DNA from: Armatimonadota bacterium | GTDB taxonomy: Bacteria > Armatimonadota > DASRZA01 | NCBI GenBank assembly: GCA_035686845.1 | Contig: DASRZA010000252.1 | Span: 2,101-66,100, forward strand | Direction of reading: 5' to 3' | Length of the DNA: 64,000 bases | Part shown: in pieces, positions 1 to 64,000 of the stretch | How the letters are laid out: each line of letters opens with the position of its first letter | Numbering within the stretch: position 1 is the first letter of the stretch | Made by a program: the position numbers and the translations under genes | Notes under the pieces: generated by a model | The model's database searches: none | Told to the model about the DNA's origin: nothing | What the model saw: the letters and a program-made list of their open reading frames with translations, nothing else

Positions 1-52
1 TTACCGCCAGGGTCAGGTGCGTAATTGAGCGTCTTAATAATTGGCCGTGCAT
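1..52 (-). CDS. partial CDS (N-terminus only, MHGQLLRRSITHLTLAV...), hypothetical
   Basis: ATG at 50-52 on the minus strand, preceded by a strong SD AAAGGAGGA (plus 56-64). The frame stays open to the window edge. Confidence 0.3.
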   Translation of the reverse strand, partial: MHGQLLRRSITHLTLAV

Positions 53-107
53 TACTTCCTCCTTTAATCGTTTTCTGACTTATTTCGAGAGTATGGTTGC
101 CCGTTCC

Positions 108-524
108 TCAGGTGGGGCAGGTGTTATCCACGGTTACAGTGGTTGATCCGCTGCCCGACGCGCTCCCGGGGCTTCCATCACAACTGCTCGTATAGTTGAC
201 TGTGCAGCTATCAGAAACGGGGTACGTATCGCCGGTTACCGCCGTTCCCGGGATGCTGAATAAGACGACGACGCCGTTGCCGTCAGCCCAGGTAAAGGTC
301 ATATTCTCGGCCGTGCACTCGCCGTTGGCGTCTGGTGTGCCTGACACTGCAGCGTTGAACACTACGGGGACCGTCTGCCCCGCCGGTCCGGTTGTTGGAG
401 TCCCGGTCACGGTGACGCTGATCGCGGCCTGCGCTGCGCCGGCGGCATAGAGCGCCGCCGCGCAAATCATGATAATACTCAAGAGGAACCTTGTCCGACT
501 ACGCATGGTACCGATCCTTTCCAT
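108..524 (-). CDS. small secreted Thr/Gly/Ser-rich protein, hypothetical
   Basis: 138-aa ORF with a clear N-terminal signal peptide (LLSIIMICAAALYAAGAAQA) and several Cys. No recognisable domain. Confidence 0.45.
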   Translation of the reverse strand: MERIGTMRSRTRFLLSIIMICAAALYAAGAAQAAISVTVTGTPTTGPAGQTVPVVFNAAVSGTPDANGECTAENMTFTWADGNGVVVLFSIPGTAVTGDTYPVSDSCTVNYTSSCDGSPGSASGSGSTTVTVDNTCPT

Positions 525-591
525 CCCAACAATCGGGGCGATATTGCCCGATTACGAACGCTGGTGCGACGCAAACCTGGCGCCGCGAACT

Positions 592-1002
592 TTAATACTG
601 CTGCCCCTCCATCTGGGGGTTGTTGGCGAGAAGCCGCTGGTGGCCCTGGAGCATGGCGCTTTCAAATTGCTGCCGGTCAACCGCGTCCCACAGATCAAGC
701 TGCCAGCGCCAGTTGGCCTGCAGCCCGATAGTTCCACCGTCCGCCACTGCTGCGCGGTAGCAGAACAGTCCGTACGCCGGCCTGAGTCCGACGGCGGCCT
801 CGCGATCCCACTCTCCCTCCAACAGGAACCATAAAAGCCGAGCCGCGTGGATTGCGGTTGCGCGGGCGGCGGGCGAGGCCCCGGGTCCGGGCGCTGCGGC
901 CTCTTTGACTGATCCAGCGCCGGTGTCCAGAGGGACCCCGCCGCCGGCCGCGGAGGGATACGGCTTATCCGGCAGCGGCGGATCGTATATGTCGCCTCCC
1001 AT
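592..1002 (-). CDS. hypothetical protein
   Basis: 136-aa ORF whose ATG (1000-1002) abuts the TAG (1003-1005) of the upstream gene, i.e. an arrangement typical of translational coupling. Gly/Ala/Pro-rich N-terminus. No known motif. Confidence 0.3.
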   Translation of the reverse strand: MGGDIYDPPLPDKPYPSAAGGGVPLDTGAGSVKEAAAPGPGASPAARATAIHAARLLWFLLEGEWDREAAVGLRPAYGLFCYRAAVADGGTIGLQANWRWQLDLWDAVDRQQFESAMLQGHQRLLANNPQMEGQQY

Positions 1003-2685
1003 CTATGCCAGAGGATAGTTCTCGAACCGGGTAGGCGGGCCGAAGAGCTTATCGAGCATGACCCCGGAGACGATGGTGTTATGGCTGTTGTTTCGGCAGA
1101 TTCGGATCGCGAATCTGCCCGGCCCCTTTAGGGCGAACTGTTTGTAGACACCGCCCCAAAAATCGCGCACCCTGGCTTTCGCAAGAGTCGGACCCCGCTC
1201 GGAATCCTCCGGTCGATCGGCGTACGGCTTCACTTCTATGAGATAGTCGCGACACCGATTCACCCCGTCGTGTCCGTCTTTGTTTACGAAATAGAGGCTG
1301 ACACGCTGGACTCCGGCAGGCACGTCTACGGCGATCCAGACGTCGGGACCGTCCATAGTTCTCGGATAGGTCTCGCCGTGATCGTCCCACTCAGATTCCC
1401 GGCGATACCCGCAGATCGGATCGTACATCACCCGCGGCTGGTCGGTCCTGACCCAATGTACAAAATGCCGGAGACTGTCCCCCGGACGGTGTCGAGGCCC
1501 GAGCTGGCCCGTGATCTTGAACGTGGGATCCGAGACGAACGTGTGATCAATGGGAGACCGGGCGGCGCACATCACGGCGGCGCGGCGCCCGTACCGGCCG
1601 TACCAATCTCCACCGGTATCCCAATCGTCGCGCAGAAAAGCTGCCAGCAGTGGCGCCGCAGGGCAAGCCAGGACGCGCGAGGCAAAACGCTGGAGATCCG
1701 CGGCGGTAGGGGGCGCCGCCGGGCCCGGAAGTCGAACCGGCTTCGCCGCGGCTGCGCCGCCGCGGGCCCACCCGGCCGGCTCCTGTGGCGGCTGAATCTG
1801 AACCAGTCCGCCGCCATAGGATCCCTCCAACGCATACCCGCCGCTGATCGGAAGGATCGCTGTCGCATCTCCATCCCGACCAATCATGACCCGCTGCCCG
1901 GTGTGTGGATCGACGACCTCGTAATCCTTTTCGCGATAACCGATCCAGATTCGGCCCGCGCTGTCTTCCGCCAGCGTGGTTACGTAATCCTCCCGCAGAA
2001 TGTGGTATCCCGTCGCAGCGGTGACGGCCTGTGGCGTGTTTCCACCGCCGGCGGCTTTTGCGGCCCAGTCGGCGCCGCGAAGATACCGCCACGACTTGCC
2101 TCCGTCCTCGCTGCGCGCCAGCCCGCAGGTGGTCCCGGCGTAAACCGTTCCGTTGCGGCCAACGAGCAGGGCGTTGATCAGATCGGTTGGCAGGCCGGCG
2201 CCACCGGCCCTGGCAGCGGGATGATCAGGTCCGGTGATGACCCGCCAGGTTTTATAGCTGTTGACCGCTGATCCGATGGCGATTCCATCGCACTGCGTCC
2301 CGACGTAAAGTGTGCCCCCTCGATCGAACGCGAGCGCATCGGCTTGATCTGAGGGCAGGCCGTCGGCGCGAGTGAAATAGGTCCACCGATCATCGTGGAC
2401 AGAATAGCGGGTCAGCCCGACGTCGGTGGCAATCCAGACGCTGCCGTCCATCGGACTTACGGCCATCGCGAACACGCGAGAACCAATCGGACCGGCCAGA
2501 GTTCCGTAGTTCTGCCACCGCTGACCGTTAAATACGGACACGCCGTGATTGAGGTGGCCTGCCCACCCGATCCATCGAATCGACGCAGAGGGCGTAGGCG
2601 TCATTGTCCCCAAGTCCGTCGTGGGTGGTAAAGTGGGTCCAGGCGTCTTTCTCATCGACCGCGGGGTCGTAGCGCCAGACGCCAT
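1003..2685 (-). CDS. BNR/Asp-box and two-component-regulator-propeller-like repeat protein (C-terminal main part of a frameshifted gene)
   Basis: Asp-box ARSEDGGKSWRY. Repeated WIGT/WIATDVGLTRY propeller-type motifs (hydrophobic-x-W-I-G/A-T ... GL..Y). No signal peptide in this frame. Confidence 0.55.
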   Translation of the reverse strand: MASGATTPRSMRKTPGPTLPPTTDLGTMTPTPSASIRWIGWAGHLNHGVSVFNGQRWQNYGTLAGPIGSRVFAMAVSPMDGSVWIATDVGLTRYSVHDDRWTYFTRADGLPSDQADALAFDRGGTLYVGTQCDGIAIGSAVNSYKTWRVITGPDHPAARAGGAGLPTDLINALLVGRNGTVYAGTTCGLARSEDGGKSWRYLRGADWAAKAAGGGNTPQAVTAATGYHILREDYVTTLAEDSAGRIWIGYREKDYEVVDPHTGQRVMIGRDGDATAILPISGGYALEGSYGGGLVQIQPPQEPAGWARGGAAAAKPVRLPGPAAPPTAADLQRFASRVLACPAAPLLAAFLRDDWDTGGDWYGRYGRRAAVMCAARSPIDHTFVSDPTFKITGQLGPRHRPGDSLRHFVHWVRTDQPRVMYDPICGYRRESEWDDHGETYPRTMDGPDVWIAVDVPAGVQRVSLYFVNKDGHDGVNRCRDYLIEVKPYADRPEDSERGPTLAKARVRDFWGGVYKQFALKGPGRFAIRICRNNSHNTIVSGVMLDKLFGPPTRFENYPLA

Positions 2686-2920
2686 CGTCCTCGGTACCCA
2701 CCCAGAGCCGGCCCTGGTGATCAGCGGCCAGGCTCATGACAAACTGCCCCTGCGCGGCCGCATTCCACGGAACCGGTACCGGGGGAAAAGATGTTGTGGG
2801 GCGCGCGGCCTTCGCCGCCATTGCGTGGCCCGCAGCCAGCGCCATCAGCGCCGCGGCCGCGATAGGCAACCGCAGCGTTCGCGAGGAGTAAGCAGAAGAT
2901 GAGAGCCGCCGTGCCACCAT
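2528..2920 (-). CDS. N-terminal fragment (signal peptide plus first propeller repeats) of the same BNR/propeller gene, in the +1 frame
   Basis: Signal peptide LPIAAAALMALAAGHAMAA. Repeats RLWVGTEDDGVWRYDP and THFTTHDGLGDNDAYAL. Overlaps 1003..2685 by ~150 nt in a different frame. Confidence 0.45.
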   Translation of the reverse strand: MVARRLSSSAYSSRTLRLPIAAAALMALAAGHAMAAKAARPTTSFPPVPVPWNAAAQGQFVMSLAADHQGRLWVGTEDDGVWRYDPAVDEKDAWTHFTTHDGLGDNDAYALCVDSMDRVGRPPQSRRVRI

Positions 2921-2953
2921 AAGCCGAACTCCGTTTCGGGCCGAATTGGTGGA

Positions 2954-2997
2954 GAGGCCCCGCCATCAGTGAGGCCCCGCCATCAGTGAGGCCCCGC
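2954..2997. repeat. 17-bp direct tandem repeat GAGGCCCCGCCATCAGT x2.6
   Basis: Exact copies at 2954-2970 and 2971-2987, partial copy at 2988-2997. Lies just upstream of the 2920 start of the minus-strand propeller gene. Confidence 0.6.
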
Positions 2998-3360
2998 AAA
3001 AGAATATAGCTTCTATTTCAACCTCTCGCGCAGGACTCCTCTATTTCCCTCGGCCGCGTCGTGGGCTCGGAACTCAATCCGATTCAAACCGGCGAAATGA
3101 CATACCCGCCTTGACACCAAAGCCCGGACACCAATGCGTGTTTCTTTGGAGATCCGTACGATATTCTACAGCGTTGTCATGAACCCTCGGCGCACCAGTC
3201 ATGAACCCTCCGCTTACCACGATTGCTGAAGACGTCGCCGCCTCGGTGACCAGGTTTGAGGGCGCAACAGTATGCTGCGGCGGCCCCATTTTCAGGAGGG
3301 CCGCTCAATGCTTGTCTCTTCTGAATCGTGCGCTCGCCCGGGACGCGGATGATAAACGCG

Positions 3361-3387
3361 CGAACCTTTTTGCATTTCATACGTTAC
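3361..3387 (+). promoter_or_regulatory. putative ECF-type promoter (GAAC-N16-CGTT) in front of the ECF sigma gene
   Basis: GAAC at 3362-3365 and CGTT at 3382-3385 with a 16-nt spacer. Position is ~75 nt upstream of the ATG at 3461, matching autoregulated ECF sigma promoters (AAC-N16-CGT). Confidence 0.35.
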
Positions 3388-3460
3388 ACCATTTTATAGG
3401 CCGCGTGAGTTCTTGAGCTTCACGAGCTCATGCGTTACGAGGGGGCCGGAGTGAGGACGA

Positions 3461-4060
3461 ATGGAACCGCTTTCGGAGGATGAAGAGGACATCCAGTTGA
3501 TGCTTCGGACGCGAGATGGGGACTTAGACGCGTTCTCCATCCTGTTTCACCGGCATCGGAAATGGGTGGAGCAGTTCCTGTACCGCCTCTTCTGGCGCCG
3601 GGAGAAGGCGGAAGATGGAACGCAAGAGGTGTTTATGCGGCTCTGGTCGGCACGCGCCGGTTATCGTCCATGCGCTCGTTTCACCACGTTTCTCTATCAG
3701 GTGGCGCGCAATTACTGGCGCGACGAAATGCGCAAGGCGCAGGTCCGGCCGGTTGAGGTGGATCTGGACGCCGGCGACGATAGCGGCGCCATCCGCCGGG
3801 AGCTTAGAGCGCCGTTCAGCGCCGAGCCACAAGAGCGTCTTTTCGAGAAGTACCGGCAGTGGCGAATCCGGCAGGCTATCTCGCGGCTTCCCGAACCATA
3901 CCGTATCGTCTTCGTGCTGGCGCATTTTGAAGACCGTCGGATTTCAGAGATCGCCGCCATTTTGGAAATCCCGGAGGGTACCGTCAAATCGCGGCTTCAT
4001 ACCGCCGCCCGCCGGCTGCGAGATTGGCTGATGTGCGAGGAGAAAACGGGGATGTGGTAA
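3461..4060 (+). CDS. RNA polymerase ECF-type sigma-70 factor
   Basis: Region 2 (DAFSILFHRHRKWVEQFLYRLF...AEDGTQEVFMRLW) and region 4 HTH (RIVFVLAHFEDRRISEIAAILEIPEGTVKSRLHTARRRL). Confidence 0.85.
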   Translation: MEPLSEDEEDIQLMLRTRDGDLDAFSILFHRHRKWVEQFLYRLFWRREKAEDGTQEVFMRLWSARAGYRPCARFTTFLYQVARNYWRDEMRKAQVRPVEVDLDAGDDSGAIRRELRAPFSAEPQERLFEKYRQWRIRQAISRLPEPYRIVFVLAHFEDRRISEIAAILEIPEGTVKSRLHTAARRLRDWLMCEEKTGMW

Positions 4061-4168
4061 GCGAAGGGTATGTCGCTACTATCAATCGATGATTCGCTTG
4101 GTCGGCGAACCATTCTTAGCGGGGCCGGCTTTCTTGTTCCGGCTGCGCCGCATTGAAGGGGGAGCAAA

Positions 4169-5533
4169 ATGAAATGTGATGAGGCGGCAGGTTTTCTGGT
4201 GGCGTACGCCCGGGGTGAACTCGAAGCGGCCACAAAAATCGATCTCGAGGAGCATCTTGGTCGCTGCGCAAACTGTGCACGGGAGCTGGAAGATTCGCGC
4301 CGTGTGCTGGCAATCACCCGGCTCGCGAACGATGAATCAACCATCAAACCGGCCTCCGAGATCATAATGGCCGCCGTCGAACGAGACGCCAGTGATATTC
4401 ACATCGAGGTGGATTATCGTGAAGGGGTTCGCGTCCGGCTGCGGGTTGATGGTGTTCTGCATGAGTTCCGTCCTCAGTATCCGCTGGAGAAGGAGCAGGG
4501 GAAACCACTGGTGGCGCGCTTTAAGCTCATGGCCGGCTGCAATGTCGATGAGAATCACGCGCCTCAGGAGGGCCGGATCCCGTTCCAGACGAAGGATGGC
4601 AGACGGTTTGACGTTCATATTTCATTCGCGCCGAATATCAACGGGGAAAGCGTGGTGATGCGGATCGTGGATCGGGTCAGCGTTCTTGTTGGGCTTGACC
4701 GCCTCGGCTTTCACCCCGAAGCCCTCGAACGCTTGCGTGCGGTCATCCGGCGGCCGACAGGATTGGTCGTCGTAACCGGTCCGACGGGGTCTGGCAAAAC
4801 GACGACGCTCTACTCGATCATTCAAGATGTCGCCGTTCCCGAGGTCAAGGCGCTCACGATCGAAGACCCGGTGGAATTCGATTTACCGGGCATCGTTCAG
4901 ATTGGTGTCGATGAGAAAGCGGGAATGACGATTCCGACCGCGCTCAGATCGGCGACGCGCCAGGATGCGGACATTATTATGGTGGGCGAAATCCGGGACG
5001 CTGAATCGCTGGCGATCTCGGTTGAGCTGGCGCTCTGGGGACACCTTGTGCTTATCTGCATGCACGCTCCCAACGCGCCTTATGCGCTCGGTCGATTGGA
5101 GGATATTGGCGTTGTGCCGATCGCTTTGGCATCCGCTGTGACGGGTGTTCTGGCGCAGCGGCTGGTGCGAACTATCTGCCCGGATTGCAAACAGCCCTAT
5201 GAACCGTCTGCCGCCGTTCTCGAGGCGCTGACGATCACGGCGCCAGGTGGCGTATTTTATCGCGGCGCCGGCTGCGCCTCATGCCGGCAGTCGGGGTTTA
5301 AGGGCCGCACCGGCGTCTTTGAGCTGCTGATTGTGGACGACGCGGTTAGAGAGCTTATCACGCGGCGCGCGGGTCTCCGGGAGATTCGGGCAGCCGCCAT
5401 CGCCGCCGGCATGTCAACGCTGCGCGAAGAAGCGACTCGACTCGTTCAAGAGGGTATCACCTCAGTTGAAGAGGCGGTTCGTCTCATTGCGGGAATCGGA
5501 TATCCGATGAGCGGCGGACCCGCGTTTGAGTAA
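4169..5533 (+). CDS. fusion protein: N-terminal zf-HC2 anti-sigma-factor zinc finger plus complete GspE/PilB-family secretion ATPase
   Basis: Residues ~1-55: H-x3-C-x2-C (EEHLGRCANCAREL) typical of zf-HC2 anti-sigma factors, immediately downstream of an ECF sigma gene. From ~residue 60: ASDIHIE...VRLRVDGVL, Walker A VVTGPTGSGKTTTLYS, Walker B LTIEDPVEF, Asp box RQDADIIMVGEIRD, His box GHLVLICMHAPN, tetra-Cys CPDC...CASC. SD GAAGGGGGAG 4 nt before the ATG. Confidence 0.75.
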   Translation: MKCDEAAGFLVAYARGELEAATKIDLEEHLGRCANCARELEDSRRVLAITRLANDESTIKPASEIIMAAVERDASDIHIEVDYREGVRVRLRVDGVLHEFRPQYPLEKEQGKPLVARFKLMAGCNVDENHAPQEGRIPFQTKDGRRFDVHISFAPNINGESVVMRIVDRVSVLVGLDRLGFHPEALERLRAVIRRPTGLVVVTGPTGSGKTTTLYSIIQDVAVPEVKALTIEDPVEFDLPGIVQIGVDEKAGMTIPTALRSATRQDADIIMVGEIRDAESLAISVELALWGHLVLICMHAPNAPYALGRLEDIGVVPIALASAVTGVLAQRLVRTICPDCKQPYEPSAAVLEALTITAPGGVFYRGAGCASCRQSGFKGRTGVFELLIVDDAVRELITRRAGLREIRAAAIAAGMSTLREEATRLVQEGITSVEEAVRLIAGIGYPMSGGPAFE

Positions 5534-5728
5534 GGAGACCCGGCGCGAGGCGCGGCCGTAGTGGCGCAGACCTCCGCGCCTGTCGAGTGCGCGGCGCGGG
5601 AGAGCGGGCGCTATTGACTCATCCTTCGTCGCGCTGACTACAAACTGTCGCTGCCGGGTATGCTTAGACCGGCACAACTGAACGCGCGGCTGTGACGGTC
5701 GCCGACGACGCCAGGACGGAGGAAAACC

Positions 5729-6169
5729 ATGCGGTCGAAGCTGATCAACACGGTTAATAGGGATGGACAGCGCACCTTTGCGCTCATTTTTGAGACGGGG
5801 GATGAAGTGCAGGAGGGGCTGATGCGGTTCGCCACGGAACAGCGGCTGACCGCCAGCCACTTCACGGCAATTGGCGCCTTCAGTGACGTTGTCCTCGGTT
5901 ATTTTGACTGGCAGACCAAAGAGTACAAGAAGATCCCCGTGCGCGAACAGGTGGAGGTCCTCTCACTCGTAGGCGATATCGCGTGCGAGAGCGGAAAGCC
6001 GAAGATTCACGCGCACGTGGTCGTAGGGAAGTCGGATGGCAGCACGCGAGGCGGCCACTTGATGGAGGGCCACGTGCGTCCCACTCTTGAGGTTATCTTA
6101 GAAGAATCGCCGGCGTACCTTCAGCGGGAGAAGGATCCGGAGAGCGGCCTCGCGCTTATCAAGATATGA
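5729..6169 (+). CDS. PPC/DUF296 domain protein (PD1-like predicted DNA-binding protein)
   Basis: Pattern F..G.E......F........A...AIG......LGYFD...KEY......E.LSL.GDI...GKP..HAH...G..DG...GGHL.......TLEV matches the PCC/DUF296 fold. SD GGAGG upstream. Confidence 0.55.
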   Translation: MRSKLINTVNRDGQRTFALIFETGDEVQEGLMRFATEQRLTASHFTAIGAFSDVVLGYFDWQTKEYKKIPVREQVEVLSLVGDIACESGKPKIHAHVVVGKSDGSTRGGHLMEGHVRPTLEVILEESPAYLQREKDPESGLALIKI

Positions 6170-6232
6170 TTGGGAAGCCCCGCCCTATGCGCAGTTCTCA
6201 GCAGGTAACATTCAACGAGCAGGGACTCTGAA

Positions 6233-7447
6233 ATGCCGAGAGACATCGAACGAATCGAGCGTATCCAGGAGACCCTCCGCTCCAACGAACTGGATGGGTT
6301 TATCTGCGCGCTGCCGGCGCACGTGCTAATGCTATCCGGGTACTGGCCGGTGATTGGCACGTCCATCGCGCTCGTTAGTGAGGCCGGGGAAATCGCGCTG
6401 GTCGTACCGGAGGACGAGGAAGCGCTGGCTCGATCGGGGTGGGCCGACCATATCTTTACCTTCCAGCCGGGATCCCTTCGCCGTATGATCTCAACGTCGG
6501 AGGCGGCGCAGGATTCGCTGGCGCGAGCTGCCCGTGCCCTTAGCATTGAGCGCGGTCGAGTTGGATGTGAAATGGGCGCCGCGTCCGAGCCTGCTTCGTA
6601 CGTGGGAATGTACCTGTACGGCGCAACAATGCCGGGTCTGCTCAATCGGGCGCTGCCAGGGTTAAAGTCGGTCCCGGCCGGGCCGCTGTTCGACTGCCTG
6701 GGAGCAGTCAAGACCGCCCCGGAGATTGAGCGCATCCGGACCGCTTGCCGGATCGCCGGGAGCGCCTTTTTAGAAGCCACTCGGAGCCTGCGTCCAGGAT
6801 TGAGCGAGACGGCGGCTGCGGCGCTCTTCCGGCTGCCGCTGAGTACCGATGACGTGGACATTATGGACCGCGCCGATGGCTTTGTTTTCTGTATGTCGGG
6901 CCGTAATGGCGCCGAGGCGTACGCGGCGTTCCAGCGATCCCGTGCCGGAAAGACGCTCGAGCTGGGTGAATTGGCTCTGGTTCATTGTAACTCTTACATG
7001 GACGGCTTCTGGACCGATGTCACTCGCACTTACTGCCTGGGAGCGCCCGACGATCGGCGCCAGCGGATGTACGAAGCCGTCTTTGACGCACGCGCCGCCG
7101 CGCTGGATGCGATACGGCCCGGAGCGCGGGCCTCGGAGGTTGATAAGGCGGCCAGAGATCTGCTGCAGGACCGGGGCTACGGAAGAGAGTTCAAGAACCC
7201 GACCGGACACGGTGTAGGATTCACCGCGATTGACCATAACGCGCCGCCGCGACTGCATCCTTGCTCGCCGGATACGCTCGAAGAAGGAATGGTATGCAAC
7301 GTGGAACCGGCGATTTATATCGAAGGATATGGCGGCCTTCGTCACTGCGACGTTGTGGTTGTGACACGTTCCGGCGCTGAGGCGCTGACCCCGTTCCAGG
7401 CTGACCTCGAGCAGTTGATCATAGACCCGGTGACCGGCGAACCCTAG
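6233..7447 (+). CDS. M24-family Xaa-Pro aminopeptidase/prolidase (creatinase-N plus M24 domains)
   Basis: C-terminal M24 metal-ligand region HGVGFTAIDHNAPPRL...NVEPAIYIEGYGGLRHCDVVVVT. N-terminal creatinase/prolidase-like domain. Confidence 0.75.
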   Translation: MPRDIERIERIQETLRSNELDGFICALPAHVLMLSGYWPVIGTSIALVSEAGEIALVVPEDEEALARSGWADHIFTFQPGSLRRMISTSEAAQDSLARAARALSIERGRVGCEMGAASEPASYVGMYLYGATMPGLLNRALPGLKSVPAGPLFDCLGAVKTAPEIERIRTACRIAGSAFLEATRSLRPGLSETAAAALFRLPLSTDDVDIMDRADGFVFCMSGRNGAEAYAAFQRSRAGKTLELGELALVHCNSYMDGFWTDVTRTYCLGAPDDRRQRMYEAVFDARAAALDAIRPGARASEVDKAARDLLQDRGYGREFKNPTGHGVGFTAIDHNAPPRLHPCSPDTLEEGMVCNVEPAIYIEGYGGLRHCDVVVVTRSGAEALTPFQADLEQLIIDPVTGEP

Positions 7448-7890
7448 TCTCCGCCCGGTTTTTTGCGTTTCGGCGCGGGCTGCGTTTCGCCGCCTTGAGG
7501 AAGGCTTTGGAGCAGTCGGGTCATTTCGGGCACGACGCGCCGTATTTCGTCGCGGTGCGCTTCCGTGAGCCGCTCCAACATCTCTTCGCCTCTGGGCGTC
7601 AGCGAAATGAATACCACCCGCTTATCATCCTTGCTGTGCTCCCGGTTAACCATCCCCTGGGTCACCAGCCGATCGACTAATCCAACGACACTGTGATGCC
7701 GTAGTTGGAGACGCTCGGCCAGCTCGCTGATATTGAGATAATCACGCCCTGGAAAACCCCGAATCGCGAGCATCGCCTGGTGCTGCTGCGGCGTTAAATT
7801 TACACTCAGCGCCGCCTGTTCACTGAAGCGCACAAACCGGCGCAGCGCATAGCGGAAAGCCGCAAGAGCCTCGTAATCTGATTTCTTCAT
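7444..7890 (-). CDS. MarR-family transcriptional regulator
   Basis: MarR wHTH LTPQQHQAMLAIRGFPGRDYLNISELAERLQLRHHSVVGLVDRLVTQGMVNREHSKDDKRVVFISLTPRGEEML. Start placed at the internal ATG 7888-7890 (149 aa). The longer ORF to 8229 has a non-homologous N-terminal extension. Its stop overlaps the M24 stop (CTAG). Confidence 0.7.
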   Translation of the reverse strand: MKKSDYEALAAFRYALRRFVRFSEQAALSVNLTPQQHQAMLAIRGFPGRDYLNISELAERLQLRHHSVVGLVDRLVTQGMVNREHSKDDKRVVFISLTPRGEEMLERLTEAHRDEIRRVVPEMTRLLQSLPQGGETQPAPKRKKPGGD

Positions 7891-8314
7891 GGAGGAATCC
7901 TGTTCGTCGTCAGTTGAGCGCCAGCTAATCGTGCACACGCCATACACAATTATATGACGATCGACAGAATATAGGCTCGCGGCGACATAGATCGACTCAT
8001 CCCATACCCCGCCGGCCGCGGCGGCGGCTCCGTCATTAAGGTGCGGGGGCTCCTTGAAACACGCGATCATTTGACTCTTCCGCTTCTTGATTATTATCGT
8101 GAAACGACCTATAATAAGATGGCGGAGCGTGTCCGCGACTCCGACAACCACTTGCTGCACCAGGGTCCGCGATCTATTGTGGTGAATGTCGCCGGAGTGA
8201 CGAATTTGGGGCAGACGCGACGCAAGCATGTTCGAGGCGTTTCATTGGTGAAGGACGGAAAACTATCAGAGTGAAAGTGTTCGTCGACGTTGTGCGAGGG
8301 ATCAGGATCGGATC

Positions 8315-10177
8315 GTGGTAGATAGGAGCAGCTTAGAATACGGTCCGGAGTCCCGGCGGCAATTGTCGGCGGAATTCCGATTACTCTACGTTTCACTTCT
8401 TTCGGCCGCCATCGGCCTGGCAGCCGGTGGTGTGGCGTTTTTGCTTTACCGGCTCATCGGCCTCTTCACCAATCTCTTCTATTTCCAGCGGTGTTCTTTC
8501 GCGCTCACCCCTACTCGGATGAATCACGTCGGGCCCTGGATCCTGCTGATTACCGTAGGAGGCGGACTGGTCGTGGGGGTCATGGCGAAGTACGGCAGTT
8601 CCAAGATCAAAGGGCATGGCATTCCCGAGGCGATGGAAGCGGTGCTTGTGAACCGGAGCCGGATTTCCCCTCGAGTCGCCATTCTGAAACCGCTGTCGGC
8701 GGCAATCGCCATTGGGACCGGAGGACCGTTCGGCGCTGAAGGGCCGATTATTCAGACGGGCGGCGCCATCGGTTCGGTATTGGGTCAGATCATTCACACC
8801 ACGGCTTCAGAGCGGAAAGTGCTTCTCGCCGCCGGCGCCGCGGCGGGGATGTCGGCGACGTTCAATACGCCTATCGCGGGCGTGATTCTTTCGATTGAGC
8901 TGCTGCTCTTTGAATTCAAAGCGCGATCGTTTATTCCGCTCGTCATCGCGAGCACGTTAGCGACGAGCGTCCATTCCGAGCTGCTCGGGCCCGGTCCCAT
9001 GTTTCATGTTGGCGCGGTCAATTTTGGGCTGCCGTGGAATCTCCCCTATTATGTTGTTTTGGGTCTCATCTGCGGAGTCGCCGCCTTTGCGTTTAGCAAC
9101 TTGCTCTACTGGGTGGAAGACCAGTTTGAGCGGCTGCCCATTGACGACGTGTGGTGGCCGGCCATCGGCGCACTCGCGCTCGGGATCATTGGTTTATTCG
9201 TACCGCGGGTGCTGGGCGTGGGATACGACACCATCTCCGATATTTTGAACAACAGGCTGACGTGGGGAATCCTGCTGCTTGTCATGATCTGCAAGGCGAT
9301 AGCCCTCGTGGTCTCTCTCGGATCGGGGACTTCAGGCGGCCTGCTGGCCCCGATGTTTATGTGCGGCGCCGCGCTCGGGGGCGTGTTCGCCATAGCAGTC
9401 AATCATCTGATCCCCGGCGCCCATCTCTCTCCTGCGGCCTTCGCGCTCACGGGAATGGCGGCGGTGTTTGGCGCCGCGTCTCGCGCAGCCTTTACATTCA
9501 TCATCTTTGCGTTTGAGTTGACGCGAAACTATAACTCCGTGCTTCCGCTCATGCTTGTCTGTGTCATCGCCGATGGTGTAGGGCTTTTCCTCATGCATAA
9601 CTCGATTATGACCGAGAAGCTCGCTCGGCGAGGCCTGCGGATCCATCAGGAGTACGAAGCAGACGTCTTTCAACAGGCGAACGTGGCCGACGTGATGGAT
9701 CCGGACGTGCCGACTATTCCGGCGAGCATGACGGTTAATGAACTGGCGGGGCTGCTTGCGAAGCGCGACCCGCTGGTCACCCGGCATCATGGACTCTTTC
9801 TGATGGATGATCAGAACCGGTTGGTGGGTGTCATCACTCGTAATGACGTGATGCGGATCGTGGTGGATGCGCCCGAGTCGAAGTTGACTGTTCTGGACGC
9901 GGGGCAAAAGCGGGTACTGGTGACCTATCCCGATGAACCTCTGTACGACGCTGTGGGCCGGATGCTCTCGAATGACGTGGGCCGACTGCCGGTGGTGGAT
10001 CGGGCGGCGCCGACTCGAGTTGTGGGTTACTTGGGACGCCCGGAGGTGATGGCGGCCCGTCTCAGGCGCATGGAGGAGGAGCATGTCCGGGAACCGGGCT
10101 GGATCACGTCGATTCCCCGGTCGCGGAAGCGATCGCGGGAAGGGAGGGCAGCGAATACGAGCAACGGACACCGGTGA
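8315..10177 (+). CDS. ClC-family chloride channel / H+-Cl- antiporter with C-terminal CBS domain pair
   Basis: ClC signatures GHGIPEAMEAV, GAEGPIIQTGGAIG, GSGTSGGLLAPMFMCGAALG and ~10 TM helices. C-terminal CBS-like region (VMDPDVPTIPASMTV... GRLPVVD). GTG start. Confidence 0.85.
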   Translation: MVDRSSLEYGPESRRQLSAEFRLLYVSLLSAAIGLAAGGVAFLLYRLIGLFTNLFYFQRCSFALTPTRMNHVGPWILLITVGGGLVVGVMAKYGSSKIKGHGIPEAMEAVLVNRSRISPRVAILKPLSAAIAIGTGGPFGAEGPIIQTGGAIGSVLGQIIHTTASERKVLLAAGAAAGMSATFNTPIAGVILSIELLLFEFKARSFIPLVIASTLATSVHSELLGPGPMFHVGAVNFGLPWNLPYYVVLGLICGVAAFAFSNLLYWVEDQFERLPIDDVWWPAIGALALGIIGLFVPRVLGVGYDTISDILNNRLTWGILLLVMICKAIALVVSLGSGTSGGLLAPMFMCGAALGGVFAIAVNHLIPGAHLSPAAFALTGMAAVFGAASRAAFTFIIFAFELTRNYNSVLPLMLVCVIADGVGLFLMHNSIMTEKLARRGLRIHQEYEADVFQQANVADVMDPDVPTIPASMTVNELAGLLAKRDPLVTRHHGLFLMDDQNRLVGVITRNDVMRIVVDAPESKLTVLDAGQKRVLVTYPDEPLYDAVGRMLSNDVGRLPVVDRAAPTRVVGYLGRPEVMAARLRRMEEEHVREPGWITSIPRSRKRSREGRAANTSNGHR

Positions 10178-10199
10178 TTTTGCCGAAACAGAGAACGAG

Positions 10200-11345
10200 T
10201 TACCGGTTTTTCGCGCTGAGCTCTCGGTAGAGCCGGTCGTATCGCTCTAAGAATTGGGAAAGGGTGTAATCTCTCGCCACGAGTCGCTGGCCGTTTTCGC
10301 CCATCCTGCGGGCATCATCGGGCGCGGCGAGGAGACGTGAGACGCTGCCGACCAGCGCCTCGGGATCGGCGGGGGGCGATAATAGCCCATTCTGGCCGTG
10401 CTGTACAATGTCCTGGCAGCCGGCCACCGCGGTCACGGCGCATGGCAGCCCCCATGACATCGCTTCCAGAAGCGCATAGGGAAAGCCCTCCCACAGGGAC
10501 GCCATCGCGAAGGCGTCAGCGGCCTGGTAGGCAGCGCCCGGGTCCGCCAGGTAGTCGATGTAATGGAACGCGGAACCGAGCGACCGGCTCGCGGCAGCAA
10601 GAGCCTGGTCCTTCAACTCACCATCCCCTACCCATAGAAAATGGGCGTCGGGGAAGCCGTGGCGAACGGCGGCGGCCATGCGAATCCAGTCCAGCGGCGC
10701 CTTCTGCGCTCGAAGGTGGGCCACGCAAACAATCAACGGTCCGTCCTTCGGCAGGCGAAGCCGACGCCGGCTCTCCTCTCGCTCACGCGGGCCGGTCGGA
10801 ATCACGACACCATTCGGAATCATGCGGAGCCGACCAGCGGTTATCAGCCGGGCACGGCGGATCTCACGGGCCTCCGTCGGCGAGACAGCGACGATGGCGG
10901 TACTCAAGAACCCGCCAAATCGTTCGATCGTCCGGTAGATCGCCTGCTCCGCTGCCGGCATTCCGGAGTGAAATGGCAGCGAATGTGGCGAATAGATGCG
11001 GATCGGGACGCCGGCGGCCACTCCCGCCACTCGTCCCAAAATCCCGGCCTTGGCGCTGTGGCAGTGGATGATCTCAGGCCGCTGTTCGCGCAGCAGCGCA
11101 ATAATCCGGAGGAGAGCCCGCGCGTCCGCGAGTGGGGCAGCCTGGCGGCGCATCGGAATCACATCGATGCGGTGTCCGGCTTCCCGGAGCCGTCCGGCCG
11201 CCGCCGGCGCCCGCTTATCCCGACCCGTTGAGACGATGGCGCTCTGATCCCACTGCGGAAGCCCCGTCAAAAGCTCGGTGAGGTGCCGCCGGGTCCCGCC
11301 GGTGAACGCCTCCAGAATGTGAACAATGCGCCCGCGCTGCATCAT
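10200..11345 (-). CDS. glycosyltransferase family 4
   Basis: GT4 C-terminal motif EGFPYALLEAMSWGLPCAVTAVAG...NGLL and N-terminal GT-B Rossmann region. Confidence 0.8.
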   Translation of the reverse strand: MMQRGRIVHILEAFTGGTRRHLTELLTGLPQWDQSAIVSTGRDKRAPAAAGRLREAGHRIDVIPMRRQAAPLADARALLRIIALLREQRPEIIHCHSAKAGILGRVAGVAAGVPIRIYSPHSLPFHSGMPAAEQAIYRTIERFGGFLSTAIVAVSPTEAREIRRARLITAGRLRMIPNGVVIPTGPREREESRRRLRLPKDGPLIVCVAHLRAQKAPLDWIRMAAAVRHGFPDAHFLWVGDGELKDQALAAASRSLGSAFHYIDYLADPGAAYQAADAFAMASLWEGFPYALLEAMSWGLPCAVTAVAGCQDIVQHGQNGLLSPPADPEALVGSVSRLLAAPDDARRMGENGQRLVARDYTLSQFLERYDRLYRELSAKNR

Positions 11346-11440
11346 AGAGCCGCCTTCGGGAGATCGTGCGAGATATCACATTCAGCCGAGCGAACGCGTC
11401 CGGGAACTGAAGGTGCGATATCGGCTGTCCCCTATGATTC

Positions 11441-13468
11441 CTACCACGGCGCCATCGCGAGCATAATGAGGCGGCGGATGAGGGGCCAGAGCCGGCGCTC
11501 GAGGACCTGCAAAACAGTTTGCAGCTCTGCGATTTTGAGCCAGTACGCCGTAAGCGCGAAGGCGAAAAGGGCCGGCGCGGCGCAAGCCAGGAAAATGATG
11601 ACGGCTTTTCGTTTGCTGCCCGACTTCTTCGGCTTTTTTGTGGTTACCGGATGCGTCCCGGTCTTGCCCCCGACCGGACTGGTGATTGATGGATTAGTGG
11701 TTGTCGGGATCGTGACGGCCGAAGTCGCTGCGGCGGCCCGCATGGGTCGAAGCGTTGTCTCGGGCCGGTGATAAACGAACTTCAACGTCGCCCAGAGGAC
11801 CACGATCATCACGAAAGTCGCGACGGCCATCCGCGCGATAAAGCTGACGAGGCCTTTTAGATCGAGCCCTTCTAACCGCGGCGCGAGAACGCCCACAAGG
11901 ATAAAGTCTTTCACGGTTTTGGAGGCGGTGAAGGCGAGCGCCACACCGGTGGCGCCCCAGAGAAAATAGCGAGTCCCGAAATAGGCGACCAGCAGGTAAA
12001 CCACGAATGTGCCGTACGCGATAATCGTCGGAGTTTTGGTGTCCGACATGGAGAAGTAGATTTGCAGGATGACCGTTTCAATCCCTAGGGGCAGCATTCC
12101 GAGTGAGGACCAGACGAGCGGACCCACCACGCGGCCGGCATCGCTCGCCGTGAACTTGCCGCCAAGATAGACCGTCTCCACCATCGGATGCGCGAGCATA
12201 ATGTAAACGACAGTAATCGGGACCATCAGGAAGGTGATCATCTGCAGCGCCGAGAGCAGCGCCTGGCCCAGGCGGCGCCGATCACCCCGCGTGGCCATTT
12301 CGGCGAGAAAGGGGAAGAGCGCAATCGCCAGTGCGTACGGGATAAGCAGGAAAGGGAGGTTGGTCAGCTTGGTGGCAAACTTGAGCGCGGCGACTTGCGA
12401 TGATGCCCCGCTAAAGTAGATATCCAGCACCGGACGAACCGATGAGAGCAGGTTGCCCAACATCAGCGGGACCATGAGAATGAGCAGTTTCTTAAACGCG
12501 GGATCCTGAACATCCAGGCTCCATCGCAGCAGCCGCAGCCGAGGGCGCAGCCCGAAGAGGTGAACCGCCAGCTTTATGCATCCGCCGAGAACCAGGCCGA
12601 TGGCGAAAGCGTCGATTCCGATCCAGCGCCAGAGGGCGAACCCCCCGATGACAATGCCGGCCTTGAGAGCGGTATCGGCGAATGCCGGAAGCGCAAACTC
12701 CTTATAGGCGTTCAGCACCACATACGTGAGCGACGCGACGCTCATCGTGATCGCCGCCGGGAGCATGATCCGGAGCAAGTGAGTGGTGAGCGCCATTTCG
12801 CCTGCGGTAAATCCGTGAGTGATCCGGCCGACTATCTGCCGCGCGAAGAGCTCGGCCAATCCCACTACAAGCAGGAGCACGAGGATCTGGATAATGCCGA
12901 CGATGCTCGCCAGCTTCCAGGCGCTCTCTTCACCTCGCTTCTCCTTGCTCTCGACAAATGGGGGGAGGAACGAATGGGTGAGAAGCTGTTCGCCAAAACC
13001 GAAGATATTCCAGACGACGGTTCCGGCGGCGAAGTAGGATCCCGATATGCTCCCGCCGCCAAAAAAACGGGCGACCAGCCAGGCTTCCAAAAAACCGAGC
13101 ACGCGACCGAGCGCAGTGAAACCCGTGATGGCAAAGGAAGCTTTGCCCACCCGCTCCCGATGTCCGCCATCCCTCCGGCCATCGCCTTTGATCGCGCCGT
13201 TGGAAGCGCCGGCGCTCTCTGCCCGAGATTGGTCAACAACGTTGTCGAAGCCGTCCTCACCAGGCGCCAGCGTTGGCTGCTGATCGCTCCCTTGCGGAAT
13301 CACGTCGGGCGGATCGGGTACGATCGGATTGATCGGAGTCGGAGTCGGTTCGTCCGCGCGGGGACTGGCGCCATCCTCTGGGCGTTCTGACAAATGACTA
13401 CCTCTGCCTTGATCGATGGCGCGGATTTGCAGGGCTTCCCACCGGCCGCGTGATTGTCCGGACTTCAA
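11441..13468 (-). CDS. murJ: MurJ/MviN-family lipid II (or polysaccharide) flippase with low-complexity N- and C-terminal extensions
   Basis: Core LGRVLGFLEAWLVARFFG followed by ~14 TM helices typical of MviN/MurJ. ~100-aa Pro/Gly-rich N-terminal extension and a C-terminal extension with an extra TM (true start may be internal). Confidence 0.7.
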   Translation of the reverse strand: MKSGQSRGRWEALQIRAIDQGRGSHLSERPEDGASPRADEPTPTPINPIVPDPPDVIPQGSDQQPTLAPGEDGFDNVVDQSRAESAGASNGAIKGDGRRDGGHRERVGKASFAITGFTALGRVLGFLEAWLVARFFGGGSISGSYFAAGTVVWNIFGFGEQLLTHSFLPPFVESKEKRGEESAWKLASIVGIIQILVLLLVVGLAELFARQIVGRITHGFTAGEMALTTHLLRIMLPAAITMSVASLTYVVLNAYKEFALPAFADTALKAGIVIGGFALWRWIGIDAFAIGLVLGGCIKLAVHLFGLRPRLRLLRWSLDVQDPAFKKLLILMVPLMLGNLLSSVRPVLDIYFSGASSQVAALKFATKLTNLPFLLIPYALAIALFPFLAEMATRGDRRRLGQALLSALQMITFLMVPITVVYIMLAHPMVETVYLGGKFTASDAGRVVGPLVWSSLGMLPLGIETVILQIYFSMSDTKTPTIIAYGTFVVYLLVAYFGTRYFLWGATGVALAFTASKTVKDFILVGVLAPRLEGLDLKGLVSFIARMAVATFVMIVVLWATLKFVYHRPETTLRPMRAAAATSAVTIPTTTNPSITSPVGGKTGTHPVTTKKPKKSGSKRKAVIIFLACAAPALFAFALTAYWLKIAELQTVLQVLERRLWPLIRRLIMLAMAPW

Positions 13469-13534
13469 ACCCGGAGGCTAAATCGTGAGTATTTCGCAGC
13501 GGCGCATTCACGTTCATTACCTTCGGCTGTTGGT

Positions 13535-14752
13535 TCATCTCCCCGCCAACTCCTCTTGCAATATTTTCATCAACGGATCGGCGCTCCGGTTAAATTGGCG
13601 CTCCACCCGGTCACGTCCCACCCTTGCCAGCGACCGGCGCTCCTCCGGGCGGTTGAGAAGCCGGCCGATTTCGTCGGCGAGCGATTCTGGGTCATCCGGT
13701 GGAACCAGTCGCCCCGTCTCGCCATGCGAAATCAATTCCGTAATGGCGCCCACGGGCGTGGTCACCACCGGAACCCCGCACGCCAGCGCTTCAACCAGCA
13801 CGTTGGGCAATCCATCCTGATCCCCGTCCGCCGCCACACGGCAGGGCAACACAAAGAGCGCCGCCCGCCGGTAAGCCGCCAGCGCCCCAACCTCGTCACA
13901 CGCGCCCCTCATGAATACCCGATCTTCGAGCGCCAGGTTCCGAATTAGGTTCTCAAGCGCGGTCCGGTCCGGCCCGTCGCCCAGTATCTCGCACTCAAAC
14001 GCGACTCCTCGATCTCGTAAACGAGCGCAGGCCCGGATGAGCGCGTCAATCCCCTTCTTCGGAACTAAACGGCCGATAAAGAGCAGAGCCGGCGGCCCGG
14101 TGTTACCGGGACTTCCGGGCGCAAACCGTTCCAGATCCAGCGTATGGTATACCAGATGGATATGCTCGTCCGAAATTGCAAAACGGCTGCTGACCAGGCG
14201 GGCGCTCTCCGCCGTACAGGTTAAGACGAACTGCGCCGCGGATACGTTTCCCGCATAGAATGGGTCCAGACGCCGCAGATCGCTGCCATGAACCGTGATA
14301 CTAAAGGTTACCCCGAGAAGGCGCGCCGCAACCCGGCCTACAAGAGCCGGAGCGCCCAAAAAGTGGGAGTGGACATGACGTACACCCGCATTGCGGAACA
14401 GCCCGGCTGCCCATGCCGCCGATGGCAGTAAACTCCGGAGCGTACGCAATTCCGGATGCCCCATTCCCTCCCTGATCGCCCTGATCGCCTCGCGCCAGAA
14501 TAAGGGCCGCAGCAGATTGGGACCCGCAGTCTGCCAGAACTCCAGGCGCCAGGGTGAAGGTCGATAGTGGGTTGACCGGACCAGATCCTGCCATTCGGGG
14601 CGGACTTCGATCGGCCGATGAAGCGCCGCGACGCTGATGCGGGAGCCTTCTGCTCGTAGCCGTTCAATCTCCCGCAGAATAAATGTCTCCGAAACAGCCG
14701 GAAACCGGTCCAGCAGGTATCCGATATGCGGAAGCGCAGCCCTCTTACTCAT
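13535..14752 (-). CDS. glycosyltransferase family 4 (WcaL-like)
   Basis: N-terminal IGYLLDRFPAVSETFILREIERL and C-terminal GT4 motif DGLPNVLVEALACGVPVVTTPVG. Confidence 0.8.
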   Translation of the reverse strand: MSKRAALPHIGYLLDRFPAVSETFILREIERLRAEGSRISVAALHRPIEVRPEWQDLVRSTHYRPSPWRLEFWQTAGPNLLRPLFWREAIRAIREGMGHPELRTLRSLLPSAAWAAGLFRNAGVRHVHSHFLGAPALVGRVAARLLGVTFSITVHGSDLRRLDPFYAGNVSAAQFVLTCTAESARLVSSRFAISDEHIHLVYHTLDLERFAPGSPGNTGPPALLFIGRLVPKKGIDALIRACARLRDRGVAFECEILGDGPDRTALENLIRNLALEDRVFMRGACDEVGALAAYRRAALFVLPCRVAADGDQDGLPNVLVEALACGVPVVTTPVGAITELISHGETGRLVPPDDPESLADEIGRLLNRPEERRSLARVGRDRVERQFNRSADPLMKILQEELAGR

Positions 14753-14779
14753 GTCGCTTATTCTATCACAGGCTCCGGC

Positions 14780-15931
14780 TCAGGCTCCCGCATCCTCGAC
14801 TGCCTGCCATACCACCGCGGTCGTGCGCTCCCAGATAAAACGACGAGCGCGCTCGAGACCAGCGGCGTTAAGCCGGTCCCTGAGCGATGGGTCGGTTAAT
14901 ACCTGCTCCAGCGCGCGGGCGAACGGCTCTGGTGAACCCTCCGCCAGGACCGCGGCGTCTTGCAGATTCTCACGCAGCGCCGCGCCGTTAACGCCGACGA
15001 CCGGAGTCCCGCACGCCATCGCCTCCAACGGCGGTATCCCAAAGCCTTCTGCGGTCGAAGGCTGAGCGAGGAGCGCGGCTTCGCGATAGAGATCCACCAG
15101 CCGCTCGGTCTCCACGTAACCGAGGAACCGCACCCTCTCGGCAATCCCGAGCCGGGCCGCGATTTCAACTAATTGCGGCCGCAGCCCGCGATCTTTGCCG
15201 GCCAGGATCAGTGTTAAGTTCGGCTGCCGGGCGAACAAATTCCCGCAGGATTCTATCAAGAGACGGAGGCCCTTTCGCTCCTCGAGATTGCCAACATAGA
15301 GGATGTAGGGAACGACGCCAGGCTCATTACTCTGCGCGTCCCGCGGTGTGAACCATGGATCGACGCCGAGCGGCGCCACAAACGCGCGGCGTCCAAATCG
15401 CCGCTCCACTTCGAGCTGCACGGCTCGAGTGGGCGTGATAAGCGCACGGGCCCGCCGGATGGTGGGCGGCAGGAGCAGCCGGTAGTGAAGATAGTTCTCC
15501 AACCGGGTCTGCCTCAGATTCAGCCCATGGAGATCATGAACGAAGGTTACGGCAGGGCAGGGGGAGAGCAGTGGCATGACGTACGCCGGACAAAACAAAA
15601 CGTCGGCGCGCCACCGCCGCAAGATCCAGGGCAGTTCCACCTGCTGCCAAAAGATGCGGCGCATCCGGCGCGCGCCGGAGAACGGAAGAAAACAGGCGCG
15701 GGACGCGGGGCGCGGGGCGTGCGGCGCCGGGCGCGGGGCGCGGGGCGCGGGGTTGCTGTCGTCCGTCCTCCGTCCTCCGTCCTCCTCGAACCCGGGCCAG
15801 TCACCGGGGACGAAGATCCGTATTTGATGGCCGCGCGGGTCTGCGAGGAGCCGGCGGATCACGCGGTCGGCGGTCTTCTCCACGCCCGAGTAATGTCCCC
15901 AGAGGACGCTCCCGTCAATGGCGATCTTCAT
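14780..15931 (-). CDS. glycosyltransferase family 4 carrying an in-frame 34-codon low-complexity insertion encoded by heptanucleotide repeats
   Basis: GT4 motif EGFGIPPLEAMACGTPVVGVNGAAL. The N-terminal domain is interrupted by FEEDGGRRTDDSNPAPRAPRPAPHAPRPASRAC, encoded by 15692-15793. Confidence 0.75.
   Translation of the reverse strand: MKIAIDGSVLWGHYSGVEKTADRVIRRLLADPRGHQIRIFVPGDWPGFEEDGGRRTDDSNPAPRAPRPAPHAPRPASRACFLPFSGARRMRRIFWQQVELPWILRRWRADVLFCPAYVMPLLSPCPAVTFVHDLHGLNLRQTRLENYLHYRLLLPPTIRRARALITPTRAVQLEVERRFGRRAFVAPLGVDPWFTPRDAQSNEPGVVPYILYVGNLEERKGLRLLIESCGNLFARQPNLTLILAGKDRGLRPQLVEIAARLGIAERVRFLGYVETERLVDLYREAALLAQPSTAEGFGIPPLEAMACGTPVVGVNGAALRENLQDAAVLAEGSPEPFARALEQVLTDPSLRDRLNAAGLERARRFIWERTTAVVWQAVEDAGA
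15692..15795. repeat. heptanucleotide-periodic repeat tract ((GCGGGGC)~7 then (CTCCGTC)3) inside the GT4 coding sequence
   Basis: ~13 consecutive 7-nt units in register: gcggggc x2, gtgcggc, gccgggc, gcggggc x2, gcggggt ... gtccgtc, ctccgtc x2. Total length keeps the reading frame. Confidence 0.7.
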
Positions 15932-15957
15932 AGGAGTTCAGAGCGCCTCATGGTACC

Positions 15958-17094
15958 TCATCCGATCACGACTCGATAAAGCTGTTCGACGCGGCGCGCG
16001 TGTAAGGTGGAAGAATAATGGGATTCGGCGCGCTGGCGGCCAGCCGCCCCCATCGCCCGGCGTCGGCTGGGGTCTCCAGCAAGCGCTAAGATCGCGGCGC
16101 TGAGGGCCGCCGTATTTCCCGGGGGGATAAGAAGTCCCGTCTCGCCATCGACGACGGTTTCGGCCGCGCCCCCGGCGCCGGCCGCGATGACGGGCACGCC
16201 ACATGCCATCGCTTCAACCGGAACGCGTCCGAATGCCTCATCAGCGGCGGGGTGAATGAGTAGATCCAGCGCGGATAACAGCGTAGGCACGTCTCGAATC
16301 CAGGGCATAACTCGACCGATGCCGGCTAGTTCCGCTGCGTACCGTTCCCGCAGCGCCGGCCCTTCTCCAGGGGGCGGAGCGCCGCAGAGAATAAAGAAGA
16401 GGCGCGGGTCTCGCTTCGCGGCTTCTTTCGCGGCCGCGAGGAAATGCTCGACGCCTTTCCACGGAACCCACTGGCCAATCATACCGGCGATGATGCCGTC
16501 AGTGGGAAGCGTGAGCGACCGCCGCGCCGCGATGGAATCGGCCGGTCGGAATCGGGTCAAATCGATGCCATTGGGGATCATGCTCACCGGGCGATCGGGG
16601 TGACCGGGCAGGAATCGCCAGGAGCGGGCTGAATCCTGCAGCCGCCGCACCACCGCATCCGAAGGAGCGATGCAGCGATGTGAGAACGCCGCCGCAACCC
16701 CGTCGAATCGCTCTGATCCCGCGAGATCTCGCGCGTGCCAGATAAGCGGGACGTGCAGACAGGTTGCGGCGATCCGGGCGGGGATCCATGCCGCACGACC
16801 GTTTGCATGAATGATCGCCGGGCGTGCATTCAGGGCTGCGAGGGCGAGGCGCGCTCCGGCGATAACCGTCTGGCCCACCAGAAAAGCGGCGCCGGCCGGC
16901 CCGCGGGAGCGGGCGCTCGAAACCGGCAGACAAAGAGGAATCCAGCAGGCCGAAGGCGCCATGCGGGCAATTAGCGGCGGCCCGGCCAGCCACGGTTCCC
17001 AGGCCGCCTTATCTAACTCTTCAATAAGACCGGCAAGACTTTGCTGCGCCCCGCCCGGAAACGGCGCTGCGTCTACGTACAGGATTCGGAACAT
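15958..17094 (-). CDS. glycosyltransferase family 4
   Basis: GT4 motif DEAFGRVPVEAMACGVPVIAAGAGGAAETVVDGETGLLI. Confidence 0.8.
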   Translation of the reverse strand: MFRILYVDAAPFPGGAQQSLAGLIEELDKAAWEPWLAGPPLIARMAPSACWIPLCLPVSSARSRGPAGAAFLVGQTVIAGARLALAALNARPAIIHANGRAAWIPARIAATCLHVPLIWHARDLAGSERFDGVAAAFSHRCIAPSDAVVRRLQDSARSWRFLPGHPDRPVSMIPNGIDLTRFRPADSIAARRSLTLPTDGIIAGMIGQWVPWKGVEHFLAAAKEAAKRDPRLFFILCGAPPPGEGPALRERYAAELAGIGRVMPWIRDVPTLLSALDLLIHPAADEAFGRVPVEAMACGVPVIAAGAGGAAETVVDGETGLLIPPGNTAALSAAILALAGDPSRRRAMGAAGRQRAESHYSSTLHARRVEQLYRVVIG

Positions 17095-18056
17095 AATTCC
17101 TGAATCCAGACAAGAGTTTCACGGACGACCTCTCGCTTCCAGGCAAGAGAATAGAAGGCGTGATTGGAACCCTCCACAACGTGAATCCGTGCGTGTTCGA
17201 CGAAAGCGGCGCCGACACGGGCGTAATAATCGATCGACTCCTGCCTTTCGGGATCGGCGCCGCCGTAAACGAAGAGCGCCGGGGTCGTGAGCGTCGAAAG
17301 CGCCAGTTCGTACGTCCGTTCATCGGGCTTTGGTCCGGCCCAGTCGGTCTCAGCCGTGGAACCGGCGCTCGCGCCTCGCAGTTTCCGCGCGTCGCCTCCC
17401 TTCAACACTCTTAAAATCGTGCGCGGTTGGAGCTGCCCATGCGCCAGTTTGGCCCAGGTCCGGGAATCGAAGAGCCGGGCGCCATAGACCTTAAGCAGGC
17501 TGATCAGCCTGCGCTTCGATCGTGTGGACCGAACGGTTGGGGCAGTCGCGCCGCTGTCCGACGCAGGAACCGGGTCGGGGTGAAGCGGAGGCGGGGACCA
17601 GAGCGCCATACCGGAGAGCGCCGAGATCCCCGGGGCCGCGCCCAGGGCGACTTGCGCTCCAGCGCAGATTCCGATCAGCAGGATTGACTCAACCCCCGTT
17701 TTCTCGCGGAGGTATTGCGCGGCGGCGCGGGTATCCTCGACCATTGTTCCGATGTGCGCTGATCGCTGCTCGCCACCGCTATCCCCGCGGCCGCGAAAAT
17801 CAAAACGGAGAGCGGGGAAACCGGCCGCCGCAAGCACCCGTGCCATCGACACCAGAATGCCGTGCGGGCCAACGCGTGTTCCCGACCAGCCGCCGAGCAG
17901 CACGACGCCAACCGTCTTCCGCGCGTCCGGTTTTCGAGGGTTCGTCGGAAAGGGCCGGTGTATTATCCCATAAACCGGCAGCGTGGATTTCTCGCCCACG
18001 CCAAAGCAGACCAGGTCCTCAGCGATCGCGGTGTGCTCGGGGAGAGCCGTGGTCAT
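17073..18056 (-). CDS. alpha/beta-fold hydrolase with a Cys in the nucleophile-elbow position (G-I-C-A-G)
   Basis: Alpha/beta hydrolase core VVLLGGWSG...LIGICAGAQVALGAA. Start ATG (18054-18056) overlaps the stop of the upstream HEAT gene (ATGA). Confidence 0.6.
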   Translation of the reverse strand: MTTALPEHTAIAEDLVCFGVGEKSTLPVYGIIHRPFPTNPRKPDARKTVGVVLLGGWSGTRVGPHGILVSMARVLAAAGFPALRFDFRGRGDSGGEQRSAHIGTMVEDTRAAAQYLREKTGVESILLIGICAGAQVALGAAPGISALSGMALWSPPPLHPDPVPASDSGATAPTVRSTRSKRRLISLLKVYGARLFDSRTWAKLAHGQLQPRTILRVLKGGDARKLRGASAGSTAETDWAGPKPDERTYELALSTLTTPALFVYGGADPERQESIDYYARVGAAFVEHARIHVVEGSNHAFYSLAWKREVVRETLVWIQELCSESCT

Positions 18057-19186
18057 TGCCGCAATTCCTTTTCTGGAAGCTTTGATTCCAGGCCCAGCGC
18101 GTTCGCGGCCGCAAGGCGAACCCGCGCGTCTCGATCTTTCTCCGCCACCGTCTTGAGCCGGTCTTTCACTTCCTGATCGGGAAAAAGAGCCAGCGCCTCC
18201 ACGCAGGCTGCCCGGATTGTCGCCACCTGATGAGAAGTTTTCGCGAGAAGAGCCGCTCGCGCCTCGGGAAGACGGAGTGTCGCGATGGCTGCGGCGAGCG
18301 CCGCCGCCAACTCTCGGGGCGCTTTCTCGAGTCGATCAATGAGCGGGGGCAGCGCTGCAGGATTGCGGGTGCGTCCCATCGCGAGCGCCGCGCCGCCGGC
18401 AAGAAACCGGTTCTCGGAGTCGAGGTAGGGGATCAGGAACTCCATCGCGCGAGGATCGGCCAGGCTTACAAGCGAATTCATGGACTCTACAATAATATCC
18501 GCGTCCGCGTTCGGATGAAGACGCAGCATTAGCGCTAGCGGCACATTCCCCGCCGGGTCGCCCAAAACGCCGATCGCCTTTGCCGCCGCTCGGCCGGCGG
18601 GAAGCGCATCGGCGCCGAAGGGCGCGTCCAGGCCGGCTTCAAAAAGGAGCAGCGAAATATCCAGCAGCGCGCCGGGCGGCCGGATCTGCGCCAGGGCCAG
18701 CGCACAGCTCCCACGAAGCGGAATCGCCGTGTCCGCCGGCCCCATTCCCACCATTTCTATCTGAACTGTTCTTAAGCCCAAACGCAGCGCCTCGTCGGCC
18801 TTAAGATAAGCCATATTACCGAGCGCAATGGCGAGCTCAATTCGCACCGCGCAGCCGGCGTCACGATGCTCGCCGTCTTTGGATGCCCAGAAAAAGTGAT
18901 CAATCATCGCGTCGGCGATCTCGGGCGACGCCTGCTTCACGAGCGCACGGGCAGCCGAGGCGCCAACGTAGCTCAACCGGTCCCTGAGCGCCTCGACAAG
19001 CCAGGGCGTGGCCGTCGGCGCCCCGATCCGCTCAAGTTCAGCGATGGCGCGCAGGCGATCTTCAGCGTAACGCGATTTCAAGGCATGTGTCGCGCACTCA
19101 AGCGACGGTCCCGCGTTCCTGTTTCGACACTGCGCCGACCTTCTCACCGCTCGTTCCCGTCCACCGGGGAATCTTGCGCAAGCCAT
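18053..19186 (-). CDS. HEAT-repeat (PBS lyase-like) protein
   Basis: Repeated ~30-aa units with LxxALxD, AAxALGxLG and RVRLAAANALG patterns. Start uncertain (overlaps the upstream hydrolase gene by ~40 nt). Confidence 0.6.
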   Translation of the reverse strand: MACARFPGGRERAVRRSAQCRNRNAGPSLECATHALKSRYAEDRLRAIAELERIGAPTATPWLVEALRDRLSYVGASAARALVKQASPEIADAMIDHFFWASKDGEHRDAGCAVRIELAIALGNMAYLKADEALRLGLRTVQIEMVGMGPADTAIPLRGSCALALAQIRPPGALLDISLLLFEAGLDAPFGADALPAGRAAAKAIGVLGDPAGNVPLALMLRLHPNADADIIVESMNSLVSLADPRAMEFLIPYLDSENRFLAGGAALAMGRTRNPAALPPLIDRLEKAPRELAAALAAAIATLRLPEARAALLAKTSHQVATIRAACVEALALFPDQEVKDRLKTVAEKDRDARVRLAAANALGLESKLPEKELRQ

Positions 19187-19998
19187 CCTGCCGTCAGCTC
19201 AAGGATCTCCGGGCAATCCACCAGCCCGAGCAGGTTCCAGAACGGCTGCGCGGTGACATGATCCAGGCGAGTTGGAACGCCGCTTGATTCAAGGGCGCCG
19301 GCCAGCGTAACGCAGGGTGCGGAGGCCCGTGTCCCGGCGCTCACCGAAATAATGAGCGCGCTGCCGGGCCATCCGGCAGGCGCCGCAGCATCCAACGCTT
19401 CGATCTGATTCCAGGCAGCCTGAGCGACCGGATAGCCGTCGAAATCAAAGATCTCATCGGTGGTCGGAAGAGCCGGCTCGGCTGCGGCGCCTGCGTTGAT
19501 CATCTGACGGATCGACTTTCTGCGAATATTCATGCGCACATAGCTTCGGCCATTCGTAACGGGCTCCCAAAGCGCCAGCCGGTCAACGCCGGCCGTTTGG
19601 GGAGCGGCGCGAAGCGCAAGTGCGCCGCCGAGGCGCAGACCGAAGAGTGAAAGTGGCGCGTCGGGAAATCGCACGCGAGCGAACAGGAGCGTCCGGGCGA
19701 TATCGTCCAGAGCGGTCTCGACCGTGAACATCGAGAAATCGCCTTCGCTGTCGCCTGTCCCCATGTAACCAAACCGTATCGAGGCGATGTCGCGCTTCGC
19801 TAACTTCCGCGCCAGCTCAACATAGAGGCGCCTTGAGCACTTTTCTTCTTCCGCAAACGGTGGGCAATAAACCACCACCCGCCGCGGCGGGACTACCCTC
19901 CCGCTTTTATCGACCGCTTCGTGGATCATCGTCCACTGCCGTGGCGGCCCGAGCCATATCATCCGCTCGGGTGTCATCTCGGGGATTACTTCCAGCAC
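19144..19998 (-). CDS. alpha/beta-fold hydrolase-like protein lacking a Ser nucleophile (G-L-R-L-G-G elbow)
   Basis: Fold-typical order VVVYCPPFAEE...FGYMGTGDSEGDF...LFGLRLGGALAL. The nucleophile position is occupied by Arg. Confidence 0.5.
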   Translation of the reverse strand: MLEVIPEMTPERMIWLGPPRQWTMIHEAVDKSGRVVPPRRVVVYCPPFAEEEKCSRRLYVELARKLAKRDIASIRFGYMGTGDSEGDFSMFTVETALDDIARTLLFARVRFPDAPLSLFGLRLGGALALRAAPQTAGVDRLALWEPVTNGRSYVRMNIRRKSIRQMINAGAAAEPALPTTDEIFDFDGYPVAQAAWNQIEALDAAAPAGWPGSALIISVSAGTRASAPCVTLAGALESSGVPTRLDHVTAQPFWNLLGLVDCPEILELTAGWLAQDSPVDGNER

Positions 19999-20086
19999 GG
20001 TTTACTCCTCAATAATACCCGTTTCGCCACGAGGATCACCCGCGGCAGTCTCGGCGTCCGGTCGGCGCGGTGGAACGTGCGCCTCG

Positions 20087-20566
20087 TTACGCCGGATCGT
20101 TCTTCTCAACCCGGACAGGGTTCTCCAGCAGCCGGCGGGTCTGCTCCTGACGATAGGCGAAGGTCTCCCGGAGCTCTCGAGCGACCAACCGTCCCATCAG
20201 AAAACTGCCCAGCGGTCCCATCGGAAGCTCGTAATCGATTTCGTCTATCAACCGGGCGCCGCCGGGTGTCTTCTCGAACCGGTGCGTGTGAATCCAGTGC
20301 GCAAACGGTCCGCTCACCTGCCGGTCCTGGAGCAGATTCGGCGCCTCGATCCGGGTTACCTCCGCCTCGATTCGAACGGGGATTCCCGCCTGCGTCGATC
20401 GGACGATGACCCGCGACCCCGGTTTCAGTGTTTCATCACTTGCGGAAACCAGCTCCGTATGACTGCCCGGCGGCGCCACTCGAATGATGTTGCGGGGATT
20501 CGTATGGAACTCGAAGACTTGATCGATCGGCGCGGAAATCTCCACCGACCGGGTGAAACGCGGCAT
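20087..20566 (-). CDS. SRPBCC-superfamily protein (polyketide cyclase/dehydrase-like, START/Bet v1 fold)
   Basis: N-terminus FTRSVEISAPIDQVFEFHTNPRN and overall length and pattern match PF10604/PF03364-type proteins. Confidence 0.55.
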   Translation of the reverse strand: MPRFTRSVEISAPIDQVFEFHTNPRNIIRVAPPGSHTELVSASDETLKPGSRVIVRSTQAGIPVRIEAEVTRIEAPNLLQDRQVSGPFAHWIHTHRFEKTPGGARLIDEIDYELPMGPLGSFLMGRLVARELRETFAYRQEQTRRLLENPVRVEKNDPA

Positions 20567-20572
20567 CTCCTT

Positions 20573-21688
20573 TCAATTCTCCACGAAGCGGGCTGAGTCG
20601 GGAACGTACAATTCCATATACCGCTGCACCGCAAAGCGATCGGTCATACCTGCCACGTAATCACAGGCCTGCCGGCAGGCGGTTTTAGACGCGCTCGCCC
20701 TATCCTCCGCGCGGGCGTCCTCAATTTCCTCAAGAGCATTGGTGAAGTAATGATCGAACAGACCGTGAACCACCGTGCGGACGCGGTGATCTTCACCCGA
20801 TGAGTTCGGCAAGTATACCCGTTCAAACAGGAACTCCTTGAGGTCGTTCAGCGCCTGAAGAATCTGGGGGCTGATCCTGATCTCGGGACGGTCCGTGCTC
20901 TGCTCGACAATATCGGCCACCACTTTGCCGATCCGGTCGCTGTGAGTGTATCCGAGCACGGCGAGAAGCGATTCCGGCACCGCGTCCTCGGGGATGAAGC
21001 GCGCACGGATCGCGTCTTCCATATCATGGTTTACGTACGCAATCCGGTCTGCCAGCTTCACGGCCTGGCTCTCCAGAGTCGCCGGTCCCGACGTAGTTTC
21101 CGTGAGGTCGTTCCGCCCTTTGGTATGGCCCAAAATCCCCTGCCGCACTTCCCACGTGAGGTTAAGACCACGACCGTTTCGCTCCAATACGTCTACCACG
21201 CGGAGGCTCTGCTCCCAATGATAAAACCGCTCGGAATGGGTCTTTACCACCTCATCCAGCGCCGCTTCGCCCGAATGCCCGAATGGCGTATGCCCCAGGT
21301 CGTGCGCCAGCGCAATGGCTTCGGTGAGATCTTCGTTGAGCGACAGAGCGCGGGCAAGCGTTTTGGCGATCTGGGTAACTTCCAGGGTGTGTGTCAGGCG
21401 GGTTCGAATATGATCCTGGCTGGGCAGAATAAAGACCTGTGTCTTGTGCGCCAGCCGCCGAAAGGCGCGGCAGTGAATTACCCGGTCCCGATCGCGCTGA
21501 AAGTCGGTGCGAATCGGGCAGGGATCTTCGGGCGTCGCGCGTCCCCGGCTCTCCTCGCTCCGGCTCGCCCATGGCGCCAGGCTTTCCCGCTCTCGCGAAT
21601 GTATCCTCTCTCGAACCGTCATCATTCCCCCAAAACCGGTACGCGGTACGAGGCGCGGGGCGCAATGACTTCCCATCATCCTCCGCAC
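20573..21688 (-). CDS. dGTP triphosphohydrolase-like HD-domain phosphohydrolase (Dgt family)
   Basis: FQRDRDRVIHCRAFRRLAHKTQVF, HD motif HTRLTHTLEVTQIA, LAHDLGHTPFGHSGE. GTG start with SD GGAGGA. Confidence 0.8.
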   Translation of the reverse strand: MRRMMGSHCAPRLVPRTGFGGMMTVRERIHSRERESLAPWASRSEESRGRATPEDPCPIRTDFQRDRDRVIHCRAFRRLAHKTQVFILPSQDHIRTRLTHTLEVTQIAKTLARALSLNEDLTEAIALAHDLGHTPFGHSGEAALDEVVKTHSERFYHWEQSLRVVDVLERNGRGLNLTWEVRQGILGHTKGRNDLTETTSGPATLESQAVKLADRIAYVNHDMEDAIRARFIPEDAVPESLLAVLGYTHSDRIGKVVADIVEQSTDRPEIRISPQILQALNDLKEFLFERVYLPNSSGEDHRVRTVVHGLFDHYFTNALEEIEDARAEDRASASKTACRQACDYVAGMTDRFAVQRYMELYVPDSARFVEN

Positions 21689-21727
21689 CCGTTCCTCCGC
21701 GCTCCTTACCCCGCGCCTCGCATGCTC

Positions 21728-22111
21728 TTACCCGTCGGGTGGCCCGGTGGCCTTAACGATTGGGGCGATCTTGCCGAGCAGCTCCACGAGATCGGCGAGG
21801 GTCGTGCAAGTGATCCAGCGGTTATGTTCCAGATGCCGTTTCCCCTCGTGCGGACCGTTGTGGCTCCAGAAGCGGACTAAGTAGCTGTCGATGTCGGGAT
21901 TATCGAGCGTGGGATAATAGACATCGGCCCCGGCGCCCGGGCCCGGCACGTGGAAGGCGGGCATCGTCAAAAAGCCCAGCGCCTCTACAATCTCTGGGAT
22001 TTCGGCGCCATGGGGCACCTCCACGTGGAAGTCTCGCCATTCGGACTTCGCGTAGGTGTGCATCTTGATTTTGACCGTCGTTTTCCGACTTTTGGACGTT
22101 CTACCACTCAA
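21728..22111 (-). CDS. hypothetical protein
   Basis: 127-aa ORF between the dGTPase and GDSL genes on the same strand. No recognised motif. Probably starts at the internal Met (MHTYAKSEW). Confidence 0.35.
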   Translation of the reverse strand: MSGRTSKSRKTTVKIKMHTYAKSEWRDFHVEVPHGAEIPEIVEALGFLTMPAFHVPGPGAGADVYYPTLDNPDIDSYLVRFWSHNGPHEGKRHLEHNRWITCTTLADLVELLGKIAPIVKATGPPDG

Positions 22112-22748
22112 AGTCGATAGCCTTTAGAAACGCCCGGGCTAAGATCATGTGACCCGTCTGGCTCGGATGTACCCGGTCCCACGCCAGGCTGGCGGGATAA
22201 TAGGTTGCGAGCGCCTGGTCGAAGGCGGCCTGGGTATCCACCAGGATGGAGTCGTATCTCCGCGCCAGGCTCTTCACGACGCCGCCGTACCGGTCCATCC
22301 GGACACGCATCGCGTCTCGTTCATTGGATTCAATATAGAACGGGGTCAACAGCACGAGCCCGTCAAGCGCCGGCGCCGTGCGGCCGATGAGATCGTCGAG
22401 TGTTGACTCGTATTCGTCAATGAGAACGTGCGTTTCAGTCTGGCGCGGGGAGTCGAACTGTCGCCAGACGTCGTTAATCCCGATCATGACAGAGAGCCAG
22501 TCAGGCTCGCGGTCGAGAACATCACGCTGCCATCGCGCCTTCAGGTCACGGACGGTGTTGCCACTCGTTCCCTGGTTTATGATACGGATACCGAGATCGG
22601 GATAGACAGCGCCGAGGAGGGCGTCGATCTGGGCCACGTAACCGCGCCCGAGGGCATCGAACAAACCTTCCCCCGATGGCTGAGCGCGGCCTGCGTCCGT
22701 GATCGAGTCACCGATCATTACGAGCTTCGAATGCTTGTTGATTTTCAT
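22101..22748 (-). CDS. SGNH/GDSL-family hydrolase
   Basis: Block I MIGDSITDAG with catalytic Ser, block III GINDV, block V DRVHPSQTGH (Asp/His). Confidence 0.75.
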   Translation of the reverse strand: MKINKHSKLVMIGDSITDAGRAQPSGEGLFDALGRGYVAQIDALLGAVYPDLGIRIINQGTSGNTVRDLKARWQRDVLDREPDWLSVMIGINDVWRQFDSPRQTETHVLIDEYESTLDDLIGRTAPALDGLVLLTPFYIESNERDAMRVRMDRYGGVVKSLARRYDSILVDTQAAFDQALATYYPASLAWDRVHPSQTGHMILARAFLKAIDFEW

Positions 22749-22749
22749 A

Positions 22750-23900
22750 TTAACTCGCTGGCTGTGATTAGCCGCCGTTCAAGTTCCCATTTTGACTGGG
22801 ATTCGGGAGAGTTTGAGAACGTATTGCCCTTCGCAGGGAGATCATCTCCGGTTGGCGCAGTGGTGTCCATCGAGTCGATACGTTGACTTCCAATTGTGTA
22901 GGACTCGTATACGAGCACGTATTCTATAGTAGCATTCCCCAAGACGCGAAGCCGCAAAAGAACGCCGCGGCGGGGTAAACGCCAGAGCGCACCCGACAGA
23001 CTGCTGGCTTCACAGGCGGGAGCGCTGCTGCAATTGGTCTCTCAGTTGTCGCAGCTCGTCCAGGCTCATTGATTGCAGCGATGCTTCCGGTGTCGCCTCG
23101 TCCCCAAGCGAAGACTGAAGGAGTAGAACCTGGCCAATCAACATACCCTGCTGGAGCCCCTGCTGCAGCCCCTGTTGGAGCGCGTGTCTCATTCGGGCGT
23201 TCTCGTCTCGCCGCATCTTTTCGCGGCCTTCATAGATCTCCCGTTCCAGGTCTCTCTTTGAAAGCACCATCAGTTCCTCCACTGCCTGCCGGATCGCTTC
23301 GTCGTCTATCGTCGCCGGCAGCGCCTTCTCATCTAATGTTTCCCCATGCTTCAGAAAGTACAGCCACTGGTCTATCTCACTCTCCAGTTCTTCCGCTCCC
23401 TTGTTGAACTTCGCCAACTCAAAGAGGTGGATATCCAGATCCTCCGTGAACACTGCTCCGGTGGCGCGGTCGATCAGCCCGAACCGCGAGTGATACACCT
23501 TTCCCGGAAAGATTGTTCCATCGACGAAGCAAACTGAGATCGTGGGCTGAAGCAGACTGTAGTCCCGGCCGGCTGGGAGCTGTTCGGTATACAGCTTGGA
23601 CCAATAGAACATTATCCGCTGGGGCAGCTCCGCAAACCCGATCATCTGCATCTCGACGTTGAAGTGTCGGCCAATCTGGTCCCGAGCCTTGATATCCAGG
23701 ATGGAGAGCTTCTCATCAAAAGCAGCCTTCTCGGTGAAAGGATTGAGGATTTCAATATGCACAATCCTCTGGCCTGGAGGCAGTTGGAGGACGGCGTTGA
23801 GCAGGTCGATCAGGAGGGCAGCAGTGGCGAGTCTGCCAAACAGCCACTTGAATGCAAAATCCACCTTGGGATCAATGCCAGAACTCATACTCGTCCCCGG
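22750..23900. mobile_element. lower-GC (~50-52%) islet carrying an Rpn-family nuclease/putative transposase gene
   Basis: Visible drop in GC relative to the flanks. Bounded upstream (24068-24205) by a composite repeat array. Confidence 0.35.
23010..23888 (-). CDS. Rpn-family recombination-promoting nuclease / PD-(D/E)XK putative transposase (TIGR01784-like)
   Basis: N-terminus DPKVDFAFKWLFG, ...LLIDLLNAVL..., IVHIEILNPF...LDIKARDQIGRHFNVEMQ match the YhgA/Rpn (transposase_31) family. Glutamine-rich C-terminal tail. Confidence 0.65.
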   Translation of the reverse strand: MSSGIDPKVDFAFKWLFGRLATAALLIDLLNAVLQLPPGQRIVHIEILNPFTEKAAFDEKLSILDIKARDQIGRHFNVEMQMIGFAELPQRIMFYWSKLYTEQLPAGRDYSLLQPTISVCFVDGTIFPGKVYHSRFGLIDRATGAVFTEDLDIHLFELAKFNKGAEELESEIDQWLYFLKHGETLDEKALPATIDDEAIRQAVEELMVLSKRDLEREIYEGREKMRRDENARMRHALQQGLQQGLQQGMLIGQVLLLQSSLGDEATPEASLQSMSLDELRQLRDQLQQRSRL

Positions 23901-24067
23901 TTCAAAGGATTCTATTCATTTACGACGCCAGCAGAGCCATTATACACCTTACCCGCGTCCTCATACCGGCGCCGGCTCTTGCCTCAGGCCCCGCGCCGCA
24001 CGAGCGGAGGCGTGCGCCACTATGCGGTCGCGTACCCCGTTCCCCCGCCTCGCGCCTTCCGCCTATC

Positions 24068-24205
24068 CTTCGTCCTCCGTCCTCCGTCCTCCGTCCGCGC
24101 CTCGCGCCCTCTGCCTGTCCTCCGTGCTCCGTCCTCTGTCCTCCGTCCGCGCCTCGCGCCCTCTGCCTGTCCTCCGTCCTCCGTCCTCCGTCCTCCGTCC
24201 GCGCC
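24068..24205. repeat. composite GC-rich tandem array: ~52-bp higher-order unit [(TCCGTCC)3-4 + GCGCCTCGCGCCCTCTGCCTG] x ~2.7
   Basis: Unit copies at ~24068-24118, 24119-24170 and partial 24171-24205. Related GTACCCCG/CCTCGCGCC motif at 24040-24067. Lies in the divergent intergenic region between the Rpn gene and nagB. Confidence 0.7.
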
Positions 24206-24242
24206 CGACCTAACCTGCTAATCTAAAGTACGGAGGTAGTTC

Positions 24243-24998
24243 ATGAAAATCATCGTGGGCAAGAATCGGGCGGATATCGGGCGGCAGGCGGCGGACGTGG
24301 GAGCGGACCTGATCCGAGCGGCGATTCGCTCGCGGGGCGCGTCCGCAATCATTTTGGCGACGGGAACGTCGCAGTTTGAGATGCTTTCGGAATTGACGAG
24401 CGCACCTGGCATCGACTGGCGCCGGGTCACCGGCTTTCACCTGGACGAGTATGTTGGCATGACGGAAAGCCATCCGTCGTCGTTTCGGCGCTACCTGCGT
24501 GAACGGTTTGTTGAACGGCTGCCGCGAGCCCCCCGGGCGTTTCACTTCATCAACGGGGAAAACGATCCTGCCGCCGAATGCCGCCGGCTCAACAACCTGA
24601 TTTCCGGCGAGACGATTGACGTGGCGTTCGTCGGCATCGGCGAGAATGGCCACCTGGCGTTCAATGATCCGCCCGCCGACTTCGAGACGGAGACGCCGTA
24701 CCTTCTGGTGACGCTTGATGAAGCTTGCCGCCGCCAGCAGCTTGGCGAGGGGTGGTTTCCGAGTCTGGAGGCGGTTCCGATGCAGGCCATTTCGATGTCT
24801 ATTCGACAGATCATGAAATCGAAGGCGATCGTTTGCTGCGTGCCGGACCTACGGAAGGCCGCGGCAGTGAAAGCATGTATCGAAGGTCCCGTGTCCCCGG
24901 AAGCGCCGGCATCTATTCTGCAGCGTCATCCGGAGACGTCGATGTACCTGGATGAGGGATCTGCTTCGCTCCTGAAAGAACGTCCTCCCGCGGTTTAA
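24243..24998 (+). CDS. nagB: glucosamine-6-phosphate deaminase
   Basis: [37 protein letters not shown] are hallmark NagB/6-phosphogluconolactonase-family motifs. SD GGAGG upstream. Confidence 0.8.
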
Positions 24999-25085
24999 CG
25001 CTGGTCGCCGGCCTGTAATCACCGCATTTGAGGCGTCACAGACACCAGTTCGCGCGAAATGGTTCCTCTTTTTGAGAAAAAACTA

Positions 25086-25115
25086 TTGCGCGCTCATATC
25101 CTCGTGTGTTATACT
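25086..25115 (+). promoter_or_regulatory. putative sigma-70 promoter of cspA (TTGCGC-N18-TGTTATACT) followed by a ~110-nt low-GC 5' leader
   Basis: -35-like TTGCGC (25086-25091), extended -10 TGT-TATACT (25107-25115). Long AT-richer leader as in cold-shock genes. Confidence 0.3.
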
Positions 25116-25232
25116 TGAGCGTCCGGCGTTGGGCCGGCGGTTTCACCATCCCTATCGAGGGTCCTGCCAGGGGATGCTTTCGGAGTTGACTCTGAAACTC
25201 CTTGCAAGAGTTGAGATAGGTCGGAGTATAGC

Positions 25233-25436
25233 ATGGCAACAGGTACAGTCAAGTGGTTCAGCGATTCGAAGGGCTACGGCTTCATCACACCTGATGATGG
25301 CAGCAAAGATCTCTTCGTCCACCATAGCTCTGTCAAAATGCAGGGTTTTCGAACTTTGCGTGAAGGGCAGGCGGTGGAGTTTGACGCCGTGAGCGGTCCG
25401 AAAGGCCCGCAGGCGGAAAACGTTCGATCGGTCTAA
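25233..25436 (+). CDS. cspA: cold-shock protein (CspA family)
   Basis: [31 protein letters not shown]...[13 protein letters not shown]: RNP1/RNP2 motifs of the cold-shock domain. Confidence 0.95.
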
Positions 25437-25500
25437 TTCGGACCGAGGCGTTGGCGCACGTAGTTTGCGCTGCAGTTATAGCGTTCGCGCGTTCGTCGTG

Positions 25501-25537
25501 AACCACATCTGGACCTGTGAGACACCGCTCGCAGGTC
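25501..25537. terminator. putative bidirectional intrinsic terminator between convergent cspA and the M28 peptidase gene
   Basis: GGACCTG (25501-25507) / CAGGTCC (25522-25528) 7-bp stem with a 14-nt loop, followed by TTTCATTTT. Confidence 0.35.
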
Positions 25538-25540
25538 CTT

Positions 25541-26668
25541 TCATTTTGAAATTCCCCCCATCTCCGCCACCACTCGCTGCAGGCCCGCAACGACACGGGC
25601 AAAACGCTCGTAGTCAATCTTATCCGGCGTGTCTTCAGGGGTGTGGTAATAGACGTACCGGAACGGCGCGGTGTCGGTGACCATTATTGCTGGATAGCCT
25701 TCCTGCCAGAACGACCAATGATCGGACCAGCCCAAGCCGGTTATCGCGCCGGGCAGTATCGCTCCCTCCGACGGAAAATGAGCGAGCCGGCGAAAGCGCT
25801 CGACGACCGACCGGGTAAGTGCACCGGATGCGATATTGCCGACAAACGCAATGAACTCGCCCGTCGAGGGATAGAGCCAGCCGGTTGGGAGTGGGTAATG
25901 CTGACTGCCGGGCAGGTCCGAATAGCAGCCCATCGTCTCCAGGCTCAGCATTCCAACGATGCGCTCACCCCGCTCACGGCATTCCCGGGCGTACACACGG
26001 CTCCCCATTGCCGCCGTCTGGAAATAGGGCGGCTCTTCGTTGACGAAGCAGACGAAACGGATGGTGCGCGCGGGTCGGGTGTTGGCGAAGGCGCGCGCCA
26101 GCGCCACCGTGGCGGCGGCGCCGGATGCGTTGTCATTGGCGCCGGGACATCCGGGAATGGTATCGTAGTGGCCGCCGACGACGATGATCTCTTCTTCGAG
26201 CCCGGCGCCACTTATTTGGGACTCCACGTTGACGCACTCCACGCCGCCGGCCTCGAAAACCTGACGACGCGTCTCGCATCCGGCTGCGATAAGCGACCGC
26301 TCCAAGAAACCGGCCGCGGCCATGAGGGCGTCCGGCGCGAGGGTGTGACGTTCTCCAATCCCGACCGCGAGCGTCTCTACGTCGCTTCTGAGCGCAATCG
26401 CCAATTCCTGCTCTTCCGGAGTGAGCGGTGGGAGAGAGCCTTGATGGCTGCGGCCCGGCATTCGCGTCGCTGCACGTATTGAAGCGGCGCCGACGGCGGC
26501 CCCAATCAATCCTCCGGCGCCGGCCAATCTCCATCCAGATAACGCCTGTTTCTTGTTATGCATACCGTGAACTTCTGCGACTACGATGGGAACTCCTTGC
26601 TGTGTTGCGGCGCTCGTTTCTCGACCTAACTGAGAAATGCGCGCCCGGCTCACGATTAGACCCGACAT
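25541..26668 (-). CDS. M28-family Zn aminopeptidase
   Basis: VVGGHYDT...GANDNASGAAATVALARAF...FVCFVNEEP. Signal-like N-terminus. Confidence 0.75.
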   Translation of the reverse strand: MSGLIVSRARISQLGRETSAATQQGVPIVVAEVHGMHNKKQALSGWRLAGAGGLIGAAVGAASIRAATRMPGRSHQGSLPPLTPEEQELAIALRSDVETLAVGIGERHTLAPDALMAAAGFLERSLIAAGCETRRQVFEAGGVECVNVESQISGAGLEEEIIVVGGHYDTIPGCPGANDNASGAAATVALARAFANTRPARTIRFVCFVNEEPPYFQTAAMGSRVYARECRERGERIVGMLSLETMGCYSDLPGSQHYPLPTGWLYPSTGEFIAFVGNIASGALTRSVVERFRRLAHFPSEGAILPGAITGLGWSDHWSFWQEGYPAIMVTDTAPFRYVYYHTPEDTPDKIDYERFARVVAGLQRVVAEMGGISK

Positions 26669-26739
26669 TCTGCACGTCGATATGGTTAAACTTGATCGGT
26701 AGAAGAGCCGGGCGTACCACTTCGGAAGGATCCCACGTT

Positions 26740-27768
26740 ATGGCGGACAGGTTGAGGGTGGTCTTGGCGGGCTGCGGGGGAATGAGCGGCAGATGGCTTA
26801 CGGTGGCCAAACAGCGCCCCGACGTCGAGATTGTAGGTCTTATTGACTTGAGGGAGGAGGCAGCGCACAAACGACGTGATGAGTTTGACCTGCCGGGCGC
26901 TGCAGTGGGCGACGACGTGCGTGAGATGCTGGAACGGCTCAATCCGGACGTGGTTCTGGATTGCACCATCCCGAGCAGCCACGTGATGGTGACGTTGGAG
27001 GCGCTCGCTCATGGCTGTCACGTTATGGGCGAGAAGCCGCTCGCGGACAGCATGGAGAACGCCCGGAGGAGTGTCGCCGCGGCGAAGCAGTCCGGGAAGC
27101 TGTACGCCGTGATGCAGAACCGGCGATATGACTCCCGGATCAGGGGATTCCTCCACTTCTTGGACTCGGGGCAGCTCGGCGATCTGACCACCCTCAACAG
27201 CGACTTCTACATTGGGGCGCATTTCGGGGGCTTTCGCGATCATATGGAGCACGTGCTGCTCCTCGACATGGCGATCCACACTTTTGACCAGGCGCGACTG
27301 ATCTCGGGCGCTGACCCGGTGGCTGTTTACTGCCACGAATGGAATCCCACGGGATCGTGGTACGATCACGACGCCTCCGCCATCTGCGTCTTTGAGATGA
27401 CTGGAGACGTTATCTACACATACCGTGGAAGCTGGTGCGCCGAGGGCTTGAGCACCACGTGGGAATGCGATTGGCGCGCTATCGGCACGAAGGGAAGCGC
27501 TACCTGGAACGGCGCCAACGTCTTTCGCGCGCAGGCCGCGACCGGTTCCGGCGCGTTTCATTCTGAGTTGACGGATCTGGAAATCAATCCGGCCAGGAGT
27601 TCATCCGAGGGTGGGCACGCCGGCGCCATCAATGAGTTCTTGGACTGTGTTCACTCGGGCGAAACCCCCGAGACTGTCTGTACCGACAACATCAAGAGCC
27701 TGGCGATGGTGTTTGGCGCCATCGAGAGCGCAAGCGCTCACCGTCGAGTTGAGATTTCACTGGAGTAA
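26740..27768 (+). CDS. Gfo/Idh/MocA-family oxidoreductase
   Basis: N-terminal Rossmann LRVVLAGCGGMSGRW...EIVGLIDL and EKP motif (HVMGEKPLA). Start taken at ATG 26740 with SD GGAAGGA. Upstream ORF extension (from 26428) is not homologous. Confidence 0.7.
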   Translation: MADRLRVVLAGCGGMSGRWLTVAKQRPDVEIVGLIDLREEAAHKRRDEFDLPGAAVGDDVREMLERLNPDVVLDCTIPSSHVMVTLEALAHGCHVMGEKPLADSMENARRSVAAAKQSGKLYAVMQNRRYDSRIRGFLHFLDSGQLGDLTTLNSDFYIGAHFGGFRDHMEHVLLLDMAIHTFDQARLISGADPVAVYCHEWNPTGSWYDHDASAICVFEMTGDVIYTYRGSWCAEGLSTTWECDWRAIGTKGSATWNGANVFRAQAATGSGAFHSELTDLEINPARSSSEGGHAGAINEFLDCVHSGETPETVCTDNIKSLAMVFGAIESASAHRRVEISLE

Positions 27769-27773
27769 AAACT

Positions 27774-29189
27774 ATGGCGAGAAAGCAGAACTTGATCCTG
27801 TTTGGCGTCGACAGCCTGCGGGCAGACCGCATGAGCTGTTATGGATACCCGCGTCAAACCACGCCCCATATCGACCGATTCGCTCAAAGCGGGGTGCTTT
27901 TTGAGCGTAACTACAGCCCACATATTCCCACTACCAGCGCTTACGCGGGAATGTTGACCGGGCGCGACTGTTTTGGAACGCAGGTGGTCGCGCTGCGTCA
28001 TGAGGGTCCTCTTCGGCCGGAGGTTCCAACCCTCGCGGAGCTACTGCGGGGAGCCGGTTACACAACGACGTGCGTTGGTTTTGGCGGCAATCCGAGCTCG
28101 CGGGGCTTCGACAAGTATATCGAGTACCCGGGCTGGGGATCGTGGGAAGCCGGCCCGAGTCCGAAAGCGGGGAAGCTGAACGAGGTCGCCATACCGGAGT
28201 TGGATCGGCTCGCGGCGACGGGCGAATCGTTCTTTCTCTTCTTGCGTCACATGGACCCCCACTCGCCCTATCTTCCGCCACCCCCCTTCCAGCGAATGTT
28301 CTACAGCGGGAACGAATGTGATCCCGAGAATCACTCAATGGATCCGGTGATGGAGTTCAAGCCGTTTTGTGATTATTTCGCGACCTGGATGCCCCCAGGA
28401 ATCACGGATACACAATACGTGAACGCGCAGTACGATGGCGCCCTTGCATATATGGACGCTTGTATCCAGCAGATTCTTACGCGGGTCACGGAGTTGGGAC
28501 TCGACGAGGAGACGCTGGTCGTCTTGAACGGTGACCACGGCGAGACGCTGGATGAGCACGAATGTTACTACGATCACCACGGCCTGTATGATCCGACCCT
28601 TTACGTTCCACTCGTCATGAGGCATCCTGATCTGCTGCCGTCCGGGGTACGGGTTCCGGGATACTCGCTGCACCAGGACCTGGTTCCAACGCTGCTGCAG
28701 CTTCTGGACGTGCCCACCACGACGGAGTTTGAGGGAAAGAGCCTGCTTCCGATGCTCTACGGCGAAACCTTCAGCCTGCACAGCGAATTCTACATCACGG
28801 AATCGACGTGGATGAGAAAGCATGGATGGCGCACGCCCGAGTGGAAGCTAATCGTGGCGCTCGAGCCGGATTTTCATTTCAAACCGGCGGTGGAGCTCTA
28901 TAATCTGGTGAAGGATCCGCTGGAAAACCATAATGTCGCGGACGAGGAACCGGCGCTTGTCGCCGCGCTGCGTGCGCGCATGGACGCGTGGATTGAGAAG
29001 CGGGAAGCGGAGACGGGCGTACCGAACCCAATGTTCACGAATCTCAACTGGCATGGCAAAGCGAAGGGGCACGAGGGACCGTTTACCTCGTCGCAGCAGG
29101 CGTACGACTCGATGTACATTGGATCGCCGGGGGCCGCCCAGAAACTGCAAGCCCGTGGGGCAGCCCGGCCGGAGGAAGAGGCGGTTTGA
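27774..29189 (+). CDS. sulfatase-like enzyme of the alkaline-phosphatase superfamily with Thr at the formylglycine position
   Basis: N-terminal LILFGVDSLRADRMSCYGY...TPHIDRFA and ...LTGRD block typical of sulfatases. The C/S-x-P-x-R motif reads T-T-S-A-Y. Confidence 0.65.
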   Translation: MARKQNLILFGVDSLRADRMSCYGYPRQTTPHIDRFAQSGVLFERNYSPHIPTTSAYAGMLTGRDCFGTQVVALRHEGPLRPEVPTLAELLRGAGYTTTCVGFGGNPSSRGFDKYIEYPGWGSWEAGPSPKAGKLNEVAIPELDRLAATGESFFLFLRHMDPHSPYLPPPPFQRMFYSGNECDPENHSMDPVMEFKPFCDYFATWMPPGITDTQYVNAQYDGALAYMDACIQQILTRVTELGLDEETLVVLNGDHGETLDEHECYYDHHGLYDPTLYVPLVMRHPDLLPSGVRVPGYSLHQDLVPTLLQLLDVPTTTEFEGKSLLPMLYGETFSLHSEFYITESTWMRKHGWRTPEWKLIVALEPDFHFKPAVELYNLVKDPLENHNVADEEPALVAALRARMDAWIEKREAETGVPNPMFTNLNWHGKAKGHEGPFTSSQQAYDSMYIGSPGAAQKLQARGAARPEEEAV

Positions 29190-29440
29190 GACGGGGACGG
29201 CCGAAGAAGGATCAATACCGTTCAAATAACGGGCCCAGTGATTGAAATCACGGGCTAGAACCGCACCAAGTCCACCTACGTGGACTCCTGGAACGAGGCC
29301 AGCAGCGTCTTATCTGAACGGTGTTGGAAGAAGGATGAATCAAAAACGCTGGAGTTATAGGCGCCTGTTCCTGCTTGGGAGGAGAGTCCGTGAGAGAGGT
29401 CTGTGGTGGGCGGAGGACGGAGCCGTGAAGCTCCGCGGGA

Positions 29441-29468
29441 TGCGTACCTCGCGCCTCGTACCTCGCGC
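29441..29468. repeat. 14-bp tandem repeat GTACCTCGCGCCT(C/G) x2
   Basis: Exact adjacent copies. Same GTACC(T/C)CGCGCC family as at 24040-24067 and 31895-31950. Confidence 0.6.
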
Positions 29469-29493
29469 CTGATTGCGAAGGGAAGGGAATGCT

Positions 29494-30279
29494 ATGAAGC
29501 TCGGATGTAATACGGTGGTGTTGGGGACGACGGATTTTCCTGCGGCGCTTCAGCACGTTGAGTGGGCCGGTTATAAGTACGTGGAACTGGCGGCGATCAA
29601 AGGGATGTGCGAGCACGTCCGGATCGGGCAGGACCCGGCGGAGATCAAGGATCTCCTGGCGAAACACAGCCTGGAAGCGACGGCGATGGAGGCTGCGACG
29701 AATGATCGGGAGCGGTTGATGGGTTTGTTTGCCCTGGCGCGTGAGATCGGCGTACCCATTGTCAACATTGGGTCGGGGGGTAAGACGGGGGATGAAGAGT
29801 CGACTCGAAACGCCATTCAACTGATGCGGGAGTTCGCGAAGCTGGCGGGTGAGCAGGGTGTTAAGCTGGCGGTCAAGCCGCACGTGGGACAGGCCATCTA
29901 CAACGCTGAAACCGGGCTGCGCCTGGTCTCCGAGGTGAATGATCCGGCGCTGGGTCTCAATTTTGATCCGAGTCACCTTTTCCGGGCCAATGAGACTCCG
30001 GAAGACGTGGCCCCTCGCTGGGGATCCCGGATCATTACCTCTCATTTTCGAGACTGCCCCTGGCGTGAAGGCAGCCCGGGCACGCCCGATCAACAGATTC
30101 CGGGGCGAGGCGTCGTGAACATTCCTGCGACACTGGCGGCCCTGAAGAAGAGTGGCTACACTGGCCCCTTAAACCTGGAGGTCATTGGCGCGGGCGGATG
30201 GGAGCTGTCAAGGGCGATGGGGATCGTCGCTGAAGCTCACGGATATCTGAATCGCTGTCTCCAGGAAATCGGCGTGTAA
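29494..30279 (+). CDS. sugar-phosphate isomerase/epimerase (xylose-isomerase-like TIM barrel)
   Basis: MKLGCNTVVLG...VELAA... and C-terminal metal-binding blocks of AP-endonuclease-2/XI-like TIM barrels. ATG 29494 with SD GAAGGGAAGGGA. The ORF is also open from TTG 29473. Confidence 0.65.
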   Translation: MKLGCNTVVLGTTDFPAALQHVEWAGYKYVELAAIKGMCEHVRIGQDPAEIKDLLAKHSLEATAMEAATNDRERLMGLFALAREIGVPIVNIGSGGKTGDEESTRNAIQLMREFAKLAGEQGVKLAVKPHVGQAIYNAETGLRLVSEVNDPALGLNFDPSHLFRANETPEDVAPRWGSRIITSHFRDCPWREGSPGTPDQQIPGRGVVNIPATLAALKKSGYTGPLNLEVIGAGGWELSRAMGIVAEAHGYLNRCLQEIGV

Positions 30280-30413
30280 CCGGCAGCCCGCATAGAGCCG
30301 GGTTGCTCCGAATCCGATGGGCCGGTGACTGTGCCATGGGCCATCGCGACGGGGGATCTTCAGAAATCGGGACCTGCGTCCGGGCGGAGAATCATCGTCG
30401 AGGGAGCCGCTGA

Positions 30414-31760
30414 GTGGATCGGGAGACGATTGAGCAGTTGATCAAGGATCGGGGCGTAAGTAAGGTGCAGGTTGGCGGATTCGACCTGGACGGAGTTTTG
30501 CGCGGCAAGTATATCTCACGGGATAAATTCCTCTCGTCGTTTGATGATGGGATCGGCTTCTGCGACGTGATCTTTGGCTGGGACTGCGGCGATCATCTTT
30601 ACGACAACAGCCGGTTCACGGGCTGGCATACCGGATTTCCGGATCTCCGCGCCCGGTTCGTTCCCGAAAGCTTCCGTCTGATTCCGTGGGAGGCGAGAAC
30701 TGGCTTCGCGCAGGTTGAATATTACTCGCCGGATGGGCCTCCGCTCCCTATCTGCCCGCGCCAGGTTTTGAAGCGTGTGGCGGCGCGGGCCGAGGGGATG
30801 GGATATCGGCCGCGGATGGCCGCGGAATATGAATTCTTCCTCTTCGAGGAGACCCCGCGATCGCTGGAGGAGCGCGGTTTTCATGAGCTTCGCCCCGAAT
30901 CCCCCGGCATGTACTGCTACAGCATACTGCGCGCCGCGGCACGCGCCGATTTTGTTCAGATCCTGATGGATCAACTGGGCGACTTCGGCATCGAAATCGA
31001 GGGTCTGCATACGGAAACCGGACCGGGCGCCTTCGAAGCCTGCATCCGCTACGCGGACGCAGTGGGCGCCGCGGACAGCGCGGGGCTCTTCAAAACGGCG
31101 GTGAAGATCCTCTCCGCTCGCCAGGGGTTGATGGCCTCCTTTATGGCGAAGTGGAACGCCGACATGCCCGGTTGTGGGGGGCACATTCACCAGAGCCTGA
31201 TCGGTTTTGAAAGCGGCGCCAACCTATTCGCCGGAAGTCCCTGCTCGAAGTTGGCGGAGCATTATATCGCCGGGCAGCAGGAAGCGCTTCCGGAACTGGC
31301 GCCGCTCCTTTTGCCCACGATCAATTCGTATAAGCGGCTGGTACCCGGTCTCTGGGCGCCGACGGCGGCGACGTGGGGCGTCGAGAACCGGACGAATTCG
31401 CTGCGCCTGGTTCCCGGATCATCCGATGGCGCTACTCGCGTGGAGACCCGCATTCCCGGCGCGGACGCGTCGCCGCATCTCGCCATGGCGGCGTGCCTTG
31501 CGGCCGGCCTGCATGGGATTCAACATCAACTGACACCCACGGCGCCCACGACCGGCAGCGCGTACGAGGAAGCCGGCGCGCCCGGTCTACCACGGTCACT
31601 CGCCGACGCTACGACACGTATGCGCGAGAGTGCTCTGGCGCGTGATTGGTTCGGCGATGAGTTCATTGATCATTTCTGCCGCTCTCGTGAATGGGAGTGC
31701 CGCGAGTTCGAAAAGGCAGTCACCGATTGGGAAGTGCGGAGGTATTTTGAGGTGATTTAG
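30414..31760 (+). CDS. glutamine synthetase-family protein (GlnA/PuuA-like gamma-glutamyl ligase)
   Basis: GS beta-grasp N-domain (VQVGGFDLDGVLRGKYI...FDDGIGFCDVIFGWD) and catalytic-domain blocks (MAAEYEFFLFE, ...KWNADMPGCGGHIHQS). GTG start. Confidence 0.65.
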   Translation: MDRETIEQLIKDRGVSKVQVGGFDLDGVLRGKYISRDKFLSSFDDGIGFCDVIFGWDCGDHLYDNSRFTGWHTGFPDLRARFVPESFRLIPWEARTGFAQVEYYSPDGPPLPICPRQVLKRVAARAEGMGYRPRMAAEYEFFLFEETPRSLEERGFHELRPESPGMYCYSILRAAARADFVQILMDQLGDFGIEIEGLHTETGPGAFEACIRYADAVGAADSAGLFKTAVKILSARQGLMASFMAKWNADMPGCGGHIHQSLIGFESGANLFAGSPCSKLAEHYIAGQQEALPELAPLLLPTINSYKRLVPGLWAPTAATWGVENRTNSLRLVPGSSDGATRVETRIPGADASPHLAMAACLAAGLHGIQHQLTPTAPTTGSAYEEAGAPGLPRSLADATTRMRESALARDWFGDEFIDHFCRSREWECREFEKAVTDWEVRRYFEVI

Positions 31761-31770
31761 GAGTCCGGGA

Positions 31771-31837
31771 TGTGTGGATGCGTGAATGTGTGGGTGCGTG
31801 AGTATGTGGGTGCGTGAGTATGTGGGCGCGTGAGGTG
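31771..31837. repeat. ~16-bp tandem repeat TGTGGGTGCGTGAGTA x4 immediately downstream of the GS-family gene
   Basis: Copies at 31771-86, 31787-804, 31805-20 and 31821-37 with point differences. Confidence 0.65.
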
Positions 31838-31894
31838 GAGGACGAAGGGTGACGGAGGCAAGGCAGCGGATGAAGGACGAGTCAAGAAGCGCCC

Positions 31895-31950
31895 GGCGCC
31901 GCGCGCCTCGGGGATCGCGCCCCGTACCCCGCGCCTCGCGCCCCGTACCT
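31895..31950. repeat. GC-rich repeats of the CGCGCC(C/T)CG(T)ACC family
   Basis: GCGCGCCTCGGGGATCGCGCCCCGTACCCCGCGCCTCGCGCCCCGTACCTCGGGCC. Same motif family as 29441-29468 and 24040-24120. Confidence 0.55.
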
Positions 31951-31978
31951 CGGGCCCTCCCCACGGGAGTCTGATACG

Positions 31979-33115
31979 TTGATCACGCGCTTTGCGTTTC
32001 CGACGAATGTATTGTTTGGTCCCGGCGCGGTGGGGGAGATCGGCGCGCTTGTGAAGGGGTCAGGGGGAACGGTGGCGCTGATCGTGAGCGATCCGGGGGT
32101 CGTGGGCGCCGGGTTGGTGGCGCCGGTTCAGCGTTCGCTCGAAGCGGCCGGTTTATTCTCGGTGCTCCATGATGGCGTGGCGCCGAACCCGCTTGAGGAG
32201 AATGTGGAGACGGGCGCTGCGCTTTTTCGCCAGGAAGGATGTGACTTCGTGATTGGCGTGGGAGGCGGCAGTGCACTCGACGCCGCCAAGGCGATCCGGC
32301 TCCGAATCACCCATTCCCGTCCGCTGATTGATTACGACGACAACGCCGGCGGCGGCGAGTTGATCCGGAGTGATATGCCCCGCATGATTGCAGTACCGAC
32401 GACCGCGGGAACCGGCAGTGAAGTGGGGCGCAGCGCGGTGATCATCTGCCGTGCTAACCAACGAAAGACGGTGATTTTCAGTCCTCATCTGATGCCATCG
32501 TACGCGGTCTGCGATCCAGAAATGACGGTTGGAATGCCGCCCCCGATCACGGCGGCGACCGGGATGGACGCTCTCACCCACAATATTGAAGCTTTTCTCT
32601 CGACGCCATATCATCCTCTCGCCGACGCGATTGCCCTCTACGGCGCGCGTCTCTGCGCCGAAAACCTCGCCCGGGCGGTGGAGAGCGGGCAAGATCGGGA
32701 AGCGCGAGCGAATATGATGATGGCCGCTATGATGGGCGCGACGGCGTTTCAAAAGGGGCTGGGCGTAACGCACTCACTGGCGCATCCATTATCGAGTGTC
32801 GCCGGGATTCACCATGGGCTGGCAAACGCAATCCTCCTGCCGCACGTTTTGGAATTCAACGCGAGCGCCTGCCAGAGCCGGTACCGGGATCTGAGCAGGA
32901 CTCTCAATGTGCCGGACGCGTCGGGCGCGTTGAGCGAATGGGTGAGGGAGCTGAACCGCAAGATCGGGATTCCGGCGGCTCTCGGTGAAGTGGGCGTCGG
33001 GCGTGATATGATTGCCGCGATGGTTCCAAAGGCGATGGAGGATGGGTGCCATCTCAATAACCCGCGTCCCTGTTCGGCGGAGGACATGCGGGCGCTTTAT
33101 CAGGCGGCGTTTTGA
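31979..33115 (+). CDS. iron-containing (group III) alcohol dehydrogenase
   Basis: GGGSALDAAKAI, metal-binding His-rich blocks (...HNIEAFL..., ...HSLAHPL..., ...HHGLANAILLPHV). TTG start. Confidence 0.8.
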   Translation: MITRFAFPTNVLFGPGAVGEIGALVKGSGGTVALIVSDPGVVGAGLVAPVQRSLEAAGLFSVLHDGVAPNPLEENVETGAALFRQEGCDFVIGVGGGSALDAAKAIRLRITHSRPLIDYDDNAGGGELIRSDMPRMIAVPTTAGTGSEVGRSAVIICRANQRKTVIFSPHLMPSYAVCDPEMTVGMPPPITAATGMDALTHNIEAFLSTPYHPLADAIALYGARLCAENLARAVESGQDREARANMMMAAMMGATAFQKGLGVTHSLAHPLSSVAGIHHGLANAILLPHVLEFNASACQSRYRDLSRTLNVPDASGALSEWVRELNRKIGIPAALGEVGVGRDMIAAMVPKAMEDGCHLNNPRPCSAEDMRALYQAAF

Positions 33116-33142
33116 TAAACCGATTTAGATCGGCGACTGTAG

Positions 33143-34093
33143 GTGGAAATGATGAGCGTGAGAATAAATCCATTTCGTTGGAGCGAACTGGCGGGCGTGC
33201 TGCCGCTGCTTGATGACAGTCTGCGGCGTGATCCCATCTCCGAATCTGTGTTCACGCGTAAAGTTTTGCTGGATCCCAATTTTCGCGCCGAGGGAGCGTT
33301 GGTCGCGAGCTGCGATGGTGAGGTGGCCGGTTTCTGCCTTGCGATCGCCCGCCAAACGCCGCTGGAAAATGCGCCGACGGATCTCGATCGGGGATATATC
33401 ACGCTGATCGCCGTTCGATCGGATCTGCAGCGCCAGGGGATCGGCGGGGAGCTGCTGGAGCACGCAGAGGCGTACCTGAGGTCGCAGGACCGGACGACAG
33501 CGCTGATCTCTCCTTATTCCCCTGGCTACTTTACACCGGGCGTGGATCCGGAGGCGTACGCGCCCGCGATAAGCTTCTTTGCGCGACATGGATACCGTGA
33601 GCTCTACCGGGCGATTTCTATGAAGACTTCCCTCCCCCAGCCTGGTCCCCCAGCCTGGTCGCAGGCAATGACCGCACGACTTAAAGCCGAGGGAATCTGC
33701 ATCGAGTCGTATGAGCCTGCGCTAACGGTCCCTCTGCTCGATTTCGTGGCGCGAGAGTTTCCGGGCGATTGGGTGCGAGTGGTTCGCGAGGCGATGGGAG
33801 CAGTTTTGAGCGGCGCTGCGGCCGCTCGACTGGTCATCGCGCACGAGGGAGGAGAGATTCTGGGCTTTGTTCACCATGAAAATGAGCGGTTCGGACCGAT
33901 CGGAGTGGCGGCGTCGCGCCGGGGGCGCGGGGTAGGGCACGCTTTGATGTTTGCCGCGCTGAGGGCGATGGGGCAGGAGGGGTTCCGGGTGGGATGGTTT
34001 CTGTGGTCAGATGAGAAGACCGCGCGGCGGCTGTACGACAACGCTCAGTTCCGGATCGATCGCCGATTCACCGTTCTAAGCAAAGCGCTTTAG
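33143..34093 (+). CDS. tandem-GNAT N-acetyltransferase
   Basis: Two acetyl-CoA-binding motif A copies: RQGIGGELLEHAE and RGRGVGHALMFAALRA. Confidence 0.6.
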   Translation: MEMMSVRINPFRWSELAGVLPLLDDSLRRDPISESVFTRKVLLDPNFRAEGALVASCDGEVAGFCLAIARQTPLENAPTDLDRGYITLIAVRSDLQRQGIGGELLEHAEAYLRSQDRTTALISPYSPGYFTPGVDPEAYAPAISFFARHGYRELYRAISMKTSLPQPGPPAWSQAMTARLKAEGICIESYEPALTVPLLDFVAREFPGDWVRVVREAMGAVLSGAAAARLVIAHEGGEILGFVHHENERFGPIGVAASRRGRGVGHALMFAALRAMGQEGFRVGWFLWSDEKTARRLYDNAQFRIDRRFTVLSKAL

Positions 34094-34097
34094 ACGG

Positions 34098-34526
34098 TTA
34101 GTTTCTTGTTGGAGAATCGTCGGCCGACCTTGGCACGGCGCGGTCCGGCTGATAAGGACGCAGGTTAAGACGCTTCCCCCCGTGCTCATCGCGTCTGGAG
34201 GTAGGGGACAGGTCACCCATCGCCCGCGCCGATATGTTTGTCGGCTCCGGAGTTGCGCGATCGTTGCGGTAACGAAGAGCGGAGATCAGAAAGCGCTGAG
34301 TCTTCTCCAGCAGCTCTTGAGTCTTCAACAACTGGCGGCGGAGATCATCGTACTGAGTCCGCAGGTAACGCACTTGCTCTTCACGGACGGCCAGGAGGTC
34401 GTTCTTCGCGGCCAGGAGCGCGTGGGCATGGGCCAGGCCGGACCGCAAACGAGCGATCTCATCGTTATCGGAACTCGACGTCTCCGGCGCGGTCGTGGAT
34501 ATAGCTGATGGCATATTCAGGTTCAT
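34098..34526 (-). CDS. hypothetical coiled-coil protein
   Basis: 142-aa ORF rich in heptad-like Leu/Arg/Gln segment (LLAVREEQVRYLRTQYDDLRRQLLKTQELLEKTQRFL). Confidence 0.3.
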   Translation of the reverse strand: MNLNMPSAISTTAPETSSSDNDEIARLRSGLAHAHALLAAKNDLLAVREEQVRYLRTQYDDLRRQLLKTQELLEKTQRFLISALRYRNDRATPEPTNISARAMGDLSPTSRRDEHGGKRLNLRPYQPDRAVPRSADDSPTRN

Positions 34527-34745
34527 GTGGACACCATTTAGGGTTCGAAGGAAGTAATCCTCTCTGAGTATACAGCTATGTTTAGAGGAGTTTGTTTTTT
34601 AACCGGATAAACCCTGAGCCTCGGCTTGGAACACCCGGCGGCGACCAGGGGCCGGCTTCGAAATTGATGTTTGAAGGAGAATCGGCGTTCACAGGTCAAA
34701 CTGGAGTGAGGGGCTGAATCCACTGCTCCGGAACTGGAGACAACC

Positions 34746-36011
34746 ATGAAAGCGCGAATGACTTTGTTGGCGGTGACGGCGGTTTTGCTGGCGGGAGCGC
34801 CGGTGCTGGCTCAGGGCTTTGGTGGCGGAGGCTTCAATCAAGGCTTCCAGCAGGGGCGTGGATTTCAGCCTGGCGTCACGCCGCGCATAGGATTTGGCGG
34901 GAGCGGATTTGGTGGCGGCCGGTACGGCGGCGGCATCACGGGTGGCACAACCGGCACAGTCCCCGGCTACGGCGGTGGATTCCCGGGCGGCGGGTATGGT
35001 GGCGGGTATGGTGGTGGATTTCCGGGCGGCGGCGTATCCACCACGACCGGCGGGTTCGGCGGAGGCAGGTATGGCGGCGGCGCATTTGGGGGCGGAGCGT
35101 TTCAGGAAGCGCCTCCCGCGGGAAATCCCGGCTACACGGCGCCGGGCCGGTATTCGGAGATCACTCCGGGCGCGTCGGTGGGACTTGTTACCTATTGCGC
35201 GGATTTGATGGCGGACGCCCCAACCGGTGCGGTGCGTCTTCTCGCCGATCCGGGCGCGGGCGATGTTCAGGTTGCCGGCGTACACATGCCGATACTGACG
35301 GCAGAGCAGCAGGGCTTGATTGCGGTTCGCGGACACGATTCTTTGACCGATGGACCCCGGGCGGATGGCCAGTTTCTCGATTTCCACATCGTGAATCTGA
35401 CCTCGGCCCCGGTCGCCGTGCGGGTCGACCCGGGAACGGTCTTCACGCCGGAAGGTCAGCCGCGTCCGGAGCTTGATTCGCATATCGGGGCGCTGCTGGA
35501 TCTGGAAGCGGAACAGGGGCTATATGGGAGCGACACCTCGTGCGTGGCCATGTGGGCTTCCGAGGGATCTACGCTGCAGGATGTTTCTGAGGAGAGTTTT
35601 TCGCTTTCGGCGGGGCGACTGGCGCCGGCGGTGCAACAGCTTCTGGATCATTCCAAGATTAATCGGCGTTTCGACACCGGTGATGGCGTCTACCGTGCTC
35701 TTTACGATCAGGCGCGTGCGAAGCTGGGATCCACGACGCAATCGATGCGCCTGCCGATGCGGCTTACCGATGGCACGGCTGCAATGGGACTGCTGACCCG
35801 TAACGGCGACTCGGGCGTCGTCGAAATCACTCCCAACGTTTCGGAGGACGGGAAGCCTCCGGCCGGCCGCCTCTATTATCTCACGAAGGTGGCGACTCAC
35901 GGTGATCAATTCACCGTGACCCTGATTCAGCCTCGCACCGGAAGGCCCGCGCCGGGCGCTCCGCCGCTATCATTCATGAAACCGAAAGGTTGGGTTTTGG
36001 GCGCCTCATAG
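34746..36011 (+). CDS. secreted glycine-rich protein, hypothetical
   Basis: Signal peptide MKARMTLLAVTAVLLAGAPVLAQG. ~110-aa GGGFG/GGGYGGG repeat region. Globular C-terminal ~270 aa without recognised motif. Confidence 0.5.
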   Translation: MKARMTLLAVTAVLLAGAPVLAQGFGGGGFNQGFQQGRGFQPGVTPRIGFGGSGFGGGRYGGGITGGTTGTVPGYGGGFPGGGYGGGYGGGFPGGGVSTTTGGFGGGRYGGGAFGGGAFQEAPPAGNPGYTAPGRYSEITPGASVGLVTYCADLMADAPTGAVRLLADPGAGDVQVAGVHMPILTAEQQGLIAVRGHDSLTDGPRADGQFLDFHIVNLTSAPVAVRVDPGTVFTPEGQPRPELDSHIGALLDLEAEQGLYGSDTSCVAMWASEGSTLQDVSEESFSLSAGRLAPAVQQLLDHSKINRRFDTGDGVYRALYDQARAKLGSTTQSMRLPMRLTDGTAAMGLLTRNGDSGVVEITPNVSEDGKPPAGRLYYLTKVATHGDQFTVTLIQPRTGRPAPGAPPLSFMKPKGWVLGAS

Positions 36012-36117
36012 CCATTTCAACATCGCCGCGAGCAGACGCTGCGGCTTGGATGGGAGAAAACTCGAGAGCCGATCGCGCGTTTCCGCCCGAATGTCGCTGG
36101 CATTCCTTCAGAAATTT

Positions 36118-36759
36118 TCACTGGCGGGGTTGAAATCGCACGTCGTTATTTCCAATCTGAGAGCTCTTGAAGTACTTCGTATGCCCGTCCACAAAGGTGA
36201 AGTCTGCGCCATCGCCATGCCGGGCGCTGAGACGGTCGAACCCGACAAGGAAGTAACCATCATTGGTGGTACTGATCGGGCCCGCGTTCTCCTCGCAGAA
36301 GAGGATGCAGTTGGCAGGGCTGCTGACGGCGGCCAGCGGGATTCCCGGATGGGGCTGGGGTGTGCCTTCAATCGAAAGCAGGCTGTTGATGGCGTAAGAC
36401 GCGCCGGCGTCATCCTGGTCATCGGGACAGGTGTAGACGTTCTTGTCTTTGACATAGGGGTAGAGGCCGCCCTGCGAGGGGTCGAATATCGTCGGGGCGC
36501 CGAACTCCGTGTAGTAAATCCAACCACCGCGAGCGCCATTGCCGGCCGAACCATCGGTGGCGTTTGGCAGTCGATCGTCATAATCCTGTGTGTACATGGT
36601 TACTGCGATGCCGAGTTGGCGAAGATTGCTGCTGCAGGAAGCACGGCGAGCAGACTCCCGAGCGGCGCTGAAGACGGGAAGCAAAATGGCGGCGAGAACG
36701 GCGATTATCGCTATGACCACCAGAAGCTCAATCAGCGTGAAACCGGACCGACGCCGCAT
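36118..36759 (-). CDS. DUF1559-family protein with prepilin-type N-terminal cleavage/methylation domain (H-X9-DG protein)
   Basis: [47 protein letters not shown] (class III signal / N-methylation site) and C-terminal [13 protein letters not shown] (H-x9-DG). Confidence 0.8.
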
Positions 36760-37466
36760 GGGTGCTACCTCCGTCGCTAATCCGCGCTCGCAGCCATTGC
36801 ATCAGCCCTATCGCCGCGATCCACCATCCTCGCTGGCCGCCGGCGCCCGACGAGCGCGACTCAACCTTTCGACACTCCACCCGGGGTAACCTTGTTGCCG
36901 CGCCGGAGTTCACGAAACGTACTCGGAATCTCTAAAATCCGCGCGGCGAGCTCTCCCCAGGCCGGGTAGAGTTTCTCCACTTGAAAACCGTAACCCTGCG
37001 AAGGCAGAGGGCGCTCCAGCCGCCGATGAAAGGGCGGGATCGCCAGTCGGTAGGAACTGGACCGCATTGTCAAGCCCTCATCGCGACAGTTTCACCCCAC
37101 TCGCGACCAGGTGACAACCAGCCCAATACTGAAGGCGCCAGCTGTCCCGAAATGCGCCGGCTCTATCTACGATGTCAGACGATCCAAGAACGAAAGATTC
37201 CAGAACCAATGAGGCCAGGCGGGGCCGCCTGGGCGCCGCGATAGCCTGGTGGGTGCTGCTGGCCACGCTCTGGATGGCGCTGGTCGATAAGAGCACACTT
37301 ACTGAAGTCATTGCAGGCATGGCGGCTGCGGCGATCGGCGGGGCCTTCGCGCCCCTGTCGCGGCATTGGGTGGCGCCCGCGGGAGGGTCCACACCGACCA
37401 TTCCCACCGATCCGCGCCTCCCGCCTCGAACGGACGCCGGGCGTCGATTAATCTCTGACCCCGTGG

Positions 37467-38588
37467 TCAGATCGCCGTAGCGAGCAGGGCGAGCACCTTC
37501 TCGAACGCCGGGCTCCCATGTGGGCGTTCCAACTCCTGGCCGAGAAGCCACGCGGTATCGGGCGTCTCGATAGGCTGACGCCAGATGAGAGGATCGGTGT
37601 CGGGCCGATCAATCTGGAGCTCGACCATGTCGGGCCGGTGGCTTCGCTCGCAGCAGAGGCGAACCCCGCCGGATCCAGGGAGGACCACCGAGGTAAGATC
37701 CCCCGGCGCCACACCCGGTCGAGCATCGGGCTTTAGAGTCAACTGCCCGGCGCCGGCGCCCGTTGTGGTCTTGAGCGTCCAGGAGTCACCATCTCTCTTG
37801 AACCGGCCCTTGGGCAGCCAGCCGAGCCGCTCGCAGAGCCACGAACCGATGAGCGCGGCCTGCGCCTGGGTCCATCCGGCGCCGCCGGGCACGTAGCCCA
37901 CCTCAGCGTCTTTCAATCCACCTAAATACGCGCGGAACGAAGGAGGGTCAAACATCGTTGCCACCATTTCCCGCCAATTTGCCGTGCGCCGCCATGCCAT
38001 GTCCGTAACATCCGGCCGCGAGGCGTTCGTATAGGCAGCCAGCACCGGCAGCAGGCGGTCGGGCCGGGCCGAGCTCTGCAGATCCACCACCAGTCGATCG
38101 GCAATCGCGACCAGCCGCGTGTAAAGATCGTCACCGGGATCCGGGTCTCCCTGGAGCCAGACGAAGACCGGCACGTCGGCTGCTAGCAGCGGCGTCACCG
38201 CCCAGGCGATCTGGCTCACAGACTTGCCGGAGGCGTAAAGAGAGATTCGCTCGCAGCAGATCGGTTTGGAGCTTGCGCCGGCAGGATGGCAGTAGGCCGA
38301 GACCGAGGCTTCGAGAGCGTCCGATCCGGAACGATCCACGGTCGCCACGATAACCCGGCAGGGGTAGCGAGCGGTGATAGAAGTACCGGCCTCGGATGCG
38401 CGGCATGCCGACCTCGCATCCGGCGCCACGGCCACAAGGTTCAATGTGCAAACCCGGGTAACCGGCGCATCGGCTTCATCGCGTGTCTCGGCGGTACCCT
38501 GCCAGAGATTGCGTAATTCGCGCTCGATAGAGGGTAAATCGACGTTGCGATCTTCCGCAATCGGGTACACCTGACCATACTGAGGCAC
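37467..38588 (-). CDS. OpcA-like protein (glucose-6-phosphate dehydrogenase assembly protein family)
   Basis: N-terminal SIERELRNLWQ...VTRVCTLNLVAVA resembles the OpcA N-domain. Size ~370 aa fits. Confidence 0.4.
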   Translation of the reverse strand: MPQYGQVYPIAEDRNVDLPSIERELRNLWQGTAETRDEADAPVTRVCTLNLVAVAPDARSACRASEAGTSITARYPCRVIVATVDRSGSDALEASVSAYCHPAGASSKPICCERISLYASGKSVSQIAWAVTPLLAADVPVFVWLQGDPDPGDDLYTRLVAIADRLVVDLQSSARPDRLLPVLAAYTNASRPDVTDMAWRRTANWREMVATMFDPPSFRAYLGGLKDAEVGYVPGGAGWTQAQAALIGSWLCERLGWLPKGRFKRDGDSWTLKTTTGAGAGQLTLKPDARPGVAPGDLTSVVLPGSGGVRLCCERSHRPDMVELQIDRPDTDPLIWRQPIETPDTAWLLGQELERPHGSPAFEKVLALLATAI

Positions 38589-38670
38589 GGGACACTCTCC
38601 TTCTTACGCGTTCTCAAACAGATAGATGCGGCCTCAATACACGTCGAGGGCCCACATTTAATTGGAATAA

Positions 38671-39915
38671 TCAGGCGCGTCTTCTAATACGCTCAAGCGC
38701 GTCCTGAGCCTGACCTACAAATTCGTGCTCCGATTCAGAAAAGAGGGCCACGCTCCGGTCCAGGAGCGATTCGGCTTCCTTCCACTCGCCATCACGTTCG
38801 GCGAGTAGACCAAGCTCATACAGGTTGCTGGCCATCAACACGGGATCTTCGGCGCGCCGCGCGACTTCCAGACTCCCCCGGAATAGCTGGCGGCCGACAT
38901 CGGCTTCTCCCGCCTCTACCAGCAGCACTCCCAGCATTGTTTCAGTTTCGGCAGCGCGGGTTTCCTCACCTGCCGTTTTATAAAGTTCAATCGCCTGAGT
39001 ATAAAGCCGGCGGGCCTCCTGCACGTCGCCATCGTCACCCGCCATCGCGCCCAACTCTCGCAGGGCCCGCGCTGCCATCGCGCCAGTGTCACAGCGCACG
39101 GCCAGATCGTGACTCTCGCGGAGCAGGGTGCGGGCTTCATAGGACGCTTCTTCATCTACGGCGAGCATGCCAAGGTGAAAGAGAATGTCCGCAGCGGCCA
39201 TTTCGTGCCCCAGACGACGGCGGATATCGAGGGCTTCGTTCCAGTGCTGTCGTGCGGCGCGATGATCTTGCAGACGCCGCTCGACCACGGCCATTTCCCA
39301 CAGATTGGCGGCCTGCGCTTCATCATCATCGGCGAACTGCGCCTCATCGAGCGCTCGCTGGTGCCATTCGTACGCCTCATAATACGCGGCTTCGTTTGAC
39401 GCCAGCAGCCCGAGGCGGTACATCCCGAAGCTGCGCCGCCGGAAGTCATCACTTTCACGAATCTGCCAGAGATACCGGTTCCAACACTGCCTGGCGCTGG
39501 CAAGATCCCCCTGTCGCTCGGTGACTCCGGCGAGCTGTTCCAATATCCGGCCCAGCATCGCAGCGTCTTCGGCAGATTCCCCGGCTTCCAACGCTCTTTC
39601 GAGCGCCTCGCGCGACGCCTGCAGGTTGCCCCGATTCTCTTCGGTAGCCCCGAGCTCAAAAAGGGCCTGAGCTTGCAGCAGCGGGTCTCCGGCCGCTGCG
39701 GCGCATTGCGCGGATTCATCGTATTGTGACGCCGCCTTATCCCATTCCCTGGACTGATAATCAAAGTATGCCAGCTCATACAGGGCACGGGCAGCCCGAG
39801 CATGATCGCCAGTCAGGCGGGCGGTATCCAATTGCTCTTCGTACTCGTCGCGGGACGACGCGTGATCCGCCATGTCTCCTTCTTTCGATTCTCCCCTAAA
39901 GCGTCCCGCAGTCAA
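38671..39915 (-). CDS. tetratricopeptide-repeat protein
   Basis: Multiple 34-aa repeats with W-LG-Y/A-F-A-P consensus (e.g. ARALYELAYFDYQSREWDKAASQYDES, AANLWEMAVVERRLQDHRAARQHWNEAL). Confidence 0.7.
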   Translation of the reverse strand: MTAGRFRGESKEGDMADHASSRDEYEEQLDTARLTGDHARAARALYELAYFDYQSREWDKAASQYDESAQCAAAAGDPLLQAQALFELGATEENRGNLQASREALERALEAGESAEDAAMLGRILEQLAGVTERQGDLASARQCWNRYLWQIRESDDFRRRSFGMYRLGLLASNEAAYYEAYEWHQRALDEAQFADDDEAQAANLWEMAVVERRLQDHRAARQHWNEALDIRRRLGHEMAAADILFHLGMLAVDEEASYEARTLLRESHDLAVRCDTGAMAARALRELGAMAGDDGDVQEARRLYTQAIELYKTAGEETRAAETETMLGVLLVEAGEADVGRQLFRGSLEVARRAEDPVLMASNLYELGLLAERDGEWKEAESLLDRSVALFSESEHEFVGQAQDALERIRRRA

Positions 39916-40268
39916 GTGACGCCGGGGAAATCAGTCGCATCGCTTAATTCACCAGTTGTTCGCTGCAAACCGGTTCATCGCCGCACCGGATTCGTTCGGA
40001 TCGAGTTCGAGGTATTATACCATTTGCCTGAAGGCAGATCAAAGCAGAGGCGCGCGGGATCGGCGGCGAGTCGGAATTTTACCAGAGCGTGCGCGATTCA
40101 ACCCTTGGATTGATTATTAGCTCATCTCGCGCGCCCATTCGCGAGCTATCTAACGGCTTTGCCTTCTTAGCCCAATAATTAAATGGCCGGCAAAACAGGC
40201 AAAAAAAGGAGAACGGGATGCCCGCGTGGTAGTATTCTAATAGCCCACTGAGCCAGGAGATCGACACG

Positions 40269-41312
40269 ATGCTGTTTTTGCCGAGGAGCGCTTCCCAAAC
40301 ATCGTCAGCGGCTGTCCGCCACAAAACGTTACACCGGTCGCGACAATCGTACGGGCTCGTCTTCATTGCCGCGCTCACTCTAATCGCGGTTTACGCAGGC
40401 GCTGCTCGTGCCGATGACACAGCGTCCAGCAACCAGATTCTGACGATCACGCTCCCTGCCGGGGGCTCAAACGCCGCCGCCGGACCCTCTGATAGCGGCG
40501 CCGGACCCGCCGACAATGGGGCAGGTATCCCCTCCAACTCAGTCTCCATTCCGGCGCCGGGTCAGGATAACGGCCAGGCTTCTTCACAAAACGGCGCGAT
40601 AGCCCAACTCCCGCCGCCTGACTTCAATCACCTCTCGGTTATCGCTGTGGGAAACGTCAACGAGGACGGCGCCCAGATCGTACGCAGAGCGGGTCCAAGC
40701 AGTATGACAGTGCTTTTTACCTGCGCGCGGGGCCAATCGATTGGGATTGTCGGACAGCTCGGGCAGTGGTACTGCGTCGAAATGGCGGATGCATCGCTGG
40801 GATGCATCCTCGTGAACCGCGTGAACGTGACATGGGAGAGTCCCGGCCCGGTCCCCGACGTCCCCAACAACCAGCAGTCTCCCTCGGATCGTCTTCGACC
40901 AACCCCGGTGCTCTTCCCGGATTCGATCCGCGACAACGGCTCAACCCCCGCCGGCCGTCGCGTTGTCGACGCGGCCCTCCGGTTTCTCGGCGTGCGGTAT
41001 CGCTGGGGAGGGAATACTGACCACGGTATCGATTGCTCGGGCCTGGTCAAAGCGGCCTTTGCACGGGAGGGGATTGATCTGCCTCGCACCGCCCGTGAAC
41101 AGGCCGAAGTCGGGGCGCCGGTTTCACTCTCCGAGATTCAGCCGGGCGACCGCCTCTCGTTTATCTGCCACGGATCAACGGTCGATCATACGGGGATCTA
41201 TATTGGCGGAGGCCAGTTCATTGAGGCGTCCGGCGCTAAAGGCGAGGTCGCCATTACCCCTCTGGAGAGCTATCTCAAGTACCTCGTCGGAATTCATCGC
41301 GATTTCCATTGA
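40269..41312 (+). CDS. NlpC/P60 (C40) cell-wall peptidase with SH3b domain
   Basis: N-terminal signal/TM. SH3-like VRRAGPSSMTVLF...GQWYCVEM. Catalytic Cys DCSGLVKAAF and His HTGIYIGGGQFIEAS. Confidence 0.75.
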   Translation: MLFLPRSASQTSSAAVRHKTLHRSRQSYGLVFIAALTLIAVYAGAARADDTASSNQILTITLPAGGSNAAAGPSDSGAGPADNGAGIPSNSVSIPAPGQDNGQASSQNGAIAQLPPPDFNHLSVIAVGNVNEDGAQIVRRAGPSSMTVLFTCARGQSIGIVGQLGQWYCVEMADASLGCILVNRVNVTWESPGPVPDVPNNQQSPSDRLRPTPVLFPDSIRDNGSTPAGRRVVDAALRFLGVRYRWGGNTDHGIDCSGLVKAAFAREGIDLPRTAREQAEVGAPVSLSEIQPGDRLSFICHGSTVDHTGIYIGGGQFIEASGAKGEVAITPLESYLKYLVGIHRDFH

Positions 41313-41376
41313 TGAAACGGAGAACGCGGGACCGCGAAATCGCTCCCCGCGCTTGACGTCCCGCGACCGTTGGTCG

Positions 41377-42549
41377 CTATCCGGAATTCGCGATTTCCAG
41401 CACGGCGGAGGTTACGTCGTGAATATCCTCGTCGGTGAGGCCGGGATGCAGCGGAAGTGATATGTTGCGGGTAGCGGCGTCCGCCGCAACCGGTAGGTCT
41501 TCCGGACGGTAACCGTATTTCCGCGTGTAGAACGACATCATGTGAACCGGGATGAAATGGACGCTCGTTCCGATGTTGAGAGCGGTAAGCCGCTCGATAA
41601 ACTGATCCCGGTTGATTTCCACAGCGTTCGGCCGGATCCTCAGCACGTAAAGGTGCCAGCTTGACCGGCAGTTCTCGCGCTCCACCGGTATCTCCAGGGC
41701 CGGATGACGCCCGAACGCTTCGTTGTACGCCTGTACGACTTCCCGCCGCCGGGCATGGAATCGCTTCAGTTTTAGCAACTGCTGCTTGCCGATCGCCGCC
41801 TGGATGTCGGTCATGTTGTACTTAAAGCCGGGGGCCTCCACGTCGTAGCGCCAGCTCCCGCCGCGGTCAAATCGCCTCCACGCGTCGCGTGACATGCCGT
41901 GCAAACTCAGCGTTCGGGCCTTCGCGATCAGTTCAGCAGGGCCGGTGAGCGCGCCGCCCTCGGCTGTCGTGAGGTTTTTCGTGGCATAGAAGCTGAACGC
42001 GGCGAGGTTATTCCGGCATCCAATCATCACCTCCCGGTTTGTGGGATCCCGATACCAGGCGGGAACGGCGTGGGCGGCGTCCTCAACAATGGGGATGTTA
42101 TGCTTCTGCGCCAGCGCGTCCAGCGCGTGTAACTCCGCCGGATGCCCGGCATAATGAACCGGCATAATGGCGCGGGTTCGCTCCGTGATGGCGCGCGCCA
42201 CGGCGGCCGGGTCAATGCAGAGGGTGTCGGGTAGGACATCCACCAGCACCGGCCGAGCGCCAACGTGCTCGACGACGTTGGCCGACGCTACAAAGGTCAT
42301 GGTGGGGACAACGACTTCGTCCCCGGGTCCCACTCCCAGCGCAACAAGGCTGAGGTGGAGACCGGCGGTACATGAGTTCAGCATCAAGCAGGTCCCGCCG
42401 GGCGCGTTCACGTACTCTCCAAACTGCCTCTCGAACGCCTTCGTACGGGGACCGGTGCTGATCCACCCTTCGCGCAGCGTGGCGACCACCTCGTCGATCT
42501 CCTCCTCACCCAGATTCGGCGGGCAGAAGGGTAAAAACGTCTCTCGCAT
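41377..42549 (-). CDS. DegT/DnrJ/EryC1/StrS-family PLP-dependent sugar aminotransferase
   Basis: N-terminus FLPFCPPNLGEEEIDEVVATLREGWISTGP and fold-type I PLP region characteristic of ArnB/PseC-type enzymes. Confidence 0.8.
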   Translation of the reverse strand: MRETFLPFCPPNLGEEEIDEVVATLREGWISTGPRTKAFERQFGEYVNAPGGTCLMLNSCTAGLHLSLVALGVGPGDEVVVPTMTFVASANVVEHVGARPVLVDVLPDTLCIDPAAVARAITERTRAIMPVHYAGHPAELHALDALAQKHNIPIVEDAAHAVPAWYRDPTNREVMIGCRNNLAAFSFYATKNLTTAEGGALTGPAELIAKARTLSLHGMSRDAWRRFDRGGSWRYDVEAPGFKYNMTDIQAAIGKQQLLKLKRFHARRREVVQAYNEAFGRHPALEIPVERENCRSSWHLYVLRIRPNAVEINRDQFIERLTALNIGTSVHFIPVHMMSFYTRKYGYRPEDLPVAADAATRNISLPLHPGLTDEDIHDVTSAVLEIANSG

Positions 42550-42551
42550 GA

Positions 42552-43589
42552 CTATAACTTCCCGACTTCTTCGGCACGTTCACGGGGACAGACCAGAACA
42601 GTATTCCCATAACGTACGATAACAAGCCCCGTAACCCCCAGGGCGATGACCTGTCCTTCATCAGCAATTGCCACGCAGTGCGAGGAATCAACAAACCGGT
42701 TCGACCCGAGTCCCACATTTCCCGAGGCGTCGCGCTCCAATAGACGATTGAACGCGTCCCAGGTTCCGAGGTCGTCCCAGCCAAACCTGCCGGCGACACA
42801 GAATATGTTATCGCAGCGCTCGGCGATTCCCACGTCTACCGAGACGATAGGCAGCGCTTCGAAGAGCTGCTGGAGTCGACTGGACGAGAGGCCCGGTTCG
42901 AACAGCCTGGCGTGATGCGGCAGGAACCGGCTGAAAGCGTCGTAGGCGACATCCGCGCGCCAGACGTAGATGCCAGCGTTCCAGAGGCAGCCTTCTTCCA
43001 CGAGCTGAAGCGCTCTCGTATGATTTGGCTTCTCCTCAAAAACGGCAACGCGATAAACGTCCCGACCCACGCACTCTCCCGGCCGAATGTAACCAAAACC
43101 AGTGGCGGGCCGCTGCGGCTGAATACCGACCACCACGATCCCGCGCCGCTCCTGCGCCACTCTGGCCGCGCTTCGCAGCGTCTCCTGGTAGAGGTGGTTG
43201 TCGGACACGGCGCCATCGGACGGCGTAAACGCGACCGCGGTTTCGGGGCCGAACCGCGCCGCGATTGCTGCTGTCGCCAGCGCGCAGGCGCCTGCGGAAT
43301 TGCGCCGCATCGGCTCGATGATGATGTTCTCCGGAGGCGCTTCGGGCAGATGTTCACGCACCTGCTCCACCAGCTCCGCGGTGGTCGCAATAAAGATGGC
43401 GTCGGGCGTGGTGAGCGGCGCCAACCGGCGATAAGTCTGCTGGATCAAGGATTGGCCCGGCCCGCTGCTAGAGGCGCCATCGTCGCCGGACGCTGACGGC
43501 CACATCACAAACTGCTTCGGCCGCAGTTTCGTACTGGCCGGGAAGAGGCGCGTGCCCACTCCTCCCGCCATGATGACAACCGCGATCAT
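42552..43589 (-). CDS. sugar-1-phosphate nucleotidyltransferase (mannose-1-phosphate guanylyltransferase-like)
   Basis: MIAVVIMAGGVGTRLFPASTKLRPKQF N-terminal NTP-transferase signature. Confidence 0.7.
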   Translation of the reverse strand: MIAVVIMAGGVGTRLFPASTKLRPKQFVMWPSASGDDGASSSGPGQSLIQQTYRRLAPLTTPDAIFIATTAELVEQVREHLPEAPPENIIIEPMRRNSAGACALATAAIAARFGPETAVAFTPSDGAVSDNHLYQETLRSAARVAQERRGIVVVGIQPQRPATGFGYIRPGECVGRDVYRVAVFEEKPNHTRALQLVEEGCLWNAGIYVWRADVAYDAFSRFLPHHARLFEPGLSSSRLQQLFEALPIVSVDVGIAERCDNIFCVAGRFGWDDLGTWDAFNRLLERDASGNVGLGSNRFVDSSHCVAIADEGQVIALGVTGLVIVRYGNTVLVCPRERAEEVGKL

Positions 43590-43697
43590 CCTTCACTCCA
43601 ATGCCGGATATTCCGCTTCATCCGGTCGCTCCTTCGGACGCTCTCCTGAACACTCGACCTACAACCTCAAGCATTTCCATTTGCAAAACGCTCAATC

Positions 43698-44657
43698 TCA
43701 GGAAGCGGCGGTCGCAGCGGTGGTGACGAACCATGCCACGGTCCGACGGAGCCCCTCCAGGAACTCCACGCGCGGCTCGTAGCCCAGATTCTCCCTTGCC
43801 AGGGTAATATCCGCCAGCGAATCGCGCACATCGCCGGCCCGGGCCGGCGCATGAACCGGTGAGATCGCTACTCCCATGACCTTTTGAAGCTCGCCCAACA
43901 GATCATTCAAACTGATCCGTTGGCCGCATCCTACGTTGAAGACTTTGCCTGCTGCGGCGGATGTTGGGGCCATCGCTGCTCGAATGTTGGCCGCAACGGC
44001 GTTCTCGACATACGTAAAATCTCTTGTTTGCTCCCCATCTCCATACACGACCGGGGGATCGCCCCGCTGCAGCGCCTGGATAAAGCGAGGTATGACCGCA
44101 GCGTATTCCGAGTGAGGATCCTGCCGCGGACCGAACACGTTGAAGTATCTCAGCGCCACAGTCTCCAGGCCATACACTTGAAAGAATACCTGGCAGTAGA
44201 GTTCACCCACATATTTGGTGATGGCGTACGGGGAGAGTGGAATCGCCTGCATGCTCTCTACCTTGGGGAGCGTCTCGGTGTTGCCATAGGCGGAGGAGGA
44301 CGCTGCATAAACTACACGTTGAACACCCGCCGCACGCGCCGCCAGCAGCACGCTCAGGGTTCCATTGATGTTGTGGTCATTGCTCTCCCAGGGATTCTCC
44401 ACCGACCGGGCTACCGAAGCGAGCGCGGCCTGGTGAAAGACAATCTCGACACCGCGAAAAAGACGCTCCATCTGATCCCGATCGCGAACGTCCCCCTTTA
44501 CGAACTTCAGATCCTTCGTCATGTCCGCAAGATTGAGTTCTTTTCCGGTGGAGAGATTATCCACCACCGTAACGTCACATCCCTCGCAGAGAAGCGCTCG
44601 CGACAGGTTTGACCCGATGAACCCTGCCCCGCCGGTCACCACGCATCGGCCCAGCAA
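43698..44657 (-). CDS. NAD-dependent nucleotide-sugar epimerase/dehydratase (SDR family)
   Basis: VTGGAGFIGSNL Rossmann motif, catalytic YxxxK (YAITKYVGE), S at AASSSAYG. Confidence 0.75.
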   Translation of the reverse strand: MLGRCVVTGGAGFIGSNLSRALLCEGCDVTVVDNLSTGKELNLADMTKDLKFVKGDVRDRDQMERLFRGVEIVFHQAALASVARSVENPWESNDHNINGTLSVLLAARAAGVQRVVYAASSSAYGNTETLPKVESMQAIPLSPYAITKYVGELYCQVFFQVYGLETVALRYFNVFGPRQDPHSEYAAVIPRFIQALQRGDPPVVYGDGEQTRDFTYVENAVAANIRAAMAPTSAAAGKVFNVGCGQRISLNDLLGELQKVMGVAISPVHAPARAGDVRDSLADITLARENLGYEPRVEFLEGLRRTVAWFVTTAATAAS

Positions 44658-44736
44658 TCAAAGGCTCCAGTCGCTTGAAACGCGCAGTTGAAAATGTGCC
44701 AAACGTCCGGCCATCCTATCCCTCCTTAATAACCCC

Positions 44737-44784
44737 CAGAAGTAAACGCTTCAGAAGTAAACATTCCAGAAATAAACGCTCCAG
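44737..44784. repeat. 15-16-bp tandem repeat CAGAAGTAAACGCTT x3 in the intergenic spacer of the nucleotide-sugar operon
   Basis: ccagaagtaaacgctt / cagaagtaaacattc / cagaaataaacgctc, in the low-GC spacer between the dehydrogenase stop (44803) and the epimerase start (44657). Confidence 0.6.
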
Positions 44785-44802
44785 TTACCAATTAGTTAGC
44801 TC

Positions 44803-46083
44803 TTAGAGGCTCCAGTAGCTTATCGTCGACGGAATCTCGGAAGGATCCAGCAGCGACTTAACATCCATCAGCACTCCATCCGGTCGCAACTGCGACAGCA
44901 GCTTTTCGCGCGGCATCTGGAGGAACTTCCTATGCCCCACGGCCAGCACCAGGCAATCAAGCTCTGTCATTTCCTCCCAGTCCGTCAGGCAGATACCGTA
45001 GGCGTCGTGCGCTCTGCGCGCATCTACAAGCGGATCATGCACGAGGGGATCCACACCGAACTGCCGCAGCTCAGAGACAATATCGGGCACCCGGCTGTTG
45101 CGAATATCCGGCACGTTTTCTTTGAAAGTCAGGCCGAGAATACCCACCCGCGCATTCCTCACCGGGATGTCGGCGTGGATCAGCAGCTTAACAAGGCGCT
45201 GCGCGATCTGCTGCCCCATTCCGTCATTGATACGTCGTCCTGCCAGAATGACCTGCGGGTGGTAGCCGACCTCTTCAGCTTTTTTCGTCAGGTAATAGGG
45301 GTCGACGCCGATACAGTGGCCGCCAACCAGACCGGGTGTAAAGGGGAGGAAGTTCCACTTGGTATTCGCCGCAGCCAGTACGTCACGCGTACAGATGCCG
45401 AGCCGGTCGAAGATAAGGGCCAGCTCGTTCATGAGCGCTATATTGAGATCTCGCTGCGTGTTCTCAATAACTTTCGCCGCCTCCGCGACTCTAATCGTTG
45501 GCGCACGGTAGATTCCGGCCTGCACGATAGCGCTGTAGACGGCGGCGACGCGGTTCAACGTAGGCTCATCCTCCGCCGACACAACTTTGACAATTCGTGA
45601 CAGAGTGTGCTCACGATCGCCAGGGTTAATCCGTTCCGGGGAATAGCCCAGCTTGAAGTCGATACTCTGCCGCAATCCGGAGACCTTCTCGAGTGTAGGA
45701 CCGCAAATCTCCTCTGTGACTCCAGGATAAACGGTCGATTCATAGACCACGACCGTTCCCGGCTGCATCACGGATCCGATAATTTCGGACGCCTTTACCA
45801 TCATCGTTAGATCGGGCTGATGATTCCGATCGATCGGGGTTGGCACCGCCACGATAAAGAAATTGCTGCTCCGCAGATCGTTGGGGTTTGAGGTAAGATT
45901 GAGACCGCAGCTCTCGAGGTCCGAAGAACTGACTTCCCCCGTTTCGTCGACCGCACGTCGGAGAGCGGCGATCTTGCGTTCATTGACATCAAAGCCGATG
46001 ACGTCTGGAAATGCGCGGGCCACCGCAACCGCTACAGGCAGCCCTACATAACCGAGTCCGATGACCGCGATTCTCTCAATCAT
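44803..46083 (-). CDS. UDP-N-acetyl-D-glucosamine/mannosamine 6-dehydrogenase (WbpA/WecC/TviB family)
   Basis: N-terminal IAVIGLGYVGLPVAVAVARAF...VIGFDVN and nucleotide-sugar dehydrogenase catalytic Cys region (GGHCIGVDPYY). Confidence 0.8.
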   Translation of the reverse strand: MIERIAVIGLGYVGLPVAVAVARAFPDVIGFDVNERKIAALRRAVDETGEVSSSDLESCGLNLTSNPNDLRSSNFFIVAVPTPIDRNHQPDLTMMVKASEIIGSVMQPGTVVVYESTVYPGVTEEICGPTLEKVSGLRQSIDFKLGYSPERINPGDREHTLSRIVKVVSAEDEPTLNRVAAVYSAIVQAGIYRAPTIRVAEAAKVIENTQRDLNIALMNELALIFDRLGICTRDVLAAANTKWNFLPFTPGLVGGHCIGVDPYYLTKKAEEVGYHPQVILAGRRINDGMGQQIAQRLVKLLIHADIPVRNARVGILGLTFKENVPDIRNSRVPDIVSELRQFGVDPLVHDPLVDARRAHDAYGICLTDWEEMTELDCLVLAVGHRKFLQMPREKLLSQLRPDGVLMDVKSLLDPSEIPSTISYWSL

Positions 46084-46123
46084 AAAATGCTAACTCCTGC
46101 ATAACGCGCCAGATGCTGACTGC

Positions 46124-47212
46124 TTACAATCGGGAGGCGGCCCAATTCTGGATAACGTCCACCACCCGTTCCGAGGCGCGCCCGTCCCACAAAGGCGGGC
46201 GGCGATTCTTAGGCCAATCTCCTGCCCGGATGCGCTCCAGGCTCCGGACGAGCGCTTGCGGTTCAGGCTCGGTTAACTGATTGGTCCCACATGTTATTGT
46301 AATCGGCCGTTCCGTATTCCGGCGCAGCGTCAGGCAGGGTACATCGAGAACCGTTGTCTCCTCCTGGATTCCACCGGAGTCCGTGAGCACAAGCTGCGCT
46401 TTCGCCATAAGGCCCAGAAACGTCAGATAGGAGAGCGGATCGCAAAGCTGAACTCCGTCCGGCGGGGCGATCTCCCACTCCATCATTCGGTTTCGAGTGC
46501 GCGGGTGTACCGGAAACAGCACCGGCAGCCGCGCCGCTACTGCAGCGATAGCTCGCATCAGAGACTGGAGTGTCACCTTAACATCCACGTTGGAGGGACG
46601 GTGCAGCGTCAGAAGAGCATACCCGCCGGGCGATAATTCAAACTCTTTCCACGGCGCCCCGCTCACGGCCGCCTCGCGCCGCCGAAGCAGAGTATCCACC
46701 ATGCAGTTCCCGACGAAATGGATCCATTCGTCCGGAATCCCCTCGCGCCGCAGGTTTTCGTTTCCGCTCTCCTCGGTAGTAAAGAGCATCTCGGAGAGAT
46801 GATCGGTGACGATCCGGTTCAGCTCCTCCGGCATGGTTCGGTCAGAGGACCTGAGTCCCGCCTCGACGTGGCCCACCGGGATCCCGAGCTTGGCGGCGGT
46901 TAAAGCCGCGGCCAGTGTCGAGTTCACGTCCCCCGCGACCATTACCAGGTCCGGTCTTCGATCCTGGCAGACCTTTTCAAAATCCATCATGACCCGGGCG
47001 GTTTGCCGGGCGTGGGTGTCTGAGCCTACACCGAGGTAAACGTCGGGCTTCGGCAGCTCCAGCTCTTCGAACAGGACGCGCGACATGTTCTCATCGTAGT
47101 GCTGCCCGGTGTGAACGAGGAAATGCGCCAATCCCCGCCTGTCCAGCGCGTGTACGATGGGCGCGATCTTCATGTAATTGGGGCGCGCGCCCACCACGTT
47201 GCAAATCAGCAT
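46124..47212 (-). CDS. wecB: UDP-N-acetylglucosamine 2-epimerase (non-hydrolysing)
   Basis: ARPNYMKIAPIVHAL...HTGQHYD...HVEAGLRS are WecB/MnaA family signatures. Confidence 0.8.
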   Translation of the reverse strand: MLICNVVGARPNYMKIAPIVHALDRRGLAHFLVHTGQHYDENMSRVLFEELELPKPDVYLGVGSDTHARQTARVMMDFEKVCQDRRPDLVMVAGDVNSTLAAALTAAKLGIPVGHVEAGLRSSDRTMPEELNRIVTDHLSEMLFTTEESGNENLRREGIPDEWIHFVGNCMVDTLLRRREAAVSGAPWKEFELSPGGYALLTLHRPSNVDVKVTLQSLMRAIAAVAARLPVLFPVHPRTRNRMMEWEIAPPDGVQLCDPLSYLTFLGLMAKAQLVLTDSGGIQEETTVLDVPCLTLRRNTERPITITCGTNQLTEPEPQALVRSLERIRAGDWPKNRRPPLWDGRASERVVDVIQNWAASRL

Positions 47213-47242
47213 GGTCAGTCTTGATTCCCGATTTTGAGCGAG

Positions 47243-48481
47243 CTAAGGTGGCCCCTGACGCGTCTCGGAAGATTGCAGCTCTCGCTCCAGGAGTTCCATG
47301 AATTCGTTGACGATCGCCTGGCGGTCAAAGCGGGCGCGTGCAGCTTCGCGACCTCGAGCGCCCATCCTTGCGCGTTCCTGTGGATCATCGGCAAGCCGCA
47401 AGATGGCGCCGGCGAGAGCAGCGGTGTCGCCTGGAGCGACCACGATCCCGCATCCCGTATCACGAACGATACCAGCCGGCTCGCCCTCCGCCGCCAAAAC
47501 CACCGGACGTCCCGCGCTCATCGCCTCATATAGCTTAGACGGTACGGCGCCCGGAATGGCGCCTTTGAGCGGAACGATGGCGATATCCGCCGACGCAACG
47601 GTCTCAGGCATCGTGTCACGGGCGCAGGGAGGGAGGAATCGGATGGCGGTGAGGCCCAGGCTCTTAGCCTGGATCCGGAGAGCTTCCTTCGTCGGTCCGT
47701 CGCCCACGAGAACGATCTCGATATCATTTCGGTCTCGCAACAGCGCTGCGGCCTGCAGCACCTGTTCCAAACCCTGAGCCACGCCATGGAGCCCGGTATA
47801 TATTGCTACACAGGGGGCCTCGTCGGCAAGTTCTCGCCGGCGCACGTCGGATCTTTTTTCCGGGGTGAAGAACGAAGTGTCCACACCATTGGAAAGGCGA
47901 TGAGCTCGCACGCCGGGGAACCGCTCCCGGATGTTCGCCAGGATTTCGTGACTTTGGCACGTCACCAGCCAGGCGTGCTGATAACAGAATCGCTCCAGCG
48001 CGCAGGCGATTCGGAGCGGCCAGCCTTCGCCGATGATCCCGAGTCTTACCGCCGATTCCGGCCAGAGATCCGAGACATTGAAAATCCAACGCGCCCTTTT
48101 CGCCCGGCTCAGCAGATAACCGGACATTCCCAGAAAGAGCGGTGGACTTTCGGTGAGAAGGAAGTCGAGCGGCGGCAGGACCGCAGCGCCAACGAGCAGG
48201 GAGGAGAGCACAAACGAGAAATAGTTCGCCAGCCGCGGCAGCAGCCCTACCTGCTTGGTGGGGTAGATGAACGATCGGATGACCTTCACGCCGTCCATCG
48301 TTTCGCGCCGGTAAAAACCCCCATAACCGGAGAAGATACGGCCCGTCGGGTAATTTGGCATCGCGGTCAGCACCACGACTTCGTGCCCCTTCCGGACGAA
48401 TCGGGCCGCAATCTCAGAGAGGCGAGCTTGCGGGGCTCCCATCTCGGGTGGATAGTACTGGGTAAGGATTCCGAGGCGCAT
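47243..48481 (-). CDS. glycosyltransferase family 4 (WcaI-like)
   Basis: MRLGILTQYYPPEMGAPQARLSEIAARFVRKGHEVVVLTAMPNYPTG is the characteristic WcaI-type N-terminus. Start taken at internal ATG 48479-48481 rather than the ORF start at 48559. Confidence 0.75.
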   Translation of the reverse strand: MRLGILTQYYPPEMGAPQARLSEIAARFVRKGHEVVVLTAMPNYPTGRIFSGYGGFYRRETMDGVKVIRSFIYPTKQVGLLPRLANYFSFVLSSLLVGAAVLPPLDFLLTESPPLFLGMSGYLLSRAKRARWIFNVSDLWPESAVRLGIIGEGWPLRIACALERFCYQHAWLVTCQSHEILANIRERFPGVRAHRLSNGVDTSFFTPEKRSDVRRRELADEAPCVAIYTGLHGVAQGLEQVLQAAALLRDRNDIEIVLVGDGPTKEALRIQAKSLGLTAIRFLPPCARDTMPETVASADIAIVPLKGAIPGAVPSKLYEAMSAGRPVVLAAEGEPAGIVRDTGCGIVVAPGDTAALAGAILRLADDPQERARMGARGREAARARFDRQAIVNEFMELLERELQSSETRQGPP

Positions 48482-48485
48482 AGAG

Positions 48486-49844
48486 TCAGGCTGTCCGTGC
48501 CGCCGAGGTCCGGCTGACCACGAACCGGCGCTTCCCCGTGGGAGCAATGGGAATCTCATCTACCAGGTCGATCTGAATCTCCATGCCGGCGGCTCCGGCG
48601 CCCTCGAGACGGGAGACGATTCGCTCGGCGGTCTCCGCTGAGAACCCTTCGCGCGGGACGATCTTCAACTGAAAACCTCCAGGATCCTCCTGCACCACCT
48701 GGAACTCGCCAATCTCGGGAAACTTGCCGAGGATACCTGTAAACACGTGTACGATCAGCCGATTGCCCGACGGAGTCGTGACGATGTCGGTATCGCGTCC
48801 CTGAATGGACTCCATGGTATCGTAACCGCGTCCGCATTCACATTTTGCGCCGGTTCCTGCGACACCGAGGTCGCCCACTCTGTACCGGATGAGCGGCATC
48901 GGCCCGGGATGCAGCCGGGTGAAGACGATATTGCCGGGGCTGTTGGACGCGGCCGAATCACCGTTATCGTCCAGGTATTCTACAATCACGTCGAGGCTAT
49001 GAACATGGTAGGTGTAGGGGCATTGCGCCGAAATATGGGTCCCCTCTGCGCATCCGTACGTATCGGTGACGCGTGCTCCGAAGGCCGTCTCCATCGTCTC
49101 CCGGTAGTGCGCGAAAAGGTTGTCGCCCCAGGTGACCATTCCGGTTAGCGGTCGATTCCACCCGCGTTCCCTGGCGCGGCGAGCGATGCAGTAGAGACTT
49201 CCAGGATAGCCCCAGAGATGGCGGATTCGGCGCCTTTCCATGATGTCCAGATTGTGATCGAGGGTGGCGTCATCAAGCGCGTACGCCGGCACGTAATGAC
49301 ACTGCATCAGGATGTTTTTTAGCCGGCGGTCGAGGGTTAGATCTTGATTCATGCCGGTTTGCAGGGTTGGCTCGCCCATCCGCCAGCCAGACCACTCCAT
49401 CGCTAATAGAAGGGATGCCCGGTACCAACCCACCGTCTCTCTATCGAGACGAACGGCAAAATTGGATCCGGTGGATCCGGACGTACGCCCTTCCCAGGTT
49501 TTCTGCCCGGTACGCCGGGTGATGCGTTCCGGATATGCCGCGAGTAGGCTCGCCTTCGTCGCGATCGGCAGCTTGTAGAGGTCTGCAGGGCTGCGGATGT
49601 CACCCGGTTTCAACCGGCGGCTGTCCATGAGGTCCCGGTAGTAGGGCATTTCATCATAAACGGTCCGGATGAGCGTCTGCAGCAGACGGTCTCTTTCGCA
49701 GTGCAGCCGCTCCGGTTCCCACCACTGCGCCTGCTCCAGAAACTTCAGACGCTCCGTGGTCCTCTGGCCAAACGCCCGATCGCCCAACGGAAAGATTACG
49801 TTTCTTAGCAGCCAGCATCGCGCCCGGAGCGCGAGTTCCTCCAT
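48486..49844 (-). CDS. phenylacetate-CoA ligase-family adenylate-forming enzyme (CapK-like)
   Basis: PaaK/CapK-like organisation: N-terminal helical region, central TSGSTG adenylation motif (WEGRTSGSTGSNF), C-terminal domain. Confidence 0.65.
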   Translation of the reverse strand: MEELALRARCWLLRNVIFPLGDRAFGQRTTERLKFLEQAQWWEPERLHCERDRLLQTLIRTVYDEMPYYRDLMDSRRLKPGDIRSPADLYKLPIATKASLLAAYPERITRRTGQKTWEGRTSGSTGSNFAVRLDRETVGWYRASLLLAMEWSGWRMGEPTLQTGMNQDLTLDRRLKNILMQCHYVPAYALDDATLDHNLDIMERRRIRHLWGYPGSLYCIARRARERGWNRPLTGMVTWGDNLFAHYRETMETAFGARVTDTYGCAEGTHISAQCPYTYHVHSLDVIVEYLDDNGDSAASNSPGNIVFTRLHPGPMPLIRYRVGDLGVAGTGAKCECGRGYDTMESIQGRDTDIVTTPSGNRLIVHVFTGILGKFPEIGEFQVVQEDPGGFQLKIVPREGFSAETAERIVSRLEGAGAAGMEIQIDLVDEIPIAPTGKRRFVVSRTSAARTA

Positions 49845-49946
49845 ACCACTCTCCCAATTTCCTCTGTAGTGCGTGCCTCGCCCTTCCCACTATAGACGCA
49901 GCCGCGGCTGAGATGGCCCGTTAGAGTCTGCCTCGGCTGTCTCTTT

Positions 49947-51311
49947 TTACTCAGCGTCCACCGTGCCGGGCGCCGGAAAATAGTGGCTCGCGTCATCAAG
50001 CACGAGGACCCAATCGCGGCCGCGGCCGCTGGAAGGCGGTGTAAACTGGCGCTGTCCCGAGGTGGCGAGTCTCCCGATCGTGGTGGATTCTCCCGTTCGC
50101 GGATCGTACCACCAGGCGTTGGTGGTCATGCCGGACAGCCGGGCGAGATCGGCGGATACCGGTCGGCCCGTCGGCAGATAGATAAAGGCGTAGCTGCCAT
50201 CATCGCTGCGCGTGGCCCGCGCGTGGCCGGCTCCCTCGCCCTGGCCGGACCCTATCAGCGACTGGTCCGGAATACGACTGAGGAAGGGTCGTGAAAGCAT
50301 CAGCCGTCGAGCGTGGATCATCTGGGACGCGCCCGGTAGGTCCACCGCCTCCTGCCAGGGTGTGCGCGTGTGGCTGATTGGCGCACGGCCGGGGGAATAA
50401 AACTGCCAGACGTCGTGGCACCCATAAGTGTGGCCGAACGCTCCTGAAAAGAGGGCCCAGTAAGCCGCCTGGCGAACGTCATAATCGTCGAACCAGCCGT
50501 TCTCAGGATTGAAGCCGATGGGGTGATCCTCATACCGCGGTTCGCCGTCCACACAAGGCTTGACCGGTTCCAAATGATAATCTCGTTCAATCGCCCGATA
50601 GTTCGGTTCATCTCGCTGACTGTGGCCGGATTGAAGCATATTGAACGCCAGCCATGGCGCATCCTGGAAAAAACTTGAAGAGGAGCTGCCGCCCTGCGGA
50701 TGATAGCCGATCAGTTTTCGGCCGCCGTCTCCATCTTGAAGTCCATCAGCCATCGCCTCCCAGATCAGCCGCTTTCCCTCCTCATTCCGGTCGCCTCCAA
50801 GAATCCATATTATGTTGGGGCTTTCACGATAGCGCGTGCCTAAAAACCGGCCGTAGGCGAGAGCGTTCACCGGAGTAAACACCTCGGGACCTTCGCCCCA
50901 CCCTTTGGTTACTTTGTCGCCCCAGGTAGGGAGCAAACCGACGTAGAGTCCCTTCTGTTCGGCGATCAGGATGATGGCGTCCACGTGACTCCAGTAGTCG
51001 CCTTCCGCTCTAACATCCGGCCGCGCCGGGTCGTTTTCGATCAACGGGGTGTGACCGTATGCGTTGGGTTCCACGAGGCCGCCATGCTCCGCGAGGCAGA
51101 CCGCCTGGATTATGGTGAAACCTTTCGCGCGGCGGTTCTCCAGATACAGCTCGGCTTCGTTGAGGTTGAGCCGGTGAAAAAGCTCCCAGGCGGTGTCCCC
51201 GAGCCAGAAAAAGGGGGCGCCATCGGCATGGACCAGGAAATGCCGGTTGGCGGATACTTCAAGGTGACCGTGAGCAAAGTTCCAGGACGCATCGTCATGA
51301 GCAGCTGCCAT
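49947..51311 (-). CDS. DUF4038/GH140-like glycoside hydrolase with C-terminal collagen-binding-like domain
   Basis: N-terminal FLVHADGAPFFWLGDTAWELF and (beta/alpha)8-type Glu/Asp positions resemble DUF4038 (GH140 apiosidase-like). ~110-aa C-terminal beta domain. Confidence 0.5.
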   Translation of the reverse strand: MAAAHDDASWNFAHGHLEVSANRHFLVHADGAPFFWLGDTAWELFHRLNLNEAELYLENRRAKGFTIIQAVCLAEHGGLVEPNAYGHTPLIENDPARPDVRAEGDYWSHVDAIILIAEQKGLYVGLLPTWGDKVTKGWGEGPEVFTPVNALAYGRFLGTRYRESPNIIWILGGDRNEEGKRLIWEAMADGLQDGDGGRKLIGYHPQGGSSSSSFFQDAPWLAFNMLQSGHSQRDEPNYRAIERDYHLEPVKPCVDGEPRYEDHPIGFNPENGWFDDYDVRQAAYWALFSGAFGHTYGCHDVWQFYSPGRAPISHTRTPWQEAVDLPGASQMIHARRLMLSRPFLSRIPDQSLIGSGQGEGAGHARATRSDDGSYAFIYLPTGRPVSADLARLSGMTTNAWWYDPRTGESTTIGRLATSGQRQFTPPSSGRGRDWVLVLDDASHYFPAPGTVDAE

Positions 51312-51347
51312 CTATCTCCCTATCTTTCCGAGCGCCCGGGTCATCGA

Positions 51348-52343
51348 CTATACCACCTGGTAGAGTGGAGCGCGCCCCTGCATCGCGCGCACGACGTTCT
51401 CCGCTGTTACCTCGCCCATCCGGCGAAGACTGTCGGTCGTCTGGCTCGAAACATGCGGTGTCGCTATAAAGTTTTCGAGCGCCAGGAGTGGGGATTCGCC
51501 GGGCGGCTCTTTTTGCAGGACGTCGACCGCGGCCCCGGCGATTTGGCCGGTCGTAAGCGCCTTGTAAAGCGCGGTTTCATCCACCAGCTCACCGCGCGCG
51601 GTATTGATCAAAAACGCCGTTGGCTTCATACTTGATAGCTCAGCCGCGCCGATCAGCCCACGGGTTTCGGGTGACGCCGGCGCGTGGACAGTTACGAAAT
51701 CCGCCCGACGGAGCAGCTCATTCAGAGACAGATACTCGATGTTCATTTCAGTCGCGAACGCAAGATCCGGCCGGGTGTCGACGGCGACGATTCTCATGCC
51801 GAAGCCGGCCGCTCTTCGGCAGACGCCGCGGCCAATCTGTCCGAGTCCTACCACGCCAAGGGTCTTGCCGCTCATCTCGACGCCAATGAACCGCTTCCAT
51901 TCGCCGGCCCTTACACTATCGAAGGCCTCCGGCAGTCGCCTTGCGATCGCTAGCATTAACGTCATCGCCATGTCGGCAACCGAATCGAGCATCACCGGCC
52001 CCGTCAGCGCCACGGGGATTCCGCGTGCCCGGGCGGCCTCCACGTCCACGTTGTCGTAGCCAACGCCATGGCGAGCGATGATCTTGAGCCGTGGGGCCGC
52101 CGCAATGACCCTTGCCGTAACCGGCTCACTGCCGGCTACGAGAGCGTCTATATCGGGGACGAACTGCAGCAATTCCTTTTCAGTGAGCGTGCGATCGAAA
52201 GGACTTGGAATCGGTACGCAGCCCGCAGCTCTCATCACGTCGACCGCTGCCTCGCTGTCTTTTCCAAACGATCGTGAGGCGAGGAGGACTCTGAAGGGAT
52301 GATCCTTATCGAACGGTGGTTGGCTCAACGGCGGCTCCTGCAA
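51348..52343 (-). CDS. D-isomer-specific 2-hydroxyacid dehydrogenase (NAD-binding)
   Basis: GKTLGVVGLGQIGRGVCRRAAGFGMRIVAVD NAD-binding motif and catalytic R/E/H triad region. Confidence 0.8.
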   Translation of the reverse strand: MQEPPLSQPPFDKDHPFRVLLASRSFGKDSEAAVDVMRAAGCVPIPSPFDRTLTEKELLQFVPDIDALVAGSEPVTARVIAAAPRLKIIARHGVGYDNVDVEAARARGIPVALTGPVMLDSVADMAMTLMLAIARRLPEAFDSVRAGEWKRFIGVEMSGKTLGVVGLGQIGRGVCRRAAGFGMRIVAVDTRPDLAFATEMNIEYLSLNELLRRADFVTVHAPASPETRGLIGAAELSSMKPTAFLINTARGELVDETALYKALTTGQIAGAAVDVLQKEPPGESPLLALENFIATPHVSSQTTDSLRRMGEVTAENVVRAMQGRAPLYQVV

Positions 52344-52446
52344 TCAATTGGCGCCTCCTTGAGCCCCTTTCGGAGCGCGGCGGCGCGTCCGGCGCGCGCA
52401 GCATCGAACGGCGCCGATATTACCCCACGTGGAATCAGGCAGCGGG

Positions 52447-53871
52447 TTAGCGACGCACGGCTGCCCGCCGCCACCATTCCGGGTGGTCGATATGGAGCTT
52501 AATGTAGCCCCCCGAAGGGTCCAGGTAACCGTAATCGGACCAGATGGCGACGCCCTGCCCGTCGATCAGATAGCTGCTGGGGAAGACACGGATTCCGTAG
52601 CGAGTCAGCAGCGCCTTCTGAGGAGCGCCCGGCTGCAGTGTCACGATCGGGTACGATAGATGGGTCTGCGCCAACTCGCTTTTGAGCTCGGCGGGGGTAT
52701 CATTGGCATCAATGACGAGAGCGGTGAATCCCTGGTCCTTCAACGTCTGATAGTCTTTCTCAATCTGGAGAAGCCCCTGGCGGCGAAGCTTAAAGTGATC
52801 GATAAACGCGAGCAGGAGTATCTTCTTGCCTTTCAGCGTGCTGGCGAGGGAGACAGCTCCGCCGTGCGGAGTGGGTATGTTGAATTGAGGCGCTGGCCCA
52901 TGGACCAAACTCGCGTGCATGTTCTCGCGACTGAACGGTTTCGCGCCGGCCGGGCGATGAAACACGAAATCGGAAGGGTTGAGATGGACGTTTAAGTGGA
53001 TGTCGTGGAGGGTGACCGTGTTCGAAGCGCCTACGCCGATCTGAGTCACCTTGCGAAGGAGATGGTCCGGGCCGAAGTAGAGACGGCTCTGCGAATGCCA
53101 GTACGGGTTTACCGGATGTACGACGATGTAGTAGCCATCGGGCCTTCGAGTGGTACCCGAGAACGTCCTACGGTCGCTGGTCACGCTCGATTCCACAATC
53201 TGGCAGCGAACGCCATCGACCACCCCTGTCCCCGCGGCATGAAGGTCGGGCCGGCTGAGATAATTGCGGAGAGCGCGCGGATCGTCCCCGTAGAATGCCT
53301 CAACGGGAGGTAGATCCATGCCGCCCAGTGTGAAGAACGCTTTTCTCACCGGATTGGTGTTGTATCTGATCTGGTGGTGTTCCCAGTCCATCCAGGCGGA
53401 CTGCATCTTACCGTCGGAGACGTCCACGCTGCGGAACCATCCGGACATGACGATACGGCCGATATCCAGCTTCTCCAGCTCTACGACCGCGGTCTCTTCG
53501 GGCATTTTCTTACCGGCGGGCTGATCAATGCCGCCGGTCGAATCAATCGTGATACGTCCGGTGAGCGTCTTGACACGCGCTTCGGCCAGAATGGCCTGGT
53601 GTATAATCGACTGCGCGGATTGCCGATCCGGTTGGGTCGGTCGATTGGTTCGGCCCGGGCGGGCATGCGCCGGGAAGAGCAGCAGACCCAGTCCAACCGC
53701 TGCGGCGAGAAGGGCGCCGTAATAACTGATACGATAGAAGAGGGAGCGCGAAACCGGGTCGCGCCGGCGCATCAGCCACGCGGTCAGAAGTCCAATCGAG
53801 AGCGCCACGGAAACCTGGATTGAAAGGGCTGCGCCAAACGGTAGACGATCAAGAAGGGTCAATGGATGCAT
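52447..53871 (-). CDS. membrane-anchored protein with C-terminal TlpA-like thioredoxin-fold domain lacking the CxxC motif
   Basis: N-terminal TM helices. C-terminal GKKILLLAFIDHFKLRRQG...FPSSYLIDGQGVAIW resembles TlpA/redoxin but with F-K in place of C-x-x-C. Confidence 0.45.
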   Translation of the reverse strand: MHPLTLLDRLPFGAALSIQVSVALSIGLLTAWLMRRRDPVSRSLFYRISYYGALLAAAVGLGLLLFPAHARPGRTNRPTQPDRQSAQSIIHQAILAEARVKTLTGRITIDSTGGIDQPAGKKMPEETAVVELEKLDIGRIVMSGWFRSVDVSDGKMQSAWMDWEHHQIRYNTNPVRKAFFTLGGMDLPPVEAFYGDDPRALRNYLSRPDLHAAGTGVVDGVRCQIVESSVTSDRRTFSGTTRRPDGYYIVVHPVNPYWHSQSRLYFGPDHLLRKVTQIGVGASNTVTLHDIHLNVHLNPSDFVFHRPAGAKPFSRENMHASLVHGPAPQFNIPTPHGGAVSLASTLKGKKILLLAFIDHFKLRRQGLLQIEKDYQTLKDQGFTALVIDANDTPAELKSELAQTHLSYPIVTLQPGAPQKALLTRYGIRVFPSSYLIDGQGVAIWSDYGYLDPSGGYIKLHIDHPEWWRRAAVRR

Positions 53872-54018
53872 CGGAAATCCTCCATGGGCAATCGGGACCC
53901 CGGCGCGTTACCGTGGCGTCGTTCGTCGAGGGGTGAAGGTAACGGCCGTAGTCGTTGTGCCATAGTCGATTATGTCCAGCATTGTAGTCCTCCGCTTCGC
54001 GTCGCGTCAACTCAGGCG

Positions 54019-54070
54019 GGGGACGGAGGACGGAGGACAGAGGACGGAGGACGGAGGACGGACGACGGAT
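54019..54070. repeat. (GGACGGA)~7 heptanucleotide tandem repeat
   Basis: ggacgga x2, ggacaga, ggacgga x3, cgacgga. Reverse complement of the TCCGTCC repeats at 15761-15790 and 24068-24205. Confidence 0.7.
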
Positions 54071-54109
54071 CTCGCGTGCTCCTTGCGCCCGTCTGCGGGG
54101 GGGTGTAGC

Positions 54110-54258
54110 ATGAATCACAACGGCTGCAGTTACAGGCCCCTCTTCCCGCTTCGGGGAGAGGTCGGGAGAAAGGCAAACCAAAGGATGAGGGATGAAGGAT
54201 GAATCACAACGGGCGCAGTTAGAGGCCCCTCTTCCCGTTTCGGGGAGAGGTCGGGAGA
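54110..54258 (+). repeat. tandem duplication (89-bp period) of a 60-bp element containing a 10-bp-stem hairpin, directly upstream of the HEAT-THUMP-MTase gene
   Basis: Copy 1 at 54110-54169 and copy 2 at 54199-54258 (ATGAATCACAACGG(C/G)(T/C)GCAGTTA(C/G)AGGCCCCTCTTCCCG(C/T)TTCGGGGAGAGGTCGGGAGA). Stem CCTCTTCCCG/CGGGGAGAGG with a T-G wobble, which favours RNA on the plus strand. Confidence 0.6.
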
Positions 54259-54285
54259 GAGGTTGAGACGCTGAGAACTGAAAAA

Positions 54286-56067
54286 ATGCCAGCCGACATT
54301 GTTTCTAACCGGCTGACCGCTTTGAAAGCGGCGACGACGGACGAGCGTCTGATCATCGCCGAAGAACTGGCGTCGCTGGCGCCGGCGGCCTCGGACCGTC
54401 TGATTGCGGCGCTGCGACATCCGAACCGCCATGCCCGGTGGGCGGCTGCGCACGCGTTGGGCCGCGGAGGTATCACAGCGGCCGGTCCTGCTCTCCGGGA
54501 ACTGCTTCAAGATCCACAGCCGAGAGTCGCGCGGACCGCGGCGTGGGCGCTCGGACGGATCCGAGACGAAGAGTCCACCCCGGCGCTCATCGCGGCGATG
54601 CGCTCTCCAAACAGCCATCTCTCGACGACCGCGGCGTGGGCGCTCGGGCGGATTGGGACACCGGACGCGCTCGAGGCGCTCTCCGCGGCGCTGGGCGAGG
54701 CGTCTCCCCGGAAGCTCCGGACCATCGCTCTCGCCTTCGCCGAGATCGGTCCCGAGGCGATTGAGTCGCTCGTCACGCTGCTTCGGACCGGATCTGTCGC
54801 CGAACGGACGCGGGCTGCGCATATCCTGGCCCGGTTCGGCGAGAATGCCGTGCCACTGATCCTCCCGCTCTTAGAATCAACCGAGGTGAAGTCGCGACGC
54901 GCGGCCGCCCATATTCTAGGGACGCTCCGGATTCCCGCGGCGGGCGCTTCCGCGAATAATCGTCGCGCGTCGATCGAGGCAGGCCTGGCAAAGGCTTTGA
55001 GTGATGAAGACAGCCGGGTGCGCCGGAACGCGGCCCGGTCTGCTGGCGCGCTGGGTTTGATTTCCGCGCGACCGGCGTTGGAGTCGCTTCTGGGCGGTGA
55101 CCCGGAGCAGGTGAGAGTTGCGGCGAACGCGCTGGCCGCGCTCGGGGATGCGGCGGCCGGCCCCGCGCTGCAATCGGTTCTGGACCGGGAGGATCCGGCT
55201 TTACCTGAAGGCCCTGCCCAGGCGGTGCGCCGGGCGCTGCACCAGATCGACCTCGCGCCGCGAGAGACGCGCAGAGTCGCTTCGCGGCTGCCCGAGGTCG
55301 ATCTGCCTTCTCGCTCTGATTACCTGGCGGTCGTTACAGCGGGGTTGGAAGCTGTGGCCTGGGAAGAGATCAGCGCGCGTTTGGCGGGCGCCTCGCTCAA
55401 ATCATTTGGCGAAGGCACGGTGACGTTTCATTGGACGGGCAGTCCGCAGGCCGGCGCGATTCTTAGATCGGTTCGTCGACTGGCGCAGGGCGGCGCCGAA
55501 CCCAAGGAAATCGCGCTCGCGCGGCGACTCCGTCGCTACCGTGTTCGCACCCTTCCGGCGTCGCTTGAACCGACGACAGCCTACGCGCTCGCTCGACTCG
55601 CTAATCAGGGGGAGCGTGATGTCTTTGTGGATCTTACGTGTGGGAGCGCCACCATCGCGATTGAGCGGGCGCTGGATGGGCCGGCTCGCGCAATATTAGC
55701 GGGAGACATTGATCCAGCCGCCCTGCAGGCCGCCGGAGAGAACGTCGCCGCGGGCGCGCAGCCGGTTCGCCTCGTGCAGTGGGATGCTCGCCGCATTCCC
55801 TTGCGCGACGAGTCGGTGAATGCCGTAGTGGCGAATCTGCCGTACGGCCGCCGGTCCGGTGAGCACCAAGAGAACCTCACGCTCTACCCGGCGATACTCC
55901 TTGAAATTGACCGCATTCTCCGCGGATCCGGCATCGCTGTTCTCCTCACCGCCGAAAAGCGCCTCCTTCGCCGATCCCTCGAATCTCATCCGAATCTCGT
56001 CCTCGTCTCCGAGCGCGAGATCGAAGCCGGTGGTCTGCGTCCGTCGCTGTTCGTGCTGCAGAAGTAA
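54286..56067 (+). CDS. HEAT-repeat (PBS lyase-like) N-terminal region fused to THUMP-like plus class-I SAM-dependent methyltransferase (m2G/N6-adenine-type, NLPY motif)
   Basis: N-terminal repeats RWAAAHALGRGG / RTAAWALGRIRD / TTAAWALGRIG / RAAHILARFG. C-terminal FVDLTCGSATIAIERAL (SAM motif I) and VVANLPYGRR (motif IV (D/N)PPY variant). Intervening THUMP-like region. Confidence 0.6.
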   Translation: MPADIVSNRLTALKAATTDERLIIAEELASLAPAASDRLIAALRHPNRHARWAAAHALGRGGITAAGPALRELLQDPQPRVARTAAWALGRIRDEESTPALIAAMRSPNSHLSTTAAWALGRIGTPDALEALSAALGEASPRKLRTIALAFAEIGPEAIESLVTLLRTGSVAERTRAAHILARFGENAVPLILPLLESTEVKSRRAAAHILGTLRIPAAGASANNRRASIEAGLAKALSDEDSRVRRNAARSAGALGLISARPALESLLGGDPEQVRVAANALAALGDAAAGPALQSVLDREDPALPEGPAQAVRRALHQIDLAPRETRRVASRLPEVDLPSRSDYLAVVTAGLEAVAWEEISARLAGASLKSFGEGTVTFHWTGSPQAGAILRSVRRLAQGGAEPKEIALARRLRRYRVRTLPASLEPTTAYALARLANQGERDVFVDLTCGSATIAIERALDGPARAILAGDIDPAALQAAGENVAAGAQPVRLVQWDARRIPLRDESVNAVVANLPYGRRSGEHQENLTLYPAILLEIDRILRGSGIAVLLTAEKRLLRRSLESHPNLVLVSEREIEAGGLRPSLFVLQK

Positions 56068-56376
56068 TGAGACAGGTGTTAACGCGATTACGGGGTTGAG
56101 ATATCGAGGTACCTTGAAGTAAGGTCGGATAAGTTATCCAAAGGACCCCCGATGCTGTATGGGGTACCGCCGCGGATCACAATGCCAACTGAGGAGCGAA
56201 CGAATAATCGTGAAGTCCGGGCAGCAAACCGCACTTTCGTTGGAAGGAATACCGCTGTCGGGAACGAAATCTTCAGTACGCAGACCGAAAAGTCACGGTG
56301 TGGCGGGTCTTGCGGGGAGCGACGCGGGAGCGCAGTTTGCGGTCAAAACTCTTCATGCGTTGAGGAGGGATAGGTA

Positions 56377-56757
56377 ATGAAGACAACGGAAACGCTATCC
56401 AAATCTTCGGAAGTTTCGAAGTCCCGATCCGAGGATGAGAATATCGCAGGCGCGAACGCAACTTTGGTGTCCGAGGGTTCGTTCTCAAACATAGAGGGCC
56501 TCGAAGAACCGCCGGCGAAGGCGCCTGCATCGGTTGGAGACGCGGCCGCGCCCGTATTGCAGTCTGGCGTGGTGGCGGCAGAACGATTACGCCGAAAGAG
56601 ACGTCATTCGACTCGAGGACGAATTCGCAGAATGATTCATCTCCACAATTGGCTGGGCGCGGCGGTTCGCTGGCTGGTGGGGCTGGCGCTGTTGATGCTT
56701 CTGGGCTGGATTCTCGTCAACTTCGTTTACCCGCAGTGGATGGGCGGAGGTAAATAG
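56377..56757 (+). CDS. small membrane-anchored protein, hypothetical
   Basis: 126 aa. SD GAGGAGGGA. Basic stretch RLRRKRRHSTRGRIRR followed by a C-terminal TM helix (WLVGLALLMLLGWILVNFVY). Confidence 0.4.
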   Translation: MKTTETLSKSSEVSKSRSEDENIAGANATLVSEGSFSNIEGLEEPPAKAPASVGDAAAPVLQSGVVAAERLRRKRRHSTRGRIRRMIHLHNWLGAAVRWLVGLALLMLLGWILVNFVYPQWMGGGK

Positions 56758-56796
56758 AGCATTAGCAGCGACGGGAAGGAGTCATTGGATTCGGGC

Positions 56797-57657
56797 TTAA
56801 ATGGTCCAGAACGGCTGTGTCCAGGCCCGCCGGCCCTTCGAGTCGGTTACCTCCACTCGAACGAATGGCTCATCGTCCGGCAGGGTAAAGCGGGCGGCTC
56901 CTCCACTCGGTGAGGTCTCCAGTTTCAGCGTTCGTCCTTCCCGGCCCACGAATCGGATGCTGGAGCATTCGGCGGATGCGACGTGTACGCAGCGGCCTTC
57001 AACTTCGATAGGGTCTATGTGCGGCCCGACAGTGGCGATAAACCGGCCGGCATTCAGCGCGGCGCGCAGCGCGGGCCAGGCGCAGTCATCGGGGTCGACA
57101 AGGAGTGAGCCATAACCAGCATCGGTGGCGATGCAGTGCATGTCATCGACTGCCACGCCCCAGCAGCGCTGACCACGCGTCAGCAGCGCGTCCCACCAGG
57201 CGACGGAATCCCCTTTACCGTTCAGCCGATAACAGACCTGGTTGGAAAGCTCTATGGCAAGGTGACCGATCAGCGGCTCGATCTGTTCCGCTGAGATCCC
57301 CATCCAATTTGGATGCGCGACGATTGCGATCGCGTCATCATTGCGGATCAGGTCAATCTGTTCCTGCAAGCTCTCGCCGCGAGGGAGTGTTTTTGAAACG
57401 CCGAGACCCGCCACGTGGGAATGAGGATGCGTCAACTCCTCGCCAGTGATGAGAATCATCCCTCGCGAATTGAGTCCCGTGAGCGGAAGCGCCACGTTAT
57501 GATCGGTGATTGCGAGGAAATCGTAACCCCGGGCCGCGTACCAGTCCACGACGGTCTGAGGATCGGCCTCGCCGTCCGACGCCGAGGTGTGCGTATGGAT
57601 ATTGCCGCGGAGCCACCGCTTACACGGGCGGTATGGATTAGTCAGCTCAGACACCAC
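56797..57657 (-). CDS. PHP-domain metal-dependent phosphoesterase
   Basis: GNIHTHTSASDGE...FLAITDHN and downstream His/Asp ligands (VAHPNW, HVASAE) typical of PHP/CehA-McbA family. Confidence 0.65.
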   Translation of the reverse strand: MVSELTNPYRPCKRWLRGNIHTHTSASDGEADPQTVVDWYAARGYDFLAITDHNVALPLTGLNSRGMILITGEELTHPHSHVAGLGVSKTLPRGESLQEQIDLIRNDDAIAIVAHPNWMGISAEQIEPLIGHLAIELSNQVCYRLNGKGDSVAWWDALLTRGQRCWGVAVDDMHCIATDAGYGSLLVDPDDCAWPALRAALNAGRFIATVGPHIDPIEVEGRCVHVASAECSSIRFVGREGRTLKLETSPSGGAARFTLPDDEPFVRVEVTDSKGRRAWTQPFWTI

Positions 57658-57663
57658 TGGTCT

Positions 57664-58530
57664 CTAAATCTTTTTCACGGCGGCTTGCATGGCCACGAGG
57701 CTCGCCTGGATGTCGGCAATGGGATTTTCGGGCTTGTCTTCGTATTCCAAAGCTGTGAGACCCTGGTAATTCATGCCGTGGAGGAGCTTGAGCAGTTCCA
57801 CCAGTTTCAAGTCGCCCTGGCCGAGGACGGTGAATTGGTTCTGGTTCTTAACATCTTTAAGATGCACATCAAAGACCCGGCGGCCGATGGTTTGCACCGC
57901 CTCGACCGGATCGACGCCCGACCGCATGTAGTGCCCGGTGTCCACGCAAGCGCCAATTCGGATATGCCGTCCCTTGATCGCGTCCGTAACGTTTTGCAGG
58001 GTGGAATAACGTGAACCGGGGCCATGATTATGAATGGCGATGCGAATCCGAAACTCGTCCACGAGCTCATCAAGTTGATCAAACGAAGCCGGGTCGGGGT
58101 CAGCGCTTAGCACCTTGATTCCCATATCGTGCGCAAACTCGAACATCTTGCGATTGGCGTCTTTATCCGCGCCGAAGCCTACCACGCCATAGTTCGGCAT
58201 TCGGATGCCGGCGATATGCAGCTTGTCCTTCACGTCGGCTACGGTTTCCGGGCTGGTATTCTCGGGAATATGGGAAGAGAATCCTTCCCAGTAAGTGAGT
58301 CCCAGAGCCATGGTTTGTTCGAGCGCCTGGTCAAAACCATATCCGCGCAGGGAGTAGCTCTGAATGCCCATCTTAAATGGCCCGTACGGCCGTGCCGACG
58401 GCGAACTGTCGGCGAAAGCGGGAGCGCCAACCGCTGCCAGCGCTGTCGCCCCTAGCGCCGCCCGTCGAAAAAACCCACGCCGGCTGATCAATTGTCGCTT
58501 CACGTATCCGCTCCCGTCTCGTCGTCCCAC
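57664..58530 (-). CDS. Tat-exported sugar-phosphate isomerase/epimerase (xylose-isomerase-like TIM barrel)
   Basis: Twin-arginine signal SRRGFFRRAALGATALAAVGAPAFA. TIM-barrel blocks (..GLTYWEGF.., HNHGPGS, ..DTGH..). Confidence 0.7.
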   Translation of the reverse strand: MGRRDGSGYVKRQLISRRGFFRRAALGATALAAVGAPAFADSSPSARPYGPFKMGIQSYSLRGYGFDQALEQTMALGLTYWEGFSSHIPENTSPETVADVKDKLHIAGIRMPNYGVVGFGADKDANRKMFEFAHDMGIKVLSADPDPASFDQLDELVDEFRIRIAIHNHGPGSRYSTLQNVTDAIKGRHIRIGACVDTGHYMRSGVDPVEAVQTIGRRVFDVHLKDVKNQNQFTVLGQGDLKLVELLKLLHGMNYQGLTALEYEDKPENPIADIQASLVAMQAAVKKI

Positions 58531-58548
58531 GCGCCGGTACCCCGCGCC

Positions 58549-59373
58549 TTACACTCGTTTTAAGGTTTCATCCAGGAACGCGTATATTCCTGCTCGATAC
58601 GCGGCGCCGCCGATTCGAAGCAGATCGTTATGATTGTGGCCGGCGCCCGGAATCGAGAGGAACCACTTCGGGTTGTTGGCGGCCTCGAAGAGTCGCTGAC
58701 CATGCAAGATCGGGATCAACCGATCTTCTTCACCATGAATCACCAGCACAGGGCCATGGTAGCCGCTGAGATTCTCAATGGAATTGAACCGGCTGCGGCA
58801 GACGTAGCGCAGCGGGACACCGCGGCACACTCGATCGATCATCTCACCCATCGTGGTGAAGCTGTGGTCGATGATCAGGGCGTGCGGCGGGTTTTCAAGC
58901 GCCATCTGAGTCGCCACAGCGCCGCCAAGAGATTCCCCATAGTAGACCAGTGGGAGTTCGCGGAGCTTAGAATCACGCCTAACCCATTCGATAATTTCCC
59001 GCGCGTCGCGATAGACGGCAGCTTCGGACGTGCTTCCCTCGCTAACTCCATAGCCTTCGTAATCAACGAGCAAAACGCTGACGGCCATGCCCCGCAGCAT
59101 CTCTACGTGCGCCACTCTATCCGATCGGTTGCCGCCGTTTCCCTGGAAATAGATCACCATCGCGCGGGGTAGGGGGTGAGGGATGTGCCAGCCGTAGATG
59201 TGCGTGCCTGGCGCCGGTTCGAGGGCGATGTCGTGAAAAGGCGGGTCGGGCGCCCCGTGCAGCCGGCGACTCGGCCAGAAGATAAAGAAATCTTCGAACA
59301 GATAGACTACGCCGGCGGCGACGGCCGCCGCGCCCGCCAGGCCGCCGATAAGTTTCAGCAGCTTCGCTTTCAC
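58549..59373 (-). CDS. alpha/beta-fold hydrolase (membrane-anchored)
   Basis: N-terminal TM. Nucleophile elbow YGESLGGAVA. Asp/His downstream (HGEEDRLIP, GAGHNH). Confidence 0.7.
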   Translation of the reverse strand: MKAKLLKLIGGLAGAAAVAAGVVYLFEDFFIFWPSRRLHGAPDPPFHDIALEPAPGTHIYGWHIPHPLPRAMVIYFQGNGGNRSDRVAHVEMLRGMAVSVLLVDYEGYGVSEGSTSEAAVYRDAREIIEWVRRDSKLRELPLVYYGESLGGAVATQMALENPPHALIIDHSFTTMGEMIDRVCRGVPLRYVCRSRFNSIENLSGYHGPVLVIHGEEDRLIPILHGQRLFEAANNPKWFLSIPGAGHNHNDLLRIGGAAYRAGIYAFLDETLKRV

Positions 59374-59702
59374 GAGGGGTTCAACACGTCTTGCAGACGA
59401 TCGTAGCAGACGAAGAGATCGGTGACACCGGTATTCTGTAGGTCTTCCAGCAATTGGCCTGAGCAGTTCACGAGCGACATGCTGCCACCGATCTGCGCGA
59501 GCCGTCCGCGGGTTGCTAAGAGGGCGCCTATCCCGGAGCTATCGATCTCGTGCGCCTCTCCCAGTTCCAGCGCCACGGTATCATAACCGCGGTCTGCGAG
59601 GTCGAGGAGCGTTGACTTCAGATTATTGGCGTCATCACCCACAATGCGGCCATCCACGTAAACGACCGGGATCTTCGTATAGACGGTGCGCAACTTGATC
59701 AC
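59370..59702 (-). CDS. STAS-domain anti-sigma-factor antagonist-like protein
   Basis: 110 aa, SpoIIAA-like pattern (...LDLADRGYDTVALELGEAHEIDSSGIGALL...). Overlaps the downstream hydrolase start by 4 nt. Confidence 0.55.
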   Translation of the reverse strand: MIKLRTVYTKIPVVYVDGRIVGDDANNLKSTLLDLADRGYDTVALELGEAHEIDSSGIGALLATRGRLAQIGGSMSLVNCSGQLLEDLQNTGVTDLFVCYDRLQDVLNPS

Positions 59703-59815
59703 GGCGCTCTCTCAAAAGATTGGAAATCTTCGTTCATCGAACCTTTGGGCGATGTCAAAGTCAGGGCCGGCGCAAGGCTGCGCGTCGATCGCAGGCGCGC
59801 TGTGACGCCGCGCTC

Positions 59816-60082
59816 TCAGGCAGACCGAAGCGCGTTGAGTCGGAGAGCGAGCCGCGATTTTCGCCGCGCGGCGGCGTTGGGGTGAATGGCGCCCTTGGAC
59901 GCCGCCCTGTCAATGCGCGAAACCGCATCCCGCAGCGCTTCTCCCGCTTCATCACCACCTGCCGCGATGGCGAGACGGGCACGGCGAATACTGCCCTTCA
60001 TCTGCCCTTTATGCATCTGGTTGCGCAGATGCCGCTCGCGCGATTTGATCACATCCTGCTTTGAGGACTTGATATTTGCCAC
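59816..60082 (-). CDS. rpsT: 30S ribosomal protein S20
   Basis: MANIKSSKQDVIKSRERHLRNQ...AIAAGGDEAGEALRDAVSRIDRAASKGAIHPNAAARRKSRLALRLNAL matches bS20 throughout. Confidence 0.9.
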   Translation of the reverse strand: MANIKSSKQDVIKSRERHLRNQMHKGQMKGSIRRARLAIAAGGDEAGEALRDAVSRIDRAASKGAIHPNAAARRKSRLALRLNALRSA

Positions 60083-60212
60083 TTATAACTCCCTCGAGAA
60101 CAACTTTGATTCGTTAGCGCCTGTCGCCAACGCCTGCTCCGAAACCTCTGCCAAACTTCGCTATTCTACCAGCAGGGCGGAGGCATGTCAACCTGGTGGC
60201 GCCCAACGGGCT

Positions 60213-62078
60213 TCAGGCCGCCCGATGAGCGTGGGGACTAACCTCACTCCTCAACTCGGTGCGGAATTCCGGGTTGGGAACAATTCGCCAGGCGTGCACG
60301 CTGCCCCATACCTCGCTGTTGAAATGGATTCGTTCCCGGTCCTCCCAGTAACTGAGCGCGTATTGCAGCACGCGCGCCTGCCATTTGTCGTTCGGCTGCA
60401 AGATATCGACTGCGAGACCGGCGGCGTGAAGATCGGGCAGATCGGACGGAGGAACGAAGCCGGGCGGGAGCGGATTCTTTCGCCTCGGCAAGGGAAATCG
60501 GGCCCGAATCTCATCCACAACCGTCTGCGGCTGCGTGAGCGCGCCCACGAGGATGGTTTCGGGACGCAGGCTCTGCTCACGATAAGTTTTTACAACCTTC
60601 GCCAGCGCGCCGATGACCTCGGGGCGAGTCACGTCAAGGGCCGGGTCGCCGGAACCGGGCAGCCCTGTGACTTTTGCGATAGCCGCGCCCGGAACCGGCG
60701 TTTTTCCGACTCGCGTGAGCCGGTTGCGTTTTCTCGCCGTGTTCACGGCCCGGACATCGGAATAGAGCCGGTCTTGAAGATCCGGATACCAGGCATCCTC
60801 CAGTCGGTAACCGGGCCGGAGAGCCTCCCATTCGTTTTTGAGTGATCGCGGATTCTTCTGATACCACTCTATGGCTCGTTCGGCCATCAAGAGCTTGAAC
60901 CAGTAGAGCCGATGGTCATCCCGCCGGCCGTATAGATAGGCGAAGGTCGCGGGAAATGCGCGAGGAGTCGTGGAGAAGAAGACACTGGAATAGCTAATCG
61001 GACGCTCGACTTTGCGGCCGGACCGGTCCTCGCCAAGAATAGCGTGGGTGACCGATCCCGCATTACTCCAACGCGCGCCGAGAAAGGTTCTAAGTGTCCG
61101 CTCCACCCCCATCTCCCCGCCATGATACGCCTCGAAGACCCAGTCCAGACTCGGATATTTTCGCCACATCCAGATGAGATACCGGGTTTGCGCAAAGAGA
61201 GCGAGCTTCGGGTCATACCGCTGGTCTACGAGGCGCCGCTGGGCGACGAGACCACGAATTTGATTCTTCCGTAACTGGATCAATTCGTCGCGGGTCCACG
61301 ACCGAGGCTGGGGAGCCATCGCTGCGGGCGCTGCGGGGGCGGTGGTCCGCGGAGTTACACTCGGTTTGTCGCCGGCGGCTCGGTTTGTCGCGGGGCGTGT
61401 CGCGGAGGCCGACCCCGCGCTGGAGTGAGCTGGCGCGGCCGCCGCAGCCGGAGGCCAGATTTCGGTGAAGCTGGATGGCAGCTTGCGCAGCCGCGCGAGG
61501 TCAGCGGCGGCGAGGTCAATCTGCGACGTTATAAGATTCGATTGGGCTTCATCAATTTTCAAGTAACCGCGGGCGCGGCCGGTGCCTGCGAGCCACTGGG
61601 CGACCCCGGCGGCCCCGGCGGAGGAGAGAGCATTGGGATCGCCTCCGGATTCCAGAAGGATGTCGGCCGCCTGTTTGCCGACGAAGTATTTCTTGAACTG
61701 TGGAACGGACATGCCCGCGCCAGCCGCGTCTTGCTTAATAAGCCCGCCGATCGTGATCTGATCCAGGGCCTGGCGAAGGATCGGCTCGACGTTCTCCGCC
61801 ACGTCGCGCACCTGATCATATGATCCGGGGCGCCCGAGCACAACCTTTTTCTGCGCGTCGATCAGCAGCTCCTCCTCGGAGGCCGATGGCGCCGCCTGGA
61901 TCAGCGGGGGTAACGGTTCTTGACCCCGTCGCGTTCTGCTGCGCACTCCGCGTTCGCCGCATCCGGCCAGGAGCGCCGGCAGCAACAACAGTGGGAGAAT
62001 GGATATCGATCGGATGTTTCTGAAAGTCATAGAATGGTTGTTGCGATCATGGGCCGCCTCATAATCCGGGCTTTCCAC
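60213..62078 (-). CDS. lipoprotein with SLT-type lytic transglycosylase domain and C-terminal M15 (VanY-like) peptidase-like domain
   Basis: Lipobox LLAGCG. SLT motifs ESGGDPNALSSAGAAGVAQW and AYHGGEMGV. C-terminal HAAGLAVDI and later His (SVHAW) consistent with the M15 zinc site. Confidence 0.5.
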   Translation of the reverse strand: MESPDYEAAHDRNNHSMTFRNIRSISILPLLLLPALLAGCGERGVRSRTRRGQEPLPPLIQAAPSASEEELLIDAQKKVVLGRPGSYDQVRDVAENVEPILRQALDQITIGGLIKQDAAGAGMSVPQFKKYFVGKQAADILLESGGDPNALSSAGAAGVAQWLAGTGRARGYLKIDEAQSNLITSQIDLAAADLARLRKLPSSFTEIWPPAAAAAPAHSSAGSASATRPATNRAAGDKPSVTPRTTAPAAPAAMAPQPRSWTRDELIQLRKNQIRGLVAQRRLVDQRYDPKLALFAQTRYLIWMWRKYPSLDWVFEAYHGGEMGVERTLRTFLGARWSNAGSVTHAILGEDRSGRKVERPISYSSVFFSTTPRAFPATFAYLYGRRDDHRLYWFKLLMAERAIEWYQKNPRSLKNEWEALRPGYRLEDAWYPDLQDRLYSDVRAVNTARKRNRLTRVGKTPVPGAAIAKVTGLPGSGDPALDVTRPEVIGALAKVVKTYREQSLRPETILVGALTQPQTVVDEIRARFPLPRRKNPLPPGFVPPSDLPDLHAAGLAVDILQPNDKWQARVLQYALSYWEDRERIHFNSEVWGSVHAWRIVPNPEFRTELRSEVSPHAHRAA

Positions 62079-62277
62079 GCTTCGAGCGTGACTCCTTCAG
62101 AGGCGTGATTTGAGATCGTCGCGCGCGCGCGGTTTGACACCCCGCTTATGCTCGCATTATACTCTTTGGGAGAGCGATAACACTTTGAGGCTTCGGCTTC
62201 CGGATCAATTGATTGACCTGATGCGGCTCTCGTTAGGAACTTTCGTGACGCTTTCAACTCTTTTTCGACGCCGAAAT

Positions 62278-63240
62278 ATGCGGTTGACCGGGTACGGGCG
62301 CCTCCTCATGCCGCCGCTCCTCGGTATCATTCTTGGGCTCTCCCCAGCGGCTGGCGTGCGATTTGCCTGCGCTGACGCTCCGTCTTCGGATAGTGGCGCC
62401 GTTACGCCGGCGGAGATTAGCCAGGCGCTAAATCTTTATTTCAGGGACGCGGCCGTTGCCCAGGTTATCCGCCAGAAGCTGGTGGATCGCGCCGCCCAGC
62501 AGGCTGGCGTCTCTGTTTCACCTCAGGAAGTGGACGCGGCGATGGCGCAATGGAACGGTGGGCAGGCGGATACCAATGGCGGTAATTTATCGCAGGGGTT
62601 CCTGACAACGGCGCTGCGGCGCGAGGAAATGCGTGAGGAAATGCTGGCGATAAAGATTATAACAAAGTCAACTCGTCTTGACAACGCGGATTTTGACCGG
62701 GTAGAGGTCCAACGGATCTGGTGTCGAACCGAGAAAGAGGCAAACGACGCGTATCAGGCGCTCATCAATGGCCGGACTCTCGGGACGCTGATTCAGGGAT
62801 TGGCTGAAAACCCACAGCTTCTGGGTAACATTGAAATCCTCCGGTACGATCAACGTCTAGATCCTGCGTCCGAGCGCACGCTCTTTACACTTAAGCGAGG
62901 CGAATGCCTCCCTCCCACGGTATCGGTCGATCCGCCGGGCTACGAGGTCCTAATTGTGGCCCGGCAAATGCCGGCGGATTCATTGACTGAGGCCGACCGG
63001 CAGGTCTTCGCGAAATCTCTTCTCCAGCAAAAAATTAGTCGATCATTGCAGGATTGGTGGGCCGCGATAGAAAAACAGGTAGAGAGCCGGAAAGCGCTAT
63101 TTTCGGGCGCTGCGCCGCCTCCCGCTGCGCCGGCGCCGGTCAAGCCCGACGCGATCAGGCCGCCGGCGCCGAAGAACGTGGGAGGCGCAGGCGGCAGCGG
63201 CGGGGCCATTGTGCTTCCGCCACCCGGACCAACGCAATAG
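62278..63240 (+). CDS. SurA-N/parvulin (PpiC)-like periplasmic chaperone-type protein
   Basis: Signal/TM LLMPPLLGIILGL. SurA-N-like helical part. Parvulin-like segment VQRIWCRTEKEANDAYQALINGRTLGTLIQ...ERTLFTLKRGECLPPTVSVDPPGYEVLIV. Start taken at ATG 62278. Confidence 0.45.
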   Translation: MRLTGYGRLLMPPLLGIILGLSPAAGVRFACADAPSSDSGAVTPAEISQALNLYFRDAAVAQVIRQKLVDRAAQQAGVSVSPQEVDAAMAQWNGGQADTNGGNLSQGFLTTALRREEMREEMLAIKIITKSTRLDNADFDRVEVQRIWCRTEKEANDAYQALINGRTLGTLIQGLAENPQLLGNIEILRYDQRLDPASERTLFTLKRGECLPPTVSVDPPGYEVLIVARQMPADSLTEADRQVFAKSLLQQKISRSLQDWWAAIEKQVESRKALFSGAAPPPAAPAPVKPDAIRPPAPKNVGGAGGSGGAIVLPPPGPTQ

Positions 63241-63323
63241 ATCGGCGGCGTCGAAGGAGGTTCGACGCAGCGTCGAAATGTTAACGATTCAAGCCGCAGC
63301 CAAAAAGCATCGGAGGAGTGAGA

Positions 63324-64000
63324 ATGCCGGATAAAATCGGTGTAGGCATGATCGGTTACAAATTCATGGGGAAAGCGCACAGCAACGCCTTCCGACAGGC
63401 GGGGCATTATTTTGACCTGGATCTGGTTCCGGATATGCGCGTGGTGTGCGGACGGGATGCGGCCGGCGTATCCCAGGCGGCCGATCAGCTTGGTTGGCGG
63501 GAGCACGCGACGAGCTGGCGAGAAGTGATAGCAAGAGATGATATCGGCCTGGTGGATATTACCACGGGCAACGACACCCATTGCGAGATAGCGCTGGCGG
63601 CGGCCGCGGCAAAGAAGCATATCCTTTGCGAGAAGCCGCTTGCAATGACGGTGGCCGAGGCCCGACAGATGCTGGATGCCGCGGAAAAGGCCGGCGTCCG
63701 GCACATGGTCAACTTCAATTACCGCAAAGTCCCAGCCGTTCAGTTTGCGCGAAAGCTGATCCAGGAAGGCGCTGTGGGCAAAATCTACCACTGGCGGGCG
63801 GTCTATCTTCAAGACTGGATCGTGGATCCCAATTTCCCTCTCGTCTGGCGCCTCAAGAAGGAGTTGGCTGGGTCCGGCGCTCATGGCGACATCAACGCTC
63901 ATATTATCGATCTCTCCCGGTTTCTCGTCGGCGAAATCGCGGAAGTGAGCGGCCTGATGACCACTTTTATCAAGCAGCGTCCTGAACCGACGTCCATGAC
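63324..64000 (+). CDS. Gfo/Idh/MocA-family oxidoreductase (3' end beyond window)
   Basis: [28 protein letters not shown]...HILCEKPLA. The frame is open to the window edge. Confidence 0.75.

Follow-up and report, generated by a model that had tools for sequence, protein, structure and literature searches.

Pairs of ECF sigma factors and anti-sigma factors are a main route of signal transduction in bacteria. The class I zinc anti-sigma factors, such as RsrA, RslA, RsiW, and ChrR, carry a three-helix N-terminal domain with an H-x3-C-x2-C motif and an upstream cysteine, and their genes lie beside, and often overlap, those of the cognate ECF sigma factors. They differ in what follows this domain: RslA and RsiW continue into a transmembrane helix and a periplasmic domain, ChrR continues into a cupin domain, and RsrA has nothing further. 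Few soluble anti-sigma factors with a recognisable sensor domain are known. In the 2021 reclassification of ECF sigma factors, soluble anti-sigma factors were found in only 10 groups, and more were expected (PMC7826278). At the locus described here, the same type of N-terminal domain runs into a 390-aa PilB/GspE core. ATPases of this type are known as mechanical motors. We found no publication that describes a fusion between an anti-sigma domain and a T2SSE ATPase, in line with the preliminary description of this DNA, which had called the architecture undescribed; a mention in the supplements of the ECF reclassification is possible.

The locus lies in a 64 kb window, the whole stretch of DNA analysed, from a metagenome-assembled genome of an uncultured Armatimonadota bacterium. 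The sigma gene (3461-4060, +) and the fusion gene (4169-5533, +) were found by their ORF coordinates exactly where they had been reported, with a spacer of 108 nt. They share a reading frame, which two stop codons interrupt between them. The sigma factor (199 aa) contains regions 2 and 4 only, matching Sigma70_r2 (1.7e-13) and Sigma70_r4_2 (2.1e-15) in Pfam and the superfamily model TIGR02937 (98 bits, cutoff 42.9), which bears out its assignment to the ECF (group IV) sigma factors; no named equivalog model reached its cutoff for this protein. It is colinear with, and 36-64% identical to, the products of sigma genes beside seven other fusion genes. The fusion is encoded by a single ORF of 454 aa (HET6384433.1), annotated in the database as 'GspE/PulE family protein' and nothing more. 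Its strong Shine-Dalgarno sequence, AGGGGGAG at 4157-4164 (+), ends 4 nt before the ATG, as read directly from the DNA.

Residues 1-53 of the fusion (4169-4327, +) are predicted to form a class I zinc-binding anti-sigma domain. When the 454-aa protein was checked against Pfam, both zf-HC2 and T2SSE were called above threshold, the zf-HC2 (PF13490) match covering residues 3-37 (E=7e-6, 26.4 bits vs cutoff 22.2). The zf-HC2 motif HLGRCANC recognised earlier corresponds to residues 29-36, and C3 can be added to it as a fourth ligand. All 22 aligned family members share the zinc ligands C3, H29, C33, and C36, and 26 of the 32 full-length members have them complete; the other six still have a sigma neighbour and the ATPase part. 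Because these six lack the ligands, zinc or redox chemistry is not a family-wide property. A profile of the N-terminal family region matched the structures of RslA (3hug, 4e-7) and RsiW (5wuq, 6e-5), each determined with its ECF sigma bound, and also those of DdvA, ChrR, and RsrA. The AlphaFold2 model of the fusion (mean pLDDT 92.7, pTM 0.84) has no disordered linker and places anti-sigma helices at residues 3-14, 20-32, and 34-53 with pLDDT >90, the zinc motif lying at the junction of helices 2 and 3 as in the class I bundle topology. A separate fourth anti-sigma helix, usual in class I factors, is not evident in the model; its position is taken by the first helix of the N2 domain (residues 56-71), which continues directly from helix 3. 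The pLDDT stays at 91-97 through this junction, and no insertion or deletion interrupts residues 1-73 in the 22 members compared, which are 27-56% identical to the window protein. In the model, the anti-sigma domain is thus rigidly coupled to the ATPase N2 domain with fixed spacing. A domain match above cutoff, the H-x3-C-x2-C motif with its upstream ligand, the helical bundle, and an adjacent sigma gene are all present, as in class I anti-sigma factors, which bind sigma regions 2 and 4 and inhibit transcription; the same is predicted for this domain.

The remainder of the protein is a PilB/GspE-type ATPase core. The T2SSE (PF00437) match spans residues 54-438 (E=3e-102), the sequence matches in the PDB are PilB, GspE, and PilF (about 1e-93), and Foldseek gave TM-scores, normalised to target length, of 0.91-0.94 to PilF 5oiu and PilB 5tsh with an rmsd of about 2 Å. 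By alignment to Geobacter metallireducens PilB (6olj), the N2 domain, with R136, H150, and R165, covers residues 56-171 (4334-4681, +), and the T2SSE, PDB, and Foldseek matches place the C-terminal ATPase domain at residues 180-440 (4706-5488, +); the two folds together with PF00437 assign the core to the PilT-like ATPase superfamily. The sequence boxes are Walker A GPTGSGKTT (4778-4804, +), Asp box EDPVE (4862-4876, +), Walker B with the catalytic Glu, DIIMVGEIRD (4970-4999, +), and His box GHLVLICMH (5039-5065, +), followed by the four-Cys site C337/C340/C369/C372 (5177-5284, +). Two of these had been named the wrong way round: IEDPVEF is the Asp box, not Walker B (E236 equals E357 of G. metallireducens PilB in the 6olj alignment), and DIIMVGEIRD is an atypical Walker B with the catalytic Glu. 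The earlier view of a complete ATPase core holds for the boxes and the four cysteines, with K210/T211, E232/E236, G273/E274, and H292/H299 all present, but not for two other positions, where H150 (codon 4616-4618, +) replaces the arginine finger R271 and W290 replaces T411 (Geobacter PilB numbering). The residue roles used here come from PMC5424180, according to which two arginine fingers are completely conserved in PilT-like ATPases. The window protein lacks this pair because position 150 is His, an Arg in 30 of 32 family members, and it retains the other finger, R165 (= R286). The absence of the N1 domain, also reported before, was confirmed: PF05157 (T2SSE_N) does not match the window protein and is present in 117 of its 120 nearest homologues. 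Scores against the equivalog models for GspE (TIGR02533, 431.8 bits vs cutoff 630.25) and PilB (TIGR02538, 391.5 bits vs cutoff 675.65) stayed below the cutoffs, with alignments starting only at model positions 77 and 155, respectively.

Eight catalytic residues were tabulated in 32 full-length family members, and all eight were kept in only 11. Losses affect the catalytic Glu E274 (retained in 18/32), H299 (22/32), and K210 (26/32), whereas the hexamer-contact residue R334, the four cysteines, and R136 are each retained in 31/32. The pore-loop residues D277 and E279 are also retained in the fusion. The mean identity of the ATPase core is 38% among fusions vs 57% among canonical PilBs, the fusion cores thus evolving faster. 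Judging from the conserved contact residues, the fusion may form a hexamer. Since 11 of the 32 members, and nearly the window protein too, keep a competent residue set, hydrolysis may matter in some lineages. The earlier idea that ATP hydrolysis or hexamer state controls release is thus weakened as regards hydrolysis, while nucleotide binding or oligomeric state could still serve.

Dozens of diverged lineages in metagenomes carry the sigma/fusion pair. Of the 150 best representatives at a clustering level of 50% identity, about 50 align with the profile through the fusion junction, and the same colinear architecture, 435-460 aa long, occurs in dozens of independent assemblies from different studies. 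The family was revealed by an exhaustive search of representatives; in word-indexed protein searches, the N-terminal profile returned fragments only and the full-length profile was swamped by canonical PilBs. Going by cluster names, which few members have, the family includes Armatimonadota, Chloroflexota, and 'uncultured Desulfobulbus'. In a neighbour-joining tree, the canonical PilBs formed one group and the fusions the complementary, long-branched group. No cultured or representative genome with the fusion was found in a search of species representatives by a pattern from a narrower family alignment; the sole locus returned, L004 (Pirellulaceae), does not belong to the family, having an ECF sigma beside a protein with zf-HC2 and a Ser/Thr kinase.

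An orthologous ECF sigma gene adjoins the fusion gene in 13/13 distinct loci and lies upstream of it in 12. The two genes overlap by 4-14 nt in 7/13 loci, suggesting that they are co-transcribed. Distances between sigma factors and between anti-sigma domains are correlated (r=0.56, Mantel p~0.0008), although both the adjacency and this correlation would also follow from simple co-inheritance. Together with the RslA and RsiW profile matches, they support the sigma/anti-sigma pairing proposed earlier. None of PilC, PilM, PilN, PilO, or a secretin is adjacent in any of the 13 loci, and no platform, GspL/PilM, pilin operon, or secretin was detected among ORFs of at least 150 aa in the 64 kb or in the flanks of the 12 other loci. 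The reported lack of PilC/GspF, PilM/N/O, and secretin genes therefore stands for the scanned ORFs, but the window does hold an isolated pilin-like gene with N_methyl and DUF1559 (36118-36759, -), 30 kb from the fusion gene. A gene of the same kind lies 4-5 kb from the fusion gene in locus L006. Polysaccharide and envelope genes occur in the wider surroundings of the window and of L006; L009 has a thioredoxin gene upstream in divergent orientation, and L018 has a DsbD-like gene at a distance of 7 kb. The PCC/DUF296 gene at 5729-6169, previously suggested as a third component of the module, was rejected as such, being downstream of the fusion in no other locus. Membership in a defence system was also rejected, PADLOC having given P-loop-level matches only.

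An ECF-like promoter had been proposed before the sigma gene, and a promoter-like motif, GAACCTTTTTGCATTTCATACGTT (-35 GAACC, N15, -10 CGTT), is indeed present at 3362-3385 (+), 99 nt upstream of the sigma ATG, and recurs upstream of orthologous sigma genes. GAAC(C/T) was found 42-99 nt before the start codon in all 13 orthologous upstream regions, followed after 15-16 nt by CGT(T/A) in about 9 of them, and the strict pattern has 0.13 expected occurrences per shuffled window. We presume that this motif is an autoregulatory promoter of the sigma operon. Scans of the window and the loci gave matches at the module itself only, and no further target promoter emerged from the 64 kb; looser patterns were at or below background (11 observed vs 16 expected in shuffled sequence). 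A second, weaker copy, GAACCATTCTTAGCGGGGCCGGCTTTC, can tentatively be read at 4107-4133 (+) within the 108-nt spacer. It resembles the arrangement in L006, where the sigma gene and the fusion gene each have their own motif, and is speculative because its -10 element is imperfect. A scan for terminators gave no terminator-like site in the spacers on either side, and overall it returned about as many sites as shuffled sequence does.

Taken together, we consider it on balance probable that the module is a self-contained, probably autoregulated ECF sigma/anti-sigma pair in which the PilB-like part is a sensor and not a motor. In our reading, the fusion is a soluble anti-sigma factor of class I in which the ATPase part would serve as a nucleotide-binding or oligomeric sensor; this reading follows from the contrast between the few catalytically intact members (11/32) and the near-universal hexamer-contact Arg and four cysteines (31/32). 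The protein appears soluble, with no membrane-spanning segment evident in the model or the Pfam matches. The three N-terminal helices would hold the sigma factor through a zinc-binding class I domain that replaces N1/T2SSE_N and runs with fixed spacing into the first N2 helix. The N2 and C-terminal domains would form the sensory part, probably still binding nucleotide and forming a hexamer, and nucleotide-dependent closure between them, or the assembly state of the ring, may be relayed via the rigid junction, setting whether the sigma factor is held or released. ATP turnover as a motor would then not be the conserved function of the fusion. Once released, the sigma factor would transcribe from GAAC(C/T)-N15-16-CGTT promoters, its own operon included. 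What we observe is the architecture and its conservation, the sigma linkage, a promoter motif that recurs, and the way in which catalytic residues decay; sigma binding, hexamer formation, the release signal, and the regulon are inferred.

A machine-coupled checkpoint would explain the same fusion differently: the PilB-like core would still bind the platform (PilC/GspF) of a type IV filament or T2SS, replacing or competing with the real PilB, and whether that machine is present, idle, or engaged would determine if the sigma factor is kept or set free, much as flagellar export controls sigma-28 through FlgM. We regard this as unlikely. The core is most closely related to genuine PilBs from Armatimonadota and Eremiobacterota (45-48% identity), D277, E279, R334, and the four-Cys site are retained, and the pilin-like genes and the polysaccharide and envelope genes around the window and L006 would fit; however, the N1 domain, which binds GspL/PilM, is absent, and PilC, PilM, PilN, PilO, and secretin are missing next to the 13 fusion genes and among the scanned ORFs of the window. 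The proximity of pilin-like genes means little, because N_methyl/DUF1559 genes are numerous in these phyla. A switch of the RsrA type, in which oxidation of the Cys/His zinc site releases the sigma factor and the ATPase is an effector or passenger freed once sigma leaves, seems rather improbable to us. The C-x25-H-x3-C-x2-C site is complete and invariant in the 22 aligned members, with the ligand spacing of C11/H37/C41/C44 in RsrA, and the thioredoxin gene in L009 and the DsbD-like gene in L018 could be read in its favour. Against this, the ligands are lost in 6/32 members that keep the sigma neighbour and the ATPase, the fixed-spacing join to a 390-aa ATPase core is left unexplained, and a redox-sensing role is absent from many anti-sigma factors that bind zinc, RsiW and ChrR among them. 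The apparently cytoplasmic location of the fusion would also suit a redox switch, since zinc motifs are overrepresented among cytoplasmic anti-sigma domains (PMC7406223).

The fusion could also be a normal motor of a pilus or secretion system whose N-terminus has diverged; the sigma factor would then just regulate its transcription, and the zf-HC2 match would be incidental or serve another partner. The very strong T2SSE match, the GspE/PilB names in databases, and the four intact boxes of the window protein speak for it, but we find it very unlikely: the equivalog scores are far under the cutoffs (432 vs 630 for GspE, 392 vs 676 for PilB), the window protein has lost a universally conserved arginine finger, catalytic substitutions occur in two thirds of the family, no partner genes are nearby, and the N-terminal profile matches bona fide anti-sigma structures beside a sigma gene that is translationally coupled in most loci. 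Catalytic decay likewise disfavours an orphan motor docked by sigma binding, as the preliminary description had alternatively proposed. That an assembly or gene-calling artefact fused a truncated PilB gene to a small gene for an anti-sigma factor has only the metagenomic origin of the window to recommend it and is scarcely credible, given the same colinear architecture in dozens of independent assemblies, a junction without indels in 22 sequences, and a confident and continuous structure model.

A further reading is possible but doubtful: a ring with up to six anti-sigma domains would load or release ECF sigma directly through nucleotide-driven open and closed states, or through docking on a type IV filament platform. 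If so, a PilB-type hexameric ATPase would have been converted into a transcription-control device, a new signalling principle linking the cellular energy state or the state of a pilus or secretion machine to an ECF regulon, and those members whose catalytic residues have decayed would be a pseudo-ATPase stage of this switch. The sensor reading itself, if confirmed, would add a new class of sensory domain for anti-sigma factors and a natural example of a secretion ATPase turned regulatory (pseudo)enzyme, and would offer a small system of two genes and a defined promoter in which the gating of sigma by nucleotide or oligomeric state could be studied. It would also correct the 'GspE/PilB/TadA' annotation of fusion proteins, which inflates predictions of pili and secretion in metagenome-assembled genomes of Armatimonadota, Chloroflexota, and related groups.

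Compared with known systems, the fusion has N2 and C-terminal domains, Walker A, Asp box, Walker B/Glu, His box, four-Cys site, and R334 in common with PilB/GspE-type ATPases; unlike them, it has no N1/T2SSE_N domain, scores below the equivalog cutoffs, and carries H150 and W290, and its family lacks a nearby platform or pilin operon and is losing catalytic residues. In concept it resembles SpoIIAB/RsbW (GHKL), anti-sigma factors with a nucleotide-binding domain that choose their partner according to whether ATP or ADP is present in it. However, these have an unrelated fold and no class I anti-sigma domain, and they act on group 3 sigmas (sigma-F, sigma-B) via partner switching with anti-anti-sigma factors. 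FlgM/sigma-28 also ties sigma activity to a secretion-type machine, but FlgM is exported and has no ATPase. The GspE-like ATPase SpoIIIAA is needed for sigma-G activity (PMC2703783). It is not known to bind sigma, and neither it nor FlgM is a covalent anti-sigma/ATPase fusion. The Pirellulaceae protein of L004 likewise combines an N-terminal zf-HC2, an ECF sigma neighbour, and an enzymatic C-terminal part, but this part is a Hanks-type kinase followed by a membrane segment and not a hexameric ATPase. Finally, MshE/PilB proteins also carry a regulatory domain at the N-terminus of the T2SSE ATPase, the c-di-GMP-binding MshEN domain, showing that this position is a slot for regulatory domains (PMC12943098). 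In MshEN the ligand regulates the motor, whereas the N-terminal domain of the fusion is predicted to bind a transcription factor and motor function appears secondary.

The ECF sigma gene (3461-4060(+), 199 aa) and the fusion gene (4169-5533(+), 454 aa) lie on one strand with 108 nt between them, and AGGGGGAG is located 4 nt 5' of the ATG of the fusion gene. The product of 3461-4060 matches Pfam Sigma70_r2 and Sigma70_r4_2 and scores 98 bits against TIGR02937 (cutoff 42.9), with no named equivalog model at or above its cutoff. Judging by these domains, it is an ECF sigma factor, as the preliminary description had proposed. Both domains expected in the fusion were called by Pfam, zf-HC2 on residues 3-37 (E = 7e-6, 26.4 bits, cutoff 22.2) and T2SSE on residues 54-438 (E = 3e-102). 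Alignments to the GspE and PilB equivalog models began no earlier than model positions 77 and 155 and scored 432 and 392 bits (cutoffs 630 and 676), respectively. These late-starting, sub-cutoff alignments indicate that the fusion lacks the N1/T2SSE_N domain, whose absence had been noted before, and that it is an equivalog of neither GspE nor PilB. The identical protein at NCBI (HET6384433.1) is named 'GspE/PulE family protein [Armatimonadota bacterium]'. The two genes (3461-5533) share a reading frame, with starts 708 nt apart, and are parted by the stop codons TAA (4058) and TGA (4150).

The zf-HC2-T2SSE fusion is a family and not an artefact. Only 3 among the 120 best full-protein homologues combine the two domains (47-53% identity), the rest being canonical PilB/GspE proteins with PF05157. 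In an exhaustive profile search of 1.84 billion representatives (protein clusters at 50% identity) with the first 100 fusion residues, about 50 of the best 150 representatives aligned over the point where the anti-sigma domain meets the ATPase N2 domain; the architecture first described from this one protein recurs elsewhere. These representatives are mostly 435-460 aa long and begin at residue 1. Across 22 aligned members, residues 1-73 contain zero indels, and C3, H29, C33, and C36 are invariant. Among anti-sigma structures bound to ECF sigma factors, the N-terminal profile matched RslA (3hug, 4e-7) and RsiW (5wuq, 6e-5); DdvA, ChrR, and RsrA were its next matches. An AlphaFold2 model made from the family alignment was confident (mean pLDDT 92.7, pTM 0.84) and places anti-sigma helices at 3-14, 20-32, and 34-53, immediately followed by helix 56-71, the first helix of the PilB N2 domain. 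The remainder of the model resembles PilF and PilB (TM-score 0.91-0.94, target-length normalised), and the fusion matches PDB sequences at about 1e-93. From the model and the Pfam matches, this predicted anti-sigma factor appears soluble.

Several related proteins depart from this architecture. P0230, a C-terminally incomplete protein of 471 aa from a JGI metagenome, carries two Clp_N repeats (3.6e-26) before zf-HC2 and T2SSE. It looks like a true triple fusion because the usual start position has no Met, which hints at a connection with Clp-type adaptors or proteolysis. P0265 (634 aa) combines sigma region 2, zf-HC2, and a T2SSE domain with a fully degenerate Walker A in one ORF; sigma region 4 is apparently frameshifted, so the ORF probably reflects a sequencing error or a pseudogene and not a genuine fusion of sigma and anti-sigma factor. 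The metagenomic proteins P0382 (865 aa) and P0383 (827 aa), the best-scoring matches to the family profile in one protein search, each contain two tandem T2SSE cores per chain.

The gene context was compared in 12 further distinct loci besides the window, and an ECF sigma gene was found directly beside the fusion gene in all 13, among them loci whose fusion has lost the zinc ligands (L014, L016). In 12 of them the sigma gene precedes the fusion gene; the stop and start overlap by 4 nt in five loci and by 11 nt and 14 nt in two, gaps of 1, 25, 48, and 108 nt are found in four others, and the twelfth has a 4-nt overlap known from coordinates only, without DNA. The exception is L006, in which the sigma gene is downstream. 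The neighbouring sigma proteins are colinear orthologues with 36-64% identity to the window sigma, and their pairwise distances correlate with those of the anti-sigma domains (r = 0.56, Mantel p ~ 0.0008), as expected of a co-inherited or co-evolving pair. No further conserved neighbour of the pair was found across the 13 loci. The PPC/DUF296 gene (5729-6169), previously suggested to belong to the module, has no counterpart in the other loci and was dropped from it. In addition, two loci contain a second, conventional ECF sigma and zf-HC2 anti-sigma pair less than 7 kb from the fusion module (L015, 694-2212; L017, 63-1344).

An ECF-like promoter had also been proposed before the sigma gene, as an AAC-N16-CGT site at 3362-3385 (GAACCTTTTTGCATTTCATACGTT). 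GAAC(C/T) recurs 42-99 nt 5' of the start codon in 13/13 orthologous upstream regions, which comprise those of 12 sigma genes and of the L006 fusion gene, which is transcribed on its own, and CGT(T/A) follows 15-16 nt past it in about 9 of the 13, for example CGCGAACTTTTCTACTCCGGCTGCGTTCG (L001) and TGCGAACCTTTTTCTTATCTATCGCGTTCT (L009). The expected number of strict motif copies in a shuffled 64-kb window is 0.13. This recurrence and rarity support an autoregulated ECF promoter at 3362-3385. No second convincing site was found elsewhere in the 64-kb window. A weaker copy in the sigma-fusion spacer (4107-4133(+), GAACCATTC…GCTTTC, with the GAACC motif GAACCATTCTTAGCGGGGCCGGCTTTC) may serve the anti-sigma gene as an internal promoter. 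The 108-nt spacer is unusually long, as the gene pair overlaps in most other loci.

The ATPase core was mapped residue by residue onto G. metallireducens PilB (offset +121), with residue roles of PilB-type ATPases taken from PMC5424180. The residues present are those of Walker A (K210/T211), the Asp box with Mg coordination (E236, PilB E357), Walker B and the catalytic Glu (G273-E274), the His box (H292/H299, PilB H413/H420), an arginine finger (R165, PilB R286), an inter-chain contact (R334, PilB R455), pore loop 1 (D277/E279), and the four-Cys site (C337/C340/C369/C372). This mapping exchanges the names Asp box and Walker B as they had been assigned earlier. Two residues are replaced: the arginine finger R271, for which complete conservation has been reported (PMC5424180), by H150, and T411, a contact between packing units, by W290. 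Among 32 full-length family members, the full set of eight catalytic residues is intact in only 11. E274 remains in 18 and H299 in 22; K210 remains in 26 and is replaced by Arg in five and by Ser in one. By contrast, 31 members retain R334, and the same number holds for R136 and for every one of the four Cys. The mean identity of the cores is 38% in the fusions versus 57% in the sampled canonical PilBs; of the positions with at least 95% conservation in canonical PilBs, 76% are kept in the fusion cores. In a neighbour-joining tree, which is a distance tree only with a canonical sample biased to best hits, the proteins divide into a canonical group and its complement, the long-branched fusions, a topology that a single origin with faster evolution afterwards could explain.

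Taken together, an autoregulated ECF sigma/anti-sigma module is the best-supported reading of the two genes. A class I zinc-binding anti-sigma domain is joined rigidly to a PilB-like N2 domain and C-terminal core. This core would be a scaffold and a sensor, nucleotide-binding or oligomeric, and its conformation might be relayed to the anti-sigma domain. That sigma is bound and hexamers form is inferred, as are the release signal and the regulon. A sensor or scaffold is favoured over a motor because structural and oligomer-contact residues are kept, catalytic ones are decaying, and the junction length is fixed; a plain motor is improbable. The possibility of an artefact is practically negligible for a family of this kind, and both are much less likely than the two readings that follow.

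The fusion might act as a checkpoint by docking on a type IV filament platform, which we consider unlikely. The Pfam scan covered essentially all ORFs of at least 150 aa in the 64-kb window, and among these there was no PilC/GspF, PilM/N/O, secretin, or prepilin peptidase. Within these ORFs, the reported absence of type IV pilus and type II secretion genes holds for PilC/GspF, PilM/N/O, and secretin; the statement that there is no pseudopilin is not strictly correct, since a motif scan revealed a pilin-like gene at 36118-36759(-) (N_methyl 7e-10, DUF1559/SBP_bac_10 9.5e-16). This gene overlaps a longer opposite-strand ORF (36046-36780) without a Pfam match, and in L006 two similar genes precede the fusion gene by 4-5 kb. 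An RsrA-like redox switch ranks next and is also unlikely. A divergent thioredoxin gene upstream of the module in L009 (6947-7273(-)) and a gene for a DsbD-like thiol:disulfide protein 7 kb from it in L018 (1-1930) are weak hints of a thiol-redox connection.

Envelope and polysaccharide genes, including those for GT4 glycosyltransferases, MurJ, and sugar-nucleotide enzymes, are abundant in the window. Two large clusters, 10200-19998 and 41377-48559(-), contain four or five GT4 glycosyltransferases, a MurJ-like flippase, a DegT aminotransferase, an NTP-transferase, an epimerase/dehydratase, a UDP-glucose/GDP-mannose dehydrogenase, and a UDP-GlcNAc 2-epimerase; Wzy_C, polysaccharide synthase, and glycosyltransferase genes surround the fusion gene of L006. 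Just upstream of the module, the overlapping ORFs 1003-2685(-) and 2528-2920(-) both match Reg_prop (beta-propeller) repeats and may be one frameshift-split gene or a gene with an alternative start. A PD-(D/E)XK nuclease family transposase at 23010-23888(-) (PDDEXK_2, 5e-59) may be a mobile-element marker.

The literature searched, including PMC7826278 (ECF reclassification) and PMC7406223 (class I anti-sigma survey), supplements aside, makes no mention of such an anti-sigma/T2SSE fusion. The module is of real interest to work on ECF sigma factors and on type IV filaments alike, and its mechanism is offered as a proposal. Another enzyme-fused anti-sigma architecture is found outside the family, in an uncultured Pirellulaceae MAG (L004, CAZUAH010000208.1, 4302-7250), where an ECF sigma gene precedes a gene whose 751-aa product carries the zinc motif HLATCDSC in its N-terminal part, together with a Ser/Thr kinase domain and a membrane segment. 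[quoted passage not shown] The C-terminal part of the fusion is a member of the PilT-like ATPase superfamily and differs from GspE/PilB in three defining respects, namely in its equivalog score, in the N1 domain, and in an arginine finger taken together with the partner genes.

Follow-up and report, generated by a model that had tools for sequence, protein, structure and literature searches.

The operon described here, from an uncultured Armatimonadota bacterium, is by gene order and orthology a shortened form of a longer cassette found in dozens of genomes from a number of little-studied phyla, with a HEAT-repeat gene added. Two of its genes encode an uncharacterised pair of proteins (hydr2-like and hydr1-like) whose odd active-site residues are, as judged from alignments, a rule of the family. 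The best explanation of the locus as a whole is a tentative one, somewhat short of an even chance: a short glycan linked to a lipid, or a glycolipid, would be assembled and flipped without Wzy, and the pair would perform thioester-dependent acyl transfer. The operon comprises eight co-directional ORFs, tightly spaced or overlapping, on the minus strand at positions 10200-19998 of the window (the whole 64-kb stretch of DNA that was analysed). Its order from 5' to 3' is hydr2-like, HEAT, hydr1-like, GT4d, GT4c, GT4b, MurJ-like flippase and GT4a, as listed below its upstream neighbour.

20087-20566, minus strand: SRPBCC (Polyketide_cyc2) protein, 88 nt upstream of the hydr2-like gene on the same strand
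19144-19998, minus strand: hydr2-like protein, 284 aa (Hydrolase_4; best NCBIfam match TIGR03101)
18053-19186, minus strand: HEAT-repeat protein, 377 aa from ATG 19186 (HEAT_2, 75.9 bits)
17073-18056, minus strand: hydr1-like α/β hydrolase, 327 aa (Hydrolase_4; best NCBIfam match TIGR03100)
15958-17094, minus strand: GT4d, GT4 glycosyltransferase, 378 aa (Glyco_transf_4 and Glycos_transf_1)
14780-15931, minus strand: GT4c, GT4 glycosyltransferase, 383 aa (Glyco_transf_4 and Glycos_transf_1)
13535-14752, minus strand: GT4b, GT4 glycosyltransferase, 405 aa (Glyco_transf_4 and Glycos_transf_1)
11441-13468, minus strand: MurJ-family (MOP superfamily) flippase, 675 aa from TTG 13468 (Pfam MurJ, 213 bits)
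10200-11345, minus strand: GT4a, GT4 glycosyltransferase, 381 aa, last gene of the cassette (Glyco_transf_4 and Glycos_transf_1)

The hydr2-like and HEAT genes overlap by 43 nt (by 4 if HEAT starts at GTG 19147), HEAT and hydr1-like by 4, and hydr1-like and GT4d by 22. The downstream gaps are 26 nt (GT4d/GT4c), 27 nt (GT4c/GT4b), 66 nt (GT4b/MurJ) and 95 nt (MurJ/GT4a). The eight consecutive minus-strand genes with short gaps or overlaps described in an earlier note are confirmed by the ORF coordinates, with the ATGA coupling (18053-18056) and the overlap of 22 nt (17073-17094) both where the note put them. The note's inventory of four GT4s, a MurJ-type flippase, a HEAT protein and two hydrolases is borne out by HMM domain annotation of all eight proteins. 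Its interpretation is partly supported overall; what stands is an operon for assembling a glycan or glycoconjugate. Four independent metagenome assemblies carry the locus at 99.7-100% identity, which excludes sequencing error. The SRPBCC gene may be co-transcribed with the operon and is a possible member of the system; it was not found at the matching position in two close relatives (L005 and L006) or in the cassette loci, and weak SRPBCC homologues lie about 5 kb from a fused hydrolase in L022 and L051.

The cassette was identified among 80 genome loci recovered with a hydr1-like profile. Its order is (KS-KS'-E1α-E1β)-GT2-ACP-hydr2-hydr1-GT4-GT4-GT4-MurJ-GT4, found in loci L013-L093 from Armatimonadota, WS1, Verrucomicrobia and others; no description of it was found in the literature searched. 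Hydr2 is directly upstream of hydr1 in 56 of the 80 loci and fused to it in 6, ACP is directly upstream of hydr2 in 50, and the series GT2-ACP-hydr2 is present in 43. Many loci also carry PDH-E1-like α and β subunits and a FabF-like ketosynthase with a truncated one upstream. The synteny that the earlier note wished to see compared in relatives is strongly conserved: hydr1 is followed by GT4d in 51/80 loci, GT4d, GT4c and GT4b are consecutive in 38/80, and the full order from GT4d through GT4c, GT4b and MurJ to GT4a is present in 24/80. Each cassette position has as its best match the window gene of that same position, GT4d, GT4c and GT4b being the positional orthologues of the first, second and third GT4. 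Hydr2, hydr1, GT4d, GT4c, GT4b, MurJ and GT4a occur in the window as orthologues of the cassette genes and in the cassette order, and the invariant residues are shared too. What sets the window apart is the HEAT insertion, a flippase with divergent cavity residues and an added low-complexity stretch, and the lack of GT2, ACP, E1α/β and the ketosynthases. None of these missing genes, nor an acyl ligase, was found anywhere in the 64-kb window, which counts against the acyl-transfer proposal. Among close relatives, L005 contains the pair alone and L006 the pair with only GT4d and GT4c and no flippase, so that the link between the pair and glycan genes is looser in this sub-clade, a further point against that proposal.

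Several GT4s with a MOP-family flippase are the typical signature of an exopolysaccharide (EPS) locus. A conventional Wzx/Wzy-dependent EPS or O-antigen-like locus, with the missing partners elsewhere in the genome and the pair as an accessory glycan-modifying or quality-control component, is nevertheless considered unlikely. It would fit the matches of GT4a and GT4d to TIGR03088, the PEP-CTERM/XrtA-system glycosyltransferase 'stp2' (108.7 bits for GT4a against a cut-off of 409; GT4d also below it), and the EpsE/WcaL-like character of GT4b (NF041876, 203 bits against 400). It would also fit a cluster of sugar-nucleotide genes on the same strand, at a distance of 21 kb (WecB, WecC, DegT, NTP-transferase, epimerase and another GT4). 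A TIGR03100-type predicted hydrolase, Bcam1334, whose function was only guessed, likewise adjoins a GT4 and a flippase in the Bcam1330-1341 biofilm cluster of B. cenocepacia, experimentally implicated in EPS (PMC3584217). That cluster, however, has Wzz, Wza-type export and an Acyl_transf_3 protein, and no reported hydr2 partner (PMC3584217). In the window, Pfam scans of the other large ORFs identified no Wzy, Wzz, Wza, Bac_transf or WecA, and in a crude hydropathy scan no ORFs but those of a ClC channel and the MurJ-like protein reached six TM segments. The absence of polymerase, Wzz, initiating transferase and Wza that the earlier note had remarked on is thereby confirmed over 64 kb, and the Wzx/Wzy-like pathway it had proposed is not indicated: Wzy, Wzz, initiating transferase and exporter are also missing from the fuller L093, the only fully annotated cassette, although ACP, KS and E1 are consistent members of the cassette. 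The flippase, moreover, is of the MurJ type and not of the Wzx type (Polysacc_synt).

The hydr2-like protein is a distant, sub-threshold relative of exosortase-A-associated hydrolase 2 (TIGR03101, with 115.4 bits where the cut-off is 202.75). Its elbow is G-L-R-L-G-G, with Arg122 at the nucleophile position, and it presents the motifs PFAEE and GTGDSEG. R122 is invariant in 29 homologues, canonical XrtA-type members included, and Arg occupies the elbow in 69/69 sequences; in a profile alignment it coincides with the nucleophile Ser of the solved hydrolase 9PID. An AF2 model gave a confident full α/β-hydrolase fold (pLDDT 90.5) with lipase 7Q4H and feruloyl esterases as the top Foldseek matches. 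This protein is a complete α/β-hydrolase fold without a catalytic triad, having Arg for the nucleophile and no Asp or His.

The hydr1-like protein is likewise a distant relative of TIGR03100 (89.6 bits, below the cut-off of 168.45). Its elbow is G-I-C-A-G, with Cys131 at the nucleophile position accompanied by Asp268 and His299, and its cap region contains the family-specific Y191 and K/R194. All 37 homologues compared share G129, C131, G133, D268 and H299, these same residues recur in 85/85 sequences of a wider set, and for the Cys, Asp and His a profile alignment shows a match to the Ser, Asp and His of solved 9PJB and 9PID. With a complete predicted Cys131-Asp268-His299 triad, it is no degenerate enzyme. 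Such a Cys triad would suit a thioesterase or a hydrolase no less than an acyl transferase, which counts against the preferred reading. Both atypical elbows pointed out in the earlier note are present, but they are not peculiar to this locus, being family-wide invariants also of canonical proteobacterial members; family invariance and the agreement of the assemblies leave no place for a canonical Ser hidden by sequencing error.

The likeness to the hydrolase pairs of exosortase/EPS systems also holds, TIGR03101 and TIGR03100 being the best NCBIfam matches, although the window proteins score far under both cut-offs. As in the window, hydr2 precedes hydr1 in the XrtA/PEP-CTERM pair, which has ACP, acyl-CoA ligase and PLP decarboxylase as neighbours; the Arg elbow, PFAEE, GTGDSEG and Cys elbow are common to both, and both pairs sit among glycan genes that include GT4s and a flippase. 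In the Denitromonas XrtA-type locus (L011), ACP-hydr2-hydr1 is accompanied by genes for an AMP ligase, a PLP decarboxylase and a FemAB-like protein; the window lacks ACP, ligase, decarboxylase and FemAB-like gene, as well as any exosortase or PEP-CTERM protein or tail within its 64 kb, and its pair is split by the HEAT gene. The window clade contains the full Cys-Asp-His triad, whereas the single Denitromonas hydr1 compared has Gln at the His position and no Asp. The canonical XrtA pair is itself functionally uncharacterised, and the literature searched yielded no biochemical data on any hydr1 or hydr2 family member.

Natural hydr2::hydr1 fusions were identified in at least 8 protein clusters and support the formation of a pair; two lie inside full cassettes, L017 (GT2-ACP upstream, GT4d-GT4c downstream) and L092 (followed by GT4d). 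Against it counts the AF2 model of a natural fusion, with a pTM of 0.56 and inter-domain packing without confidence, and hydr1 does not always need the partner, since 18 of the 80 loci, mostly from Planctomycetota, contain it without hydr2. The acyl-modifying role earlier suggested for the pair is favoured to the extent that a dedicated ACP adjoins it in most relatives, which speaks for acyl handling.

PHA synthase PhaC, an enzyme of thioester-to-oxoester transfer, and dienelactone hydrolase are both α/β-fold enzymes with a Cys nucleophile in a G-x-C-x-G elbow. The hydr1-like protein shares with PhaC this elbow with Asp and His, and the adjacency of ACP in relatives suggests thioester substrates for it; the resemblance is mechanistic, no sequence relationship being claimed, and the hydr1-like protein, far smaller than PhaC, falls within the Hydrolase_4 esterase clade. 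Dienelactone hydrolase and other Cys-triad α/β hydrolases of its kind do hydrolyse their substrates, and the closest solved relatives of the pair are carboxyl-, feruloyl- and monoacylglycerol esterases. The pair could then be hydrolytic and not a transferase, either a thioesterase releasing or editing an ACP- or CoA-bound acyl chain or an esterase de-acylating the glycan; the type-II FAS/PKS-like set of the full cassette (KS, KS', ACP) would need a chain-release enzyme. This has a low probability in our judgement: a universal Ser to Cys change, coupled with cap motifs and a dedicated partner that is itself invariant, is unusual in simple thioesterases, no cassette gene besides the pair could join an ACP-bound product to the glycan, and at the window locus there is no ACP on which editing could act.

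The HEAT gene is inserted between the two hydrolase genes. Its start is more likely GTG 19147, which gives 364 aa and a GTGA coupling to the hydr2 stop, and an identical 364-aa form is on record (P0212). An orthologue occupies the same position in L006 and L007, and none of 47 other loci of the HEAT family has hydrolase neighbours. The HEAT protein is therefore a lineage-specific insertion from a family that otherwise never adjoins these hydrolases, which calls for a correction of the earlier suggestion that it may be a scaffold or acyl-modifying component.

The flippase scores 209.7 bits against TIGR01695, under the equivalog cut-off of 235.55, and its best PDB matches are lipid II flippases (E 4e-35), the MOP/MVF fold aligning over about 455 residues. 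The long low-complexity extensions attributed to it are real in part. The C-terminal one is a T/P/K-rich insert of about 55 aa, followed probably by the last MurJ TM helix, with about 115 residues after the aligned core against 55-70 in orthologues. The N-terminal one is partly a matter of ORF calling: it hinges on a TTG start that cannot be verified, no ATG is present, and homology to orthologues and solved MurJ starts near residue 105. If translation began at GTG 13150, which is in frame and preceded by GGGAG, the protein would have 569 aa, the size of its orthologues, and gene callers chose TTG 13393 (650 aa) on identical contigs. The equivalents of E. coli R24, D39 and E273 in the cavity, kept in cassette orthologues, are E, G and N in the window protein, and that of R52 is I/G; the R18 equivalent is kept and Lys is at the R270 position. 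R24, D39 and R52 are essential in E. coli MurJ. The loss of the R24, D39 and E273 equivalents could mean an altered or weakened function, and it counted against the best explanation.

These losses, the missing GT2, ACP, E1 and KS, the foreign HEAT gene and the progressive reduction within the same sub-clade (L006, then L005) would also suit a decaying remnant of the cassette, its ancestral product lost and its genes kept by chance or individually re-purposed. Such decay is quite improbable: all eight ORFs are intact, both hydrolases keep every family-invariant residue, the HEAT gene remains translationally coupled to both its neighbours, and the hydr2-HEAT-hydr1-GT4d-GT4c layout is conserved between lineages with only about 50-55% protein identity. 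That the MurJ-like gene is a housekeeping lipid II flippase in a functionally meaningless neighbourhood is very improbable indeed, for while its Pfam score, MOP/MVF fold and top PDB matches are shared with that family (TIGR01695; PDB 6CC4, 7WAW, 5T77), it falls below the equivalog cut-off, departs at R24, D39 and R52, lies in a glycosyltransferase operon and not in a cell-wall cluster, and keeps its place between GT4b and GT4a in at least 24 genomes.

GT4 enzymes that act directly on membrane lipids include PimA and the glucosyl-diacylglycerol synthases. Under the preferred reading, that of Wzy-independent assembly with acyl transfer, the operon would have descended from the widespread cassette, its dedicated ACP, GT2 and acyl-building genes being absent from the locus. 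At the cytoplasmic face the four GT4s would build a short glycan, probably an oligosaccharide of tetrasaccharide scale or a glycolipid head group, on a lipid acceptor in the membrane, and the MurJ-family flippase would carry it outward without polymerisation. The hydr2-like and hydr1-like proteins would be an obligate pair of paralogous α/β-fold proteins, hydr2-like as a non-catalytic pseudoenzyme probably binding the carrier or substrate, and the HEAT protein, translationally coupled between them, might serve as an adaptor. As the catalyst, hydr1-like would receive an acyl (or aminoacyl) group from a thioester donor, bind it in a Cys-thioester intermediate and then hand it to the glycan or lipid, or release it.

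The operon between 10200 and 19998 is a reduced, HEAT-bearing version of a conserved gene cassette that has apparently not been described so far. The eight consecutive minus-strand genes read by the earlier note were recovered by ORF calling and are the following.

19144-19998, minus strand: hydr2-like protein, alpha/beta-hydrolase fold
18053-19186, minus strand: HEAT-repeat protein
17073-18056, minus strand: hydr1-like protein, alpha/beta-hydrolase fold
from the hydr1-like gene down to 10200, minus strand: glycosyltransferases GT4d, GT4c and GT4b, a MurJ-like flippase and glycosyltransferase GT4a

The ATGA coupling at 18053-18056 is present at the junction of the HEAT and hydr1-like genes, as is the 22-nt overlap at 17073-17094 between the hydr1-like gene and the first GT4, and the remaining genes are separated by gaps of 26-95 nt. 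The most likely start of the HEAT gene is GTG 19147, favoured by the 364-aa form of the protein in another assembly (P0212) and by GTGA coupling to the hydr2-like stop. By Pfam and NCBIfam models four of the proteins are GT4 enzymes, one belongs to the MurJ family, one is a HEAT_2 protein and two have a Hydrolase_4-type alpha/beta fold. GT4 enzymes are retaining glycosyltransferases of GT-B fold; all four contain an N-terminal Glyco_transf_4-type and a C-terminal Glycos_transf_1 domain above the Pfam gathering scores, the latter at 107-129 bits. The locus is carried by four independent metagenome assemblies with 99.7-100% nucleotide identity.

Neither end of the operon is marked by a promoter-like or terminator-like site; between 9800 and 22200 there are 4 promoter-like sites (2.5 ± 1.7 in shuffled sequence) and 18 terminator-like sites (10.8 ± 4.1), numbers near those of the shuffled controls. 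The window gave no tRNA or Rfam match. The hydr2 gene is preceded at 88 nt by an SRPBCC (Polyketide_cyc2) gene (20087-20566) and this, 6 nt apart, by an HD-domain dGTPase-like gene (20573-21688). Two other loci (L022 and L051) have weak homologues of the SRPBCC protein at about 5 kb from their fused hydrolase. A PD-(D/E)XK nuclease family transposase-like gene (23010-23888, minus strand; PDDEXK_2, 200 bits) is found upstream, some 3 kb from the operon, preceded by a GDSL lipase gene (22101-22748).

The cassette was defined from a hydr1-like profile scan with one genome per species, which identified 80 loci in Armatimonadota (Armatimonadia, 'Zipacnadia' and Abditibacteriaceae), WS1, Planctomycetota, Verrucomicrobia, Lentisphaerae and Kiritimatiellae. 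Its order is (KS-KS'-E1α-E1β)-GT2-ACP-hydr2-hydr1-GT4d-GT4c-GT4b-MurJ-GT4a. Arrangements were counted by profile searches of six-frame ORFs, many of the remaining loci being cut by contig ends.

Gene arrangements among the 80 loci
hydr2 directly upstream of hydr1: 56 of 80
hydr2 and hydr1 fused: 6 of 80
ACP directly upstream of hydr2: 50 of 80
GT2-ACP-hydr2: 43 of 80
hydr1 followed by GT4d: 51 of 80
GT4d, GT4c, GT4b in order: 38 of 80
full GT4d, GT4c, GT4b, MurJ, GT4a: 24 of 80

Synteny is thus strongly conserved, clearly not a scatter of independent genes. The window order hydr2, hydr1, GT4d, GT4c, GT4b, MurJ, GT4a is identical to that of the cassette, the HEAT gene being extra, and each protein finds its best match at the same position, which makes the window operon orthologous to the cassette block gene for gene. 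Farther upstream many loci contain PDH-E1-like α and β subunits, a FabF-like ketosynthase and a truncated KS. In one such cassette (L093:1553-9184) the ketosynthase scores 244 bits against the cispentacin AmcF model (cut-off 325) and the ACP 66 bits against the AmcB model (cut-off 80), its top match. These best or near-best matches suggest an acyl-building unit of type-II PKS/FAS-like character, putatively primed by the PDH-E1-like α/β pair.

The arrangement varies among lineages. A Lentisphaerae locus comprises DegT-E1α-E1β-GT2-ACP-hydr2-hydr1-GT2. The Abditibacteriaceae contain an AMP-binding ligase, DUF4351 in some loci, and then a fused hydr2::hydr1 (L022/L009, L034, L050, L051 and L075), with no GT4 or MurJ genes near the fusions; the ligase adjoins the fusion in L009/L022, L034, L050 and L051 and lies about 2.3 kb away in L075. 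In L051 both ligase and fusion appear in fragments, from frameshifts or assembly errors. A second conserved context was identified in Planctomycetota/Brocadiia, where a solo hydr1-like protein with the same Cys-Asp-His triad, without hydr2, consistently follows a radical SAM protein of about 600 aa (L069, L073, L078, L085 and L094; also L026, L028, L045, L072 and L079). These two genes often come directly after PBP2 and RodA, a position that hints at a cell-envelope role.

The exosortase-associated hydrolase pairs suggested as relatives of the window pair are indeed its best NCBIfam matches. The hydr2-like protein matches TIGR03101 (hydrolase 2, exosortase A system-associated) at 115.4 bits over practically the whole profile (positions 24-265 of 266), and the hydr1-like protein matches TIGR03100 (hydrolase 1 of the same system) over positions 20-273 of 274 at 89.6 bits. 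Both scores are under the curated cut-offs (202.75 and 168.45), so that by sequence the pair is placed as distant relatives, and non-members, of these equivalogs. Profile searches of the PDB put both proteins in one esterase clade (9PJB, 9PID, 7Q4H and cinnamoyl esterases). The order of the pair is kept in the window, hydr2 upstream of hydr1 with the one HEAT gene between. No element of an XrtA-type context (exosortase, PEP-CTERM, ACP, acyl-CoA ligase or PLP decarboxylase) was identified within the 64-kb window.

The hydr2-like protein contains the family-invariant TIGR03101 motifs PFAEE, GTGDSEG and the G-x-R-x-G elbow. Its Arg122 aligns with the nucleophile Ser of solved esterases in a profile search of the PDB and does not vary among 29 homologues, some of them proteobacterial proteins named 'exosortase A-associated hydrolase 2'; the elbow Arg is found in 69/69 hydr2 sequences from independent genome loci. 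AlphaFold2 predicts a complete alpha/beta hydrolase (pLDDT 90.5, pTM 0.90), closest in Foldseek to lipase 7Q4H and feruloyl esterases. Having a full fold without the catalytic triad, the protein looks like a pseudoenzyme. In the hydr1-like protein C131, D268 and H299 align in the same kind of search with the Ser, Asp and His of esterases of solved structure; among 37 homologues the G-x-C-x-G, the Asp and the His never vary, and all are kept in 85/85 locus-derived sequences. Nucleophile, acid and His are thus in canonical positions and the protein is predicted to be catalytically competent. The elbows had been called atypical: the Cys and Arg in place of Ser are real, but they are the rule of their families (69/69 Arg, 85/85 Cys) and not a quirk of this locus. 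Sequencing error is ruled out by this invariance and by the identity of the four assemblies. The canonical hydr1 of a Denitromonas ohlonensis XrtA-type locus (L011:10817-11689) keeps the elbow Cys (G-G-C-D-A-A), whereas, in this single canonical example, the position of the invariant His is occupied by Gln and the Asp is lacking; the canonical TIGR03100 family may have a different chemistry. The same locus has ACP-hydr2-hydr1 a second time, at 1-1342 on the other strand.

Natural hydr2::hydr1 fusions of about 550-570 aa form at least 8 protein clusters. Cassettes contain fusions too: in L017 one stands between GT2-ACP upstream and GT4d-GT4c downstream, and in L092 one is followed by GT4d. By Rosetta-stone logic the fusions point to joint action of the two proteins. 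The fusion P0098 was modelled with AlphaFold2 on an 8-sequence alignment and showed no confident packing of its two domains (mean pLDDT 70.9, pTM 0.56), a mixed alignment with unfused homologues having been discarded for mis-aligning hydr2 sequences onto the hydr1 half. The pair would carry out a thioester-dependent acyl step with Cys131 of hydr1 as covalent catalyst and hydr2 as non-catalytic partner. This step is argued for by the near-universal ACP adjacency in relatives, by a nucleophile changed from Ser to Cys while Asp and His stay in place, and by the cassette having no other candidate enzyme to join the ACP-borne product to the glycan. A rival reading takes the same proteins, with their esterase-like folds and predicted active Cys, as purely hydrolytic or as a thioesterase; it would leave that joining without an enzyme in the cassette.

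The window version lacks the upstream part of the cassette. Three cassette ACPs found no match in six-frame ORFs of the window or of the related loci L005, L006 and L012, and no homologue of GT2, E1α/β or KS was identified in the window, the only match being an unrelated DegT (41380-42579). SRPBCC and HD-domain genes stand upstream of the window hydr2 in place of ACP and GT2. The order hydr2-HEAT-hydr1-GT4d-GT4c is also found in a relative (L006/L007) with about 50-55% protein identity, and another (L005) contains only the bare hydr2/hydr1 pair. The operon HEAT protein is in none of the 80 cassette loci. As a regular partner of the pair it was ruled out, its relatives (29-52% identity) in 45 metagenome loci and two contigs having no hydrolase, GT4 or MurJ neighbours. 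Absence from the cassette and unlinked relatives together indicate a lineage-specific insertion from an otherwise independent small family. The protein may be an adaptor, or a passenger. A decaying remnant is one rival reading of this locus; the missing genes speak for it, and the translational coupling kept on both sides of the HEAT gene speaks against it. Lacking an ACP and having gained HEAT, the window variant offers a natural test of which module parts can be spared. Directly upstream of hydr2 in the closest HEAT-bearing relative (L006:8679-9911; L007:6208-7440) is CoaBC, the phosphopantothenoylcysteine synthetase/decarboxylase. Its presence is intriguing, since the module is elsewhere found beside a phosphopantetheinylated ACP, but it may be coincidence. 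A second HEAT_2 protein of the window (54286-56067, plus strand; 128 bits), fused to an RMKL-like (UPF0020) methyltransferase domain, was not among the matches of a homologue search with the operon HEAT protein.

The flippase passes the Pfam MurJ threshold by far (PF03023, 213 bits against 27.4) and falls short of the TIGR01695 equivalog (209.7 bits, cut-off 235.55). Homology begins near residue 105 of the 675-aa ORF. There are only three candidate starts, TTG 13468, TTG 13393 (the choice of gene callers) and GTG 13150, the last with GGGAG upstream and yielding an orthologue-like 569 aa. The tail contains a T/P/K-rich insert of about 55 aa and then the last hydrophobic helix. In E. coli MurJ the charged cavity residues R18, R24, D39, R52 and R270 are essential. 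At the five positions the window flippase reads R, E, G, I/G and K: R18 alone is unchanged, and 270 has a conservative Lys. Cassette orthologues have K/R, K/R, D, hydrophobic and R/K. At the equivalents of R24, D39 and E273, charged in true MurJ and in the cassette orthologues alike, the window protein has E, G and N where 28 orthologues show K/R, D and D. These replacements suggest a changed substrate or relaxed constraint. That the protein is a housekeeping MurJ, as its family membership would allow, is to be weighed against the missed equivalog cut-off and the loss of essential residues.

The earlier note had seen no Wzy, Wzz, initiating transferase or Wza, and domain scans of the 64 kb agree. 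Pfam searches of essentially all large window ORFs, with a hydropathy scan, identified no Wzy, Wzz, Wza, initiating phosphoglycosyl transferase, WecA-type or exosortase protein; a tail regex found no PEP-CTERM protein, and a scan for TM-rich ORFs as candidates for an exosortase, Wzy or O-antigen ligase showed only two polytopic membrane ORFs, a ClC and the MurJ-like protein. A second sugar cluster (41377-49844, minus strand) comprises a DegT aminotransferase, an NTP-transferase, an NAD epimerase/dehydratase, a WecC-like (UDP-ManNAc-dehydrogenase-like) and a WecB-like (UDP-GlcNAc 2-epimerase) protein and a fifth GT4 of 438 aa; lying 21 kb from the GT4 operon, it may supply precursors. Its 452-aa ORF (48486-49844) has only a faint AMP-binding match (E 4e-4) and no similarity to the 452-aa protein near the fused hydrolase of L009. 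Elsewhere in the window a type II/IV secretion ATPase (4169-5533, plus strand; T2SSE, 342 bits) has an N-terminal zf-HC2 anti-sigma zinc finger, an unusual combination, directly downstream of an ECF-type sigma-70 family gene (3461-4060). A classical Wzx/Wzy EPS locus with distant partner genes is a further rival reading; polymerase, co-polymerase, initiating transferase and OPX exporter were not found in 64 kb.

The glycan-operon interpretation is largely sound, and its most economical reading is a Wzy-independent assembly, in which the four GT4s would lengthen a short glycan carried by a membrane lipid acceptor, the MurJ-type protein would flip the lipid-linked glycan, and the hydrolase pair would mediate the acyl step. 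A bolder version, rather unlikely as a whole, is a previously unrecognised two-subunit class of glycan or glycolipid acyltransferases, a Cys-His-Asp subunit with an Arg-elbow paralogous pseudoenzyme, transferring carrier-bound acyl or aminoacyl groups to a lipid-linked oligosaccharide before MurJ-type export, with HEAT, in the window lineage, replacing the lost ACP as adaptor or donor-presenter.

The hydrolase 1/2 pair is a long named and functionally blank part of PEP-CTERM/exosortase polysaccharide loci. A literature search for work on the function of TIGR03100 or TIGR03101 found none, and neither is mentioned in the founding paper on PEP-CTERM. The sole literature match for either family was Bcam1334 of a Burkholderia EPS cluster, whose role is only guessed (PMC3584217). 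If true, the acyltransferase reading would also give a function to the XrtA-associated hydrolases 1 and 2 of proteobacterial EPS loci. Since hardly anything is known about the chemistry of the Armatimonadota envelope, a glycolipid or oligosaccharide product of any kind, once defined, would be new. With fixed non-Ser chemistry, natural fusions and a place at the core of a syntenic cassette, the 'hydrolase' label becomes a testable hypothesis, in which a heterodimer would use its Cys to transfer acyl groups during the synthesis of envelope glycoconjugates.

Follow-up and report, generated by a model that had tools for sequence, protein, structure and literature searches.

Simple sequence repeats (SSRs) underlie phase variation of several glycosyltransferases, among them Lic2A and LgtC of Haemophilus influenzae, whose genes carry tetranucleotide tracts, and the products of the Neisseria lgt genes, which carry poly-G. 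A glycosyltransferase gene of family GT4 in an Armatimonadota bacterium carries a run of 7-nt repeats inside its reading frame, and an earlier note on this DNA proposed that slippage in the run might switch the gene ON and OFF, with tolerated domestication of a dispersed repeat as the alternative. The question raised by the locus is therefore whether the tract is a contingency switch or a passenger within the protein. It was addressed in the window, the whole 64,000-nt stretch of DNA analysed, and in its homologues, in assemblies covering the tract, and in a large protein collection; taken together, the evidence favours a passenger.

The glycosyltransferase gene and its heptamer tract

The gene and the parts of its tract are as follows.
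14780-15931, minus strand: GT4 glycosyltransferase gene that hosts the tract (ORF of 383 aa; GT-B fold, retaining-type family)
15758-15785, minus strand: sub-tract A, on the coding strand three perfect GGAGGAC units plus GGACGAC (Tandem Repeats Finder, codon map)
15753-15757, minus strand: junction AGCAA, codons S59-N60 (read directly from the sequence)
15695-15752, minus strand: sub-tract B, on the coding strand CC plus eight units of CCGCGCC (Tandem Repeats Finder, perfect-SSR scan, codon map)

The product of ORF 14780-15931 matches exactly the NCBI protein HET6384442.1 of an Armatimonadota metagenome-assembled genome (MAG), and its gene lies in a cluster of four GT4 genes and a MurJ-like flippase. 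Pfam assigns to it the domains PF00534 (8.7e-35; 120.2 bits against a cut-off of 26.4), PF13439 (5.5e-13; 49.7 bits against 28.5), and PF13692. The AlphaFold2 (AF2) model has a mean pLDDT of 92.8 and a pTM of 0.90, and its best Foldseek matches are MshA, PimA, BshA, and WaaG, with E-values of 1e-21 to 1e-15. Both glutamates of the E-x7-E motif (E295-x7-E303) are invariant in 60 homologues. Domains, model, and motif concur in placing the protein in the GT4 family, with a predicted GT-B fold of two Rossmann domains.

The heptamer tract occupies 15695-15785 of the window, a span of 91 nt made up of 13 units in a single unbroken 7-nt phase. Direct reading thus upholds the earlier count of about 13 units, and the ORF and Pfam results their in-frame position within the minus-strand gene; the coordinates first given, 15705-15795, lie some 10 nt away from those measured, and a total length of 102 nt was not reproduced. 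From 15785 to 15695 the coding-strand units are GGAGGAC x3, GGACGAC, AGCAACC, CCGCGCC x3, CGGCGCC, GCACGCC, CCGCGCC, CCGCGTC, and CCGCGCC. Tandem Repeats Finder reports two blocks, GGCGCGG x8.3 at 15695-15752 (84% matches, score 88) and GTCCTCC x4.0 at 15758-15785 (95% matches, score 49), and it is the junction AGCAA, which together with the following CC forms the 7-nt unit AGCAACC, that holds both sub-tracts in one heptamer phase. The first unit of sub-tract A (15779-15785) provides the Glu-Glu-Asp codons of a conserved FEED motif, and sub-tract A together with the GA before it (15786-15787) codes for E49-D58, while sub-tract B codes for PAPRAPRPAPHAPRPASRA and has its G-rich complement on the template strand. 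The tract-encoded peptide GGRRTDDSNPAPRAPRPAPHAPRPASRA corresponds to residues 52-79 of the protein; counted by units, the tract spans codons 49-79. If the first unit is taken as native FEED, the extra length amounts to 84 nt, or 12 units and 28 codons. Three of the eight units in sub-tract B are mutated (CGGCGCC, GCACGCC, and CCGCGTC; four substitutions in 56 nt), and its longest uninterrupted run in the perfect-SSR scan is three units, at 15730-15750. Each sub-tract thus holds three uninterrupted units of its motif and neither forms a long homogeneous tract. The possibility that the tract is a 5' untranslated region, with the true start downstream, was rejected, as the N-terminal 50 residues align to homologues and are modelled as β1-α1-β2.

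In the AF2 model, the tract residues fall in the N-terminal Rossmann domain, in the surface loop that joins β2 to β3, in keeping with the earlier description of a low-complexity loop between N-terminal Rossmann elements. The low-pLDDT blocks of the model are confined to residues 51-80 (58, 54, and 71), which form a coil flanked by strands 36-41 and 77-81. Among 60 homologues, the β2-β3 loop varies widely in length across the family and is longest here, the segment P42-R92 measuring 49 aa, where the median is 27 and the next-longest value 38. Over the stretch in which the window protein has 31 aa, the nearest orthologues have 16-20 aa, none of it repeat, and the syntenic orthologue (protein P0005, contig L089) shows GAGGAGGAC once, at the FEED codons, and lacks the repeat; the contigs of four relatives (L089-L092) contain no period-7 runs. 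These comparisons span some distance, the next relatives being at most 56% identical among the matches listed, and a protein search of genome contigs for a close relative gave a best match of 37% identity among those listed. Absence of the tract from the orthologous genes, together with the low pLDDT, argues against the insert as a conserved structural element, a reading that was rejected. As modelled, the tract is translated as a disordered Pro/Ala/Arg-rich (PAPRAPR)n-like segment that leaves the GT-B fold intact.

A dispersed heptamer family in the window

The GT4 tract is one of five or six heptamer arrays in 64 kb and the only one within confirmed coding sequence, the others being intergenic.
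24046-24205, plus strand: higher-order array of three 52-nt units, each CGCGCCT CGCGCCC TCTGCCT followed by (GTCCTCC)4
29443-29470, plus strand: array of (CGTACCT CGCGCCT) x2, its CGCGCCY unit related to sub-tract B
31896-31957, plus strand: CGCGCCY and CGTACCY heptamers in an array upstream of an Fe-ADH gene at 31979
54017-54069, minus strand: array of 7.6 GTCCTCC units between the divergent genes 52447-53871 (minus) and 54286-56067 (plus)
54181-54203: heptamer array

The window contains eight period-7 runs, whereas 100 second-order Markov simulations gave a mean of 0.17 and a maximum of one. Of the other periods, 4-13 and 15 yielded 0-3 runs apiece, and period 14, at twice the unit length, yielded seven; the window has six perfect SSRs of three or more units, and five are heptamers. 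The unit sequences found are GTCCTCC/GGAGGAC, CCGCGCC, CGTACCY, and AAGGATG. With this excess over chance and its multiple, mainly intergenic loci, the set constitutes a dispersed heptameric family of the STRR-like kind that extends genome-wide in this bacterium.

Several of these arrays are tied to the GT4 tract by sequence and lie close to genes. The array at 24046-24205, which stops 38 nt upstream of a NagB-like gene at 24243, is built of the same heptamer families as the tract, and its family D1 also aligns to 15729-15787. The tract and the array near 54 kb have one exact 27-mer in common, at 15758-15784 and 54040-54066 (minus strand), which takes in the variant unit GTCGTCC; zero chance matches are expected. 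The recurrence of the tract's heptamers near 24 and 54 kb, already seen in the earlier note, is thereby confirmed, with limits at 24046-24205 and 54017-54069. The array at 29443-29470 precedes a plus-strand gene that apparently starts at 29494, and the minus-strand ORF overlapping it has no Pfam match. None of the window units is identical to those of the described families with which they were compared (STRR CCCCAGT/TTGGTCA of Nostoc loci, GGGNATC, and TAACTGA); the closest match outside is CGTACCTCGCACCT in a Chloroflexaceae MAG (contig L063). Heptamer arrays were also found in the cyanobacterial and Chloroflexota loci fetched for comparison.

Invariance of the tract and competing explanations

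The tract is identical, with no gap, indel, or SNP, in six assemblies from six sample/run accessions (ERZ27256801, ERZ27256814, ERZ27256799, JGI 3300031672, SRR8554485, and SRR8554501), and the eight sites at which contig L083 differs all lie outside it. All of the assemblies represent one nearly clonal population (99.9-100% identity) and, as consensus sequences, would not reveal length variants of low frequency. The intergenic arrays are likewise unchanged, that at 54017-54069 being invariant in three assemblies. Ten simulated slippage products were sought among ~15 billion proteins: alleles of both sub-tracts with one or three units gained or lost, an allele of sub-tract B lacking two units, and a C-terminal fragment with its restart at M90. 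None was present. When the 22 nt that flank the tract on its left were searched for in metagenome contigs, the one match (L081) was unrelated and due to chance. One null allele of the gene was found, at a different site.
15057-15067, minus strand: 11-nt deletion with TCG microhomology, in the JGI-derived protein P0001

The deletion, as deduced from alignment of P0001 against the window DNA, frameshifts the gene after residue 287. Contigs L087 and L086 of SRR8554501 terminate within the deleted segment, at 15066 and 15061, and the 90% protein cluster of the GT4 protein consists of the wild type and the deletion allele alone. This allele suggests that the presence or absence of GT4 activity in the population may still vary through ordinary mutation.

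According to the contingency reading, heptamer slippage changes single units often and so reversibly switches the gene, and hence the surface glycan, ON and OFF. Its premise that a one-unit change shifts the frame holds in simulation, ±1 unit in either sub-tract cutting the protein short at 125 or 134 aa. The 7-nt unit is not divisible by three, and the tract, at codons 49-79, lies in the N-terminal quarter of a surface-glycan glycosyltransferase, as is typical of true contingency repeats, within a cluster of four GT4 genes and a flippase; the null allele, too, may be counted in its favour. The three perfect units per sub-tract reach the minimum, permissive SSR screening threshold used for H. 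influenzae (PMC2651432), so some elevated slippage is conceivable, and rare switching by a ±1-unit slip that truncates the protein is possible. Frequent switching is nonetheless unlikely. Length and sequence at the tract show zero variation in six assemblies, though SNPs are present elsewhere, and no assembly breaks at the tract, while one breaks at the 11-nt indel site. The intergenic arrays of the same repeats are equally invariant, and no other SSR-bearing genes were found in the cluster. The array is imperfect (84% matches), whereas heptanucleotide SSRs with a documented function run to 13-38 perfect copies (PMC2651432). No OFF allele attributable to the repeat was found in the collection of ~15 billion proteins, the sole null allele, P0001, being due to an unrelated deletion. 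It is the combination of decayed three-unit runs, six identical assemblies, and missing slippage alleles that speaks against the phase variation earlier proposed. A gentler version, in which this free-living bacterium recruited a functional switch of low rate from a genome-wide heptamer family and its OFF variants are invisible in consensus sequence, is quite improbable; under it, the 11-nt null allele would hint at fluctuating selection on the glycan, for example by phage pressure.

Other explanations would give the tract a role without frameshifting, or none in the cell at all. All three heptamer frames yield the same 7-aa peptide, so gain or loss of three units merely lengthens or shortens the PAPRAPR segment. 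In-frame steps of this size (21 nt, 7 aa) might therefore tune an Arg-rich loop beside the basic amphipathic helix ARRMRRIFWQQ, which by analogy with PimA might bind the membrane, and so alter membrane or acceptor interaction while the enzyme stays active. Such tuning agrees with the −3-unit simulation, which leaves the PAPRAPR segment shorter and nothing else changed, and with the widely varying loop length of the family, but the ±3-unit alleles are absent from ~15 billion proteins, the six assemblies are identical, and the AF2 loop is a low-confidence coil without predicted contacts, all of which makes it very improbable. It is highly doubtful that the tract acts instead as nucleic acid, through a template-strand G-quadruplex (G4) or through three GGAGG sites in the mRNA that serve as Shine-Dalgarno (SD)-like pause sites, and modulates how the operon is transcribed or translated, a role that the intergenic arrays could also have. 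GGG(G) runs do recur at 7-nt spacing on the plus strand, with seven runs of at least three G on the template strand, and G-rich heptamers form G4 in Xanthomonas and Nostoc, where they are avoided on the coding strand (PMC4692102); the G-rich strand of the GT4 tract is likewise non-coding. The minimum free energy fold of the leader of gene 24243 does contain pairing between an array unit and the SD region, but the fold of this leader (24040-24262) is no better than those of shuffled sequences (z = -0.93), a gathering-threshold Rfam scan of the window gave no matches, and orthologues function without the tract. That a collapsed or chimeric repeat was put inside the gene by assembly or sequencing error is scarcely credible and was rejected on the six concordant assemblies. 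Short-read assemblers can mis-join repeats, and one Logan contig (L094) begins within the 24046-24205 array; yet three pipelines (ENA MEGAHIT k141, JGI, and Logan) gave the same sequence from six sample/run accessions, the perfect runs of at most 24 nt are below the k-mers used (k141, as taken from the ENA contig names, and k = 31 in Logan), the frame is intact, and both flanks of the tract align with homologues.

The tract is, in our judgement, probably a fixed and decaying in-frame expansion, or gene-conversion product, of the lineage-specific dispersed heptamer family. Either local slippage or an exchange with an intergenic array, through ectopic recombination or gene conversion, would have produced it, and the exact start of the tract at a native GGAGGAC, the Glu-Glu-Asp codons of FEED, suggests that this unit served as the seed. 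Each 7-nt unit displaces the reading frame, so that a coding sequence can retain only net gains that are multiples of three units, a rule with which the twelve units (84 nt) beyond the native one would agree. The units would later have diverged through point mutation, and the mutated units in sub-tract B imply that the array is no longer homogenized by slippage. The tract would then be a tolerated passenger and not a regulatory switch. Tolerated domestication, the alternative offered in the earlier note, fits the shared 27-mer, the intergenic arrays, the disordered and variable loop, and the orthologues that lack the tract. Dispersed heptamer repeats described elsewhere lie for the most part between genes, and those occasionally inserted into ORFs are tolerated at the periphery of the protein (PMC4679880; PMC4692102).

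Comparison with known repeat systems

The locus documents a lineage-specific dispersed heptanucleotide family in Armatimonadota, such repeats being best known from Cyanobacteria, Xanthomonas, and Beggiatoaceae. It also offers an example of how a repeat may enter a catalytic-domain gene, by way of a native-codon seed, a multiple of three units, and a disordered loop. Were the switch to prove real, SSR-based phase variation of glycans would reach beyond host-adapted pathogens into an environmental, candidate-rich phylum; as matters stand, the locus cautions that repeat geometry alone is insufficient for calling contingency loci when arrays are short and decayed.

Like the glycosyltransferase genes of SSR contingency systems, the GT4 gene has a non-triplet repeat in the 5' part of its ORF, at which a one-unit change truncates the product. 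Among the SSR-mediated phase-variable systems, heptanucleotide repeats are found at hmw1a and hmw2a (PMC2651432). Known functional heptamers comprise 13-38 perfect copies, whereas the GT4 tract has three perfect units per motif in an 84%-matched array, shows neither copy-number polymorphism nor a tract-derived OFF allele, and belongs to a dispersed family found chiefly between genes. Its host is an uncultured environmental Armatimonadota bacterium and not a host-adapted pathogen.

Counterparts are also found among the dispersed bacterial heptamers, which include the cyanobacterial STRR repeats (Calothrix, as cited in PMC4692102), the G4-forming GGGNATC and GGGGAYT repeats of Xanthomonas and Nostoc (PMC4692102), and the TAACTGA repeats of Beggiatoaceae, Cyanobacteria, and Bacteroidetes (PMC4679880). 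The window shares with them short arrays (2-8 units) of 7-nt units of strand-biased composition, a multiplicity of copies in excess between genes and often directly upstream of start codons, and rare ORF copies placed where the protein tolerates them. It differs in its unit sequences and its phylum, in a GT4 tract seeded on native codons, and in the higher-order 52-nt units at 24046-24205; the GT4 copy, moreover, is inside a catalytic domain, in an internal loop, whereas ORF copies of TAACTGA are mostly at or near a protein terminus (PMC4679880). At the level of the protein, the tract resembles loop insertions in globular enzymes, being a disordered Pro/Ala/Arg-rich segment in a variable loop with the fold predicted to be unaffected. 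It is unlike low-complexity insertions in general in that its DNA origin can be identified, a 7-nt repeat read through three frames giving rise to a 7-aa period.

Heptamer tract and its host gene

The heptamer tract lies within an ORF that is a bona fide GT4 glycosyltransferase gene: its product matches PF00534 (8.7e-35) and PF13439 (5.5e-13) in Pfam, is identical to NCBI HET6384442.1 (Armatimonadota MAG), has MshA, PimA, BshA, and WaaG (GT-B fold) as the nearest solved structures to its model, and carries the E295-x7-E303 positions that are invariant across 60 homologs. Three further GT4 genes and a MurJ-like flippase gene are neighbors, and the glycan-locus setting proposed in the earlier note is therefore right.

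Features of the GT4 locus and related arrays
10200-11345, neighboring GT4 gene
11441-13468, neighboring MurJ-like flippase gene
13535-14752, neighboring GT4 gene
14780-15931, minus strand, GT4 glycosyltransferase ORF (383 aa) enclosing the tract
15695-15752, GGCGCGG array, 8.3 copies, 84% matches (Tandem Repeats Finder)
15758-15785, GTCCTCC array, 4.0 copies, 95% matches, adjoining the GGCGCGG array (Tandem Repeats Finder)
15958-17094, neighboring GT4 gene
24046-24205, related intergenic array, 52-nt higher-order unit holding CGCGCCY and (GTCCTCC)4
29443-29470, related intergenic array
31896-31957, related intergenic array
54017-54069, related intergenic array
54181-54203, related intergenic array

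Read on the coding (minus) strand from 15785 to 15695, the tract comprises 91 nt in a single unbroken 7-nt phase, with 13 units in the order GGAGGAC x3, GGACGAC, AGCAACC, CCGCGCC x3, CGGCGCC, GCACGCC, CCGCGCC, CCGCGTC, CCGCGCC. Perfect runs reach at most three units in either the GGAGGAC part (sub-tract A) or the CCGCGCC part (sub-tract B), the latter carrying 4 substitutions in 56 nt. The earlier description of about 13 units was thus essentially accurate, although its coordinates were displaced by about 10 nt and its length of 102 nt could not be reproduced.

An AlphaFold2 model built with a 60-sequence alignment is confident overall (mean pLDDT 92.8, pTM 0.90), its sole low-confidence stretch being residues 51-80 (block means 58, 54, and 71), a coil with strand 36-41 on one side and strand 77-81 on the other, before helix 89-106. 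From this low-confidence coil in a confident model, the tract is predicted to encode a disordered loop of the N-terminal Rossmann domain that leaves the fold undisturbed; the loop position first suggested is borne out, and the loop is modeled as disordered coil. A heptamer repeat read continuously visits all three frames in turn, so (CCGCGCC)n yields a cyclic permutation of PAPRAPR from any entry frame, and the entry frame affects only the sequence downstream of the tract.

Heptamer family and other repeats of the window

Eight period-7 runs occur in the window, whereas second-order Markov simulations yield 0.17 on average and never more than 1; the other periods from 4 to 13 and 15 yield zero to three runs each, and seven are seen at period 14, which doubles 7. 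Of the six perfect SSRs with three or more units, five are heptamers, and none of the six exceeds four units. The recurrence of the tract heptamers in intergenic arrays, as previously noted, extends to five other sites, and only the GT4 tract sits within confirmed coding sequence. A 27-mer, GTCGTCCGTCCTCCGTCCTCCGTCCTC, which includes the variant unit GTCGTCC, occurs exactly at both 15758-15784 (plus strand) and 54040-54066 (minus strand), with 0 expected by chance; this points to a common origin of, or gene conversion between, the two arrays.

Plus-strand genes lie downstream of the arrays at 24046-24205, 29443-29470, and 31896-31957, starting at 24243, at about 29494, and at 31979, respectively, and each array has its C/T-rich strand in the sense direction of the gene that follows it; of the GT4 tract, the CCGCGCC part is oriented in the same way and the GGAGGAC part the opposite way. 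The 54-kb array occupies a divergent intergenic region. At 24 kb (24046-24262), three 52-nt higher-order units end 38 nt before the start of a NagB-like gene whose SD region, GUACGGAGG, is an inverted heptamer unit; in the MFE fold, this region is base-paired to one of the array units. The predicted pairing suggests anti-SD sequestration by the array unit, but the fold energy is no better than that of shuffled sequences (z = -0.93).

A dispersed element about 74 nt long that contains an internal hairpin, GGATGAATCACAACGG..GCAGTTA.AGGCCCCTCTTCCCG.TTCGGGGAGAGGTCGGGAGA.AGG, has three intergenic copies adjoining heptamer arrays (29325-29398, 54100-54173, and 54189-54262; 65-89% identical to the reference copy), one of which is entered by an (AAGGATG)n run. 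It has no Rfam match and resembles small repeats of the REP or MITE type. The 24-kb array also adjoins a PD-(D/E)XK "transposase" family gene (23010-23888; PF12784, 5e-59), and three independent contigs (L082, L083, and L093) start or end within it, at 23233-23478, which suggests a multi-copy element in the source genome. Further tandem repeats comprise a 16-nt unit, TGTGGGTGCGTGAGTA, at 31773-31834 (3.9 copies, 91% matches), immediately after a glutamine synthetase gene and ahead of a heptamer array and an Fe-ADH gene; a perfect 17-mer, GAGGCCCCGCCATCAGT, at 2954-2997 (2.6 copies); and a 15-mer, CCAGAAGTAAACGCT, at 44736-44784 (3.3 copies).

Origin and stability of the tract

The closest relatives of the GT4 protein (P0002-P0005; Armatimonadota, 51-56% identity) show, in the ortholog comparison proposed earlier, shorter sequence in place of the repeat, with a repeat-free FEE-to-LPF spacing of 16-20 aa vs. 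31 aa in the window protein. Across 60 homologs, the P42-R92 segment has a median of 27 aa, and that of the window is the longest at 49 aa (next, 38 aa). P0005 is a positional ortholog: its contig L089 retains the HEAT-hydrolase-GT4-GT4 gene order, and the GT4-MurJ-GT4 block lies farther downstream. The conserved FEED motif of P0005 is encoded by TTT GAG GAG GAC, containing one native GGAGGAC; the window has two extra perfect GGAGGAC units and GGACGAC immediately after the corresponding codons, and the array therefore begins on native sequence. No period-7 runs occur in the relatives' contigs L089-L092, which makes the heptamer family specific to the window's lineage.

These data probably reflect a tolerated, fixed, and slowly decaying in-frame insertion from the dispersed heptamer family, and the domestication alternative offered in the earlier note fits the family arrays, the common 27-mer, the disordered loop, and the absence of the tract from orthologs. 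Such an insertion would have been seeded at the native GGAGGAC, confined to a naturally variable, disordered loop, and limited in coding sequence to multiples of three units, as fits the 12 units (84 nt, 28 codons) past the native one. Units may have arisen by local slippage or been copied from an intergenic array; the common 27-mer favors some inter-array exchange.

Active phase variation through the tract, the switching first proposed, is improbable. Its premise is sound, in that simulated gain or loss of one unit in either sub-tract yields a product ending at 125 or 134 aa (loss of three units keeps the frame), but sub-tract B is imperfect, perfect runs reach only three units, and neither a homogeneous tract, length polymorphism, nor slippage alleles were found. 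Contigs were sought by the GT4 protein and by both flanking genes, the latter giving no bias to an intact tract, and were retrieved from ERZ27256801, ERZ27256814, ERZ27256799, JGI 3300031672, SRR8554485, and SRR8554501. Six tract-spanning assemblies, consensus sequences of a nearly clonal population, align to the window without gaps and with zero SNPs in the tract, and rare length variants may escape for that reason; the eight differences in L083 all lie outside the tract, and none of the assemblies retrieved breaks at it. Ten simulated slippage products (either sub-tract changed by ±1 or ±3 units, sub-tract B changed by −2 units, and a C-terminal fragment with translation restarted at M90) were all absent from a collection of about 15 billion protein sequences, in which the 90% cluster of the GT4 protein has two members, wild type and P0001. 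The intergenic arrays are equally invariant (54-kb array in three assemblies, 24-kb array in one). In-frame length tuning and a nucleic-acid-level role jointly take up the small share of probability left beside fixed insertion and switching.

P0001, a 310-aa JGI allele, equals the window protein up to residue 287, tract included, and is then frameshifted; compared with the window DNA, it implies an 11-nt deletion at about 15057-15067 bounded by TCG microhomology. Two SRR8554501 contigs over the gene, L087 and L086, end within this segment (15066 and 15061), as would be expected if the population is mixed or coverage is low at that point. The deletion may be a natural loss-of-function polymorphism, and if part of the population has lost the glycosyltransferase, the observed route is ordinary deletion rather than repeat slippage.

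Relation to known repeats

The likeness of the GT4 tract to SSR contingency loci is one of geometry, and it lacks three of their four testable defining features. Functional heptanucleotide SSRs have 13-38 copies, and three units is a permissive screening minimum (Power et al., 2009; PMC2651432), vs. perfect runs of three units here. The tract matches what is described for dispersed heptameric repeats: in some bacteria, heptamers are over-represented between genes, and GGGNATC repeats form G4 structures (PMC4692102). Arrays resembling cyanobacterial STRR are present in the Nostoc loci fetched for comparison, and heptamer arrays were found in other fetched Anaerolineae and cyanobacterial loci. 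An intergenic (CGTACCT CGCACCT)n array in a different phylum (uncultured Chloroflexaceae MAG, CAZVEN010000066.1; L063, 10018-10056) has a single base difference in each 14-mer relative to (CGTACCT CGCGCCT)2 at 29443-29470. TAACTGA repeats occasionally lie in ORFs, at the periphery of the encoded protein (PMC4679880). The GT4 copy lies within a loop of the catalytic domain, which is unusual; the unit sequences and the phylum, Armatimonadota, are new relative to described families.
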